Under the pieces are notes generated by a model that saw only the letters and a list, made by a program, of their open reading frames with translations, did not search any database and had not been told where the DNA came from. A stretch of DNA of 57,094 bases, filler included, from Dimargaris cristalligena (Eukaryota): the NCBI GenBank assembly GCA_003614675.1. It is 3 parts of 3 records of this genome, joined end to end, with 100 filler letters (N's around TTAATTAATTAA, not from the genome) between each part and the next. Parts side by side here need not be neighbours in the genome. Positions count along the whole stretch, not along the records: positions 19,118 to 38,076 come from ML002746.1; 2 more parts are not named here. One strand, 5' to 3'. This document shows, in pieces, positions 1-57,094 of the stretch (positions are counted from its first letter, which is position 1; each line of letters starts with the position of its first letter). A program made the position numbers and the translations under genes.

Positions 1-1595
1 CATAGAAGAGGCCAGAGGGAAAATTGGAAAAGGGGAATCCCACCAGTGTGATGAGTACTGGGAATCATGGGACTAACATAGAAAGGAAGGGAAAGAGGGG
101 AAAAGTGTAATGTGGTGGGGCACCACAGTAGTACAGTCACATTGACCAATCAGATAGCTGATTGGATTTCCCCATATATAGTGGGGTGCTTTTGCAACCA
201 TTAAATCAAGGGATCCTTGGAGCCCCTGACATCTCACGTGACTCCCCCTCTCCAGATCCCCAGTCCAATGTAGTGCATGTGATAGCCGACTCAACTGAGC
301 CAGAGAAACCAACCGAGGATGTATAAAACTGGTCTATCCAACCGGAAAGTCTGGGATTGACATAACTCAATAAAATCATAATTTATACTTTACTCATTAG
401 TTAGCTCACCCTCCCCACTCTGAATTCCACCTATGGTAACACTCCCTTTGGCTCTACCTGGCCGTATTTGGTTATACTTTCATGGCAGCCACACCCACCT
501 TAGTTAGGGTTATTTCTATGATATATCGGCATTGCCAGTATTTTCATTCACTACCATTCCACATTACACTCTGCCAAGGCATCTGGGGTCGCAGCTCTGG
601 TATAGGTGATGCCACCAGATTTAGATTCAGATGACGGACATATATGTGTGAATTGAAACTAGGGCTGGTAGAGGTCAATAAACTTCTTATGGGTTCTTGG
701 TTATGTCCATCGGGCTTCTCGATATAATTACTGTACAGGAAAACACCCAAACATAGGGTAGACTTTTATTCTAGATTTGTGGGGGTTTTAATCAGACACC
801 TCGGCTATGCCATAATGTCTTGTGTTACTAGTCCCTCTGGGTTGAGGTATTAACCAGGATGATCTTCGCAGACAGGCTGTTCTACTATGGTCATCATGAC
901 ACCACAAATGACTGCAGCAGATTCAAACATTGCCGCTCTCAATTCTTGAAGCCGGGTGTAGGTACTGTAATGGTGACCGTACTGACTACAGGGTAGGGAA
1001 TGTGTAGCATTTAATGACGACCAAATCACCAAACGGAGTTAATAGACTTAGCCATTACGCCATGTTATCACGAAATGATGTCGATTTTTGGGGTGGTTCA
1101 GTAAATACCCTCAAGCTTGCGCTGGTTAGGCAAGCCACATACCGAACAGAAGGCCGAGGACCAATCAATTTAGCCAGGATAGGGGAATGCAAACCCTAAA
1201 CCAATGGCTCCCCATGAAATTGATATTTCCCAATGACAGCATTAATATCACCGAGTGACGTTAGATGGGATTGGTAGGTGGGGATGGAGCTACGTCAACT
1301 AGGCGATTAGATCATACTACCCATCCAGTCTTCCACTACTGGTCCTTCCCTACCTTGCTTTCATCGGTATTCCCAATGGACATACACTTAGCATCTGTAG
1401 CCGGTGAACTCTACCGTATTCTAACCACGCCTCCCCTTCACCGACCAGTATAAATATAGTCAATTTCCTCTCCAAATAAAGCAACAACACCATCGTTTAC
1501 ATCTCTCTCAACTTCTATCATCCCCGCCACTCATATTGTACATTTAAATACATTTCCCCCTCTAACAACCACTCCTCCCTACCACCATCGCCGCC

Positions 1596-1880
1596 ATGTC
1601 GACCAACCCCAGCCAGACCCACGGAAAATTCAATGAAGGCCTTGGCAACGTCCAACACGGTGCCGGCAATGTGGCGGGTAATGAACGTCTGCAGGCCCAA
1701 GGAGCCGCCAACCAGGCCCAGAGCCAGACTGAACAGAGCCAGGGCAAAACCAAGAACTACATCTCGGGGGCCACCGACCGCCTGGCCGGGGCGACCAAGA
1801 GTGGGCTGCACAGCATGACCGGTAACCAAACCGCCAAAGCCCAGGGCGAGGCCAAACAGAGCATGGCCAAGCACGTCTAA
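1596..1880 (+). CDS. CsbD-like / Hmp1-like small hydrophilic stress protein (94 aa, intronless)
   Basis: Gly/Ala/Gln/Asn-rich, two repeats of the CsbD pattern (G.V..GAG.V.GNE.LQA.G and GA.D...G..K.....MTGN....A.G). TATAAATA at 1449-1456; GCCGCCATG start context. Confidence 0.8.
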   Translation: MSTNPSQTHGKFNEGLGNVQHGAGNVAGNERLQAQGAANQAQSQTEQSQGKTKNYISGATDRLAGATKSGLHSMTGNQTAKAQGEAKQSMAKHV

Positions 1881-2268
1881 GTCGTCCATGCAATGAGGGC
1901 ACCCCACTACATCGGAAAGGCGAGCTGTGCACCACTAGTTGGCACGCGTCCTTCTCCTGCAGTTTTACCCCTTTTTGCCCCGCCATTTATTATATCCCTA
2001 GCTAAACTATAACTTTCTTCACAGCCAATGATTTCGCTATGTAGTATCGATTGTACACTACAAATCGTCAATAAACCACGCAGTTAAACGGAGGTTCTGT
2101 TTATTTTTATTTTCAGGCAAAATACTTAAGCCAACCTATGCAGAGTAGAGCGCAACTAATCCACTATTGACATGAACTTATAGGCAGCGTGCATATGAAG
2201 TGGAGAGACCATAGGGGGTCTTCAACTGTGCCATTTTATTTTAGTAATTGATGGTATTTCCCCCTCGT

Positions 2269-5109
2269 CTAAACATTCAGGCCGCCAGCACCAATTTCCT
2301 GGTCAAATTCGGACCGGCTAATCCTTTTCCGCTTCAACTTTTTATGTAGCCGCTCTTCACGCTGCAACTCAGCCCAGTCGTCGTCGTTGTCGTCTCCAGC
2401 AGCAGCGTCGGCCTGACGATCGCCTCCCTCCGCCTGGGCTTCCTTCAACGTGCGTTTTTGTTGCTTCTTTAGTTTACGGCCTTGACGCCGCTCCGTAGCC
2501 ATGGTTTTTTTAGACCAGGCCTCACTCTTTTTGTGTTCCGGCAGGGTATCGCCAGTGTCCCTGGCATTCCTAGAAATATAGATCCCCAAACATTATAAAC
2601 GATACATCCGGGAAATATTAGTAAAGAGGGGCGGGTCCATACGTCTAATATAGGCTATTGGGTACACTGATGAGGGGGAGTTGGTCCCCTGCCGATTAAA
2701 TTCAACCGAATACTCATGTTTGAAGAGCCAGAGAGGGAGAGACTTACCTTTTCTCTTGACGAACCACCAGTTCCTTTTCCAGGCGCAATAACCGGGCCTT
2801 TTCGCGATAGGGGTCGGCATACTCCAGCTCGTCCAGGTTAAATTGGACCGGCGTAAAGCGAACCTTACGCGGGTTGAGTTCAGGCATGCGGGGTAGCATC
2901 AGGAGGGCGTAACCCTCGGCCGCTTGGCCCAAATCCAGATCCTTAAGTCGGAAAATGTAGTTGGCGTCGTGTTTGGAGTAGGACCGTACGAATGAGACAA
3001 AGGCCCGCATGCCCTTGTCGAAGAGGTCACGGTCTTTCAGGACCAGGTCCCGGGCGTCACTGAGCAGCTGGTCATTGGCCGGGTCCTTAAATTCCACGTG
3101 GCCAGTGTCGTCAGCGGTAATGAGGCCGGTTTCATGCGACTTCGCCGAGTCGTGGAGATAAGCTTGGGTTTGCATAGGAATCTTGCGGATTTTGAGAAAT
3201 TCTATTACCAGATATTTCGAAGGTGCAACGCAGAATAAGAGGGAGACACATAAGTGATAAATGACGTTAGAAAGTATTCATGTGCACGAAACATGAATGA
3301 CCAAGTTGAAGCCATGCCCAATTGCCTAGAATAGAGTTATGAAGCAGCGTGTCTCCTCTTCCCCCCCCCTAGCTTCGTCTGTTGGAGGTTAATTTAGCGG
3401 TTCCAAACCTGGGCAACTTACCAATATAAGTCTCTTCCCGCCCCCAGTTTAGAAAGAGGAAGGCCATGCCGCTCTTTCCAGCGCGAGCCGTTCGACCACA
3501 GCGATGGGAGAACACCTTGGGATCCTGGGGAGCATCGAATTGAATGACCATATCAACATTTGGAATGTCCAGCCCCCGCGAAGCCACATCGGTACACACC
3601 AGAACCGCGCCCTGGTCCACGGGCACGCTGACGTAGTCATTGTACGTCGACGTTCGCTTCTTAGGCTCCATTTGGCCATGCAGGCCAAAAAATCGGTAAC
3701 TCTGTAGACAGGGCAGTCGGTTCAGGAGTTGGTTGAAATAATCGACGCAGGCACAGGTGTTGAAATACAGAATCACCTTCTTCTCCGGATACTTGAGAAG
3801 AAGGCGGATCAACTGGCCAAGTTTCTGGCGTGGATTACACAAAATATACTTGATCGAAAGTCTGTGTAGGAGAATGGGTGGTATATATAAGGTATAGGGG
3901 GGAAATGAGTGGCAAGGGTAAGCGCATTTAAATTTTGAGCAGTCGTGAGGCATAGGAACTGAGCTGAATTCAGTAGGGAACCGCAGTAACGGAGGACAGG
4001 GGAAGGTGCCTTGTTAGTAGTGTAGTCACTCGATACCCTGGAGGTTAGGCGGGTATCTTGGCATGCAACGCAGTCCATATTAATAAATTAAACATAACAC
4101 TTACTGCGACGGGGTTCGTTGCTCAACCCGAGACTTGGTGTCCTCAACCTTAACGACAATCCGGGCGGGGTTTCGTAAGCCGGCACGCACCAGTTCCGAA
4201 ATGGCATCGGTGACGGTTGCAGAAAAGAGACCAGTACGGCGTTGCTTTGGGATTACCGAAATGAGATTCGTTATCGCTTTAGAGAAACCCATATCCAACA
4301 GGCTGTCCGTTGGGATAGTTTGAAAGTAGGTAGTGTCAAGAGGAAGATGCAGGAAAGGGCCAAGGGGATTAGTATAAAGTATTCTTTCGTGGCCAATAGC
4401 CTTGGTGTGGATTTCGGTGCCGGATAATAAACTGTGTAAGGATGAAATCGAATAAAAGTAGATCCGTCCCGAATCCCATTTGGACTTAGGAAGTAAGATT
4501 TCTGAATATATATATATAATGCAATGTAATTCCACTTTACCGGTCAGCTTCGTCGAGAATCAAGACTTCAAGTTCCTTGAGGTTCATACCAAGATTGCCG
4601 GCACCGGCCACGCCCTCCCGACCAAAGAGAAGACCTTCCAACCGACCAGGGGTGCCGACCAGGATATGGGGCCGAAGGGTGCTGTACTTGGCGGCATCGT
4701 CGGCCAGGGTAGCCTCCCCGCCCATTAATAGTTGGTGCCGTAGATAGCGCGACGAGGTGGGGGCCGATGACTGTTGGGCGATGAAAAGCCCTAGCGTGTC
4801 ATAAATCTGCTGGGCCAGTTCGCGGGTCGGTGAGATAATAATGGCCCCGATTTCGTGTCGCTTCAGCGCCCGCTCGCGCTTAATGAGGATCTGGAGCAGG
4901 GGAATTAGGAAGGCCAGGGTTTTGCCCGACCCGGTGACGGCCTCGACTACCACGTCACGGCCTTTGGTCAGGTGGGGTATCGTGGCCGCCTGCACCGGGG
5001 TCATGCGCTCGAAGCCCATGGCTTCCACGGTTCGGAAGATCGACGGGTCCAGCGAGGACTGTAGGGTCTGCCAGGGGCCCGCAAAGGCCGGTACCGCTTG
5101 GTTGGCCAT
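2269..5109 (-). CDS. SPB4: DEAD-box rRNA helicase Spb4/DDX55; complement(join(2269..2569,2748..3201,3422..3861,4105..4302,4541..5109)), 653 aa
   Basis: Q motif GFERMTPVQ, Walker [26 protein letters not shown] across intron 1, [14 protein letters not shown], Spb4-type [16 protein letters not shown] and a basic tail. All four introns are GT-AG and join in frame (1962 nt). Confidence 0.95.
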
Positions 5110-5807
5110 GGTGGATTAGGGAAGGTGCGCTGGATAAACTATTGAAGGTGAGGTAAGAGAAATTAGAAATTAAATGGGAAGCAATAAGGGATTCTCTATT
5201 AAGTTTATTAAAGTGGGAGGCAGTTATGGCATTCCATTCAGTCGCATGGCCAGTGGTAGGGCAGCTGCGAGAAAAGGAAATATAAAAGAAGAAAAAAAAG
5301 TATATATACTCGAAGCGCAATATTACAAATTCTGGGCGACTGTGGTGATAGGTAAAGAGCAACTATTGTTATAGCTTTAATAGATGAGATTCTGCTTAAT
5401 CTCCTGCTAATGGGAAGGGTACTTGGTTAATATATGGTTCTCTGTTTCTTTCGACTCACACATCTTTCTTTCTTTCTCTCTCTACCTACCTATTCTTACG
5501 TCGAAACTTGGCTCATTTTTACGTTGGTAAGTAATACCAAAGTACCAACTTTGAGCGGGACATGCCTTTGCTAATAAATAATGCCTTCTATAAGCTATTC
5601 GGGATATATATGGGGCAACTGTACTGCACTCGGGTCCCCAGGTATGAGCATTCTGAGATATAGGGAAGTATACTATAAGGTAAAACCTAATGAAGAAACA
5701 ACCAAGTTTATTTATATACACAGTAGGTGATCTAACTCCAATATTAATTACAGATGCGATACTAATTCAATAAGACCACCCAATTGGTAAAGTGGACTAA
5801 GAAACGC

Positions 5808-6107
5808 CTAATATATTCCATTCAGGGCATTCTCTTTCGCCTTTTGGGCCTGATAGTTGCGCTCTTCCTCTTCGGGATCAAAGTAGGTATCGGCTGATGA
5901 ATAGTAGTCGTAGTCATTGCGGTAGGAGGATTGCAAGTGGGCTAAATTGTCGGCATTTTCCTTGACCCGGCCCATCTTGTCACGGATTTGGCAACTCTTA
6001 TCACGGCACCATTGGGGAAACCTATCTCTAAGACCGGCCGGGTCATCGGTAGGAGCAGCGCAGGCATTGAACGTATTCACGGTCAGGGCAAGCAGAGCCA
6101 GAGTCAT
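5808..6107 (-). CDS. small secreted protein of unknown function (99 aa from ATG 6107)
   Basis: Hydrophobic N-terminus MTLALLALTVNTFNACA-AP followed by a hydrophilic mature part with a Cys pair (WCRDKSC). TATAAATA-like box on the minus strand near 6276-6283. Confidence 0.6.
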   Translation of the reverse strand: MTLALLALTVNTFNACAAPTDDPAGLRDRFPQWCRDKSCQIRDKMGRVKENADNLAHLQSSYRNDYDYYSSADTYFDPEEEERNYQAQKAKENALNGIY

Positions 6108-7570
6108 GGGGATACGAGGCAACACATTCGAGAGCGATAGACTGATAGACCCGCGGAGAGGCCAAAACAGTGAATGGATAGAGGAGGTCGAACAGAATAT
6201 AGAACGGCTGTGGAGAGAAATCAGAGAGTGAGACTGTGGTAATTGATTCTAGATAGAGGGGGAGATGGCCGGGCTATTTATACCTCAACATCCCTCACAA
6301 ACCGACCCTCTAGGGCGAACGGGGGAAGTATACCCTCGAACATTATTCCCCCGTTGGTCAGCTGTTCAGTCTTGCGGCGCCGTGGAACGGTCGATATAGG
6401 ACCCCACGCCACCTTTCTATCGAAAGAGATGGCTCTATTCTAGAACCAAAGGATCCTTTGCGGGTCCCGGTACAGTGAAGACAAGGGCCCATAGAGCTCG
6501 TAACACCCTTACCTCTCTTAGTACGCTTCCCTATTAGCCGTTTAGCTCCTTCCGTTGTCTACCCATAGACTGTTCGACTGTGTGCCCTTCCTTTCCTCCT
6601 TTCCCTAGTTACCCACGGGTTGTATAGCAGTCATTAGCTTTCAATGGAAATGGGGGAGGTTCCCCGTCCAGCCGCACAATGGAAATGCCCGGAGTGTAAA
6701 CCCGGCGAGACCAATTAAAAATGCATGATTCCCTAAACTCACTCTAGCGTAAATTATTTACTTATCGTCCCTCCCATTGGCAGAGTGGGTCGAATGGCCC
6801 CTATATTCTTCCGTATGGTACACTTTGTCCGCAGTGTCGAACGGTATTCCCGACATTTAGGTAAATAGAGTATAAGGTATTCGGCCAGGCTTTACCAATA
6901 AGGGGGATTCGGCTATCGAACATCAGTCAAACTAAATTATAAACAATGTGGCATGGAAGAAAATCCTTCACGCTCAGCCGTGGTTAAGTCGACCCGTCCG
7001 TGTATTATTTATTATCCTCTCTACTAGCACAGCCTGGGGTCAGCAGTTAACCTGCGAGCCCACCTATGGCCCAAACAAGATTTCTAGCGCGGGACTATTC
7101 ACTGGTCCTTGAAAAAAAGCGTGATAAGTCAGTGAGGATATCACATGAGTGGGTCGTCGTCGTCGAAGAAGCCGGTATATGGTATATAGTGTTGGGTAGT
7201 TCGGGTTTATAGTAAAGAGTTGTCAGTAAACCGGATAAAGAGTGGCGGGTGTCATAGGCCACTTACTTACTCGCGCACTTTCCCCATACCAGCAAAGGGC
7301 TTAGCGGACTTTAGTTAACCCATGCATACAGGCGACACAACCCACACCATTCTACCGCTCTACCATTTCAATTTTATTCTATACTTATTCAGTTACTCCC
7401 ATTCCTTGAGCCGACTCGACTTCCTCCCTTCCCTTCCTATTTCCTTATTAGCCCTAGGCTCCTCGCAGTTCCATCTTGGGGTGCATCGCTTTTTAGTATA
7501 CCTCCTGTCGCTCTTTATATAGCGGCGCCCGACCCATTATATTGGCCTGGCCCAGTCTTCCGCTGCCCGC

Positions 7571-9228
7571 ATGTCATCGGTCCACAGTATTTTCCATGGT
7601 ATCCGGGAATACCTAAACCCCCTCTTGAAAAACTCCAAATTCAAAGAAACCGGCGTCCTGACTCCCGAAGAGGTAGGTTCTATTGGGAATTTCGGCCAGG
7701 GGTGCCCTTCTCCAGCGTATAGGTGGCCGAGTATACAATACTGAAATAGTATACCCTTCTAGTTGACTTCGTATAAAGGAATCGCATATCCACATATATA
7801 TCTATATAGAATACAGCCGCTGCGATGGTACCTGTGTACCCACCTACCTGTAGAGACAGGTTAGGCCCGGCCCTTCCCACTTTGTACGGCACTGCTGGTA
7901 TGGACTCCGGCGCCTTCGTATTCACCCCTATACATTACCATATCCTATTCTAATGTCCAGTATCTCTTTCCCATTCACTGACCCATGTCCATTCTCATTA
8001 GTTCATCGCCGCCGGTGACTACCTGGTATACAAATGCCCTACATGGAGCTGGTCCGCCGGAATTCCCAGCAAGCGCCGTGATTATTTACCCGCCGATAAA
8101 CAGTATCTCATAACCAAAAATGTACCCTGTCTGCGCCGAGTAAGTGACCTCAACTATGGCTCCGGACAGGATGGCTTCGCTGATGAGCAGGAGGCCGAAG
8201 ATGGGTGGGTCACCACTCACAACGGAGTTCGACGGGAGCAGGGGCCCCACGATGACATGGACGAAATAACCGAAGACGTTCTTCATTTGCAGCTCGGAGG
8301 TATCCCCACCGGGAGCCAGATACCATCCCCGAAGAGTGCCGGGGTACTCTCCCCACCGGGCCTATCGACCGCCCATGATGCCGAGGAGGTCATCCCCTCC
8401 GATATCGATGAAATACCCGATATTGATGAGGAGTGGGATAGTCTAGGGCAGAGCCAGGACGAGGATGAGGAGGATGACCCAGCTGCTCTACCCAACGACC
8501 ACGGCCGGGACGCCCCAGTCAGCGACAACATTCTGCGTACGCGAACCTACGACATCAGCATCACCTACGACAAGTACTACCAGACCCCGCGTATATGGCT
8601 ATCGGGTTACGATGAAGCCGGCTCTTCGCTGCGCCCGTCCAAAATTTTTGAAGACATCTCGGAAGACCACGCCAAGAAGACTGTCACTATCGAGCCCCAT
8701 CCCCACGAGAAACTGTCATTGGCGTCCATACATCCCTGTAAACACGCCAATGTCATGAAAAAGATTCTGACCATGTCCCAAGAGAGCGGCCGGGAGATCC
8801 GGGTAGACCAGTAAGTTGGCAGCCATGTTTGTAGAATATCCCCCGGATAGTTAAATACGGCTGGGGGCCAGCTTAGTTGTTCCCCTCGGGCACAATAGCC
8901 GACCTTGGCCCGCGTTATATGCGATTGGCCAAAGTGCTCATCGATAGCGCTTACCATCTTTCATGTATATGTAAAACACATTTCAGTGGAAAATGTAGGG
9001 TTTTTGCCGCCAACCTCTTTGAACTTTATTCCGGCTACTAATCACCCCTATTGCTTGAATATGCCTCACTGCTTTACCTCCCTGCCTGCTGTGTCTATGG
9101 AATCCTTTCAAAAACACTGGGGTTACCAAACCGATAATCTTTATAGGTACCTTATTATTTTTCTCAAATTTATGTCAAGCGTCTTGCCAACTATCGAATA
9201 CGACTATACCTACTCGACAGACGCCTAA
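7571..9228 (+). CDS. ATG3: autophagy E2-like enzyme Atg3; join(7571..7672,8002..8810,9147..9228), 330 aa
   Basis: SKFKETGVLTPEE|FIAAGDYLVYKCPTWSW, YLPADKQYLITKNVPC, acidic flexible region, RTYDISITYDKYYQTPR, catalytic HPCKHA, VDQ|YLIIFLKFMSSVLPTIEYDYT. GT-AG introns join in frame (993 nt). Confidence 0.97.
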
Positions 9229-10302
9229 ATGGACTAACCCGCTTAGGCCGTGGCCAATGTGCCAGGCCAATGTCCAGTGGCTATCAAGGTCTGCATTCGG
9301 ATGATATATTTTTTAAATATAAACAATTACACTTACTCGCCGTCCTTACTCATCATTTTCACTCCACAATATTTTTATTGAGTTCCTTTCACTCTCCGCA
9401 TCCTTGAACTATGTAATATCGTTTTCTCTTCGGTTACCTTCGCCCTGCTCTTCTATACCCGTAGCCCATTCCTTTATCATCATTAGTCAATTTATTTGGT
9501 CATTTATATTGCGTTGCCCTTATTTACGGCATTTCATCCACTAAATCATTGGTTATAAGTAATGCCAGTGTACGGAAGGGGGCTCTCGGGTCGATCGGCA
9601 CAGGCCGGGCTAGGTTGTAATGGTAAAAGAGGGAAATGGCCCAAGTGATTATATTGGGAATTGGCCAAATGTTCATTTGCGTGGCTTTACAATAACAACT
9701 CGGATAACCATGGGCACTTGGCCCTACTAAAATGGCGGCGTCTTCCTCACTCCTTGACTAAACAGTGCGCTGGTATCCAGTCTCGGTACCCAATCTAATG
9801 GTAAAAGACCCCAGGTAATCTAATTTTAGTTGATAGTAGTCAGGGACCTTCGGTGTTCTTCAGGAGAAAGTGCGTCCACCAGCCATTGGCGATAGTCACA
9901 AAGTAGATACTACGAGGAGCCGCTGGTTCCGAGTGCTTTTGGGGATTTTCCTCAGCAGTGGCAGTAACGTATAGCCCCTGTATAAATATTTTATTCGACC
10001 CAAACTACCCACCCCCACCCAGACTTAATCGACCCACTGTGGCCTAATGGAGGCACTCTCGCTTTAACTTGGCGACATTATATTCACCAGCATCAGTTTA
10101 CTAGCTGTTCCTCTTTACTTGTCTCGAATCCCCAGTATAATTATATGTATATATATGTGTGTGTGTGTGTGTGTGCGAATGTGTATTACGCCTGGTGGCA
10201 AGTCTGCTATGTTATAGGTGTGATAGTCCATGTAAGCCAAGGGGATAACCAATATACGAGTGAAGGCCCCTACTGAGAAACCGTGCCAATTTACACCGAC
10301 CC

Positions 10303-11860
10303 TTAGTCGCTCATTAGTTTTACTAAATCAGCATCGTCCACCTCGAGCTTCGTTTGGGCCAGGTTCTTGAATTTGGCGAACAACAACTGGAATTGATCAT
10401 TAGGGATACCGGTATAACCCAGCAAGCCAAGGCGGGACAGGAGGGCGGTGCGGCCACTCTGGGCGGACAGGATAAGCGCATCGCTGGTGGCGCCGACATC
10501 ATTAGGGTTGAGGTATTCGTAGGTTGACCGATTCTTAAGCATCCCGTCCTGGTGAATCCCCGATGTGTGACGGAAGACGTTTTGGCCAATGATGGGTTTG
10601 TTGGCGGCCAGGATCATGCCGCTGCGGGCGGCTACCATCCGGCAAACCCGCGTGAAATGGGGCGTATTGAGCTGGTGGGTGGCATGGTAGTGGGCTGCGT
10701 GGGTGGACAGGCACATGGCCACCTCCTCGAGGGCGGCATTGCCGGCTCGCTCACCCATGCCCAGCATCGTGGCATCCACCAATGTGGCTCCGGCTTCAAT
10801 GCCGGCCAAGGTATTGGCTACGCCGAGACCCAGGTCGTTGTGGGTGTGTACGCCCCAGATGGTCTAAATCAGAGTGAGAGAAAGACACAGTTGCCCCATA
10901 AAAAGGTTATCGCATCCATATATCAGGGTTCGGTATAAGCAGAGTTAGTTATCGGATAGGTGGGCATGGCCATAACGTGGGTCCCAGAAGGACCAGCGTC
11001 GATGTCAGGTAGTCGTCTATTTGGCCGAATGACCTAAACCTTGGGCCGGCTGCACCCATGCAAGGCTGGGTCAGCCATCGACGCAGTACAGTATTTTGCC
11101 ATGAACCGGCCTGAGTGGCATGTGCGTCGAGTGAGGAATGGATGCAGTCCCCCTCCACGAGTATTAATCTAAGGGCAGTCATGAGGTCCTTTCCCCCCTG
11201 AGAATATCTAATGTAACTTACCTTTTTCGACCCAGGCGTCCGCTCGACACAGTATTTGACCAGTTGATGAAACTCCGCTGGGATACAGCCGCCCACGGTA
11301 TCCCCAATCAACGACAGGGTAGCGCCCTCCTCGATGGCCACCCCAAACACTTCGGTCAGGAAATCGGGGTCGGTACGACCACCGTCTTCAGCCCCGAATG
11401 CCACATTGGGGGACAAGGTCCGGGCCAGTCGAATCCCCTCCCGCACGCGGCGGAGGCACTCGGTCCGGGAAATACGGAGTTTATGTTCGAGGTGAATATT
11501 GGAAGTGGCGATAAAGAGGCGAATCTGGAAGCGCGGGGCATCCTTAATAGCCTCATAGGTGCGCAGGATATCGCTCTCCATGGTCCGGCAGAGCGCACAG
11601 ATCATAACCGGTTGGCCAATGTGCTCCCGGTGGGTCATGTGGTGGCCCACCTCGCGGGCGATGCGCCGGCAGGTGTCGAAGTTTTGCTCCGAGGATACCG
11701 GGAAGCCGACTTCAATAATGTCGACCCCCAGCTCCGCCAGGCCCTTGGCGATTTCTACCTTGGAGTCAGCGGTGAAATGGACGCCCGGGGCCTGTTCGCC
11801 GTCGCGCAGAGTGGTGTCGCTGAACAAGATAAGCTTGGGATCCGCGTTGATGGCCGACAT
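10303..11860 (-). CDS. 2-isopropylmalate synthase family (DRE-TIM) enzyme, short form without regulatory domain, MAM-like pocket; complement(join(10303..10863,11222..11860)), 399 aa
   Basis: DTTLRDGEQAPG, GVDIIEVGFP, FIATS.IH, metal ligands HTHNDLG, GERAGNAALEEV, HTSGIHQDG...YE. Donor AAG|GTAAGT at 11221 and acceptor TTTAG at 10864. Stop follows subdomain II directly. Confidence 0.92.
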
Positions 11861-12925
11861 GGCTAATAGACTATGGATCCGTACGATGGGGGGAGGGGAA
11901 GATACTTTACACGTTATATGTTACGCAGATTGTAACCGTATGGGGTTGGCTGGATATTAGACGGGGGCGAGGGATGGTCTCTGGGCGAAGTTAAGGAGAG
12001 GAAGGAGGTTGGGCTAGATTCCAATGAAACTCGGCGTAGGGATAGATTTTATAGTGGGGAGACCTGCACGTTGTGCCCCCCCCCCCTGCCGAAGACAGCT
12101 CTCGTAAACCACTTGCCGTGAGGACCGGTCTGTGAGGAGTAAGCGTATAAATTCATTAGACTCCCCTTCCTCCAAACCAGTGAATGAGCGACCTTCCTTG
12201 AGCCATATCCAAGTCTCCAAAGGAGGGGGGGTTATAATATCCGGATATTCATTGCATGAATTGTCCTCTCGTCATGCGACGCATGGCTGCAGTGGCACCC
12301 ATATCTACTCATCCGTACAGATTCTAAAATAAGCTCCCCTTACATGGCTGAATATTGCAGACGATGAGAGTTCCGCGATTGGGAAGCCGCTATCCCCCTG
12401 ACCTCGGTAGGATGACTGACCACTTCTATTTTATTTTATTTTTGAAAAAAAGTACAATTTCCTATCCCGCTTGATAATGAGGTGAGTGGGGGGAGGTTAA
12501 ACCAGTAGATTTGGCTCTGCAGGGCTTTTGGAGTGGGGGAGTTCCAGCGGACTCACCACACCCAGGGGTGCCTTGGAAATATAAAAGCAATAAGTAGACG
12601 GGGATCGGCAATGGAGGTTTTTCAAGGGGTGCGGCTTCGACCGGTGTAGTGCATTCGGTGTCCCTCCCCATCCGTGCTTGGTCATCTATCTATAAAGAAA
12701 AATGCCTGATCCAGGTGGCGTCAGTCACCCTCGCATGGGCTTTTAAAATAGCAACGGTGACGGACCGGGAATGTGCTTGGAGAGGTCCCTCATTCAGCCC
12801 ACCCGCTTTTTATAAGCCCTAATATTAGTAATTAGACACAGGTGATGCCAGCCCCCCTCCCCCCGCACCATCGCAGCGAGCCACCCAACCTCCACACTAA
12901 GGCACAAGTCAAGTAGGCATCGTCG

Positions 12926-13267
12926 GTGTGACATTTTACGTCCCTTGTCTAACGCACATTATATTATTGGCGTGTCCCTCCGTGTCCCTTTAATTATTAT
13001 TCAATGGTCCGATTTATTACTGTCTTACATTATTCCAGGCTATCCTGGCTTTACTGCAACACGCCATATTTATATTCCGGCCAAAACAACCATACCAATA
13101 CTTTATAAAGAACGTCCTCGGTGGACGTTGAAAAATAACATCAATCATCATCCCCAACAATTCGCACCATCACCGTTTTAGTTTTTCTACTTGTTTCCTT
13201 ATTTCCATCTATCTTATTTCCATACCTCGAATAAACCTTCGTCTTAACACCAACATTGACGCTGAAA
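12926..13267 (+). repeat. dispersed ~350-bp non-coding repeat, copy 1 (copy 2 at ~51650-52007)
   Basis: Collinear shared blocks, e.g. tgtctaacgcacattatatt/tgtctagcgcacgatatatt, ctttataaagaacgtcctcggt/ctttataaaggacgccctcggt, tcgaataaaccttcgtcttaacac/tcgaatacacttctgtctaaacaac. Confidence 0.75.
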
Positions 13268-14534
13268 GAAGTGAGCTTATCTCTAAACCATTATATCGTT
13301 ACAGTCGGCTCTTCTATTGAGCCAATATAATGCGGTTCATTCTTATACTAATCGGTCTATAAACCCATCCGACCTTGTGACCTGCATGCTACTTTACTGT
13401 CGGTTTAACCGATCTGTTCGCTATACGATTAAAATGGCTACTTAAATTAATTAAATGCCAAATTGTGATGATATAACGGTGTAATCCATCCAATATGGGA
13501 CTAAACTCCGCCCTATTACATATATTCTACCTATATTTTTATAAATATGCAGGTCTGGTCCTGTGGACGACGCAATAATAAACTGGGTCGCTAAACGATA
13601 GCCATTAACAAGGCCACCGGCAAGTGAGAGCTTCAAAACAGCCACAAGCAGCGTAGACGGGTCTATTTCTTCCTTTACAACCGAACTAATCTGGGCTGGT
13701 AGGCGCAAGTAACCTAGAGCAAATGAGCGAAACATGACGATCAATATTGCGATGGTATATCATGCGAATTTGGCAACCTTAGAACTTTACCTCGTGAGCA
13801 CCCTGGATGTAAGTCGACGATAACACCCATTAGCGGTTGTTACACTTGCCGAGGGCCATTCGGACCTTTAAGGGTTATGCAAGGCGATAGTGGCTTACGC
13901 CTAATATTAACATGTGGGCCACGTGTACTAATATTACCTTAGTCGTCGCGGAAACTGTATATAGATGGCCTGGCATTTTATACTTTCGCAAGTCGGGCTT
14001 CAAGGGCGCCCTCCGGCTCCACCCTCCTATCTATTCAGTCCTATCTCCGCTCCCTTGAATAGTGGGGATGCTAGTCTAGCGCCTCTTGTTTTGACCATTG
14101 TATATATAGACACGCAATACTATTTTTTTTTTATTTTTGTAGATGACGGACAGTAGAAACGAAGGAAGAGCCCAGTCGATATCAAAAAGAAATACAAGCC
14201 ACAGTGGAGTGGGTCAACATCACTCGTATTCAGGCATCTCGTTCGGATGGAAAAAGGGAATGGCTGGTGGGTGGGAGGGAATACCCGCCGAGTTCAAATG
14301 TTACAGTCTCTAATAACTTTGGAACACTAATTTATTGAAATACACCTACATTTGAATTCCTTAAACTGTGACCTTGAAAGAATAAATAAACCTAATTAGT
14401 GGTTTTACTCCCCCACTCTCAGTCATAATAATTTTGGTTCATTTGCATGCCTATTGGACCATCTAATTAGGCTTAATCTAGACATATTGGTGTCTGTCCC
14501 TATTAGGCCTTATAGCACCATATTAACCTTCCCA

Positions 14535-15040
14535 TAACCACACCTGGTACTATAGGATCATCCTATGTCATATAACTTTTCCCCTTCCAGACTCCTTACT
14601 TTGCACTAATCATTCAAGTACTGATCCAAAGACTCTTCCAGTTACCATTAGAGTCTTTCAGACCCTAACAGCTGTCCAGTTAGCCTATTTTTCCTATACC
14701 TTAGCCTTAGTAATATCCTTCTCTAGGGACCTCCCTCTAGAGCTATCCCTGTGTATATATACTTAGGCCCCACTGGTACTGGTTCAATTCCTTAGCTTAT
14801 TCCTTACCCCCTAGTTTATCCCAATAAACTCTACATATGCTTACCCCCTTATGCTGATTAGTAAGTGCCCACTACACATCCCTTATATATACCTACATCT
14901 GTAACCTTTATTAGTTAGTATTATACCCCATACCTGACACTAGTAATCCACTTAGCCAAGCCTGAGCCCTATCTACCATTGGAAGCCTACCCTCAGGACT
15001 CTTGACAGACTAAGAGTAGTTAAGCCAGGCAACAGTGCCC
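14535..15040 (+). mobile_element. degenerate repeat/transposon relic, family A copy 1
   Basis: Reverse complement of ~18390-18800 and of ~19325-19430 plus ~20045-20350; direct partial copy at ~18185-18310. Many stop codons, no CpG. Confidence 0.7.
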
Positions 15041-18000
15041 TTTTTTTACTATCAAAATCACTTCAAACTAACCACAAATGCTAGAATAGTGATTACCCTT
15101 TTAATATGAATGTAAACAAACTGGTACTGGTTTTTTTACATGAGCCCAATTTTACCTGGGTGTGTACCTCTTGGTTGCAGTATATCTATATTTACTACTG
15201 GTATAGCTCCAAAATAAACAGTGACTCACACAGGTCGGAGTGCTCTAATCTCAGTAACATAATTCAATAGTGCTACTTCCCTAGTAAATGCCATTTTATT
15301 AATAATAGAGGTCGTATATTAATATCCTAGGTATCAGCCATATTGTAATTGTGGGTCAGACATGCCGTCAAGCAGTTTGTTTTTAAAAATAAATGTTAGA
15401 GGTTGGTATGGTGTTGTACCAACTCGCTCTTGATCCCTTAAAGGTTTGCTTTAGGGGATACCTGGGGGGGCACAATTGGTGATAAGTCATCATTAAATTA
15501 AAGCGCTGAGAAGGGTAGCAACGCAAATTAATTGAGCAAACTATATTTAGTTAAGAAGGGGAAGGGGTAATTATTCAATCGATTGGGGGGTTCAGGGGAG
15601 AATCGGACAATAGTATCGATGTGGGAATACGGGGATATTTTAAGATCTCACGAAACGGCGGTCATTTCATTGGGCTATTGGGTTTGATTTTTTACGCTTA
15701 GTGCGAAATTCTTAAGAAGGAACGAGATCACGAAATTGGAAACCTCCCTGAGCCATCGAGCCATCTAAGCTTCAGGTATAAATGAGAACCATTAAGGAAG
15801 GTCACCGGGTATATGAGGGGTACCTATCCCTAGTTGGGGAGTTTCGATTTCATTAATTTACCATTGATGCTATTCTAGCTCCTACAGGTCGACACTTGTT
15901 CATTGTATTATAATATATATAACCGCAACAAGCTGGATACAGCGATCCTTTTTACTTAAAGGGTGTGATGATGGCACAATAGTAAAATTGGATGGCTAGT
16001 GAACCTTCTTCCCATTAGTTGTGGTGAAAAGGTATGGGTACGTCGTAACAGGGAAGGGCAAGAACACAGATAAGTAAAAAGTTGAACACTGGGCGGGTCG
16101 GGCAGCCCGAGGAATGTGACGGTTAGCCATATTTTACACTACCCATCATTATATAGTGTCGTCACAGGCCCGATAAGTTTTCAAAAAATACTGGCCATCT
16201 TCATACCCATACCCATACGTGGAAAATGCAACAAATGAGCCTCTGGGTGCGGTATCCACTTTACATATAGAAAACATACGGGTTAGCGGGATACTATGGG
16301 TTTGGGGATACCCTCTCTATCCCAATATTAAGCGTAAAGTTGGCCAAAACGGGCCATCCAAACTTCTTGGGGTATTTTCGGGTACATGGTGGATGAACTT
16401 GGCCGGGGGCATCCAGCCGGATTTTGAATGTCAGACATCAATAATTGATGGATCCAAAAAAGTGGACATTCTGAGACCATTGGTTCTTATTGCTTTTCTC
16501 CTGCTTTTTATATTCAGTCAATATTGCTAGATCGCACACTGTCGAGTGTTTGAAATAGAGAGATTGATAAACAAGGCAAATACCTACACTGTTTTCAGGA
16601 GGTCAGTAAAATTGTTTGGTGGGCCCTAGGCGACGATAGATAAAACAGTTAAGTTGTTCGAGCGGGTCACTCCAGTCCATTGTTATAAGAGATTATAATC
16701 ACTAGACCTAAGTATTGGAGCTACCTGGGGATTTATGTGTGTCGCAGTGCAATCACTCGAAATATAAAGCCATGTCGGTAAGCCCACGACTCTCATAAGT
16801 TTATGGCAAAAGAATAGATCGTTTACGTAGCAAAACCGGGAGCATCGGGTTCTTGGCAACAATATGTGAAGTTCGTTATCAATGAAATAGCCGTATGGGA
16901 ACCAGGCTCATCCACTGAATATTCCAATACCAATGACCCCCACACATTCGCCTCCGCAACGTCACTGATATCATCCCCCCCTTTGATTACATTCCCGCAT
17001 TCGCTTCCAAAAACTTCAGCCCCATAGATTGTCAACCCTGGGGGGGGGGGGGAGTTCAAAGGGTACTGATATTTTCATATAATCTTGCACTGTATCTTTT
17101 CCTTTTACTATGGGCTTTATTGGCATGCGTTGCTCTATTACCACTCAGGTTACACTAGGTATAGTTTCATCGAATCTCGCCTACTCATTCGACAGCCATA
17201 GTCACTGTATCCCCTTCGGTTTACACTATGTGCACCGTTAACCCCACAATGATAATATGATCAAGCAAAATAGCCCCCAAACACGAAAAAATAGGCATCT
17301 AAATAACTAGGAGATCAAACTATCTTTAAAGATTGCCGAGGAACTCATACCTGAACAACTAACCACATTCCGACCAGTAAGGGTGCGGTGATGGGAGGGT
17401 AGAGCTTCAACATCTCAGCCTCAAAAACGAATAGAACTTTTTCCATTGTAATACAGAAGCAGCCCAAAATAAGAGGGGTTAGAACTAGCCATTCCCAATG
17501 GATGAACTGAAACAAGCTGCTCATTGTACGACAATTCTAGCACCAATCACCAGTAGCAACATCCCACTGTTTCATCTGCCCTTTGGTCTTCATTCCCTGC
17601 CACTTCAGTTATCGTCCCCATCTATAACCTCACTCTAGCAAGCTTGACTTTTCTTGCACAGCAGCCTCATATACCCGACATTATCAGCCTATACAACCAA
17701 AACTAAATAATATATTTGTTCATAAAAATATGCTGAATGAAAATTTCTTTAAAAGTATACAGATGTGTATCATCTCCAATTAAAGCTTGTTTCAACTTAT
17801 AAAGCCTAGGGCCAATACAGAGCTGTATATTATGCTTAACCTATTACAGCAACCGGGTTGTAAACTCTCAACATACATAAAACCATTTAAAATACCAAAA
17901 TAATTATGTTTAATATTTGGTGCTTGCCTGAAGTGCCTTGCAGGATATTGTCATAATAATAGTCCATGGTATTATATGCTTTATTGATAACTATATTGTA

Positions 18001-18184
18001 GTATTTGTGGTAAAATTATATTTAAATATGATCTAACTAGTGTCATCTACATTACATGCCTAGTTGTCCTTAGTCTATTCAAATATTCTTCTAAAATTTA
18101 TTGCCCCCATCAACTAACCTAAATCTAGCCTGGTTAGTTATTGGCTATATTAGGACTTATAATATCATACTACCTTTCCCAGGG

Positions 18185-18800
18185 CCACACCTGGTAATAT
18201 AGGAATTATTATATACTATATCTTTTCTAGCCCTGGATCCAACTGTCCCACTCATCACTCTAACATTGGCCAGAAGATTCTTCTAGTTACTATGAGTCTT
18301 CCAGTTATTAGCAGACTATGGCAATACTAATTATATATGAGTAATATTCAGATAGGCTATATTATGAAAAAATTATTGGATGAGGTAATACTTTGCTACC
18401 TGGATTAACCTCTCTTAGTTTCAAGAGCCCTAAGGATAGGCTTCTAATAATAGGTGGGGCTTAGACTTAGCCAAGTGGGCTACTAGTGTCAGGTGCAGGG
18501 TATGGTACTAACTAATAAAGGCTTAGCAGTAGGTATATGTAAGGAATATGTAGTAGGCATATAGACTAGTCAATATAGGGGGAGTGAGTATATATAAAGT
18601 TTAATAAGGTAAACTGGGGAATAAGAATAAGCTAAAGAATCTAACCAGTCCCAGTGGGGGCTGGTTATATATACATAGGAATAACTCTAGAGGGAGATCC
18701 CAAGGGAAGGATACTACTAAGACTAGGGTAAGGTAAATAGGCTAACCAGTCAGCCATGAGGATCTGGAAGACTTTAGTGGTAACTGGAAGAGTGTTATGA
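18185..18800. mobile_element. family A relics: direct fragment (~18185-18310) and inverted copy (~18390-18800)
   Basis: ccacacctggtaatatagga matches 14538 directly. ggcttctaataataggtggggcttagacttagccaagtgggctactagtgtcagg is the reverse complement of 14932-14988. Confidence 0.7.
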
Positions 18801-19017
18801 TGGGCTATAAGTAAGACCAGGTACCACAAGATGGACAGGACTTCGAAAGATGGAATATAGGTTTATTAGACTAAATATCAGAAAGAGAAAACAAAAGAGG
18901 AGTTGCAAGCTAAAGAGCAAGCTGTGGGGGAATGGTTGGGGTTATATCCAAACTCGAGGGGTAGGAGAAGAATGATGATGACTAATAAATTTAAATCAGT
19001 AACTAGGTAATATGGGG

Positions 19018-19117
19018 NNNNNNNNNNNNNNNNNNNNNNNNNNNNNNNNNNNNNNNNNNNNTTAATTAATTAANNNNNNNNNNNNNNNNNNNNNNNNNNN
19101 NNNNNNNNNNNNNNNNN
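19018..19117. other. assembly gap with TTAATTAATTAA filler
   Basis: 100-bp N-run with a central all-frame-stop spacer. Confidence 0.98.
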
Positions 19118-19324
19118 TAGAAGGGAAAAAAAGAAAGGGAGAAAGCTATTATTAGCTATTCTTTGAATAGGGTCTCAGTCGGGCCAGGGGCAATGTGAAT
19201 GCAGGGATATCATCTAGTTAGGGGCAGGGGCAGGGGCTCATTCACTCATCAGGGGCGTACTTCTGATAAGTGCAAAAAATGGATTAAAAATAAAAGTAAG
19301 TAAAAAATGTGGTAAGTTCACTAC

Positions 19325-20350
19325 AATAGGCTTCTAATAGTAGGTGGGGCTTAGCCTCAGCCAAGTGGGCTGCTAGTATTAGGATAGGGTATAGTACTAA
19401 CTAATAAAGGATAGGCACTGGTGTATGCAAGTGTGTTGGCTTCGGGATCATCTAATCCACCACTAGGATTTGAAACATGGGTTGGTGTGTCCTGCTCAAG
19501 TGTAGAGCACTGGGGCATGGATGGCGGTGTACCCAAACTAGACGAAGGTGGGATACTAGGTCCAGAGGAATGAATAGGGAGGCATGATATTGAAGAGAAA
19601 GTGTCAAGTATCTTTGTATTTTGAGTGAAGAAATGAGTAAATTATTTGTTTTTATTGTTTTTATATGATAGTAATCATGAAGAAAATAGGAATTATGAAC
19701 AAAATATTGTTTTCCATTGCAGGAAGAGGGCTCCCCAAAAAGAGGTCATAAATCGGTCATTATAAATAGTTCAAGATGTCATTAATGGGTTCAAATATTG
19801 CCATAATATCATCACAACACATAGCTATTATCATGAATATAAAATAACAAATTGGGAGTTGACTTCCCAAAAGGCATGGAATATTTCTTATGAAATTTTT
19901 CATATCAATTGTAATCATTAGTATTTGATAAGAAAAATAGTCATAAGTATTGTAATATCTTAATAATCATCAAATCCATATAAGCATCAGCAGATATATT
20001 GATAGCTGGATACTGAAGGCTGTTGGCCAATATTCTCACAGTACTACATAAGGATCATGCAGTAGGCACACTTACTAGTTAGTATGAAGGGGTGAGAATA
20101 TAGTATTAATTGAAATAAACTGGGGGGCCTAAAATAAGCTATCCTCTAACTAGTCCCAGTGGGGCTAGCTATATATATGCAGGGGACTACTCTAAAGAGA
20201 GGTCCCTGAAGGAAGATACTAAGACTACTAAGAGATAACTAGCTAACCAGATTGTGTAGGGTCATGGAAGACTTAGCTGGGAGCTGGAAGAGTTGTTAGA
20301 TCAGCCCAGAAGTGAATAATGGGACTCCACAGTCTAGGAAGGAGAAGGGG
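19325..20350 (-). mobile_element. family A inverted copy split by ~610 bp of unrelated AT-rich DNA
   Basis: 19325-19430 matches 18436-18545; the match resumes at ~20045 (cataaggatcatgcagtaggcaca) and continues collinear with 18540-18800. Confidence 0.6.
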
Positions 20351-22371
20351 AAATGGGTAGTTTGCAAGACTGACCTACCCTATACTGAACCATTGCCTTT
20401 AGTCAATAGAGGTGGAGTTCTTCTAAAAGGGGATGTTAATACCACAGCACCAGGCAACCCCAGATATGACCAAGGTACCAATACAACCAGAGCTCTGATT
20501 ATGGCACTAAATAGGAACACACTGACCTTAGATGATACAACTGAAGACTCCTCTACAAGGGCACCAAGTGTTGCTTGCCATACCATTATTATTCCAAGTT
20601 GTATCCAAATGAGGTCCCTAAATACTCTGATATAAAAGGAGCAACTGGCTCGTCCTTGCATAGGCCCTTAGTTGACTATAGCTCCTACCCACTCATTTGC
20701 TCTATAGCTGCTTAAACCCGTTATCCTGCTTCTAAATAATACTTATTGTTAATAAATTACTTTTTATTATTATATTAAATGCTTACCTATATTTGCACTT
20801 AACAGGGACACTGTCTCCTTATCATCTCCACTTTCTGACTAATTACATTAATTTGTTAAATTAATATTCGTCCTATCATTTTAACCACTTAAGATACCCC
20901 CTGCCAAATATACTATTCAATATCAATCATCTAGAGATACCTACCATCATGTTGTTGGAATACTAAGGATGTAAAGGAAATAAAACCGGAAGTAAGGGAA
21001 GAAAGCAGCTAGGGGACAGTAGGTGCCTCTAGGTAGTTAGTTTTATTGAACTGTATTTTCAATGGGGTGAAATATAAGTGGCTAACATAAATAATCACAT
21101 GATAGCAGAATAAACTAACATAATTGGATGAAATAGGATAGGATAAAAAACATGTAGGAGCATTTTTTAACACATATAGCTGTTTTCTTCGATTTTACTC
21201 AGCTTTATTGATACCTCTTTAGTATTTCCAATAATATAAACTGCGGACGAGCCGACCTTGCCAAGTCGGACAGGTGATATATCAAAAGGCATTATAAAGG
21301 CATTTTATTCAAATATACAGAAGTATTGTCGGCAGCTTGGGTGTTTCTTTTTTTATTCCTCCGGGATGAGGTGTAGCACTTGTATCGGCTTGGGCAGGAC
21401 CGGCCTCTCCCGCTGGGAAGACAAAATGGATACCACTGTACTCTGGTGAGTCGCTACTCCGAGTAAGAGCACTATGGGGTTGGTTGTCCTCCCGGTTGTG
21501 GAGGGCAGGATGTTTTTTAGTTGTAACATCATCGGAATTCTAACGGCAGGGTGTAAATTCTCATGCCGAGCCTTTCCTGTCATAATTGACATTCATTACT
21601 ATCAACTGTAACCCAAGAATGATCATCAAATGTACAGGAAACATTTTTTCTGTAAGTGGCTTGATTATTAAAGGGACATTTTCTTCGGACCAACACCCCT
21701 TCCCACTGTCCTACATTCCAATGACATCTGACTACCCATTCAGACTGACACTTTTTCTCATTTCCTAAATTCCATTCCAGCGTATCCACATAGTACTTAT
21801 TCTACTATATCACATTTGACAACGCTCAAATTGCCGTTGGCCATCTTTTGAGTCAATCAGGATTTGTTAAGTCCCCAAGCCCATATTTTACCCTGCGCGT
21901 ATTAGTAGTGATATCGATTATTATTGTATATGCTGCGATGAAGTGCCGCAGCGCTACCCAAAATCGCAATAGCAAGTCATTACTTTCCAAATAAACACAA
22001 CAAATGTGTACCTATGCGAACGGTGATTTTATTGTAGGGTGATGGCCGAAATTGCCTCCGGTAGAATTGTAGAGGTACTATTGAGTGGCGAGAACTCTGG
22101 AAAATCTTAGTCTATATCATCGTGAGTTATCTATTAGTCGCCAAACCAATGGTGAATAAATATCCTAGAAAAAAAGGTGCATGGTTTTATGTAGCATGTC
22201 CGAGGAACACGTTTAAAATTATATATTTTCGAAGGACTTTCCCGTTGTAACATTGGGCTTATCAGCTCAACCACCACAAAGTTAAAAAACACCTACAAAA
22301 CCGGTTGAAAAAATGATTACGGCTAGCTAGTGATAGTTAAACAATGTTATCTAAAATGTACCATTTACAAT

Positions 22372-22517
22372 ATATATGGGTGAAGTTCAGCTTGGCTGTA
22401 TAAGGTTTTAACTGATATGTGTGAGAAAATCAGTGGGATGTCAATTTTCAACCAGTAGTATTTGCCTCATCAAATGGATTTTTCGTTATACAGCCTTGTT
22501 GAACTATTCCCATATAT
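22372..22517. repeat. MITE/foldback-like palindrome with 32-bp imperfect inverted arms
   Basis: 22372-22403 (atatatgggtgaagttcagcttggctgtataa) versus 22486-22517 (ttatacagccttgttgaactattcccatatat): 26/32 complementary, TA-rich ends. Confidence 0.7.
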
Positions 22518-23420
22518 ATAAATTTCTCACAAAAAATAAATTCTATAGCTAAAGTGAATAAACGGGATATGCAGGGGAGAAGTGCAGGAGGCTTTAAAAT
22601 GGAAAGGTATGGGTCGATTTTTCACATTCCTATTCTAGCAATTATTTTCCGTTGTGCGAGCCCTGAAACGATCTACCCAAGTTAGATGTAGATCGAGTAA
22701 TGGATGCCGATACGCGATAGAGCACTGCTGTATAAAATAATAGTGGTGAGCAGTTTAATTCATCGTATTTCCTTACGCTGGTGAAATTATTATTAAACAA
22801 CAGCCCGATTCCCAAGGCTAGAGGCATCACAATTACATCTCCACCAACTGCATAGCATACTGTCCCAGCCATCCATCAGAAATCAGTAAATATTTATTAG
22901 GTATAGCCAAAAACAATCGGTAGAATAGCGCACCCTAAAAAAATATGTAAATAAGTACAGCCCCCAAGTCCCTGTAAATAACCAAAGGCACTCTATCGGC
23001 AGATTGTGCAGAAGGAAATTGATAAGAATGTCCGATATATATTCTTTCAAAGGTTGGGTTACGAATTGTCCTGATTGGAGCGACGGTGAGATGCCTGGCG
23101 ACCATTCAATTGTAAATTCTATATAGAGCAACCCTTACCAAAAAACTACATACCGCTAGACCAACAATCTTAATAATACCGTACCAAACAATTCAGGGGA
23201 ACCGGTTAAATATAAATCAACTTCAAAAGCCCACGGCTCTATGGAGTCTAAGTATTTACGATGGAATTACTTAAAACAGTACCATCAACTAACCACTCTA
23301 CCCCAATCCTCCGGTTAAACTAGTATTACTTGCCATTTGTCCATATAATATCATTTAATTATTTACTGCGTTCACTCATTAAATTCACAGACTCATCGAA
23401 CCTTTCTTCATTTATTCACA

Positions 23421-26400
23421 ATGTCCGGCCCCGCTTCAGTTGGTTCCTCCAACGACTTCCTGTTTCCCGTGGTTCCTAAAAATTTCCAGCCAACTTTTGA
23501 CCTGCCGCTCGGTAAGCCCCCCATCATTAATTCGGGGTATTCAGCTCGGGCATTTGATATACACTTTCCCTATTCGCAAGGCTTCGACAAATGTGTATTT
23601 GAACAGACAGTTCAACTGGCTACTGCCATTCTTCTGGGACGATATTACCGCCAGCCAGCCATTGCCTTTGCCCACTGGCATACGAAAATCAGACCCAGCG
23701 AGCCTTTCGAACGGCTAGACGAGCGACCCAAATTGATTCTGGCTCAGGTGAATCCCAGCGCCCCACTATCCACCTCCATTTTACAATACCGCGAGAATGG
23801 CGACCCTCCTGCCCCATCCGGCATGGTTGCTGAGGTAATCCTTCACACTCGTACGGGCGGAACTACTAAGAGGCATACCCCGCCTGAATTAGGTCCAAAT
23901 ACTGGCCAGCCCAAGGCGGCCGAGGCGGATCCACGTGACACTGAACTATTGGTCCAAAGCACCGCGCGCCTAGTGATCAGTTGTACGCTTAGCCAGGGAT
24001 ACGTCCAGATAAAGGCGACCTACGCTAAAGCCTCATATCGTGATTCTGCCGTGGGCGAGTTTGTCGGCCAGCTAGGCACTGTATTTTCTGCGGTTGTTCA
24101 GGTATTGGAAGAAGGCCTGTCCACTCTCATTCGAGATATCCCGTGGGTTAGTGAACAAGAGCGAGCCCGCGTCCTAAACTATTCCCGCATGGCCGCGCCG
24201 TTCCAGGGGGACAGTCGGCCCATCCATCTTATATTCAGTGACTGTGCTCGGCGCTTTCCCGACCATCTTGCCCTGGTCGACGGCCCTGAGGAATGGACTT
24301 ACGCCCAACTAGACTATGCCAGCTCCGAACTGGCCCGGGTTCTAGTAGATCAATCCGGGGCTAGCCCTGAAGTTCGGTTCGCACTCCTTATTCCCAAAAC
24401 TATCGCTTATACAATGGCTATTTTAGCCGTGCTTAAGTCCGGTGCTGCCTATGTTCCCCTTGACCCCGAATACCCCGTTGATCGAATCCAGTTTGTATTG
24501 GAGGATAGTGGCGTGACCCTTTTAATCGTTGCTGAATCTGTTCTTGGCAATGTACCAGGCCAGCAAGGGATACCGACACTGGTCGTGGATTCGTATATCC
24601 AACAACCGGCCCCTGCGGCACCGTCGGATTTCCGGTCATTTCCTTCGTCTCCCAGCGATCTTGCCTACATTATCTACACCTCAGGTACCACTGGTCGACC
24701 CAAGGGGGTCTTGATCGAACACCGGGGCGTGGCGAACTTTGCCACCGATCCCTACTTGCGCGAAGAGTACGGCCCGGGGCACCGGGTCTATCAGGCGGCA
24801 TCCGTCGCCTTTGACGGCATTCTTGTGAATACATTTCGCACGCTTTGCGCTGGGGGTACACTTGTCATCCCCACCGACAACTTACTCGAAGACTTGCGAA
24901 ACGTTCATGTGGGAGCCATTATAACCTCATTTCTATCTCGGCTGGACCCTACGAGTTTTCCCAACTTGAAGACAATTGCAATTGGAGGAGAGCCCCTTCT
25001 ACCCGAACAACAGGCTCGCTGGACACCCCACTGTGTCATAGCCAACCATTACGGCCCAACAGAAGTAACGGTTTATAGCAACCTGGCTGCAATCGGGCCC
25101 GATGACGATGTCACCATTGGTAGGCCAATCGACAATGTATACAATCTGGTGGTCGACGATGAACTTCAGCTAGTGCCTGTCGGGGCACCTGGCGAACTAC
25201 TAATTGGTGGTGTGGGGGTTGCTCGGGGCTACCAGAACTTACCAGCGCTAACCGCCAATACATTTATTTCCAACCCACATGGGGAGGGTCGGGTATACCG
25301 TACCGGGGACTACGTCCGATGGCTTTCAAACGGAACCGTCGAATTTATCGGTCGTATTGACAACCAAATCAAACTGCGCGGGTACCGGATCGAAATCGAA
25401 GAGATTGAGAATACCGCATGCCAGTTCCCGGGACTGAAACAGTGTGTGGCGGTTGTGGTTCAGGAAACGTTGGTTCTCTACGCTAGCCCTGCGAACCTCA
25501 ACCCAACTAGTCTATTGGATTTTTTAAGAAGCCGGCTATCCAAGCAAATGGTGCCTGAACTAGTAGTGCCGATAGAAGACTTTACTGCCGCATCGTCGGG
25601 CAAGCTGGATCGCAGATCTCTACCTTCAATTAGCCACTTGCTATCGAAGAACTCGCTGTCATCTTCTGATCGGGATAATATCAATGTGCCACATTCTGAG
25701 ATTGAGGAGGACCTTCGGCAGATATGGGGCCAGATTCTACAGCAAGACCCTGATCGCATCAGCACCACCGACCACTTTTTCCGAATCGGCGGTGACTCCA
25801 TCTCGGCCATTTTACTAGTATCCAAGGGGCAGCAGATTGGGTATAAACTGTCCGTGCCGCTAATCTACCAGTACCCCGAGCTCCGACAGCTTGCCCAAAA
25901 CATCGAAAAAGTCGCTAACCACCAAGCCAATGGCCACTCTGCTTATCAAGCTCAGATTCAGGGTGAAGTAGTATTGGCCCCGATCCAGTGCTGGTTCAGT
26001 GCCACGGGTCTTTTAAACCCCCACCACTTCAATCAATCGTTTACGTTGAATATCAATCCCAGGGCTACCTTATCATTAGCAGCCATTTCCGATGCCCTTG
26101 TGGCCCTGGCCAACCACCACGACACTCTCCGGGCCCGATTCCAGCCTAACGAAGCCAATCAGTCGTGGGTCCAGACTATCCCTACAGTCACCGCCGACCC
26201 CACCGACTTTTTCTTGGTGGAAGAGACGGTTTCATCCGAAGACTATGCTGACTTTATTCTACGGGTGCAGTCCAGCCTTCATCTCACTACGGGACCTGTG
26301 CTGGCAGCGGCCCTGATTCATGATCCGGTGAGTACGTCCCGGTCCCGCCTATTTGTCACCATCCACCATATATTAGTGGACCTGATTGCCTGGCGTATTC

Positions 26401-29400
26401 TGATTGAGGACTTGAATACCCTATTTCGAGGCGACCCTCTTCCACCAAAGACATTGCCCTTCCAAAGCTGGACATCCCAGCTGGGTGAATATGCAGCAAC
26501 TCTTTCGGCCGATATCTGGCCCACCCAGGTGGACTCTAAAAGGACAATTCCGGACATTCGGGCACTCCTTCCCCCTCCGGGACTAGATGGCCCCTGTATC
26601 CAGGCAGCCCGCCTCTCCACTTTCTCTAAATTTGATTCTGAATCCACCCAGGCATTGCTATTCCAGCTAGCCCCGCAACTGCGTGTCACTCCACACGATC
26701 TTCTTCTTGCCACCTTCACCCACGCCTTTGCCACTACCATTGGGTTAGACCAGGTGACTTTTTGCATGGAAGGACACGGTCGGGAGCCGTGGTTAGCAGA
26801 CCAGGACATTACCCGCACAGTCGGCTGGTTTACTGCTCTGTATCCTCTTGTTCTTCGAGTTGAACCCGATCAGTCCTTACTGGACCTATTGCGCCATACC
26901 AAGGAATCCCTACAGGAAATCCCAATGAAGGGATTCCCCTACTCCGTATTAAAACACATGCCCGGAGTTCCAGCGGAGGAGCGAGCCAAGCTACAGGCCA
27001 AGACTCCGGACCGGTTAGATGTCCAATTCAACTATTTTGGGCGCTTCAACCATTCCGGTGGTGACCTCAGCGATGATATTTTATCCATCGAATGGTCGGA
27101 CTACTTCGGCCTACACGACTTTGCTCCCCAGGAAAAGGTCGTCTATGACATTAACCCCATGCCCACCGTCGTTGGCGATTGTTTACGTCTAGTTATGGAG
27201 TACAATCCACTGGTCTATTACCGAACAATTGTCGATAAAATTATGGGTAAATGGCGCGAGAATCTTGTTCAGCTCGCCGGTGTTATCAACCAGCCGCAGT
27301 TCATTGGTATAGAGCCTCTTCTGACGCGACATGATTTTGCCCACCTTCAGCTCTCTGACTCCGAATTCCAGGAGACTGTTGCCGAACTCCGCCACCGTCG
27401 CATTCCATTGGCTGAGGTGGAGGCCCTGCTACCCTGCATTGCGCTCCAGGGCGGTCTGCTAACCGGACTGTCAACCGACAAAACCGCCTATTTGGTGCAG
27501 GTTGCCTTCAAAGTAAATGGACCGCTAAATATCGATCGATTGCTTAAGGCCTGGCAGGAGGTTTCCCAGCAGCATACCTCCCTGCGCACCGTGTTTCTTG
27601 AGTCGTCGTCGAAACACTCCCGGGGATTTATCCAGGCCGTCCTTGGGTCGTGTTCCACAGTCTGGACTATTTCCGACCAGCCCCTAGCGTCGCTAGAGGA
27701 ATTCTTGACCCAAAACCGCCAGCGAGGGTTTACACTGCAGGAGCATATGATCCGCAACTTTGTGTTCCCTACCGCGGATAGTCAGGTGCACGATGTCATT
27801 GTGACCTTCCACCATTCTCTGTGCGATGGCTGGTCGCTGTCCCTACTACTGCACGCGTGGGCGGAAGCTTACCACTACCCCAATCAGACTGTATCGAATC
27901 CAGCAGCCACTTTTACTTCTATCGTTCACCATGTCGGCCAACTCCATTCGGAATCCGCCCAAGTCTTCTGGGGTGAATTTTTACAGGGCGCCCTTACTAC
28001 TCCTGCACCTTTAATCCTCCTTGACCACGCCGGTGTATCTGATTGGGCCGAATACGTAACCCAGATTGATATTTCTAAAGCTGAACTAACGCGTTGTTCA
28101 CAGGCACGAAATGTGACGGTGGCCACTCTACTACGGGCGGCCTATGCTCTAGTTCTGGGGCGCCTGCTTGATCAGGACGATGTAGTATTTGGCGTGACCC
28201 TGTCTGGACGGAATCTAAGTGTGTCGGGGATAGACCGGACCATTGGCCCCTGCACAAACACACTACCATTCCGCGTACGCTTAGACCGTTCCTCCATCTT
28301 TACCTGGCTGCAAACCCTCCACCTGGACCTGGTGGCTATGATCCCGTTCGAACATTCAGTGCTAACTGACATTATCCGTTGGACCTCAACCGGCCAAACT
28401 GGACCACTGTTCCAAACGCTTCTGGGGATGGAGAACTTCCCAGACCTCGTAGCCGACCCTACGCACGACTTTACCCTGTCCGACATGCGAATCCACGAAT
28501 TCACGGAATATCCCTTAGCCGTTAATTACATTGACAGTCCTCATGTAATCAAAGCTAAGGTATTCTACAACACGTCCAACTATTCCGAGGCAGCTATAAG
28601 CCAAATAATTGGCATGCTTCAGACCATTCTAGGGCAGATTCTATCAGCGGATACCAATACAACTGTGGACCAACTGTCGCTCGTAACCCCACTGTCGAAT
28701 CGCCAAATTACCATTGTGGCAGATCGGGGCAACACAACGGCCACTGTTCAGCCCCTATCGCTTGTTCAAGTTTGGGATACTATACTAAGCGACCATACCG
28801 ACCTCCAGGCGTACATTTCAGAAGTGTACAGTCTGTCGTACGGCCAGGTTGATATGTTGGCTGATATCCTTGCATTTCAATCAGGGCAAACTCTTGGGAC
28901 ACCCAGCGCATCCATAGTCGCCCTTGTGGGCAGTGCCGAAGATTTACTCGTTTGTTTGGTGAGCGCAATCAAGATGGGTGCTCATCTCACCCTTTTGGCA
29001 GCTCCCTGCACTCTTACCCAACTGATGCTGTGCATCGAATCGACAGCGAGTCAGGTTGTATGGCTACCATCTACGAAAACCGATGATATTCAATCGCTTC
29101 TGAATGGGATTGCGGAACTCATTACTATACCGAATGCAATTGATGAGCACGTTAACGAAAGGCTCTTACTTTGTCAATTCAATCCCAGTTACGATCTCCA
29201 GGACCTCAGTTTGACGTTCATTTCCCAAAAGAATTCGGACGACCCGGCATGGTTCACGGTGAATAGCCAGGGTATCCAGCGAACCCTTGCCTCCACCCAG
29301 TCTTACATTTCTGAGATTGACCATTTTATTATTGACCATTCTTTGGCACTCGCTACCCCCCAGGCTGCCTGGCTCATCCTCTCGTGCCTATTTTCGCATA

Positions 29401-32400
29401 AAACGATTATCACGTCCGACTCTTCCCTAGGCGAAAATACCAAATCATCTACGTATCATGTTGTGGATGTAAATTGTAAATGTGATGGCTCACTTAAAGG
29501 TCGCACAATGGTTCTTTGCGACCTAGCCCAAGCTCGCTGGCCCGAATCCACCAATCTGATCAAGCCCACTGATATATGCATATCATTTTTTGATACCGTC
29601 TTCCACGGTCACCAACGTGCCACTATGGAGCAGTTGGTATCCCGGTCTTTTCTGTCGGTGGATAAGGCCCCAATGAACTATTCCCTGGACGTCGTGGATG
29701 GCCAAGGACATACTTGCCCCACCGGAGTCGTTGGCCACCTTGCATTTTCCGATACTCTGGGCGCCAACAAATTTAGTCCAACACACCACTCGGTTCTTGG
29801 CTATCAAGGTAATACCGGCCTCGTGCACATGCTAGGTCCCGCCTCCCAGAGAGCAGTTGCTAAAGGTCAACAAGTTCACCTTGGTCTACTGAACCAGACG
29901 CTAGTTGAGGCAAGTGCCCTTTCCCCAAGGAGTTTGATACTTCCCGATGGTCAACTGGTCGCTTTGGTAGCAGGTGGTTCTGACGAGGATCTATCCCGAT
30001 TAGAAGAGGACATGGCCCCACCCGTTATTCCACTGGCTCTAGTGCCACATGCCATTATATCGACCCAGGTTTTCCCCCACGTGACCGATCTCGCTGAGCA
30101 TCTTCTGCTTCCCTTTGCGCAGGCTTATCTTACCGCCCTGCCACTGCGCTACTCCAAATCAATGTCGGAAACAGAATGGTGGCTCACTGTAGCGGTGAAT
30201 GAGCTGAATAGTTCATTAACGCACTCTACTGACTATTCCGCTGCCCCTCTTCCCCGGACTTCAGGCAATGCTACACTGGCCCAGTTGGAACTGCTCCAAT
30301 ATCGCATTCACTCTAAATTCGGTGTCGCCATGCCCCTGGGTGACCTGATTAAACACGCCGATCTCCGAGTGCTATCTTCTGTTATTACGGAGAGAATGAA
30401 TGGGGGCCCATCTAGGCGCTCAGGTGAATCCAGCGTCGGAGTGACTGACGTTAGCCTACCATCGCATTCGCTTCTCCGCTGTCAGACTCGGCCGACTACC
30501 CACCGCCAGCAACAAATATGGTCTCTCAGTCGGATTAGCAATTCCGTTAACGACTTTTATCACCAATGTGTGATCACCTCCAAAACCCCACTCCAACTGG
30601 CAAACGTCCAGCGGGCTGTCGACCATTTAACCGCCTCATTTGGGTCTCTTCGGTACCAGTTTACTCCTGTCCGGGGTGTACTGACTTGTCATGTTTTACC
30701 TCGTGTGCGAACTGAAATTAATGAAACCCAGTTGTCCATATCCCAGCCACTGGCCGTCGATGAGCTATTTTCACAGGATACCCGATTCAACCTTGGGCGA
30801 GGGGTCCTCGTTCAGGTGGAACTGTATCATTTTACCAAACCTATTGATAGTGATGCAAGGTCGGCCGTGTGCTTTCGAGTTCATGACCTTGCCGCGGATA
30901 GCCTTCTCTTTAATAGCATGGCCAACCATTTGGCTATGGGATTATACGAAATTAGCCCAATCAGCTATAACCCATCGTTGACCGAGTTCCACTCAGATTG
31001 CTATTTTAATAATGAAACTAATAGCAATTATTGGAGAACCCTTCTCTCTGAACCCCCCTCCCAGCTAAATCTGCCTCTGGATCACCCCCGTCCCCTTCTC
31101 CCCAATTTCCAGTCCGCCTCAGTCGGCCTTGGAATTGACGCTGATCTGGTGTTGTCCCTTTCCAAATTTATAAAAACGGATTCATTCACTCGGGGTGATA
31201 TTTGGCTGGCACTCTTTGCCTCATTTCTAAAGCGATTGACGGGCCAGGATGATATCATCGTCGAATGCAGCGGTTTGGAAGGCCCTTCCTGTGACCAACC
31301 AGTCGGAACTACTCAACTACCCGCTGCCCCTATTCCCATCCGCTGTTCTGGTAACTGGCCAACCCGTATCTCTCATTTGGCTGAACACATTTGCCATCAG
31401 CGTCGCCAGTCTATGAGCTATCCAACCCCATCAATTGAGTTTTATTCCTCACTGGTGAATGACCCGGGCCATGTCCGACTAGCAGGTCTGGCTCAGGCTC
31501 GGGTTTCCATTTTTCCAGATTCCCATGACCAACTTGGCTACAGTAGTGCCCAGGTGGTCTATCCCAATACATCCCGATCGCTATTCACGTATGACTTGGA
31601 GCTGATTATCCGAGAGACGGCTTCCGTGTCGCATTGCAATATTCGCTATAATCCGGATATAATAGAAGATTCAATGGCCAAGCGCTTATTACACAACTTC
31701 CTCCACTATGCCCAGGCCTGTTTACACCCCGAACAGGCGTGGTCCGATGCTTCCATGGTATCTTCCGATGAGTCCCGCATCTTACTCGAGAACTATGCCT
31801 TTGGTGGCCTATCATCTGTCATACCGACCGAGGAGCCGCCTGCGAGTATTTTATGCCAATTCAACCGGACGGTGGGCCTCTTTCCCGATTGTCCTGCCGC
31901 CGAGGTATCCGGACAAGTATGGACTTACATGTATTTCATGGATCGTATTCAGTTAGTGGCTGCAGGGCTGCGCAATGCTCTGATTCAGCCGGGAGATAAA
32001 ATCGGTGTTATTGTCGCCAATCATCCGGACACAGTGGTCGGAATTCTGGCGACTTGGACCGTCGGGGCAGTCTACGTTCCAGTGGATTGTAAACTGCCTG
32101 TTAAACGTCAGAAGTATGTCATCGAGGCGGCTAACTGCAGGCTCGTTCTAAACACCACAACCATGCCCACTCAGTTTCCTGGTACTTTGGTCCTTCCTGA
32201 ACTACTAGTGGGCAATGGCGATTCTCATGGCCAGTTTGACGTATACCATAGTCACCCCGACGACCTGGCATACGTTATATTCACTTCGGGGTCGACGGGT
32301 CTACCCAAAGGTGTTATGGTCACCCATAGCAATCTCAATTACCAGATTAGCAATCCAATCTTCCAAGAGCTACGAGTGGCAGAACAGCGGGTCATGGTGG

Positions 32401-35400
32401 GGACTGCACCTGGGTTCGACGTATTTATCCTGAATTCCCTCCTTCCTTTGTGTACCGGGTCGACGCTGGTGTTCTATGGGGACAGTTTGGCTGAAACTCT
32501 GCGCTACGTTGACCAAACCTGGCTAGTGCCGTCAGTCATCAACCGGCTCGACCCTTTGGACTATCCCAACCTCAAGGCCTTGTGCCTAGCGGGTGAGCCC
32601 CTCAGCCGCGAGCTAGTTGACAAATGGTCGGCTGTTCCCGCCATCTATAACGGCTATGGGCCAACCGAGACCACTATCATTAGCCACTTTACCCGAGTCT
32701 CTCCCACTGGCGCCATCCCCATTGGCCCACCGATTCCTAATTACGAGTGCTATATTCTCGATAATCGGCTGCAGCTAGTACCCATCGGGGCAATTGGCGA
32801 AATTTGTATTGGTGGTGTTGGTGTTGGCCGTGGATACATTAACCGACCTGACCTTAATCCCGCCGTATTTATCGATAACCCCTTCACTGGCCAAGGTAAA
32901 CTCTACCGCACCGGTGACCTGGGTCGCTGGTTAACCAACGGCCAGGTCGAATGTCTAGGGCGCATGGACAGCCAGGTTAAACTCCGGGGATTCCGTATCG
33001 AGTTGGACGAGATCCGTAGTGTCTTGATGCGCCAGCCCGGAGTCCAGGACTGCGTCGTTTTTGTCCATGACCAATTCTTAGTCAGCTATGTCTTCCCTGA
33101 ATCCGCCGCCAATATTGATAAGCTTCACATTATTGTTGCCGATCATTTACCGTCTTATATGATACCCAGCTACTTCGTGGGTCTACCCACCGTTCCCCTC
33201 ACCGCCAATGGCAAGTGCGATACCAAATTATTGCTTAGTCATTTCACCCAATATTTGGCCACCCAGCGGAAGCGGGTACCGCTATCTGATTTTGCATTAG
33301 ACTCGGCCAGTCAGGCAGTAGGGGCCCTGACCCAAGCACTAATTGATGTACTTGGTCTAGCCCCCGACCAGATTAATCTACTGCCTTCATTTGTTAAACT
33401 TGGTGGTGACTCTATTTCGGCTATTCAGGCTTCGTCGAAATGTCGTCAGCTCGGATTTACCCTACCCACCGCGACTCTATTGGGATCAAAGTCTCTATGT
33501 GCTCTAATTGGCAGTATGGAAGCCATTGATTCTTCTGCCCACCAGAAAAACTTACCCAAAATAATTAAATACCACACCACCTTCCCGCTGACCCCTGTTC
33601 AGCGGTGGTTCTTTGACCATCCCTGGCGCAACCCCAATCACTTCAACCAGTCGTTTGCCCTCGAATTGACCCGGCCATTGTCTGCTACTCAGATCGAGTC
33701 TGCCCTTCTCCGCCTGGTCAACCACCACGACATATTGCGCTGTCAGTTTACCCAGGACGTGGCTAATTCACCCAGTCGGTGGTCTCAGTGTATATTGCCG
33801 CCATTTTCCAGTTTACCTATTCCCGTGGTGGAAGCCACTGTCCCTCTGCCCGACTGCCCTGGCCAGTTCACATCGATCCAGTCCTCGCTTGATATCTTCC
33901 AGGGGCATCACCTGGCTGCAGGTCTTATTACCGTCTTGGAACCCGTCGGCTCATTTGCTGATAGTGAACCTAATACCACAGCTGTATCTCAGACATCTCC
34001 ACGGCAGTTGTTATTCTTAACGATTCACCACCTGGTAGTGGATTTGGTATCTTGGTCAATTCTGTTGGGGGATTTGGCCCGACTTCTGGATGGCCAATTG
34101 CCAGTGCCACAGCATCTCTCGTTTGCAACCTGGGCAACAGAGTCGGCTGAATGGGCTAAACAAACTACCACTATGTTTGAACAGCCATTGTCTTCAATAC
34201 CACCGCCATCGTTTTTACCCCTTACTAGTCCTGATAACTTGGAATTCAATACCCGGGGTAATTCAGAATATATGTCGATCACCTTGGATAAAATCCACTC
34301 GGATGCCTTGGTGGGAGTTGATATCACTCTTATCCAGCCTCTGGAACTGATGCTAGCTGGCCTATTCCAGGCCCTCTACTCTTTAACACAGGCCTCGACC
34401 ATTATTGTTTTTAATGAATCCTATGGCCGCCATTCTTGGGATAGTAGACTTGGCCCCAGTCGATCAGTGGGTTGGTTTACCCCTCTTGTACCCTACCTGT
34501 CCCAGGCCAGCCCTGATACATCAACTCTGGATTTCATTAAACTGGCCAAACAGGCCCTCCGATCGTCGCATGTTACCGACGGGCCACCGTATGGCTTACA
34601 GAAAATGGTAAACTGCCCTGGACCTGCAACTTCCACTGGTCGACCCTATGTACCGATTGATGTCGTATTCAATTACCAGGAGCATACGGTACAGCATGGC
34701 ATGCTGATCCAGGAGGGCTGTGCCCCTTGGTCGGTTTGCCCCGAACTGACATCAAACCTAGCCGTCTGCCACTCCGAAGAACTCCGCGCACAATTATTAG
34801 AAATTACTGGCTTACCAACCTCTAATGGTTTAATATTCGCGGTCCATTACTGTCCGCAGGTCATATCGACGGGTGTTATTGAGTCTCTTTTGCATAACTT
34901 CGAGGACTCCCTTGTCAGTATGGTAGAGTTCCTCTGCCAAGCCCCTTTCCCGAGTTTGTGGACACCGACTGATTTCCCTAACTTGAAAGCCACCCTACCT
35001 GAATTAGCAAAGCTCGAGTCCGAACTTCCCACAGTGGGACTTTCCCCTATCGATGTCGAAGACCTTTATCCTATGCTACCTATGCAACAGGGCATGTGGA
35101 CGGCCACCGCCAAGGATCCTTCCGAATACATTATTCAATTGGCCTTCACCGTGGCGGGTGTTTCGGATTTAGACCAAATTTATGCTGCGACCAGGACTTT
35201 GGTTGCGGACCATGCCATTTTGCGCACAACGTTTTTGACTACGTGGAGTAATCCGTACTGTGATGGTGTCCAGATTATAACCCGGGCCCCACGTTTCGAT
35301 TGGCATGTCCTTCGCGAGTGGTCTGATGTGGGCGCCGATAGTGAAGACGACTTCCTAGCGGCAGATCAGATGCGAGGATTTACACCAGATGAGCCGCTAC

Positions 35401-38076
35401 TCCGAGTATACGTCAAACAGTTGTCATCCAGTTCGATACGCTACCTGTTGACCATTCACCACGCCCTGACAGACGGCTGGTCAATGGGTCTTCTCATTCA
35501 ACAGCTCCGGATTCGCCTGCAAAAAGAAGCTCCGATTCAAGCTGTGGTCGTACCATTATTCCGCCATTATGTTAGCTATTATTTGCAGTCATACACCCCC
35601 GAAGCCGAGTCATTCTGGCGTAGTTACCTTCAAGGAGTTGAGCAGCCCACTGAGTTGGAACTTCCCCAGCCCTTGGATAAGCCTGAATCGCGGGGTATGA
35701 CCGAATTTCACTTCACCTTGTTCTCTGATTATGATAGGATTCAGCGAGTTGCTAGGCATTTGGGATGCACTCCCTATATCCTTATTAAGGCCTCGTGGGC
35801 TATCCTACTGAGCCGCTACACTGACCACACCGATGTTATATTTGGTAACACTGTGACTGGTCGAGCACTTCCCTTGGCCAATGTCGATTCTCTTGTGGGG
35901 TGCCTTATTAACACTGTTCCCTTCCGAGTCCGATTTGATTCTAATATGCCCGTGTTAGAGCTGGTCTCATCGATCAACGCCACCTCCCAACAGATAGTCT
36001 TGTTTGAGCACCACCATGTTGCAAAGATTAATGAATGGGTGGATGGCGATGTCCGTCCCAGCGATATGTTCAATACTCTAGTGGTATATGAGAACTACCC
36101 TGATCCCGGACTAGGAAATTTAAATCATTCGGTGACTTTTACAGACGCCAAGTCAGCCGGGTCCACTGACTATCCCTTGACTGTTATTGCAAGAGTGGAA
36201 CACGATGAAATTACTGCACTATTGAGCTGGGATTCGTCCCAGATTGGCCAATACTACGTAGAGTCCTTGGCTCAGCATCTCTGTACCTTATTTGATGGGC
36301 TGGTTTGCGCCCTTACCGATTTGGAAAAACATACTCTTGTTCAGGATCTCCCGATGCTATCCGCTGATGAGACAACAATAGTCACTAAGCAGTTCGCCTG
36401 TCCGACTCTGGCTGTTGATTTCGATGCATGTGTGCCGGACTTGTTTACTCGTTTGGCTCAGAGCAGACCCAATGTAATTGCCGTCGAATGTGAGGATAAA
36501 AAGTGGACCTATGAGTATTTACACCACCAGTCACTTAGTCTCGCCCAGCGGCTGCTTGACCGAGGGATCCCGCGTGAGACACCCATTGGCCTGCTCATTG
36601 ACCGGATACCCAGTACAATTGCAGCCTTCATGGGCCTACAGTTGTCAGGGGCTGTTTTGGTTCCCTTGGACCCCACTTTTCCCATTGAGCGAATCCAGTT
36701 TATCATAGAAGACTGTGGCATTGGCCTGGTTCTTACCAATATGGCGGACCAGTCCAAGCTCTCTGCTATTCGCGTAGCCCTCAGCCAAGTCGAAATCCAA
36801 CCAATCGACCCTTGGCTTATGCCCCTCCAACTGCCTCAAGACCAGTTGCCTATCCTCCCGCACTTAAGCTCCTCCGACCTTTCCTATATAATATACACTT
36901 CGGGAACCACGGGTCGGCCCAAGGGCGTTCAAATCGAACATCGCCTGATGGGCAACTTTGTCCAACAGTTGGAGTCAACATTTGGTATATGCACCGGCCA
37001 GCGCCTAATGCAGAATATGGCCCTAACCTTTGACGCTGCACTGCTCGAAATATTTACCGGCCTATGCAAGGGGGCCACCCTTGTTCTTCGGACCGATCTG
37101 TTGGATACACTGCCCAAAGTGGATGCTATATTCGCCACCCCTACTGTACTGGCATCCGTTGATCCGGCGCAATACCCTAAACTTCAAACGGTCATCTCCG
37201 GCGGAGAGGCCCTTCCTCGAAAAGTGGCCGAACGCTGGGCCCGGTATTGTCGAGTGTTCAATATATACGGGCCCACGGAGGTTCTGGCATCACATGCCGT
37301 TGAGTACAGCCTTGGTGATACTTTGACTATAGGCCGCCCAATCCCCAATACCCAGGGTTATATCCTCGATCACTTCTTGCGCCCTGTTCCAATCGGAGTA
37401 CGTGGTGAAATCTACGTGGGTGGTGCGCAGGTCTCGCGGGGTTATGTCAACCTGCCCGAACTCAATAAGGAAAGATTAATCACCAACCCTTTTACCGGAG
37501 AAGGCAATATATATCGTACGGGGGACTCTGCCCGCTGGCTACTAAATGGCACCGTTGAGTACTTTTCTCGCCATGACGATCAGGTAAAAATCCGCGGTCA
37601 TCGAATTGAGCTCAAGGAAATTGAATCTGTATTACTCAGCCATCCGGATGTGCAGAGAGCCGCTGTGGTCATTATCAGTCGAAGTATCTATGCCTTCGTC
37701 TGCCCTGCCCCTGTTTCCATCGAGTCCGTCAAGTTGCACATTGGTCGGATTCTGCCGGCCTATATGAACCCCAATACCATCTGTAATATTGACGAGTTGC
37801 CCCGCAATACCAACGGCAAGACCGACAAACATGCCTTAATCGCCCGAATCGCAGAGTTGGCCGCAATGGATACTGGTCGTGCTATTACTGCCCCGCGGAA
37901 TCCAGTGCAGGCCCTAGTCGTGGAGGCCCTCAGCCAGGCGTTGGATACTCCCTGTGACCAGATTGACATTTATGATTCCTTTTTCCAACTCGGTGGCGAC
38001 TCGATTTCTGCCATTCGCTTTTCCTCCCTCTGCCGAGACCGTGGTCTACATATTTCAATCGCCCAGGTGTTCAAGT
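23421..38076 (+). CDS. multimodular NRPS, intronless, 3'-truncated by gap: C(half)-A1-T1-E1-C2-A2*-T2*-C3*-A3-T3-E3-C4-A4-T4 (* degenerate)
   Basis: Single ORF >4880 aa. A-domain cores YTSGTTGRPKG/FTSGSTGLPKG (~24674, ~32280, ~36894) with YGPTE and YRTGD. T motifs GGDSI (~25788, ~33402, ~37992). E domains HHILVD..EGHGRE..RTVGWFT (~26364) and HHLVVD..ESYGRH..RSVGWFT (~34026). C domains HHSLCDG (~27810) and HHALTDG (~35457). Confidence 0.97.
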
Positions 38077-38176
38077 NNNNNNNNNNNNNNNNNNNNNNNN
38101 NNNNNNNNNNNNNNNNNNNNTTAATTAATTAANNNNNNNNNNNNNNNNNNNNNNNNNNNNNNNNNNNNNNNNNNNN
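38077..38176. other. assembly gap with TTAATTAATTAA filler; supplies the artificial NRPS stop
   Basis: N-run identical in design to the first gap. Confidence 0.98.
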
Positions 38177-38500
38177 TACTTGCCTCATCAAATGGATTTT
38201 TCGTTATACAGCCTTGTTGAACTACTCCCATATGGTTTTACGATATCTGTTTGGGATAACAAGTAGAATATAGGTGAGATTCGGCCTTGCTATAAAGTGA
38301 AAAATCCGTTTGGCGAGACCAGTATTACTGGTTAGACCCTGACATCCCACCCATATAGGTTATACACCCTATTTAAAATCATATACCACTTAGCTGATTT
38401 TTCACCCATGTTCATTTTTGACCAGTAATATGTGCGTTTCTTCCAAAGGATTTTTCGTTAAGCGGCCCATTTGAACTTCTGCCATTCTTACACCCCTTCC
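38177..38500. repeat. array of direct and inverted copies of the ~80-bp unit also found at 22430-22517
   Basis: 38177-38233 matches 22459-22515 at 55/57 nt. ~38270-38355 is an inverted diverged copy and ~38415-38485 a direct diverged copy. Confidence 0.8.
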
Positions 38501-39385
38501 CTGGTTTTTGGTTGGGCTAAACAGTATAATCCTCCACCATTGATTAGAAAATTAATGAAATGGCTCATAGGCACGTGACCTTTAAGCAATGCTATTTGTG
38601 GAGAAAAATACTTCCTGTCTTATTGGATATTGCCGCCCTCCCTATCATCGTCATTCTTCAGAATAAATAGCGGGTGTGGCGATCCCTGTTCCTTACGATC
38701 TCATCTTGCTGATCCTTTGTCCCCTCACTCATGGAAAGTCGTTTCCTATTTTCATCCGTGTAATTAGTAGGTACTCACTCTCATCTGTTGATGTGGATTA
38801 TTCCTCCGTTTCTCCTAGTCCATGTCTTCGATGGCCTTGACCGAGATGATGTTTTACTTGAAATTAGCTCTAGCTTAGTGTCAATAGCCTTCGGGTCCAA
38901 TTCATGCTGAGACTGTAACCCTGATCAATTCGATATAGCCGACTGGATGCCAACCTTGGATTAGCCCATGTAATTTATACTGGATGCCGTCTAACCTCCG
39001 TTTCCTCCACGTTTTTCATTGTTAAAAATTCGGCAATCTAGGCAGCTAGATGGCTAACCATCAAGTGTTCGCGGACTTGTTTCTCTCGTGTAAAATGCTA
39101 TACCATGTATAAATAAACCTTCATTTTAAATACAATTGTAATTGGATTTTGATATATTTGGAGGTAAAGTGATATAGATCACTGTTTTGTGAGTTCGGGA
39201 GCGAGTTTGAAAGGGGAAATATGGTATATTTACCTGACAGGATTCAATGGTTGTATGCTACTATGCTGCATATAGAGACGCTAAGGCGGGTATATAAAGA
39301 CGTGCTGTTGGTGGCGAATTGCTAGTTGCTTCCTCCCCCCACTATTAAATCGACTTTGCTTGTCTATCAACCGTTTTCTTGCACC

Positions 39386-42300
39386 ATGTCACACTCCCAT
39401 ACTGGCTCTGACGATTCAGAGCTCGATTATATCGAGGCTCTCTGCTTTGAAGCGAACGAGATTTCCGACCCATCTACGATTACTCAACCGATCCCTGCTG
39501 TTGGCAATTTGCCTAGCAAACCAAACTACCAACTCGTTTCAGTCTCGCCCAACCGCCGCCTACTTACCAGTGGCGCCAATTCGACTGGCCTGGTGAGATT
39601 CGGATCGAGCCCAAGCGGGTCAGTCGTCCATTCGATTGACCTAACTGGCGAAAGCGACTTTGGATCCCAGCACTTGATTTCTACGGAGTAAGTCTTGGCC
39701 GACAACCCCATACCCCGGGGTGACTAATCTGTTCTAGGTCGCGAACATCAATTCGGTGGACACAGACTCATTGATTACCCTTCATATGTAAATCTCCGCT
39801 TTCTAGATCTACAAGCTACCAAAATAATTCGGGTCTCCGTCCTGTCGAAGACATTGGTAGGAGGAAGAACCCCTGGAAGCCGTGCCTTCTTCTGTGCTTA
39901 TACAGGAAGTCGGTAGCTCTATATTTTTTGTGGTGGGCCCAAATACATACGATATTTCTCTCTAAATCCCGGCTATCAATCGCAGACTAAGCTTCCCGTA
40001 CATCTGCGCGCTTATATTTACATCGATATACTTGGTATTAATATCATGCTAGAGCCCCGGTTCAGAATTCTATTTGGGTTTCGGTACTTCAATAGCGTAC
40101 AAACGGACTGCTTCGATCAGGTAAGGATATGCTTGGCGTCCAAAATATCCAATGTATTGTGGATATAGTTAGTATTGGGTTGGATCTAAATATTCTAATC
40201 ACTGTAATAGATATATGATTTGCCTATTTATACCATGGGCTCCGTTAGTTACTTCACGGTTCCAATAACGTCGTTATTAGCGGTAAGTGGCGTGGTACTA
40301 TTGTCTGGTACGACTATAATTACATTCGCCTACAGCCATCTCATTGAACTGAGGTAACGTACATCGAACGGGTATAACATTAGTACAATGGCGTCGCCAA
40401 AGAATCCGCGTTTTCTCTATTGATCTTCAATATATGCTGAATATTTGCAATCAATTAGCCCCCACGGGTGCCGGCAAGACCTGCCTTCTCGAATTGGCCC
40501 TGATTCAATTGTTTCGGAACCCATCCCATGATTTCAAAGCCATTTATTTGGCCCCAACCAAGGTAAATAATTATTTTAACCAACAAGACAATGATCTACA
40601 GTATTTGGGCATAAAGCAAATATCAGACTTACTACAACCAGGTACCCAACTGGGGCATTGTACGATATAAGCGATACATCGATGCATAACTGCTTATCAT
40701 AGGTGCTATGTTTTGCTTTGGACATCGGATCTACAGGCCCTCTGTGCTGAACGATTTAAGGATTGGTCCAGCAAATTTGATCCATTAGGTATCTCGTGTA
40801 AGTGGGCAAATCCCACCAGTACTTCGATTTCTACAAAAACGGCGGACAACTTTTTGGGGTTGAGTACGTGATGGGCCTATATAACCACTCCATAATCCAT
40901 ACATTTTCATTTGTATGCACTATATACCACTTATTTTGATATGATATAGGCAAAGAGGCGACTGGGGATACAGATTTTACGAATCTTGGGGATATTCTTC
41001 GGGCAAGGTTAATGTAGGTTGCCACTATCGGTTTAAATTTGGTAATATAGGCAATGCATACTACTTAATAGCGAGGTTGGGGTGATATATATACAAATAT
41101 AGTCAATCTCTACGCATGGTTTCTGGTTTATATATACTTTGATTGTAACATTTATTAGAATTGCCACACCTGAAAAATGGGACGCGCTTAGTCGCCGTTG
41201 GTAAGTGCTTGGTCCATTATAGCCATATGGCTCCCCTAAAATATCCGCCTGGAGCCTGCTAAAATTACAACGATGTCCGATTCCCCATAATTTATAATTA
41301 CATAGGCGAGACAACACCAATCTTATGAAAATGATCAAATTACTATTGGTACGTGGGCCGATGCTACGGAGTTCACTTTGTCGGGCTCTTAATGAACATG
41401 GTTTTGTTGGCAGTGGGGTAGCCGGGCGTCACTATATTTTGAATGTGCTTAACTGAGCCCCGTTTAGAAACATCTTTATGATTGAGTATCCAGATCGACG
41501 AAGTCCATATGCTTCGGGAGAAACGAGGCGCCACCCTGGAGGCTGTGGTAAGTGTTGTTCCTGCGACCATTATACAAATGGATTCATCATTACATTGGCT
41601 ATCAAATTGACTGTGTATGGTCGGGCAATTTAAATAAGTTCTTTAATTACACGACGAGTCCTTAATTTCACCTCGATTAACATCATGAGAAATAGAGCCA
41701 ATATTTACCAACTTGAACAATCATTAACTCATTATAATTTAGATTAGCCGCATGCGGGTAGTGGAGCCGACCATTCGGTACCTAGCGGTATCGGCGACGG
41801 TGCCTAATATTTCCGATATAGCCGCGTGGCTGAGTTATAATTGCCCCAATGAATCCGCGACGAACGGATCAGATGCTAGCAAGCCTGCTATCATCAAAAA
41901 TTTCGGTGAAGAGTATCGTCCGGTGAAACTTGTGCGTCACGTTTACGGAGTTGAGATGCGTACAGATAACTACTTCTTATTTGAACGAAATCTCGATTAT
42001 AAGTAAGTGCTTAATTTGGGAATTCTTTGCACAGCAAGCTTTAGTACTCTTATTTATTATCCTGCTTTGAGGTTCCAACTGGTTGGGGCGCTACTGTCAA
42101 GAAAGTCGAGTAAATGAAGAAAACCATTCACCCCCGTATTTTACATTATGGAATTCGAATAGATTGCCGGAGATTGTCTCAACTCATAGCCACGGTAAAC
42201 CCACCCTAGTCGTATGTACATTAACACTTTTAAAGTTTTCATCGATATTTAATGGAAATAGCGAAAACACTGTTTGTATTTCCATGGAGGATTCTTGCCC

Positions 42301-45300
42301 AGCCGTTCCGTTCTAAATCAATAGATATTTCAATCTGTCACCTAATATCTCAATACTATTACGTGTGCTAAATGATCAGTTTTGCAGCACACGAAAATCC
42401 GCTCAACAGGCGACCGAATTTCTCAGCAAAACTTTTCCCCGGCTGCCCAACCTGGAGCATCTTAGGTAATTCTTACTTTATATCACTAATTTGGGGTTAT
42501 GTTGAATGTATTAGTTAATGTACCGCTATCTAAATTTAACTGCCTCTGTTTATTAATGACAATCCTACGCTACCCATCTACATCGGCAATTCAGTATTAA
42601 GCACAAGCAGCTCAAAGGTAAGCCATTTGGACCAAGCAACCCGTGCTACGGTCCACGACTGATCGATTTGCATTTCTCAATTGAGCATTGTAGGAAGAAA
42701 TCAGGTAACATATGATCACAATGTATGCATACTCCCCAACCTAGAGCTCGTTGTTACTGGCGTGGCTTTCCATCACGCTGGCCTGGATTTATCTGACCGG
42801 CGATTGGTTGAGAATTTGTTCATTGAGGGAATGGTCAAAGTAATCTGTAAGTAGGCACCTTAAATGTGATTGGGTATTTCTAGAGCGTATATACAAGCCC
42901 CCAGTTTGAGAGCAATGCTTTTTATTGTTCGACTTGGTACCAGACCGCCCCTATTTTTAACAGCCAATATTTTTATTATACAAATTATTCCACATATCCA
43001 TTAACTCTAACCATCCACGCTTAGGCACAACCTCAACTTTAGCTGTTGGGGTAGGTCGAATACATTCTTTTATATAGAACAACCCTGGATCTCTAAAGCC
43101 GTGATCATATATATATATATATATATGCGATTCATCAAGATAGTTTCAGTAGATTTTTGGGGTGGATAGCGATAATAGGGACATAGCCATTTACCATAAT
43201 TTATTCCATACTTGTGTAGGTTAATTTGCCAGCCCATCTCGTAGTCATCAAATCAACCAGAGGTAGGATAAAAACTGACGGGAGTAAAAATTTCTAAATT
43301 TACCAGTCGGTAATATTGGAAAATAACGTAATAGCAATGAGACTCGATTTCGCAAGACTAGTCCAACGATACCGACTCTCCGCTTAATTTCCCAGCCAAC
43401 ATCTTTTCTTTTTTTGCTTTAGCCTATATTAACTCCCGGTACGTGGAGTATTCGGATTTAGAGATTCTTCAAATGATTGGTCGGGCCGGTCGACCACAGT
43501 TTGATACTTCTGGTGTAGCTGTTATCTTGACCACAGTTGACCAGAAATCGCGGTATGATAATTTAGTATCAGGTCAAGAGCCAGTTGAAAGCAGGTATGA
43601 GGTATACCCAAAGGCCTACTTATCATGTCCCGGTAGTGACATTCTGGTTGATACCAGATCACCAGTAAGAGACTGCCGTTATCGTCCGCCGACATAATCA
43701 AAGTAATATATTGGGCAACTACTAAGTCTTGCTCTATATATTTTTACCTGACCACATCATCCAGCTTGCATTTAAATCTAATCGAACACATTAACGCTGA
43801 AATCAGTCTGGGAAGTATAGCCAATCGAGATATGGCCATCCGGTGGTAAGTCCATAAACTCGCTTCTTCCCAACCCTCATTATCTGTGCAATACTCTACA
43901 ATCACATCCATATCACCTGTTTAATTCACGAGTATACATTAGAATTACTAATTGACCCCGTATTGTTTTATGCTATGCTGCTATCCGACGATATGGTTTC
44001 TTGTTGTTTTTTCGACTTTAGGCTCAAGTCAACGTTTCTCTACACGCGGATTTGCAATAATCCCAGTTACTACAAAATTGCTGATCAAGAAATCACATCC
44101 ACTACGCCGCGCAAGTACTTGGAAGGTGGGTGATACACGCCTTGACCAAAATAGGAAGCGCGACTACATTCAATACTTATTGGGGAGATAATAGACTAAT
44201 TTACATTCTCTGCCATTGAGCCTGCCAGATATATTCATTCGTAACTTGCACCTACTGGAAAAGGCCGGCTTAGTCAGAATTAATCCTGATCAAAATATCA
44301 CCAGTAATGGTAAGTACACATATTTGTCCCATTAAAAACGCTCAATTATATTAACATCACTGGACTTCTGGCTTTCACTGAACACCAATCTAGGCCAAAT
44401 TGAGATTGGTATTTTGACATTGCGTCTATTATATGTTTCTGTGTGCGTGGTCATTCATTCGACTCGTGTACAAAATAAACATTAGAAATGGGAAAAGCGA
44501 TGGCCCGATATTACATAAAATTCCCAACTGTTCAAGAAGTCGCTAAAATTACTTCGGGGGCCGGGATTAGGGATATTGTAAGTATTATCAGAATCTGGAT
44601 GCCGGTGACTAATCACTACACATAATAATCCCACATAAACAAATAGTTTAAAGCCAACCACGTCTCGCATTGTTGTTTTATTGCGCGCCAGCTGATAACT
44701 TTGGCGCGGTCGGACGAATTCAAAGACCTACGGTTCCAGGCGGGTGAAAAAACGGTGCTTAACACTATTAACAAATACCCCAGTATTCGGCACCCGCTTA
44801 AAGGGAAAGTAAAAACTATAGACGAAAAGGTGTTTTTACTTTTGCAGGTATGTGGCCCCGATGGTTATTTTGTACTGTTGTTTTTTTATGAACAAGTGGT
44901 GGAATCGAATTCTAATTCGACATGATCAATCCACTTTAAGACAGTATAGCGCGTGATGACTTATTATTAGTATGAAGCTTCCACCTGGCAATCTTGAAAG
45001 TGTTTCTTGGCCCAGATCAATTTCAGCGACCCTAAAACGGGGTTCCAGATGAACGCGGAGATGAATACAGTAGTTCAACAGTCGTATAGAATACTCAAAT
45101 GTAAGGAAAACCCCAGTTTTCATTTTGTTCGGTTGTTAGGTGTTGTCTGATAGGAATCACTGTGCAAATATAAATGGAGTTGTTAATACCAACCTATACC
45201 TAAATGAACCTACTATTTAACGAACTTAAATTTTAATAGACTTAACCGAATATGCAGTTGCCCAAAAGGATACTGAGTGTATCTTGAACACTCTGTTAGT

Positions 45301-47852
45301 GTAAGTCAGGACCTTAAAATTGGCTGCGACATGGCTAGGTATACCTCAGGTTTAATAATTAATCGGGTGCAGCTTAATGCGAATAGGCTTTAAATCCTAC
45401 GCTGATTTCTGATTGCTACTCTAAAATCTACGTTATTGAAATGTGTACTCAGTCACCAGTGCCTACACTGCCACTGCTGGGACAAATCCCATATGATACT
45501 TAAGCAAGTGGAGAAGATTGGTGCCCAATACTGCAAATCTCTTAATGCTGCGGGGATTAAATCGCTTGATGATCTCAAAAATACCGACGCCCGACGTATT
45601 GAAACAGTATGATACTATTTTATTTAGGGACTAGAGTACAAGACCAGGGGCATTGGAGGCCAAGGCCCTCATTACCTAATTTATTATCGATCATTAACCT
45701 ATAGCTATTGCTTTCGTGGATTATTTGAATTCTATAGATTCTTGGCCGGAATCCACCCTTCGGCAATCAGGTAAACAGAACGATCAAAATAAATAGGGAG
45801 ACTCGGCATTACACTGTCTATCGATTATAAACAACTAATTTCACGCATCGTGACTTTAATATTTGATGACCTTCCCAGGTTCTGGAGGCAGTGAGGCAAC
45901 TGCCATGGTTACAGGCGGAGGCTACCAATGTAAGTACCGGTTAAAATTGACAAGGCGGTATATATGGGTTCGTTTATTGAGGGCAACTCTAGTTTCCTGA
46001 AATACTCATGTATGTATTAAATGATCTCTCGAAAGTATACGTTTTTACCAATTTAGGGCCAAAAAAATCAGCTTGTCGTAAATATCACCCTTGAGTTTCC
46101 CTCGTCCCTGTCAAGTCGGCATGGCCAATGTCTATGGGCTGTTGCCATGGTATTCGTGACTTCAGGTGGGCTACTTGACTTTCGTCGATTCCCAATTCGA
46201 CACGCCAAGAAGGGAAATCGTTATCGAGTAAATTTGCCCGAAGTAGAAGCAGACGACCAGATCCACTGCCTCGTAATTAGTGAAACTATATGTAAGAGTC
46301 TTCTCAAATCTACTCATTGATAATCTAGTGTAGGGTGGGGTCATTATTTTACTTCGAGCTTCAAGGACTATTTTATTACGGGATCGGATTGCACTGTATC
46401 TTTCCTAACAATTACGTACGTATACACTTATCAGTGGGTGTTGGCGATATTGTGGTTGTTGAGCCAACTATACGGAGTCAGTATTTCCGAAGAGACAAAA
46501 CAATGACGACTGACTTGATGGTAAGTGCAGGTCGATAGAGAGTTTAAATAATCTGATAACTCAACAATTCCTAGCTTAGGATTATAATATGCCTATGGAC
46601 CTAGTAATGGTTATGAAAATGGGGACAATTTTTAACTGCGGCTATTATATATGCTTAATTGGATCTGGATGGCGTTTAGCCGGTTTCCGTAGATAAGCCC
46701 GGGACACTTACATTCGATCTAATAAAGGGAAAGGCTGATAGCCAACTACCCAACCATAGCGAGCCTGGTAGTAAGAAGCCCTTATATTGTCTAGATGGTA
46801 AAAACCGGCCCAAATAAGACGAATCCAACCTTGGGTCTGTGTTGTTCGTAGACATAAGCAGATCCTGAAATGCATAATGATGTAGTGCTCATTTAAATTT
46901 GCCTTTGCTAATGCTGGTGTGGTTAAATACCTCAGGTCCCAAGAATGAACTTGCTTCAAAGTGTTCTCCAACTCCAGCCCTTACCACCCCGCTACAACCG
47001 ATTACTGCCACCATCAACGAGCTGCATCGATCACAGATTTCTCCTTGCCAGCATAAGTGTGCCGATAAGCGCAAGTGCAAGCATACCTGTTGCAAGGTGG
47101 GAAAGAAGCGGAAGAGATCTAGTGGGCATTGCACTCCGTGTGTCCCAATGTCCCTCCTCGGCACGACTGAACCAGACGGACAAACAGTTGAAATAATAGC
47201 TGATAAGCCTTCAGGAGGTGACGATGCGACTATACTTTCTTTTGATTTCGACTATGATTTTTATTTGCCTAGCTCGCCTCTTCATCGCTCAATGTCGCCT
47301 GGCTCACTATATCCGCCAAAAACAGCATTAGCCCCCGCCCCACAGTCGGCCAAACCTACTCAAGCCCTACTTGAATTTTCTGACTACGTTGAGGATGAGT
47401 CGACACAAGAGAAGCCCGGCAAACCAAACTGCCCAATTAACCAACCCGATTTAAGGACACATATCGACCCAGCGGTTTCGAATTGTAGCACTTGGCTCTC
47501 CCCTCGACCAGCCGCGGACCCAGTCCCTAAGGAAAGTCCATACATTTCACTTATTTCCAGCTCGCCGTCATACCCACCATCCCCCTGTCCGAGACTGTCG
47601 CAGCCGCCATCCCCAATAGTCCATGGGCCAGGCCGCATAGACATTTCAAATGCCCCTGCTTGGCACTCCCCTCCGGCATTCTCAAATGAAGGGGGTTCTA
47701 CGCATTCTAGCTCAGAATGTGTTCCGGTGCTATCCACCCCTCCACCCGTCCCCAGCAATAGTACACTATCCACCCCATATGGCCGTGCCCACATTCTTCG
47801 CCAGGGCCAGGCGCGCCTCCAAGACTGGCTCTCCAAGTTGCGCAAAAACTGA
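39386..47852 (+). CDS. MER3: meiotic Ski2-like DNA helicase Mer3/HFM1, about 30 exons
   Basis: Exon fragments give APTGAGKT (~40458), IYLAPTK, ATPEKWD, IDEVH.L...RGATLE (~41494), SATVPN, FGEEYRPVKL, FCSTRK, GVAFHHAGL, TSTLAVGVNLPAHLVVIKST, QMIGRAGRPQFDTSG, SSLHLNLIEHINAEI, Sec63-region RNPPFG and C-terminal CQHKCADKRKCKHTCCK zinc motif. Exact start and some exon edges are approximate. Confidence 0.92.
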
Positions 47853-48129
47853 GCAATGGCCCCCTGTGACAAAGATCCGTTGATCCTAAACTCTTCGCTG
47901 GATTACATGGTCATTAATCATCATTCATCAGCCCAATCCCGTATCACTGACATTCAGTAATCCCGAATATACTAACAAATTATGGTGCAGGTGTCGATAC
48001 CGTTACACGTATTAAATTGTCTAGGACAGTGTTTCTCTTAGCCATTAGTTGATATTTATATTACACGCATACGCGGAGCCATCGCCTTGGTACGGTTAAG
48101 TTTCTTTAAAAAAAATACGAATCTGTAGC

Positions 48130-48833
48130 TTAGCTGTTCATGAGACATTTGGCATTACTCGCCTCTAGTTGGGCCAGGCTAGTCTCGAATTGCGCCAGCC
48201 GCTGTTGACATTTAGTCACCACCAATTGTTTGGCTCGAATATCGCCTTTCAGATCAATGATTTCCTGTGCAATACACCAGCCGAAGAATGCGGTTACAAA
48301 TAGGGGTTGTTAGAACAGCCTAAATTCCTCATACAGCCGAAATGGGAAGTGGGTATGGTAGAAGGTAGTATAGAAGACAACTTACTTGACATAGTTGAAT
48401 ACGGGGGTTTTGTGCTAGGGTTTGGGACCGCTGGGTGAGCTGATTGTCCACACTGCTGAGTGACTTTTCTAGGGCCTCATGAAGGGGGGCTTATAGTGTA
48501 AGTAATATAGATAGCATAAGATGGGCCGGGGCGGCTTTAGTCTAACAGCCAAAACAATGTTAGGATACAGTAAAGGACAGTTAAGGAGCCACTGCTACCC
48601 ATGGGATTGACTTCCACAAGCCCAATTCTGTTGTAAAAACTCCAGCTCCAAAACGATCTGGGGAAACCCCAGGTGGTGACTTCCAACAGTTTTACCGGGT
48701 GTGTCGGTCAAAAGTGACAACCTACTCCTTGCGCGTCCTTACCTGCGACTTTTTCGGCTTGGGGCTCATCGGAAAGTAAGGCAGCTAGGATTTGCTTGAC
48801 TTGGTCGTCAATTTCAAGGGCGAGCGAGTCCAT
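48130..48833 (-). CDS. small coiled-coil protein, probable Mediator subunit Med28-like; complement(join(48130..48264,48386..48489,48743..48833)), 109 aa
   Basis: Not in the ORF track. ATG 48833, donors GTAAGG/GTAAGT, acceptors AAG/CAG; exons join in frame (330 nt): MDSLALEIDDQVKQILAALLSDE...LCQEIIDLKGDIRAKQLVVTKCQQRLAQFETSLAQL. Gene structure is well supported; the family call rests on remembered Med28 patterns. Confidence 0.6.
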
Positions 48834-49482
48834 GGGTAGTTCCAGAAGGGAGATTTCGACAATATTGGATGGAGGGTTCCGGAAGGGAAAGTGAATTTAT
48901 ATTTATATAAATTAATAAAGGTGGGTTCGTCGAAAATGGAGAGAGCTGGGAAGAACGATATTCAAAACAGTAACGAGCACAGTCTGAACCGCAAGGAATA
49001 AAATAATGTATCGGGAATACAGAGAAGGGGGACTAGACCAAACGGAAGAATCCATTTGGCTGGGTGAGAGAGAGAGAGAGAGTATGCTACATGAATGGGA
49101 AGTTACTGCAGGGAAGAAGGCGCTTTCTTGGGTAGGAGAATCGATTCTCCTACATTAATTGGCACTCTCTCTCTTTTTTTTACTCTGCCAGCGATTGAAC
49201 AACTTCCTGGGGGCAGAATAAACTTTCATTCTGACTGCATCTGCTTCATTTAGAAAACAACCGGGTTACCCCTAGTTATCTCTCTACTCCATTTGGTTAA
49301 TCCTTTCCCCCCTCCCTACATTCGCCCCTCAAACTTATCATTTCGCGTTTGCTTAACCAGTACCTAACCGCCGCGAGTCCCCCGGCCCTTACAGACCTGC
49401 GGTGCATAGCGTGGTCAAAACTACGCCACTCGCATTGGCCTTTTTAGCCCCATTCCTTTGGTAATTCTCCCCACCCTTCGTC

Positions 49483-51177
49483 ATGTTTCACAGTATACGG
49501 CCAACCCGCCCCATGAAATTGAGTCCGGGCTCGATATTCCAGCGTCAGTATGCTGCCCGCTCGCTACGACACGCCAAGCAACAAATCGGGAAGAATGTAA
49601 GTCAGCGGGTACAACCTATTAGTCCCCCCCCTTTCCCCGTCTTGGGACAGTTTCCCCGATAGGTCTATATCGCACTGTAATCATTTCCTCAGCAGTACTG
49701 ACCTTGAGAGCATATATATATATATATATATATTACCTGTGGGTTCGACCATTCCACCGTATGACAGATACCAGCCGAACGCAAATTCTCACCGCGCCAA
49801 TACAACGATCACCCGAACCGACCAACCACGACCACCACCACCGATCCCTTATCCCAATTTTCGACCCGGTTAGCGCCCACCCCTCATCCGGCCCCCCTCT
49901 CTTACCGGCGTACCCGCCCGGTATACTCCACCCAATCCCAAGAGGCCCATAACCTAGTGGGTATCCTAGAGCTCACCGCCCAGAAAGAAGGCCCGGCGGC
50001 CGCCGAAGCTATTGTGGAACGTATCCAGCGGCAGAGTGGGGTACAATTACCCCTCCGGGCTTACCACTTCTTTATCCATTTTTATGGACGGCAGTGTCGG
50101 GTCCGGGATATGGAACGCTGGTACCATCGGTTACGTCAGGATGCGGAGATGCTTCGCAAACGTACACTGGCTGAGGCTAGTGATAATAATGGGTCCCGCA
50201 GTAATGGTAGTGGCGACAGTGGTAATGGGGCCCCTTCCCAACGGCACCACGGTTCTAGGGCCCCATCGGACTATAGTTCTAAGCGATCCCCATTACCCAC
50301 CACGGCCACCGAGGCATCAGGAACTGCTTCGAGTAGGTCCGCTATTTCCTCATATCCGTCGGACCCCGCATTTCAGCCAGAACCGGAGCCGGCACGGGAA
50401 CCCGAAACCCCTCGACTGGCCCCTGACCATTATACCTACACGATGCTCCTTAACGGCTATAACCGGGCCGGCTGTACGGATAAAGCCCTGGGCATCTGGC
50501 GGGAATTCCTGGCCACCGGCCTCCCCATTGAAGGCCCAATTGTGGCCGTCCTGCTCGATACGCTAGGGTACCATAACCAACCCCAACTCCTGGTGGATTT
50601 CTGGGAACGGGAGATCCGGCCAATGGGGAGAAGAGGAGGAGAAGCAGGAGAAAGCAGCGGCGGCAGTAGCGGTGCTCCATCACCATCCCCATCGGATGCT
50701 GGACCCGCCGCGGAGACCAGGGCCAATGAACCCCCGCCGTATTGGCAGACCCGACCCCTACCCAAAAATGTGTACAATTCGTACATTGAAGCTCTATTAC
50801 GCCTCGAACGGTTCGATCAGGCCGTGGACGTGTTCACCCAGGACATGTGGCCCGCCGTTACCAACCCCCGGTTGGCGTATGGTTCAGTGCCGCGACCTAA
50901 TGCTACTACTTCTACTACTACTACTACTACCCCCATTGCCCCCCCACGTGCAGTTGGCCCCGGACTCGGACTACCACTACCACTACGCCCTGCGTACCAG
51001 CAGGATGGACATGGTTCTCCTCCGGAAGGTCCGTCCGAAAAGACCCTCGTCACCATCATTCCGACCCTACGGAACCGTCGACAGTACCCCCAGCTCCGAC
51101 GGTGTCTGCATCACATTCAACAACATTATCCTGCGTCCGTTCCTCTCATGCAGTTTATTCTAAAATCCGGCGCATAG
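49483..51177 (+). CDS. mitochondrial pentatricopeptide-repeat protein; join(49483..49596,49768..51177), 507 aa
   Basis: Arg-rich, acid-free N-terminus (MFHSIRPTRPMKLS...). PPR units AYHFFIHFYGRQCRVRDMERWY, PDHYTYTMLLNGYNRAGCTDKALGIW, NVYNSYIEALLRLERFDQAVDVF. Phase-0 GT-AG intron. Confidence 0.85.
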
Positions 51178-51649
51178 ACGATTTATAATTATCCCTTCCC
51201 CCCGGATTGAATCAACCACCGTGAAAATATTCTAAATGACCCACTCCACATTAATTACCTACGGCTAAATGCTGCTGAAGCGCATGGGAGACTATAGTAT
51301 ACCATATGGGTGGAAATCTACACCGGCTGTATGGGAGTTCAAAATGAAATGTAAATGGTTGGCTAGGAGGGGAGATTATGATTAGCCTGTAGTACCTGAT
51401 TTACTAAACGGAATACCCGCTCTATAGTTGGACCGAGCTGTTCTCACGCACCCTCTTCTTTTGCTTTGGGTTAAATTACCCCCAATTCAAATTTTGACTG
51501 TTAGTATGGGCAATCCGCCCCCTGATATCATTACAACCTATCCGGAACTAATTTATAATAATAGATATCCACCAGTGGCTAAAACTATTACTCCTCCGAG
51601 TACTTCAGGGCCCTCTGTTCCTTGAGTTTTGATATTCAATCTATTACTA

Positions 51650-52007
51650 TTGCGACGTTTTTTCCGCCCCCATGTCTAGCGCACGATATATTACCGACGT
51701 GTCCATCCACATTGACATATACATCTCTAGCATTGCTATTTGACTGCCTGAGTCATTACTGCCTTGCATGCTTCCGGGGTGGCCCGGCTTTACCACACCA
51801 CGGCATAACTGCAGTTCGGATTTAGTTACCATGGCAACCCTTTATAAAGGACGCCCTCGGTTGACAAGGCATAAGAATCATCATCATCACCAACCGCAAC
51901 TCACACCATCGCACTTTCAATTGCTTTATTTCTTCCTTTCATCTAGGACCACCAAAATTGCCTGGTTCGAATACACTTCTGTCTAAACAACACCGTCGAC
52001 ACTAAAA
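51650..52007 (+). repeat. dispersed ~350-bp non-coding repeat, copy 2
   Basis: Collinear similarity to 12926-13267. Confidence 0.75.
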
Positions 52008-52648
52008 CTAAGGGGGTTTTCTGAGGAACTCCTGTATCGTCCCAACTATAATATATAAATCTATATATTGGGCCTCCAAGGGTTTTCTGAATGAAGTCAC
52101 AGACTCCCCCCTTCCTCTTTGGCTTCTTTGAAATGATATGGTAATTGGCTATACTAAACCTGGCGTTGTTGTTTTTTTCTGGAAGCAAATAATAATGCAA
52201 AAAATAAATAAATCGTTAACATTACGGATTTATTAAAAATATTGTACATAGTCGGAGGGGGGAGGTTTATACAACAATACATGGTTGCATGCAGTATAGA
52301 TGTGGAAGGGGGCTTATGAATGAAGACAAGGGTGATGTTAGCTCAGGGACAATGATCACCCCTGAATTCAATAATTCAGGTGCATGTTCTACGAGGGAAA
52401 GGGTGGGGGGGGAGTTGGAAACGAAGGGAGATGAAGTCAGAAGGAGGGGGGAGAGGATTAGGATTAGGAAAAACAATTATCATTCGTGGAAGTAAGACCA
52501 GTAAGCCAAGATCATACTTGTGTAACTAGTCGAATATGGGTTTATATATATATATAAAGAAAAATATTAAATACAAAAGGAGCACTCTAAGTAATAATGG
52601 GGGGAGAAGGACCAAAGATATCTTCCACAAGGGAAACCAGAATTTAGT

Positions 52649-53080
52649 TCATGGTCTACCCCCTCTCCCTTCCCCTCCACCCTGTGCTTTCGACTTTGGG
52701 GAGGGCCATAAGGAACGCATCATGGACGAGGTATACCGCTGGGCTTTATGAATAAAACGCCACGGGTAATAAAGCTCAGACTCCTTAGCCATTGGCGATG
52801 GCACTGGCGTTGCTACTAAGGTAGAGTCGGCTTTTACGAAAGAGCCGCTTCGACTGCTGATCCGACTGGCCGTCGACCCCCCGGAAAGTACCGAATCCTG
52901 ACGGTGTAGGAGGGTACGGCGCTCGGCACACTGCCGGTTCCGCGCCTGACGGAACTTGCACATGGAACAACCGCATTTGCGATGACACCGGCAGAGGCAG
53001 ATATCCAGGGACATACAGTTCTGCGTTAGACAGGGGTAGCAGGGCAGATCTAACGTGCGACAATGGGCTTTCATAAACAT
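52649..53080 (-). CDS. hypothetical protein with Cys-rich N-terminus (143 aa)
   Basis: ATG-started ORF, GC-richer than its flanks; about 10 Cys in the first ~50 aa (CYPC, CLCRCHRKCGCSMC), then a Ser/Arg-rich region. Confidence 0.5.
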   Translation of the reverse strand: MFMKAHCRTLDLPCYPCLTQNCMSLDICLCRCHRKCGCSMCKFRQARNRQCAERRTLLHRQDSVLSGGSTASRISSRSGSFVKADSTLVATPVPSPMAKESELYYPWRFIHKAQRYTSSMMRSLWPSPKSKAQGGGEGRGGRP

Positions 53081-53169
53081 AATGTGCTACTGGTGGTGCT
53101 CTTGGTGGTAGTGGTGGTGAGTCGCAGCGGTAGCAGGGAGAGTGAGTGAGAGTGTGAGTGCGAGTGCGA

Positions 53170-53193
53170 GGGGTTGGGGTTGGGGTTGGGGTT
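53170..53193 (+). repeat. (GGGGTT)4 tract, G-quadruplex-capable
   Basis: Four G4 runs separated by TT, read directly from the sequence. Confidence 0.8.
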
Positions 53194-55768
53194 GATGAAG
53201 GGTGGAGGTGGAGGTGTAAGGGGGTGGTTGGTGCGGGACCGTAGGTAGAGAGGGAGAAGTGGTCAGCCTAAAAATAATAATAATAATAAATAATTTTTTA
53301 AATAAATAAAAAAAAGAAGTAGGGAGCGGGAGATAGATAGTATGGAAGCCAATGGGGACTTGGTGAAAGGCAGGCCCGCCCAGCGTGTTAAATACCAAGC
53401 GAAACCCACGTATAGGGAAGGAAAGGGTGACTGTGGGCGAGGTTGGAGGAGGAGGGGGGAGGTTAAACGCGAACGTCGGTGATAAAGTACCAGAAGAATT
53501 CAGCAGCTATCCAAGTCAATTTTAAATGTTTCTTCGAAATAGGCGTCTAATATCTAAGAACCAGGCAAATATGTCAAAGAATACGACGAGGGAAAAGCAA
53601 CGGCGGCCCCAAAGGTTATACAGGTAGAATACCACTATTACTAACAATACTAGGCTGATTAGAGTACAGGTTTGATAAAGGCGAATTTAAACTGCCAAGC
53701 CCATTTGAGCAGAGACGGTAGGGCTCCAAAGAACTAATTAAACAAGGGCAGTGAAAGGAGGTTGTGAAAGAAATGAAGTACACGAAGTTTTGGATAGGAC
53801 GAAGGGAAATAGGAGCGGCCGGGTGAGATTATAAATAGACCCTCAAATGGGATGGTGGAAATCACCCCCTCCCCACTATCTCTACCATAAAAGGTGCAAC
53901 CGTGAGGGTAGACGGATACAGTGGGGAGAGAGGGTTTTACAATGGACTCACGGGATGGTGATGAAAAGGAAGGGGGCAGAGGTGGGGTGATGGTTAAGCA
54001 TAGTTCTCGTATAGAGGAATACCATGCCAATGATTGTGGCTAAGTAAGAGGTGCACATATCCCGTTTGTTAATTTATCAGAACCATTGAAAAGCCCCGTT
54101 GGCTATGGCACGATTCTTTAAACGGGGGGCTGGCCATTGGAACAATTGGAATGGTGTGGTTGGGAAATGTAGTGAATGAATACAGAGGGCGGCATCCTGA
54201 ACATGTGGGTAGAGAGGTCTTGGCTAAAGAGGAGAAGGGGGTAGTAGAGCAGGGATTATGGGTTAGAGGGGCACATTGGGACCGAGTGAGGTGGCCGGGA
54301 CAGGGGTTCAAGCTGCATCAGCATCAGCATCATCACCACCATTTGGTAAAGCACTGCTGGGCTGGGGCAAAGGGTTTTCGTTAATAAGGGGGCCCGGTCG
54401 CAGTGGGAAGATGGAAAGGCTGTTGGGCTGGTAATGGCTGTATTTCCTACCTGGCAGCTGACCACCACTATCCCTGCAACAATCATTAGAGAATAAGTAT
54501 CCCACAAAAATAAGCACGCCATTGTGACTAAAAACAATTGTATACACTAGCACAACCACGCCAATGGATGGAGTGGGCAGATGGGTTAGTGTGATTTCAT
54601 TTTAAGCATCGACTTGGCGTGGTAATCCTAACAACAATATGTACATGGAACAGTCCCGGTTACCAGCACCAGACACGCTAGATCAAAGTCAGCCCACTCT
54701 CCCCAGCCAGGTCACTAGACCAAAAGATGGATACTGCCTGGTATGGGTTTCTTGGACTATATAGCAGTAGTAGTAGTAGCCATCGAACGTCTTCGCCAAT
54801 CGGGAGAGTGTTGCTCCACCGTAAAATACCGTTTAAACATTCCTCCCCTTTAGGCACTAGGGTAAAATTCACGCATGACATGACCACGCCACCTGGTTGG
54901 CAGAAGTGGCGTCTTTGCTCCCGAAAACGGCCCAGGAACAAGCGGAACGGGTCAACAGAGGTGTAAAAAATCACCGGCGTTTGGACCAGTATCACACAGC
55001 AGCCATATTCACCGTGCTAAATAGAACGAGGCCCTCTTTTATTTATTTTTATTTATTTTTTTGAATAAGGTGGGCGTATAATTATTTTGTGAAGTATAAC
55101 GGGCGTGGCGTGATTTTTTTACCACGCGCTTCTGGGACGGCTCCCTTACCCGTCGACGCGTCATTAGGGGGAAACAGGGTGAGAGTAAAAGAGTACGAGG
55201 ATGGGGGGGGCGTGCGGTAGGAGGGATAGGAGTGGTTGGTTACACACCCCCATCCTAAACGACTCAGTTGATTGTTGAGTGGCCGTGGCGCAGAACACTA
55301 GGATTAGAGCAGTACATCACCAGTGGCTTAGAAAAGAAAGTTGGAGGGGCATTAGGCCATATTTAGCCCATACGCCAGTAGATCCGCCTATCTATGGCCA
55401 AATTTTACGAATATAGTCACGATTAGGCCAATTAGCCGTGTTCCAGAATTTTAAGCCTTCGTAGAAAAGTGGAGTACGTAAAAAAATAAAGTCTCTAAAA
55501 TTAGACGATGCCTCGGGTTTAGTTATACTACTCATGTCAAATACAGTTATTGTAATCAACCACCCGTGATAATATATTTGAAGTCATTATTGAAATACTT
55601 CGGTTTAAAAGAATAACAAGGCGAACAATACTATCCACTGGCTTAATCCAATGACCTTTGCATCGATTGCAACTTGGCCAGACCATATACATACATACAC
55701 ACGTGTTGATTTATTGATTATAGTTAAAAGAAAACGAAGGCTAGGTATGGTATTGCAAAGACGGACCA

Positions 55769-56440
55769 CTACTTGCTTAATGCGGCACACTTAGTAAGTG
55801 CATCCAAAAATAGATGTCCGCTACTCTGTAGCTTCTGTTCACCCTCTTCCGCCAATCGGATAGTAAGCAGACTATATCCTGTCATATCCCGCATTATCCG
55901 GAAATTGTTCACCTGATACCTAGCGTAGCTCTGCAAAGCTCCGCATGCGGAATCCCCCGTCAACTCCAGGCCCAATTGGTCCGAGCCGCTCCGACGGTAT
56001 AGAAGAACGTTGACCTTACAAGTATTCAGGTAATGGGGCTCCAGTTTCCCGAAGCTCTTCAATTCGTCCATGAACTGGCTGGGCTCGGCCAGAACGAATT
56101 TGGTCGGGTCCCGCATAGTGTCGCAGAGATGGTTGGCGTGGCGGACGATACTATTGCTGGAGACCAAACCGTGGTCCATACGGCTGGTAACGATGGATAA
56201 TTTTTTACGCCTAACGTAGTCTAGGGGCGTGGTCGTCCACGCACTCCATCGATTGGCGTTGGTTGGCGACGGCGGGTCAGGGTAACTACTACTACTAGTA
56301 CTACTAGTACTATCCAGTGGAATGGACGGGTTGGCTGGGGGTTGGGAGGAGGAGGATCCCCAAAAGCCAGCCTCAACGGTGGCCAGGTCGGCTACGGCCC
56401 AGGTGGCCACTAGCATGAAGAGAGACGTCGTGACTCGCAT
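55769..56440 (-). CDS. secreted protein of unknown function (223 aa, intronless)
   Basis: Signal-peptide-like MRVTTSLFMLVATWAVA, Ser/Pro linker, then a globular domain with 4 Cys. Confidence 0.75.
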   Translation of the reverse strand: MRVTTSLFMLVATWAVADLATVEAGFWGSSSSQPPANPSIPLDSTSSTSSSSYPDPPSPTNANRWSAWTTTPLDYVRRKKLSIVTSRMDHGLVSSNSIVRHANHLCDTMRDPTKFVLAEPSQFMDELKSFGKLEPHYLNTCKVNVLLYRRSGSDQLGLELTGDSACGALQSYARYQVNNFRIMRDMTGYSLLTIRLAEEGEQKLQSSGHLFLDALTKCAALSK

Positions 56441-57037
56441 GGTTCTTTTTAGATACTAATTAATTAAATAAATAAAACCTGGTTGAGTAAACAACAAAAG
56501 GGGTTGTAGGGTGGAGTGGAAGGTTAAGGGGAGGGGTGAGAGACCTCGGGACTGAAGCCAAGAAACAAACGACAGGGTTGGTGGAGAAAAGGGGTTGGGT
56601 TGGCGGTTAAATGTCGATATGAAACGAACCACGGTAATTGGGAGGAAAACAGAGTAAGAAGGAAAACGGGCAAATGTGCTGTGTGCGTCTCGGCCTATAA
56701 TAAATAACCGGATTTGTAATTGCTACAGTACTCTAACCATGTAGAGAGGGAGGGGAGAGGCTGCTTCTTATATAGCCTCTGTCCATTTAGTATTACCATT
56801 GGATACTCCCCCTCTCTCCCCTTCCGTCCTCTGTATTACATTTTTGGAGCGGCCTTTTTCGTTTGGTTTTTTTTTAAAAAAAAATATTATTACCGCAGAC
56901 TATATATATTACTAGTTTCACAGGATACTTTAGCGGCCTCAGGGTTCCGGAAAAATGTATACCCCACCAAAGTGGAGGATCATTCATATTCTGGGGTGTA
57001 ACCCCCCCCCCCCCCATCGGTCGATGTAAAGGCAAGC

Positions 57038-57072
57038 AGGTAGGTAGGTAGGTAGGTAGGTAGGTAGGTAGG
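57038..57072 (+). repeat. (AGGT)n tetranucleotide microsatellite
   Basis: About 8-9 tandem AGGT units. Other microsatellites: (TG)n ~10157-10176, (TA)n ~43107-43126 and ~49712-49732, (GA)n ~49065-49082. Confidence 0.9.
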
Positions 57073-57094
57073 CGACCCATAGCCCGAATCCTCC

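Follow-up and report, generated by a model that had tools for sequence, protein, structure and literature searches.

A truncated relative of 2-isopropylmalate synthase with an altered substrate pocket in Dimargaris cristalligena, a candidate feedback-free enzyme of 2-oxo acid homologation

Here we describe a gene of the 2-isopropylmalate synthase (IPMS) family in a window of 57,094 nucleotides from Dimargaris cristalligena, in which three contigs are strung together with artificial spacers (44 N, TTAATTAATTAA, 44 N) between them, at 19018-19117 and 38077-38176. The gene lies at 10303-11860 on the minus strand of contig 1 (1-19017, a length equal to the 19,017 bp on record for the contig of the encoded protein), is intact, and encodes a protein of 399 aa in two exons. 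Next to it on this contig lie genes for a DEAD-box helicase and an Atg3-like protein, and beyond them come 7 kb of AT-rich DNA, where a Pfam search of 12 ORFs (from the 12-19 kb interval of the contig) found no family. An NRPS ORF at 23349-38132 was considered as a cluster neighbour and rejected, as it sits on a different contig; because the window consists of separate contigs glued together by spacers, it is not linked to the IPMS-like gene. The gene's own 19-kb contig contains no aconitase, IPM dehydrogenase, aminotransferase or NRPS, which is weak evidence given how short the contig is. The parts of the gene and the motifs that it encodes are the following:

11222..11860, minus strand: exon 1, residues 1-213 (213 aa), the N-terminal three quarters of the HMGL-like TIM barrel
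10864..11221, minus strand: predicted intron of 358 nt, GTAAGT...ATTTAG
10303..10863, minus strand: exon 2, residues 214-399 (186 aa) and the TAA stop codon at 10303-10305; end of the barrel and HCS_D2 post-catalytic subdomain
11792..11818, minus strand: DTTLRDGEQ (D15-Q23), with catalytic Arg19 and metal ligand Asp20, equivalent to BjMAM Arg89/Asp90; invariant columns
11501..11527, minus strand: QIRLFIATS, with Arg114 (11519-11521) in place of the pocket His (Mtb H167, AtMAM1 186, BjMAM1A V182)
just upstream of Gly156 of the next motif, minus strand: Ala154, in place of the pocket Glu (BjMAM1A E223)
11384..11398, minus strand: FGAED, with Gly156 (11393-11395) in place of Ser216 and catalytic Glu158; GGR follows, as in MAM
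11291..11314, minus strand: SLIGDTVG, with Leu184 (11309-11311) in place of Asn250 and Gly186 (11303-11305) in place of Pro252
10840..10854, minus strand: GVHTH, with metal ligands His219 and His221, and Gly217 in place of a conserved Ser (AtMAM1 position 290)
10552..10554, minus strand: His317 of SGIHQDG, the catalytic base, equivalent to BjMAM His388

Translation is predicted to start at the ATG at 11860, the first ATG downstream of an in-frame stop, and the splice junction is spanned without gaps in alignments with homologues. The spliced translation is identical, letter for letter over 399/399 aa, to the database protein P0003 (KAJ1977780.1 / RKP35963.1 of D. cristalligena), whose sole database annotation is "2-isopropylmalate synthase". 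A second, independent data set covers 10188-12500 with a single contig and differs by 12 substitutions and no indels, all four of the exonic differences being synonymous. The barrel begins at residue 9 and there is no transit peptide. An AF2 model of the protein reached a pLDDT of 94.7 and a pTM of 0.90; its top fold match among solved structures, over the whole chain, is the methylthioalkylmalate (MAM) synthase 6e1j (TM 0.94/0.92), which is also the top sequence match among solved structures (4e-98).

Pfam recognised PF00682 (HMGL-like; 165.6 and 79.6 bits) and PF22617 (HCS_D2; 79.7 bits) on the exons, so that the protein has the architecture of a Claisen-condensing DRE-TIM metallolyase, an HMGL-like barrel followed by a helical post-catalytic subdomain. 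The preliminary description had the protein end without a Leu-binding domain, and three lines of evidence agree: Pfam found no LeuA_dimer domain (PF08502, leucine-binding) in the 399 aa, the alignment to LeuA models ends at about position 383 of 516, and tblastn of three full-length IPMS queries against the whole window (E up to 10) returned the two exons and nothing past residue ~400. PMC8468904 describes leucine as acting on IPMS through this domain. The assignment to the E. coli/plant LeuA type rather than the Leu4 type also held, with 423.3 bits for the whole protein against TIGR00973 (leuA_bact) as opposed to 54.6 and 46.9 bits for the exon halves against TIGR00970 (leuA_yeast). The former score falls below its cut-off of 598.7, and P0003, like AtMAM1, failed all IPMS equivalog cut-offs; with NF002086 (cut-off 532), which gave P0003 its best score, the values were 451 for P0003, 467 for AtMAM1 and 692 for a Coemansia IPMS control, which passes. 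Homocitrate synthase models scored 286.7 (cut-off 462.9) and 241.3 (cut-off 413.55), and a third score in the homocitrate/citramalate set was 180 (cut-off 450), all of them under the LeuA-model scores. The NCBIfam models for short IPMS gave 299 for IPMS_Sufob (cut-off 600) and 208 for IPMS_Lepto (cut-off 500), and an ESM Atlas search retrieved generic short bacterial IPMS-family clusters only.

The catalytic apparatus is complete. The catalytic and metal-binding residues map to Arg89, Asp90, Glu227, His288, His290, His388 and Tyr399 of BjMAM, all of which are retained; R19, D20, H219 and H317 are invariant in 66/66 aligned sequences, while the catalytic Glu (E158) and H221 are present in 14/14 sequences from Dimargaritales. 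In the substrate pocket, the residues L, H, E, S, A, N, P and S of IPMS correspond to L90, R114, A154, G156, G160, L184, G186 and G217 of the 399-aa protein. Among the residues of the 2-oxoisovalerate pocket (L143, H167, S216, N250, P252) only the Leu is kept, as Leu90, the others reading R, G, L and G; thus four of the five residues that discriminate IPMS from plant MAM are changed (H->R, S->G, N->L, P->G), including both key glycines. In net terms three side chains are gone relative to IPMS, and charge shifts from Glu/His to Arg. The pocket had been called MAM-like before, and the glycines at the Ser216 and Pro252 sites, the EDGGR motif and the Gly at the AtMAM1-290 site bear this out. The positions given for FGAED and SLIGDTVG are exact, and QIRLFIATS lies 2-3 bases off the ~11503-11530 where it had been placed.

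Pocket statistics were drawn from an alignment of 254 homologues, of which 240 come from outside Dimargaritales. Among these 240, the residues that are replaced are majority states (H in 187, S in 183, N in 200 and P in 191), and the changes therefore exceed what chance would give; Arg at the pocket-His column occurs in 0/240. An unbiased scan took the 155 positions whose conservation across 183 canonical sequences reaches 90% or more and set them against nine Dimargaritales; 83 were retained in at least 8/9 and 23 lost in at least 8/9, and the 23 take in all of H114, E154, S156, A160, N184, P186 and S217. With this column mapping, the residues listed in Table 2 of PMC6603273 are reproduced both for AtMAM3 (M G A A) and for AtMAM1 (L T G A). 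The literature gives V182, E223 (given as E233 where it first appears), A253 and P255 as contacts of BjMAM1A to 4-MTOB, and these columns read R, A, L and G in the 399-aa protein.

The gene is one of three paralogues in D. cristalligena, with several copies also in Tieghemiomyces and Dispira. It does not stand as a single specialised gene next to a normal IPMS: all nine Dimargaritales clusters found (14 sequences, three genera) lack the regulatory domain and have an altered pocket. Among the best 120 of 7,998 scored candidates, the nine clusters from Dimargaritales are 399-413 aa long and without PF08502, the nine from Kickxellales/Ramicandelaber all carry it, and no full-length LeuA-type IPMS from Dimargaritales appears. 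Searching with the regulatory domain of a Coemansia IPMS gave 32 matches, all from Kickxellales; it missed even the full-length protein of Ramicandelaber and is therefore too insensitive to be informative on Dimargaritales. In a tree of 47 rows, the Dimargaritales are monophyletic (100/98) on long branches and adjoin the full-length IPMS of Ramicandelaber (88/76); a 100/100 branch parts the fungal sequences from plant/MAM, the MAMs forming a 100/100 clade within plants. By Pfam-based states, PF08502 is absent from 17 of the 47 rows, which needs at least three changes on the tree. A constrained clade of Dimargaritales and MAM was 92.7 lnL worse and was rejected (p-AU 5e-6); the tree and the AU test both speak against descent from plant IPMS within Brassicales. 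As the preliminary description had proposed, the MAM likeness of the Dimargaritales enzyme is convergent, since the family forms a clade beside full-length fungal IPMS and the MAMs lie inside plants. The three paralogues of D. cristalligena do not differ significantly more at pocket positions than over the rest of the protein in either of two comparisons (3/10 vs 73/399, p = 0.27; 5/10 vs 94/399, p = 0.06).

The passage from IPMS to MAM is the textbook recruitment of a primary enzyme to specialised metabolism through domain loss and two glycines. Plant MAMs act on omega-methylthio-2-oxoalkanoates and yield the precursors of mustard oils. Brassicales MAM (AtMAM1/MAM3, BjuMAM1.1; 6e1j) and the Dimargaris protein are alike in their LeuA-type IPMS ancestry and lost regulatory domain; AtMAM1 has the same two glycines at the Ser216 and Pro252 sites, an EDGGR motif is common to MAM and the Dimargaris protein, and a small residue occupies AtMAM1 position 290 in both MAM and the Dimargaris protein (Gly217). 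They differ at the His167 site (Leu/Met/Val in MAM, Arg here), at the pocket-Glu site (Gln/Glu in MAM, Ala here) and at the Leu143 site (Ile in MAM, Leu kept here), and their origins are independent, the Dimargaris protein lying inside the 100/100 fungal group and having no transit peptide. Nearest in the tree, at 50-51% identity and with the same core and subdomain, are the LeuA-type IPMSs of Kickxellomycotina (Ramicandelaber, Coemansia, Kickxella, Martensiomyces), which unlike the Dimargaris protein are full-length (564-605 aa), carry LeuA_dimer and have the canonical L-H-E-S-A-N-P-S pocket in 10/10 tabulated sequences. Short true IPMSs (IPMS_Sufob, IPMS_Lepto LeuA2, PDB 4ov4) resemble it in length (~370-414 aa) and in lacking LeuA_dimer, and 4ov4 was solved with ketoisovalerate; the Dimargaris protein scores far under both the IPMS_Sufob and the IPMS_Lepto cut-offs.

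HtyA (echinocandin homotyrosine; PMC7778625) and AMT7 (AM-toxin; PMC8102738) are described there as fungal IPMS-like homologation enzymes that feed NRPSs; the 2-oxo acid that they join to acetyl-CoA is a larger, aromatic one. Theirs is the role proposed here for the Dimargaris protein. Their genes are clustered with those for an aconitase, an IPM dehydrogenase, a transaminase and an NRPS, none of which occurs on the Dimargaris 19-kb contig. The bacterial HphA of cyanobacteria (benzylmalate synthase; homophenylalanine, homotyrosine) also lacks the regulatory domain, and was compared by table residues alone. At the first four specificity positions of PMC12961565, IPMS has Leu, Glu, Ser and Asn and HphA has Ala73, Asp157, Ala159 and Met186; the Dimargaris protein reads Leu, Ala, Gly and Leu. 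These pocket columns set the specificity of HphA; the counterpart of its decisive A73 (the Leu143 site) is an unchanged Leu in the Dimargaris protein. The fifth position, for which the column mapping is less secure, is Glu in IPMS, Ser242 in HphA, His in HCS and Asp here.

Taken together, the data suggest that the gene most likely encodes a leucine-insensitive synthase for a 2-oxo acid other than 2-oxoisovalerate. For the full reading, an IPMS-derived, feedback-free condensing enzyme that acts on such a substrate within a homologation cycle, we put the probability at about 0.5. The intact gene, the lost domain, the changed residues, the set of paralogues and an origin apart from MAM are shown; that the enzyme is active and insensitive to leucine, what class of substrate it takes and how it relates to peptides are inferred. 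The product would belong to the IPMS/MAM/homocitrate-synthase family, as an active enzyme for the Claisen condensation of acetyl-CoA with a 2-oxo acid, descended vertically from a full-length LeuA-type IPMS of early-diverging fungi. On the Dimargaritales stem the C-terminal leucine-binding domain would have been lost and the pocket Ser replaced by Gly, and later duplication would have given copies that diverged at pocket positions. In the predicted reaction, the 2-oxo acid is bound by a divalent metal on D20, H219 and H221, and acetyl-CoA, enolised by H317, E158 and R19, condenses with it to a 2-substituted malate, presumably free of leucine feedback. Judging from the pocket residues, the preferred 2-oxo acid may be longer or more polar than 2-oxoisovalerate, and the change from His to Arg may select a polar or carboxylated substrate. 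The reaction would then open a homologation cycle, from which the NRPS-rich metabolism of Dimargaritales probably draws unusual amino acids.

Several other readings have to be weighed against this one. The gene, alone or with its paralogues, could be the leucine-pathway IPMS of Dimargaritales, having lost its domain in a host-dependent mycoparasite and drifted in its pocket with 2-oxoisovalerate still the physiological substrate; we consider this unlikely, and it is the main rival because no canonical LeuA-type IPMS from Dimargaritales surfaced. In its favour, PF08502 is missing from every Dimargaritales cluster among the best 120 candidates and present in every one from Kickxellales/Ramicandelaber, the clade is placed where a housekeeping gene is expected, Leu90 and every catalytic residue are retained, and naturally short IPMSs are known. 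Set against it are six pocket residues, each the majority state in 183 to 224 of 240 bacterial, plant and fungal sequences, that are changed in 14/14 Dimargaritales, the differences at pocket positions among three paralogues of one genome, and the failure at every IPMS equivalog cut-off, shared with AtMAM1. The genome may also carry a Leu4-type IPMS. As the best 120 candidates contain no LeuA-type IPMS of full length from Dimargaritales, one of the paralogues may still make isopropylmalate.

It is improbable that the protein is another primary condensing enzyme, whether a homocitrate-type synthase (2-oxoglutarate/2-oxoadipate, with Arg114 binding the distal carboxylate) or a citramalate synthase (pyruvate). 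The pocket does gain an Arg and lose a Glu relative to IPMS, the strand after the metal site (GATLVD) resembles GATIIH of the Sulfolobus homocitrate synthase rather than GARQVE, and IPMS-derived, feedback-free citramalate synthases are described from apple (PMC7826400). The models for these enzymes, however, score under the LeuA models and under their own cut-offs, the His, Arg, Thr and Ser of HCS (PMC12961565) read Leu, Ala, Gly and Leu here, and three glycines enlarge the pocket, whereas the apple-type P0186 is bulkier (I, F) at those columns. Least probable is a relic under relaxed selection, expressed or not, that serves no useful activity in a parasite whose own leucine synthesis has been lost. 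The long branches of the Dimargaritales clade and a literature account of D. cristalligena as lacking several primary-metabolic enzymes would fit such a relic; the intact reading frames, the catalytic and metal residues present throughout the three genera, the retention of 83 of 155 conserved positions, the purely synonymous exonic differences and the high-confidence AF2 model all speak against it. Separately, retention of Leu90 (Mtb L143), the existence of short true IPMSs, the non-significant pocket divergence of the paralogues, the lack of pathway genes on the 19-kb contig and the location of the NRPS on another contig count against the homologation reading itself.

To our knowledge, the product of none of the many NRPS genes of Dimargaritales is known. 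The order is described as unusually rich in such genes (PMC6784888, PMC9866270), and a broader scenario, which we hold to be possible and offer tentatively, is that Dimargaritales dropped the leucine-regulated IPMS and radiated truncated 2-oxo-acid homologation synthases of diverse specificities that feed the uniquely expanded NRPS repertoire, an independent fungal counterpart of the MAM transition with the same domain loss and two glycines, and with a pocket Arg in addition. If the homologation reading is true, it would provide a second, phylogenetically independent route from IPMS to a MAM-like enzyme, in an early-diverging fungus, that tests the repeatability of this transition, and would make homologated amino acids likely in an NRPS-rich order of mycoparasites. 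Plant MAM is the known precedent, to which a candidate case from Dimargaritales is added here, with a pocket Arg found in 0/240 other homologues examined. The "isopropylmalate synthase" label on Dimargaritales proteins is probably wrong or incomplete. The finding also puts the leucine autotrophy of Dimargaritales in question, and bears on the difficulty of culturing them free of their hosts.

Translation and homologue alignment define a two-exon gene whose spliced product is identical, letter for letter, to the 399-aa Dimargaris cristalligena protein P0003, found in two NCBI proteomes and labelled there only as "2-isopropylmalate synthase" (IPMS) or "pyruvate carboxyltransferase". Two artificial spacers identify the window as three joined contigs, so that gene neighbourhoods are not readable across them.

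Features of the window
10303-11860, minus: studied gene, two exons
11860-11222, minus: exon 1, 213 codons
between exons 1 and 2, minus: predicted intron, 358 nt, ends GTAAGT / ATTTAG
10863-10303, minus: exon 2, 186 codons and TAA
~2269-6248, minus: DEAD-box Spb4-like helicase, contig 1
~7315-9228, plus: Atg3-like gene, contig 1
19018-19117 and 38077-38176: artificial spacers (44 N, TTAATTAATTAA, 44 N), read from the sequence
23349-38076, plus: uninterrupted NRPS frame, ~4,900 aa, first Met at residue 25, contig 2
40353-40670 and 44647-44925, plus: DEAD-helicase and Sec63/Brl-domain fragments, contig 3, 40%-GC stretch

Alignments with homologues cross the splice junction without gaps. In a second, independent sequencing study, a single contig spans 10188-12500 with 12 substitutions and no indels relative to the window, and all four exonic differences between the two data sets are synonymous. 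A (CA)n/(TA)n microsatellite (10132-10187) lies just 3' of the stop codon, where contigs of both public data sets end.

Pfam assigns P0003 an HMGL-like barrel and an HCS_D2 subdomain. The preliminary description held that the enzyme lacks the leucine-binding regulatory domain and is of LeuA rather than yeast Leu4 type, and both claims are borne out. The Pfam search found no LeuA_dimer domain (PF08502) in P0003, the LeuA-model match stops at position 383 of 516, and tblastn of three full-length IPMS proteins against the whole window gave no match past residue ~400; the stop codon and the neighbouring gene's 3' end lie only ~1 kb apart. The bacterial/plant LeuA-type model TIGR00973 scores 423 bits against the whole protein; the yeast-type model gives ~50 bits on each exon half. 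P0003 falls below all curated IPMS equivalog cut-offs, as does the plant methylthioalkylmalate synthase (MAM) AtMAM1, while a Coemansia IPMS passes. The AlphaFold2 model of P0003 (66-sequence alignment; pLDDT 94.7, pTM 0.90) finds its best solved-structure match over the whole chain in the MAM synthase 6e1j (TM 0.94/0.92, 43% identity); structures of homocitrate synthase and of truncated IPMS rank lower.

In PMC8490860 and PMC11532901, MAM is described as arising from IPMS by two routes, namely loss of the C-terminal domain and active-site changes (L143I, H167L, S216G, N250G, and P252G in Mycobacterium tuberculosis LeuA numbering), of which Ser->Gly and Pro->Gly are key. We aligned the pocket across all 254 stored homologues (374-700 aa), a non-random set, half of which a search seeded with MAM had supplied. 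The column assignment is sound, since Arabidopsis thaliana P0168 (M-G-A-A) and P0184 (L-T-G-A) reproduce exactly the MAM3 and MAM1 rows tabulated for AtMAM1 positions 186/257/259/290 in Table 2 of PMC6603273.

Pocket residues, canonical IPMS and P0003
L143: L; L90
H167 / AtMAM1 186 / BjMAM1A V182: H; R114
pocket Glu / BjMAM1A E223: E; A154
S216: S; G156
Ala of EDAGR motif (MAM: EDGGR): A; G160
N250 / AtMAM1 257 / BjMAM1A A253: N; L184
P252 / AtMAM1 259 / BjMAM1A P255: P; G186
AtMAM1 290: S; G217

The canonical string L-H-E-S-A-N-P-S occupies these eight columns in full-length IPMS of fungi, plants, and bacteria alike. The MAM-like glycines proposed at Ser216 and Pro252 are present as G156 and G186, and the three altered pocket motifs lie where they had been placed, QIRLFIATS being shifted by two to three bases. 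None of the 240 sequences from outside Dimargaritales has Arg in the His column. The substrate contacts that a review gives for BjMAM1A, V182, E223 (printed there as E233), A253, and P255, are replaced in P0003 by R, A, L, and G. Every catalytic and metal residue is retained. Two legume proteins annotated as probable IPMS, P0079 (Phaseolus) and P0096 (Vigna), combine a retained regulatory domain with a pocket resembling that of MAM (L in the His column, G in place of Ser216, and G or A in place of Pro252), which may be another independent remodelling.

A protein search with exon 1 as query (lengths 374-2000 aa) scored 7,998 candidates, the best 120 of which include nine Dimargaritales clusters from D. 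cristalligena (three; 100, 81, and 72% identity over the query), Tieghemiomyces parasiticus, and Dispira. Over the whole protein, the two D. cristalligena paralogues are 82% and 76% identical to P0003. These nine clusters measure 399-413 aa and none carries PF08502; nine Kickxellales and Ramicandelaber clusters among the same 120 measure 576-605 aa, with PF08502 and a canonical pocket. Counting near-identical second copies, the Dimargaritales sequences number 14, all with Gly at the Ser216 site and all non-canonical at the His, Glu, Asn, Pro, and Ser217 sites, where residues vary among paralogues; Pro->Gly is confined to the P0003 paralogue, the other copies having T, A, S, or M. A second deep Dimargaritales clade comprises P0024/P0126 (Dispira) and P0029/P0127 (Tieghemiomyces). 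Its pocket is bulkier (F, M, W, G, V, A), it has no D. cristalligena member among the matches listed, and it may act on another substrate class than the window's clade. A 4.8-kb contig (run X5, record 11) that matches the gene only in short conserved patches (10532-10563, 10826-10843, 11636-11666, and 11791-11819) most probably represents one of the paralogues.

We inferred a maximum-likelihood tree for 47 rows picked from ~260 stored proteins (nine Dimargaritales, six full-length Kickxellomycotina, two other fungi, 13 bacteria, 10 plant IPMS and plant variants, one red alga, and six MAM). A 100/100 branch sets all fungi on one side, and the MAM clade (100/100) is nested in a 100/100 plant clade. 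Dimargaritales are monophyletic (100/98) on a long stem, and the three D. cristalligena copies group as a clade of their own (100/98). The order lies next to Ramicandelaber (88/76), a placement that fits the species tree of PMC9866270, in which the subphylum's first lineages to branch off are Dimargaritales and Ramicandelaberales. Forcing Dimargaritales and MAM together, a constraint tested post hoc with the tree already seen, costs 92.7 log-likelihood units (p-AU 5e-6). The regulatory domain is absent from 17 of the 47 rows, requiring at least three changes, one on the Dimargaritales stem. Taken together, tree, constraint test, and domain-state count therefore place domain loss and Ser->Gly once in Dimargaritales, independently of plants, in agreement with the convergence proposed earlier.

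Three glycines and an alanine would enlarge the P0003 pocket, which relative to IPMS has also lost the Glu and gained an Arg. We consider it about an even chance (roughly 50%) that P0003 is a leucine-insensitive Claisen-condensing enzyme with an enlarged pocket and a role in homologation; given that enlargement, the lost Glu, and the gained Arg, its substrate would be a 2-oxo acid longer or more polar than 2-oxoisovalerate. By analogy, this role would resemble that of MAM, the cyanobacterial benzylmalate synthase HphA, and the fungal synthases HtyA and AMT7.

The main alternative, somewhat unlikely in our judgement, is that the truncated Dimargaritales enzymes continue to supply the leucine pathway. 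True IPMS enzymes of short length are known. As to the separate full-length IPMS that the preliminary description had suggested seeking, the search, which covered the LeuA type, has no canonical enzyme of the order among the best 120 of its 7,998 scored candidates, where one scoring like the Coemansia proteins would have appeared. A replacement role as a homocitrate- or citramalate-type synthase is improbable. That P0003 is a decaying relic seems very doubtful. An unbiased scan covered the 155 positions whose conservation across 183 canonical sequences is 90% or more. In at least eight of the nine Dimargaritales clusters, 83 of these are kept and 23 lost; apart from Leu90, every tabulated pocket site is among the 23, as are the GARQVE and TINGIG strands close to the metal site, a sequence pattern that supports pocket remodelling over general decay.

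Regulator-free, IPMS-derived chain-elongation synthases are already known as a kind, of which the Dimargaritales enzymes would, judging from their sequences, be an unreported and independently evolved fungal lineage; among the papers searched, none mentions Dimargaris together with isopropylmalate. This lineage shows the two diagnostic MAM glycines (P0003), the pocket Arg absent from the 240 outside sequences, and, by the best-120 LeuA-type matches, the order-wide loss of the canonical IPMS form.

The NRPS frame on contig 2 contains three A-T units (core motifs around residues 444-813, 2979-3351, and 4517-4881) and six condensation-domain stretches (Pfam), and the gene is incomplete because the frame overruns the contig end. 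A single cluster with the studied gene was rejected, the latter lying on contig 1. According to PMC6784888 and PMC9866270, D. cristalligena has 27 NRPS genes, most of them solitary on short contigs, and such genes are far more numerous in Dimargaritales than in other Kickxellomycotina. Contig 1 (1-19017) holds the helicase, the Atg3-like gene, the studied gene, and 7 kb of AT-rich DNA without a Pfam match, in which two inverted-repeat pairs (14624-15005 and 18421-18801; 81% complementary, 3.4-4.0 kb apart) may represent a degraded transposon. The fragments on contig 3 suggest a Brr2-like helicase gene, intron-rich or degraded.

Follow-up and report, generated by a model that had tools for sequence, protein, structure and literature searches.

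The 57,094-nucleotide stretch of DNA analysed here (the window) carries an intronless ORF of 4885 codons that, with the explanation taken as a whole, is probably a real nuclear NRPS gene, present here as its 5' two thirds, from a mycoparasite of Dimargaris type (Dimargaritales, Kickxellomycotina) and an orthologue or paralogue within a published expansion. The gene family itself has already been described and the present gene is one more member; what is new is that one internal module has decayed, in a form conserved across Dimargaris and Tieghemiomyces.

The coding region is a single uninterrupted frame of 14.6 kb (4885 aa), in line with the original observation of more than 14.6 kb without an intron, and the only other ORF of at least 150 aa overlapping positions 22000-40000 is one of 166 aa in antisense. 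The start codon at 23421 agrees with a relative, P0003, whose alignment begins at residue 1. An apparent ORF end at 38132 is an artefact, the N run having been read as X and the TAA coming from the linker; public contigs of runs X1 and X5 extend 6347 and 3332 nt beyond 38076. The domain order is C-lobe remnant, A1-T1-E1-C2(DCL), decayed A0-T0-C3, A3-T3-E3-C4(DCL), A4-T4, contig end, and the features of the window are as follows.

19018-19117, no strand: artificial contig linker, N44-TTAATTAATTAA-N44, parting contig A from the NRPS contig
19118-23420, no strand: upstream DNA of the NRPS contig, AT-rich (GC 36-42%), ORF-poor, with high-copy dispersed repeats
23421-38076, + strand: NRPS ORF, ATG at 23421, no stop, 3' end cut inside T4 by the contig end
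23421-24182, + strand: N-terminal remnant, the C-terminal lobe of a C domain, HHxxxDG lobe missing (hhalign to C profile)
24183-25655, + strand: A1 adenylation domain, intact core motifs, code DGVAAGHVYK (Pfam, motifs)
25683-25925, + strand: T1 carrier domain, IGGDSI (Pfam, motifs)
25938-27320, + strand: E1 epimerization domain, HHILVDL, EGHGRE, RTVGWFT, FNYFG (Pfam, motifs, tree)
27438-28745, + strand: C2 condensation domain, DCL type, intact HHSLCDG (Pfam, motifs, tree, solved structures)
28746-30467, + strand: decayed A domain (~aa 1776-2232) and carrier remnant (~aa 2233-2349) (hhalign, motif scan)
30468-31805, + strand: C3, degenerate C domain, VHDLAADS (Pfam 69 bits, alignment, tree)
31818-33275, + strand: A3 adenylation domain, code DVLWCAGIIK (Pfam, motifs)
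33303-33530, + strand: T3 carrier domain, LGGDSI (Pfam, motifs)
33558-35000, + strand: E3 epimerization domain, HHLVVDL, ESYGRH, RSVGWFT (solved-structure matches, tree)
35028-36350, + strand: C4 condensation domain, DCL type, HHALTDG (Pfam, tree, solved structures)
36393-37880, + strand: A4 adenylation domain, code DALFIGIASK, position 331 by eye from the translation (Pfam, solved structures)
37893-38075, + strand: T4 carrier domain, LGGDSI, cut by the contig end (Pfam, motifs)
38077-38176, no strand: artificial contig linker, N44-TTAATTAATTAA-N44; the gene goes on past here in public assemblies

Core motifs are intact in A1, A3, A4, T1, T3, T4, E1, E3, C2 and C4, with SSGKLD as the A10 motif of A1 and NGK as that of A3 and of A4 (read by eye; the regular expression scored A3 only). 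T1, T3 and T4 all read GGDSI, as had been noted, and the T-E pairs noted in both intact internal modules are confirmed by E motifs after T1 and T3, by solved E domains as best match and by placement in the E clade. The best solved matches of E3 are the TycA E domain (94.7 bits), PvdL, the GrsA E domain, TycB and bacitracin synthase 3, and E1 scores 54.9 bits against TIGR01720, under its 74.2 cut-off. C2 and C4 reach 89-175 bits against the C domains of McyB, PvdL, BacC, TycB and SrfA-C, which we take to be D-donor C domains, and at most 69 bits against TycC6, Txo and the fungal TqaA CT domain. Solved A-domain matches, for A4, rank bacterial enzymes ahead (LgrA 425 bits, GrsA 283 bits) of the fungal PsoA A domain (136 bits), and no dual E/C domain was seen in the alignment. 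The claim that the enzyme is a multimodular NRPS which installs D-residues, with T(GGDSI)-E-DCL logic of bacterial type, is supported. At the N-terminus, Pfam and NCBIfam scans of 23421-24182 gave no match; hhalign places the first ~254 aa on the C profile (probability 98.6%, E 1.3e-15) with a match confined to columns 208-452 of 463, in keeping with the proposal that this region resembles a C domain in its C-terminal lobe only.

Pfam, motif scan, hhalign and alignment confirm that the middle module is degenerate. All core motifs are gone from its A domain, the carrier remnant is without the GGxS serine motif, and the two together (28746-30467) have no Pfam match; against hhalign profiles the decayed A domain scores 98.8% (E 6.3e-17, 435 columns) and the carrier remnant 69% over 31 columns. 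C3 has another residue at the catalytic second His of HHxxxDG, with HD in place of HH; its best PDB match reaches only 37 bits, and in the tree it lies in a separate long-branch clade of 4. The same C-C layout with a dead module occurs in D. cristalligena and Tieghemiomyces proteins, where the length of the A remnant differs between copies, from 578 aa down to ~194 aa, and C3 is kept in all.

The closest relatives among the matches listed are D. cristalligena NRPSs that are collinear with the ORF and 65-85% identical, which makes the gene a member of the NRPS expansion already published for Dimargaritales. Extracts of Ahrendt et al. 2018 (PMC6784888), including the legend of Supplementary Fig. 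7, describe for D. cristalligena 27 NRPS genes that fall into two lineage-specific clades, show modular synteny and mostly lie alone on short contigs, and 25-89 NRPS and NRPS-like proteins across Dimargaritales are given in an extract of PMC9866270. P0003, P0002, P0015 and P0020 are collinear with the ORF from residue 1, while identity to P0004 is 65% for aa 18-2587, 76% for aa 2655-4798 and 85% for A4 alone. Since no protein among the matches listed is at least 90% identical, the ORF counts as a further orthologue or paralogue and is assigned to no one species or exact orthologue. D. cristalligena paralogues such as BJ085DRAFT_38103 (P0004), H4R33_004493 (P0003) and BJ085DRAFT_36903 (P0002) have the same half C domain, E-C pairs and dead module, the dead A remnant measuring 220 to 578 aa depending on the copy; this group aligns uninterruptedly to the intronless ORF and, like the window copy, lies alone on short contigs, whereas the window copy is missing the last ~2,400 aa owing to the contig end. 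In full-length relatives of ~7,300 aa the T4 equivalent is followed by a C domain, and the protein ends in an E-like domain, not in a TE; among the matches listed no relative has a thioesterase Pfam domain, the ends being E- or C-like. The expectation that the GGDSI of T4 announces a further E domain is thus not upheld, as a C domain follows the T4 equivalent in the collinear full-length P0003 and P0002, and of 105 GGDSI carriers in 37 Dimargaritales NRPSs, 43 precede a C domain.

The window is made up of three contigs joined by the artificial linkers at 19018-19117 and 38077-38176, and the NRPS contig holds the NRPS gene, 4.3 kb of repeat-rich non-coding DNA and nothing else. The spliced genes (SPB4-type helicase, ATG3, isopropylmalate synthase and Sec63-type helicase) are all on contigs A and C, so that the picture of an NRPS inside an intron-rich scaffold is not confirmed, and the contrast in introns with its neighbours is one between unlinked contigs. 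An independent contig attached by linkers only, intronless, bacterial-like in its domain logic and with a coding GC of 50-53% that is above that of the flanks, might be taken for a bacterial contaminant or an assembly chimera set beside fungal contigs. We regard this as extremely improbable. The 4.3 kb of AT-rich upstream DNA is ORF-free, its longest stop-to-stop frame being 111 aa, and is unlike gene-dense bacterial DNA; it shares short repeats with both fungal contigs (a match of 108 nt at 84% in contig A and one of 57 nt at 96% where contig C begins) and contains high-copy repeats of the same genome, with word depths of 15,000-98,000 at 19118-19749 and 22278-22909. Contigs of other runs span the passage from non-coding DNA into the ORF, among them an independent contig (X4 record 19) covering 22477-23623 and crossing the start codon, and 5 runs, which come from 4 samples and 2 studies under one organism label, contain 0.83-0.97 of the words sampled from the sequence. 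Moreover, among the matches listed the closest proteins are annotated as fungal, from three Dimargaritales genera, and bacterial identity peaks at only 39%. In GC and codon usage the gene matches the exons of contigs A and C (RSCU correlation of the NRPS with flanking-contig exons r = 0.75; GC3 53% vs 55-70%).

The original prediction of a horizontally derived, D-rich synthetase survives in its second half, the D-installing, bacterial-type logic; the first half meets difficulties in the trees. These were built with FastTree, midpoint-rooted and without Dikarya, one for the C family (169 domains from 22 of 121 proteins) and one for A domains (14 of 121 proteins). C2 and C4 lie inside a Dimargaritales C clade (support 1.0) that groups with the post-E C domains of bacteria (0.94) and lies away from the post-T clade, and the Dimargaritales C domains of this tree, 30 in number, form one clade. 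E1 and E3 fall inside a Dimargaritales E clade (0.998) that is sister to, not nested in, 33 of the 34 bacterial E domains sampled; the other, a bacterial terminal E-like domain, is an outlier at the base. All 27 Dimargaritales A domains form one clade (0.999), separate from 46 sampled bacterial A domains. The domain phylogeny thus sets C2 and C4 beside bacterial post-E C domains and, in trees without Dikarya, attaches no bacterial donor lineage to the family. C domains of the post-T (LCL) type are absent from the fungal family, those directly after a carrier being in the DCL-derived clade as well, and GGHSL carriers number 0 in the Dimargaritales set vs 207 in the bacterial set. Because GGHSL carriers are missing from the Dimargaritales set and its C (30) and A (27) domains each form a single clade, the whole family looks, judged by these sequences, as if built by duplicating one A-T(GGDSI)-E-C(DCL) module.

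The bacterial look is real; the family may stem from an ancient bacterial transfer or from old vertical descent. That a Dimargaritales ancestor acquired a bacterial A-T-E-C(DCL) NRPS horizontally before the split of Dimargaris, Tieghemiomyces and Dispira, followed by host adaptation and duplication to 25-89 genes per genome, is a serious possibility that we place slightly below its opposite; it is compatible with membership in the published expansion, for which it would supply an origin. Both protein searches covered proteins of 2686-8549 aa, ranked by summed bits, and Dimargaritales (Dimargaris, Tieghemiomyces, Dispira) make up 37 of 120 and 19 of 120 matches listed. All named matches listed outside the order are bacterial, at 29-39% identity (Myxococcus, Brevibacillus, Paenibacillus, Streptomyces, Longimicrobium, Chitinophaga and others), and no Dikarya, Mortierella, Basidiobolus or other named fungal protein is among the 120 + 120 listed in that size range. 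The size range, however, excludes Dikarya enzymes of GliP/SirP size and so kept these from appearing, and 29-39% is near the general NRPS background. The solved-structure ranking, the T(GGDSI)-E-DCL logic and the lack of introns beside spliced genes on neighbouring contigs all favour a transfer, as does a distribution that appears patchy, other Kickxellomycotina having only 1-2 NRPS or NRPS-like clusters according to an extract of PMC9866270; precedents come from Mortierella (bioRxiv 10.1101/2020.08.21.262279) and Basidiobolus (PMC7466969), each consulted as an extract. Set against it are the missing donor lineage, a host-like composition, relatives whose E- or C-like ends and lack of a thioesterase domain suggest fungal rather than bacterial release, the lack of dual E/C domains, and the single weak locus, at 29% identity, that a pattern scan returned from 185,579 prokaryote genomes. 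In the extracts of Ahrendt et al. 2018 (PMC6784888), furthermore, D. cristalligena A domains are nearest the ETP-toxin synthetase clade, which is possibly older than the bacteria-fungi split, with bacterial sequences nested within it (Bushley & Turgeon).

The enzyme proposed here would have six working modules and no thioesterase, its missing part, C-A-T-E-C-A-T and a terminal E-like domain, being modelled on collinear ~7,300-aa relatives that are only 50-76% identical. A1, A3 and A4, which keep D235 and K517 and have mostly hydrophobic pockets, are predicted to load alpha-amino acids, although their codes name no substrate; E1 and E3 would epimerize the T-bound residue or peptide and C2 and C4 hand on D-configured donors, giving a peptide of about six residues, the first two of them D-residues. 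The decayed module would load no residue and be bypassed, most likely, by pure inference, through coupling by intact C2 of the T1 donor to a T3-bound acceptor, with C3 surviving as a non-catalytic partner of A3. A C domain serving a carrier two domains further downstream would be unusual, which counts against this route. A full module and an N-terminal C domain without any catalytic motif, together with an additional C after 29355 in the contig of run X2 that would break the frame in that assembly, could also indicate a decaying, non-functional relic, a pseudogene of a birth-and-death family. We think this very unlikely in view of 4885 open codons and whole core motifs in all ten other domains. 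Many D. cristalligena and Tieghemiomyces paralogues, moreover, share the dead module and half C domain with their other domains intact, so the lesion is old and tolerated rather than a recent inactivation, and identity to P0004 is 71-83% in working domains vs 42-60% in decayed parts, as selection acting on the working parts would lead one to expect.

A fungal comparison for the Dimargaris gene is provided by MpcA and MpbA of Mortierella alpina, likewise multimodular, D-residue-installing NRPSs of an early-diverging fungus, which in the extract of Wurlitzer et al. (bioRxiv 10.1101/2020.08.21.262279) share with the ORF an N-terminally truncated starter C domain without the HH motif and host-like GC and codon usage. 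They have dual E/C domains, a terminal type I TE and nine introns per gene, whereas the Dimargaris ORF has separate E and DCL domains and no introns and its relatives end E-like without a TE. Bacterial enzymes such as TycA/TycB (tyrocidine), GrsA (gramicidin S), BacC (bacitracin), PvdL (pyoverdine) and McyB (microcystin) provide the best solved matches for E3, C2, C4 and A4. Bacterial T(GGDSI)-E-DCL modules have the same motif set as the ORF, whose C domains lie on the post-E (DCL) side of the tree, but the Dimargaritales family is only 29-39% identical to them, with no GGHSL, no LCL-type C domain and no TE. Degenerate A domains are retained in working fungal ferrichrome-type siderophore synthetases, and the X domain of glycopeptide NRPSs is a dead C domain; in both, as in the ORF, a dead A or C-type domain stays in frame within an intact line. 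The teicoplanin X domain matches C3 weakly (19 bits, E 0.004). What distinguishes the ORF from these cases is that a whole C-flanked module (A, T and the next C) is dead, between two working modules.

Two identical linkers, N44-TTAATTAATTAA-N44, lie at 19018-19117 and 38077-38176, establishing that the window consists of three contigs joined artificially. The contigs, and the two spliced genes for which we have coordinates, are:

1-19017, contig A (ML002745.1)
19118-38076, contig B (ML002746.1), with the NRPS gene, 4.3 kb of AT-rich DNA upstream of it and nothing else
38177-57094, contig C (ML002747.1)
10303-11920, minus strand, isopropylmalate synthase, at least 2 exons, contig A
40353-44925, plus strand, Sec63/DEAD-domain helicase (Brr2/Mer3-like), broken into numerous short ORFs along >4.5 kb

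The one uninterrupted NRPS ORF of the original prediction is indeed present, as a single open frame that begins with the ATG at 23421 and is still open at 38076, the last base before the Ns; the ORF end at 38132 obtained with table 11 is an artefact, N being rendered as X and the stop codon belonging to the TTAATTAATTAA linker. The longest stop-to-stop frame in the 4.3-kb upstream DNA is 111 aa. The location of the gene inside an intron-rich scaffold, by contrast, is an artefact of concatenation: the spliced genes are genuine, but all of them are on contigs A and C, and no argument from neighbourhood holds across the linkers. Also spliced is an SPB4-type DEAD-box helicase, split into three or more ORF pieces, and ATG3 and a PPR protein are further genes of contigs A and C that were used for the intron contrast. 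The most intron-rich gene of the window is the Sec63/DEAD-domain helicase.

The domain order of the NRPS was obtained from Pfam matches (to the whole protein and to 19 overlapping pieces), a motif scan and profile comparisons:

aa 1-254, N-terminal remnant, without Pfam or NCBIfam match
aa 255-745, adenylation domain A1
aa 755-835, carrier T1 (IGGDSI)
aa 840-1300, epimerization domain E1 (HHILVDL, EGHGRE)
aa 1340-1775, condensation domain C2 (HHSLCDG)
aa 1776-2349, stretch without Pfam match
aa 2350-2795, condensation domain C3 (weak, 69 bits)
aa 2800-3285, A3
aa 3295-3370, T3
aa 3380-3860, E3
aa 3870-4310, C4 (HHALTDG)
aa 4325-4820, A4
aa 4825-4885, T4, cut by the contig end

With three AMP-binding matches (690 bits in total), three PP-binding matches and six Condensation stretches in Pfam, the protein is a type I multimodular NRPS. 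The core motifs sought were TSGxTGxPKG, YGPTE, YxTGD, GRxDxQVKxRG and NGK for A domains, GGxS for carriers and HHxxxDG for C domains. Regular expressions recovered the A3, A5 and A7 motifs in all of A1, A3 and A4, the A8 motif in A1 and A3 and the A10 motif in A3 only, the last being read by eye as SSGKLD in A1 and NGK in A4; GGDSI was found three times, along with the HHSLCDG and HHALTDG sites. A profile built from 24 Dimargaritales N-termini aligns with the C-terminal lobe only of a C-domain profile (98.6%, E 1.3e-15, columns 208-452 of 463), as had been proposed for this N-terminus from its sequence. The truncated starter C domain of the Mortierella enzymes MpcA and MpbA is similar (bioRxiv 10.1101/2020.08.21.262279).

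Both E domains are well supported. The HHxxxD, EGHGRE-type Glu, RTVGWFT and FNY motifs can be read in the translation, all 10 of the 10 PDB matches to E3 are chains that bear an E domain, with that of TycA at the top (94.7 bits), and E1 and E3 fall within the E clade of a C-family tree (support 1.0); TIGR01720 was also matched, with a score under its cut-off. C2 and C4 score 89-175 bits against the C domains of McyB, PvdL, BacC, TycB and SrfA-C in a PDB ranking, all of which take D-donors, and at most 69 bits against TycC6, Txo and the CT domain of fungal TqaA. Since both come directly after an E domain and group with post-E rather than post-carrier (LCL) C domains (support 0.94), C2 and C4 are predicted to be of the DCL type. 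The possibility that C domains placed after a carrier are dual E/C domains was ruled out, as the N-terminal HH motif is absent from every Dimargaritales C domain inspected and the E domains are separate, unlike in the Mortierella/Basidiobolus-type NRPSs, which have dual E/C domains.

Specificity codes were read on an alignment as DGVAAGHVYK for A1, DVLWCAGIIK for A3 and DALFIGIASK for A4, the last-but-one letter of A4 coming from the translation. The column mapping returns what we take to be the TycC codes for Gln, Val and Orn; those of A1, A3 and A4 match no code known to us, and naming residues from them was abandoned. The pockets are mainly hydrophobic, and D235 together with K517 indicates that the three domains would load alpha-amino acids.

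Between C2 and A3 lies a dead internal module. The first part of aa 1776-2349 is a decayed A domain (A0) by hhalign (98.8%, E 6.3e-17, 435 columns) from which all core motifs are gone, followed by a carrier remnant (T0) that matches the T profile (69% over 31 columns) and is without a GGxS site. C3 has HD in place of HH; at this site HD, HE and HQ were read in three relatives. The same layout of C2, remnant, C3 and A3 is found in D. cristalligena relatives (remnant of 220-578 aa) and in Tieghemiomyces (∼194 aa), and C3 is kept throughout. Identity to the D. cristalligena relative P0004 (BJ085DRAFT_38103) is 71-83% for the working domains as against 42% for the N-terminal lobe, 54% for A0, 60% for T0 and 54% for C3, and the lesion must therefore be old. 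The A/T remnant appears to be in the course of being whittled away, with the downstream working modules holding the frame open. In such an enzyme C2 would couple T1 to T3, bypassing the dead module, and C3 may persist as a structural partner of A3. An X-domain-like role for C3, for which there is a 19-bit PDB match and nothing more, is a remote idea. A conserved dead module between working ones provides a natural test case for inert-module bypass in NRPS assembly lines. Inside the decayed A domain, one contig (depth 52) from public sequencing run X2 has an extra C after 29355, where the other three runs match the window; this is either a misassembly or an allele with a frameshift.

We know of no natural product from Dimargaritales, whose NRPS numbers are comparable to those of Aspergillus, and the gene offers a concrete, readable architecture for the NRPS family of this order: E plus DCL logic, an E-like end instead of a thioesterase and tolerance of a conserved dead module. 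In searches with aa 2900-4100 and with A4 alone D. cristalligena proteins rank first, followed by those of D. xerosporica, D. verticillata, Tieghemiomyces and Dispira. Dimargaritales account for 37 of the 120 matches listed in the former search and 19 of 120 in the latter, the remainder being bacterial or metagenome proteins of 29-39% identity, and no fungus outside Dimargaritales is named among the matches listed for either query. P0004 is collinear (65% identity over aa 18-2587, 76% over aa 2655-4798), and two further D. cristalligena relatives, P0003 (H4R33_004493, 7380 aa) and P0002 (BJ085DRAFT_36903, 7319 aa), are likewise collinear, starting at residue 1, and run on past the T4 equivalent. 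With Dimargaritales NRPSs nearest and module-by-module collinearity, or modular synteny, the gene belongs to a lineage-specific expansion and is a further member of a family already in print, described by Ahrendt et al. 2018 (PMC6784888) and Reynolds 2023 (PMC9866270). The former counts 27 NRPS genes in D. cristalligena, which form two lineage-specific clades, show modular synteny and mostly sit alone on short contigs. The portions of PMC6784888, PMC7466969, PMC9866270, PMC8042348, PMC10478498 and PMC10386755 available to us mention neither E domains nor a dead module nor a bacterial origin in connection with Dimargaritales NRPSs; as far as these portions extend, the literature on the NRPSs of Dimargaris or Dimargaritales is silent on the conservation of the dead module, on the all-DCL, all-GGDSI make-up and on the E-like terminus. 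In five Dispira relatives (P0016, P0019, P0033, P0040 and P0041) 496-653 aa precede the first A domain, compared with ∼250 aa in Dimargaris and Tieghemiomyces, and their starter C domain may be more complete.

The longer relatives also indicate what follows T4, whose GGDSI motif had been taken to announce another E domain. This turns out to be wrong: the counterpart of T4 in P0003 and P0002, which likewise reads GGDSI, precedes a C domain (HHALLDA), after which come A-T-E-C-A-T and a terminal E-like domain. Over 37 Dimargaritales proteins the domain after a GGDSI carrier is E in 56 cases, terminal E-like in 3, C in 43 and nothing in 3; with C following 43 times and E 56 times, the motif is without predictive value for an E domain in these NRPSs. 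GGHSL carriers are absent from the same 37 proteins; this motif was counted 207 times in 83 proteins from outside the order (bacterial or metagenome), and what follows it there is invariably a C domain or the protein end. Public contigs extend past 38076 by 6347 nt (run X1) and 3332 nt (run X5), and a 31-nt match leads from a public contig beyond 38076 back to 36896, which would fit another A domain whose P-loop is encoded by the identical sequence. Thioesterase PF00975 is listed for none of the Dimargaritales matches, and the full-length relatives end in an E-like domain (contig B itself ends within T4), whereas Mortierella/Basidiobolus-type NRPSs have a terminal type I thioesterase. The terminal E-like domains (P0003 6950-7380, P0002 6888-7319 and four others) form a distinct subclade of HHLVFDYLS type (support 0.994) and are preceded in the full-length proteins by a GGNSL carrier; they may be release or cyclization domains.

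Could a gene of such bacterial appearance simply come from a contaminant, or from a chimeric contig? Coverage and composition speak against this, and we consider contamination very unlikely. Between 83 and 97% of the sampled words are present in five runs (4 samples, 2 studies, one organism), and independent contigs (X4 record 19) cross from the non-coding DNA over the start codon. The NRPS has a GC content of 51% and a GC3 of 53%, compared with 53-58% and 55-70% for exons of the other contigs, with an RSCU correlation of r = 0.75 between the two. The upstream DNA is eukaryote-like and contains repeats that also occur on contigs A and C and are of very high copy in the same runs; at the contig level, the eukaryotic type of the DNA upstream, the repeats in common with contigs bearing Kickxellomycotina-like housekeeping genes and the presence in multiple runs place the gene in the nuclear genome. 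For the isopropylmalate synthase exon of contig A the best matches of normal length (567-700 aa) are from Kickxellomycotina, at ∼50% identity; six longer plant proteins (42-45% identity) outscore them on summed bits, and the 120 matches listed (proteins of 567-2000 aa searched) include no Dimargaris protein.

Trees of the C-family and A domains bear on the origin of the NRPS family itself. The former (169 domains, minimum length 330 aa, drawn from 22 of 121 proteins, namely that of the window, 7 from Dimargaritales and 14 bacterial; 441 columns, FastTree LG+gamma, midpoint root) resolves the E domains as a clade (support 1.0). Within it the 23 Dimargaritales members group together (0.998) and have as their sister group 33 of 34 bacterial E domains in the sample, the remaining one, a terminal E-like domain, branching at the base. 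Bacterial post-carrier (LCL-like) domains, 42 in number, form another clade, and a clade of 66 unites bacterial post-E C domains with 30 of 30 Dimargaritales C domains, these being monophyletic (1.0) irrespective of whether E or T precedes; four C3-type domains form a long branch of their own. In the A-domain tree (73 domains, 14 proteins) the 27 Dimargaritales domains make up one clade (0.999) against 46 bacterial ones. As judged from these sequences, the family looks to have been built by duplication of one A-T(GGDSI)-E-C(DCL) module.

The view of the gene as a horizontally derived, bacterial-style and D-rich enzyme is half right. The bacterial style and the D-rich character stand; horizontal derivation is unproven, since the Dimargaritales clades neither attach to nor nest in any sampled bacterial lineage. 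The domain phylogeny that had been suggested, against both bacteria and Dikarya, was run on the bacterial side, where the Dimargaritales clades stay separate; trees of this sampling are compatible with ancient transfer and with vertical descent alike. To be intronless and bacterial-looking is insufficient for calling a horizontal transfer. A pattern-based scan of prokaryote genomes for related loci gave one weak locus, in Herbidospora (29% identity), and no donor candidate, which is weak evidence. The one published tree known to us (Ahrendt et al. 2018, PMC6784888) points to the ETP clade for D. cristalligena A domains, a clade that is ancient and mixed with bacterial sequences according to Bushley & Turgeon. 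It is conceivable, if somewhat short of probable in our estimation, that the whole Dimargaritales radiation (25-89 genes per genome) derives from a single bacterial-type A-T(GGDSI)-E-C(DCL) module, acquired in one ancient horizontal transfer into a mycoparasite ancestor, independently of the Mortierella and Basidiobolus transfers, and followed by purely internal duplication. If true, such a transfer would explain why all carriers are of the E-partner type, why all C domains are DCL-derived and why dead modules persist as in-frame spacers, the enzymes being ones that would make D-rich peptides used against host fungi.

On contig A a small ORF at 1566-1880 (plus strand) has a match of 38.1 bits, just below the 40-bit cut-off, to a CsbD-like family of mainly bacterial stress proteins. 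Upstream of the NRPS, word depth rises to ∼98,000 at 19118-19749, 20382-21645 and 22278-22909 (four runs), compared with ∼50-250 for the gene, and many alternative joints occur at 19325-19413, 20056-20066 and 22374. The sequences in these three intervals are high-copy dispersed repeats, probably transposon fragments. One repeat, at 22459-22515 of contig B, recurs at the contig C end (38177-38233, 96% identity) and another, at 19326-19431, at the contig A end (18436-18543, 84% identity); the assembly broke at the contig ends probably because these sit in repeats.
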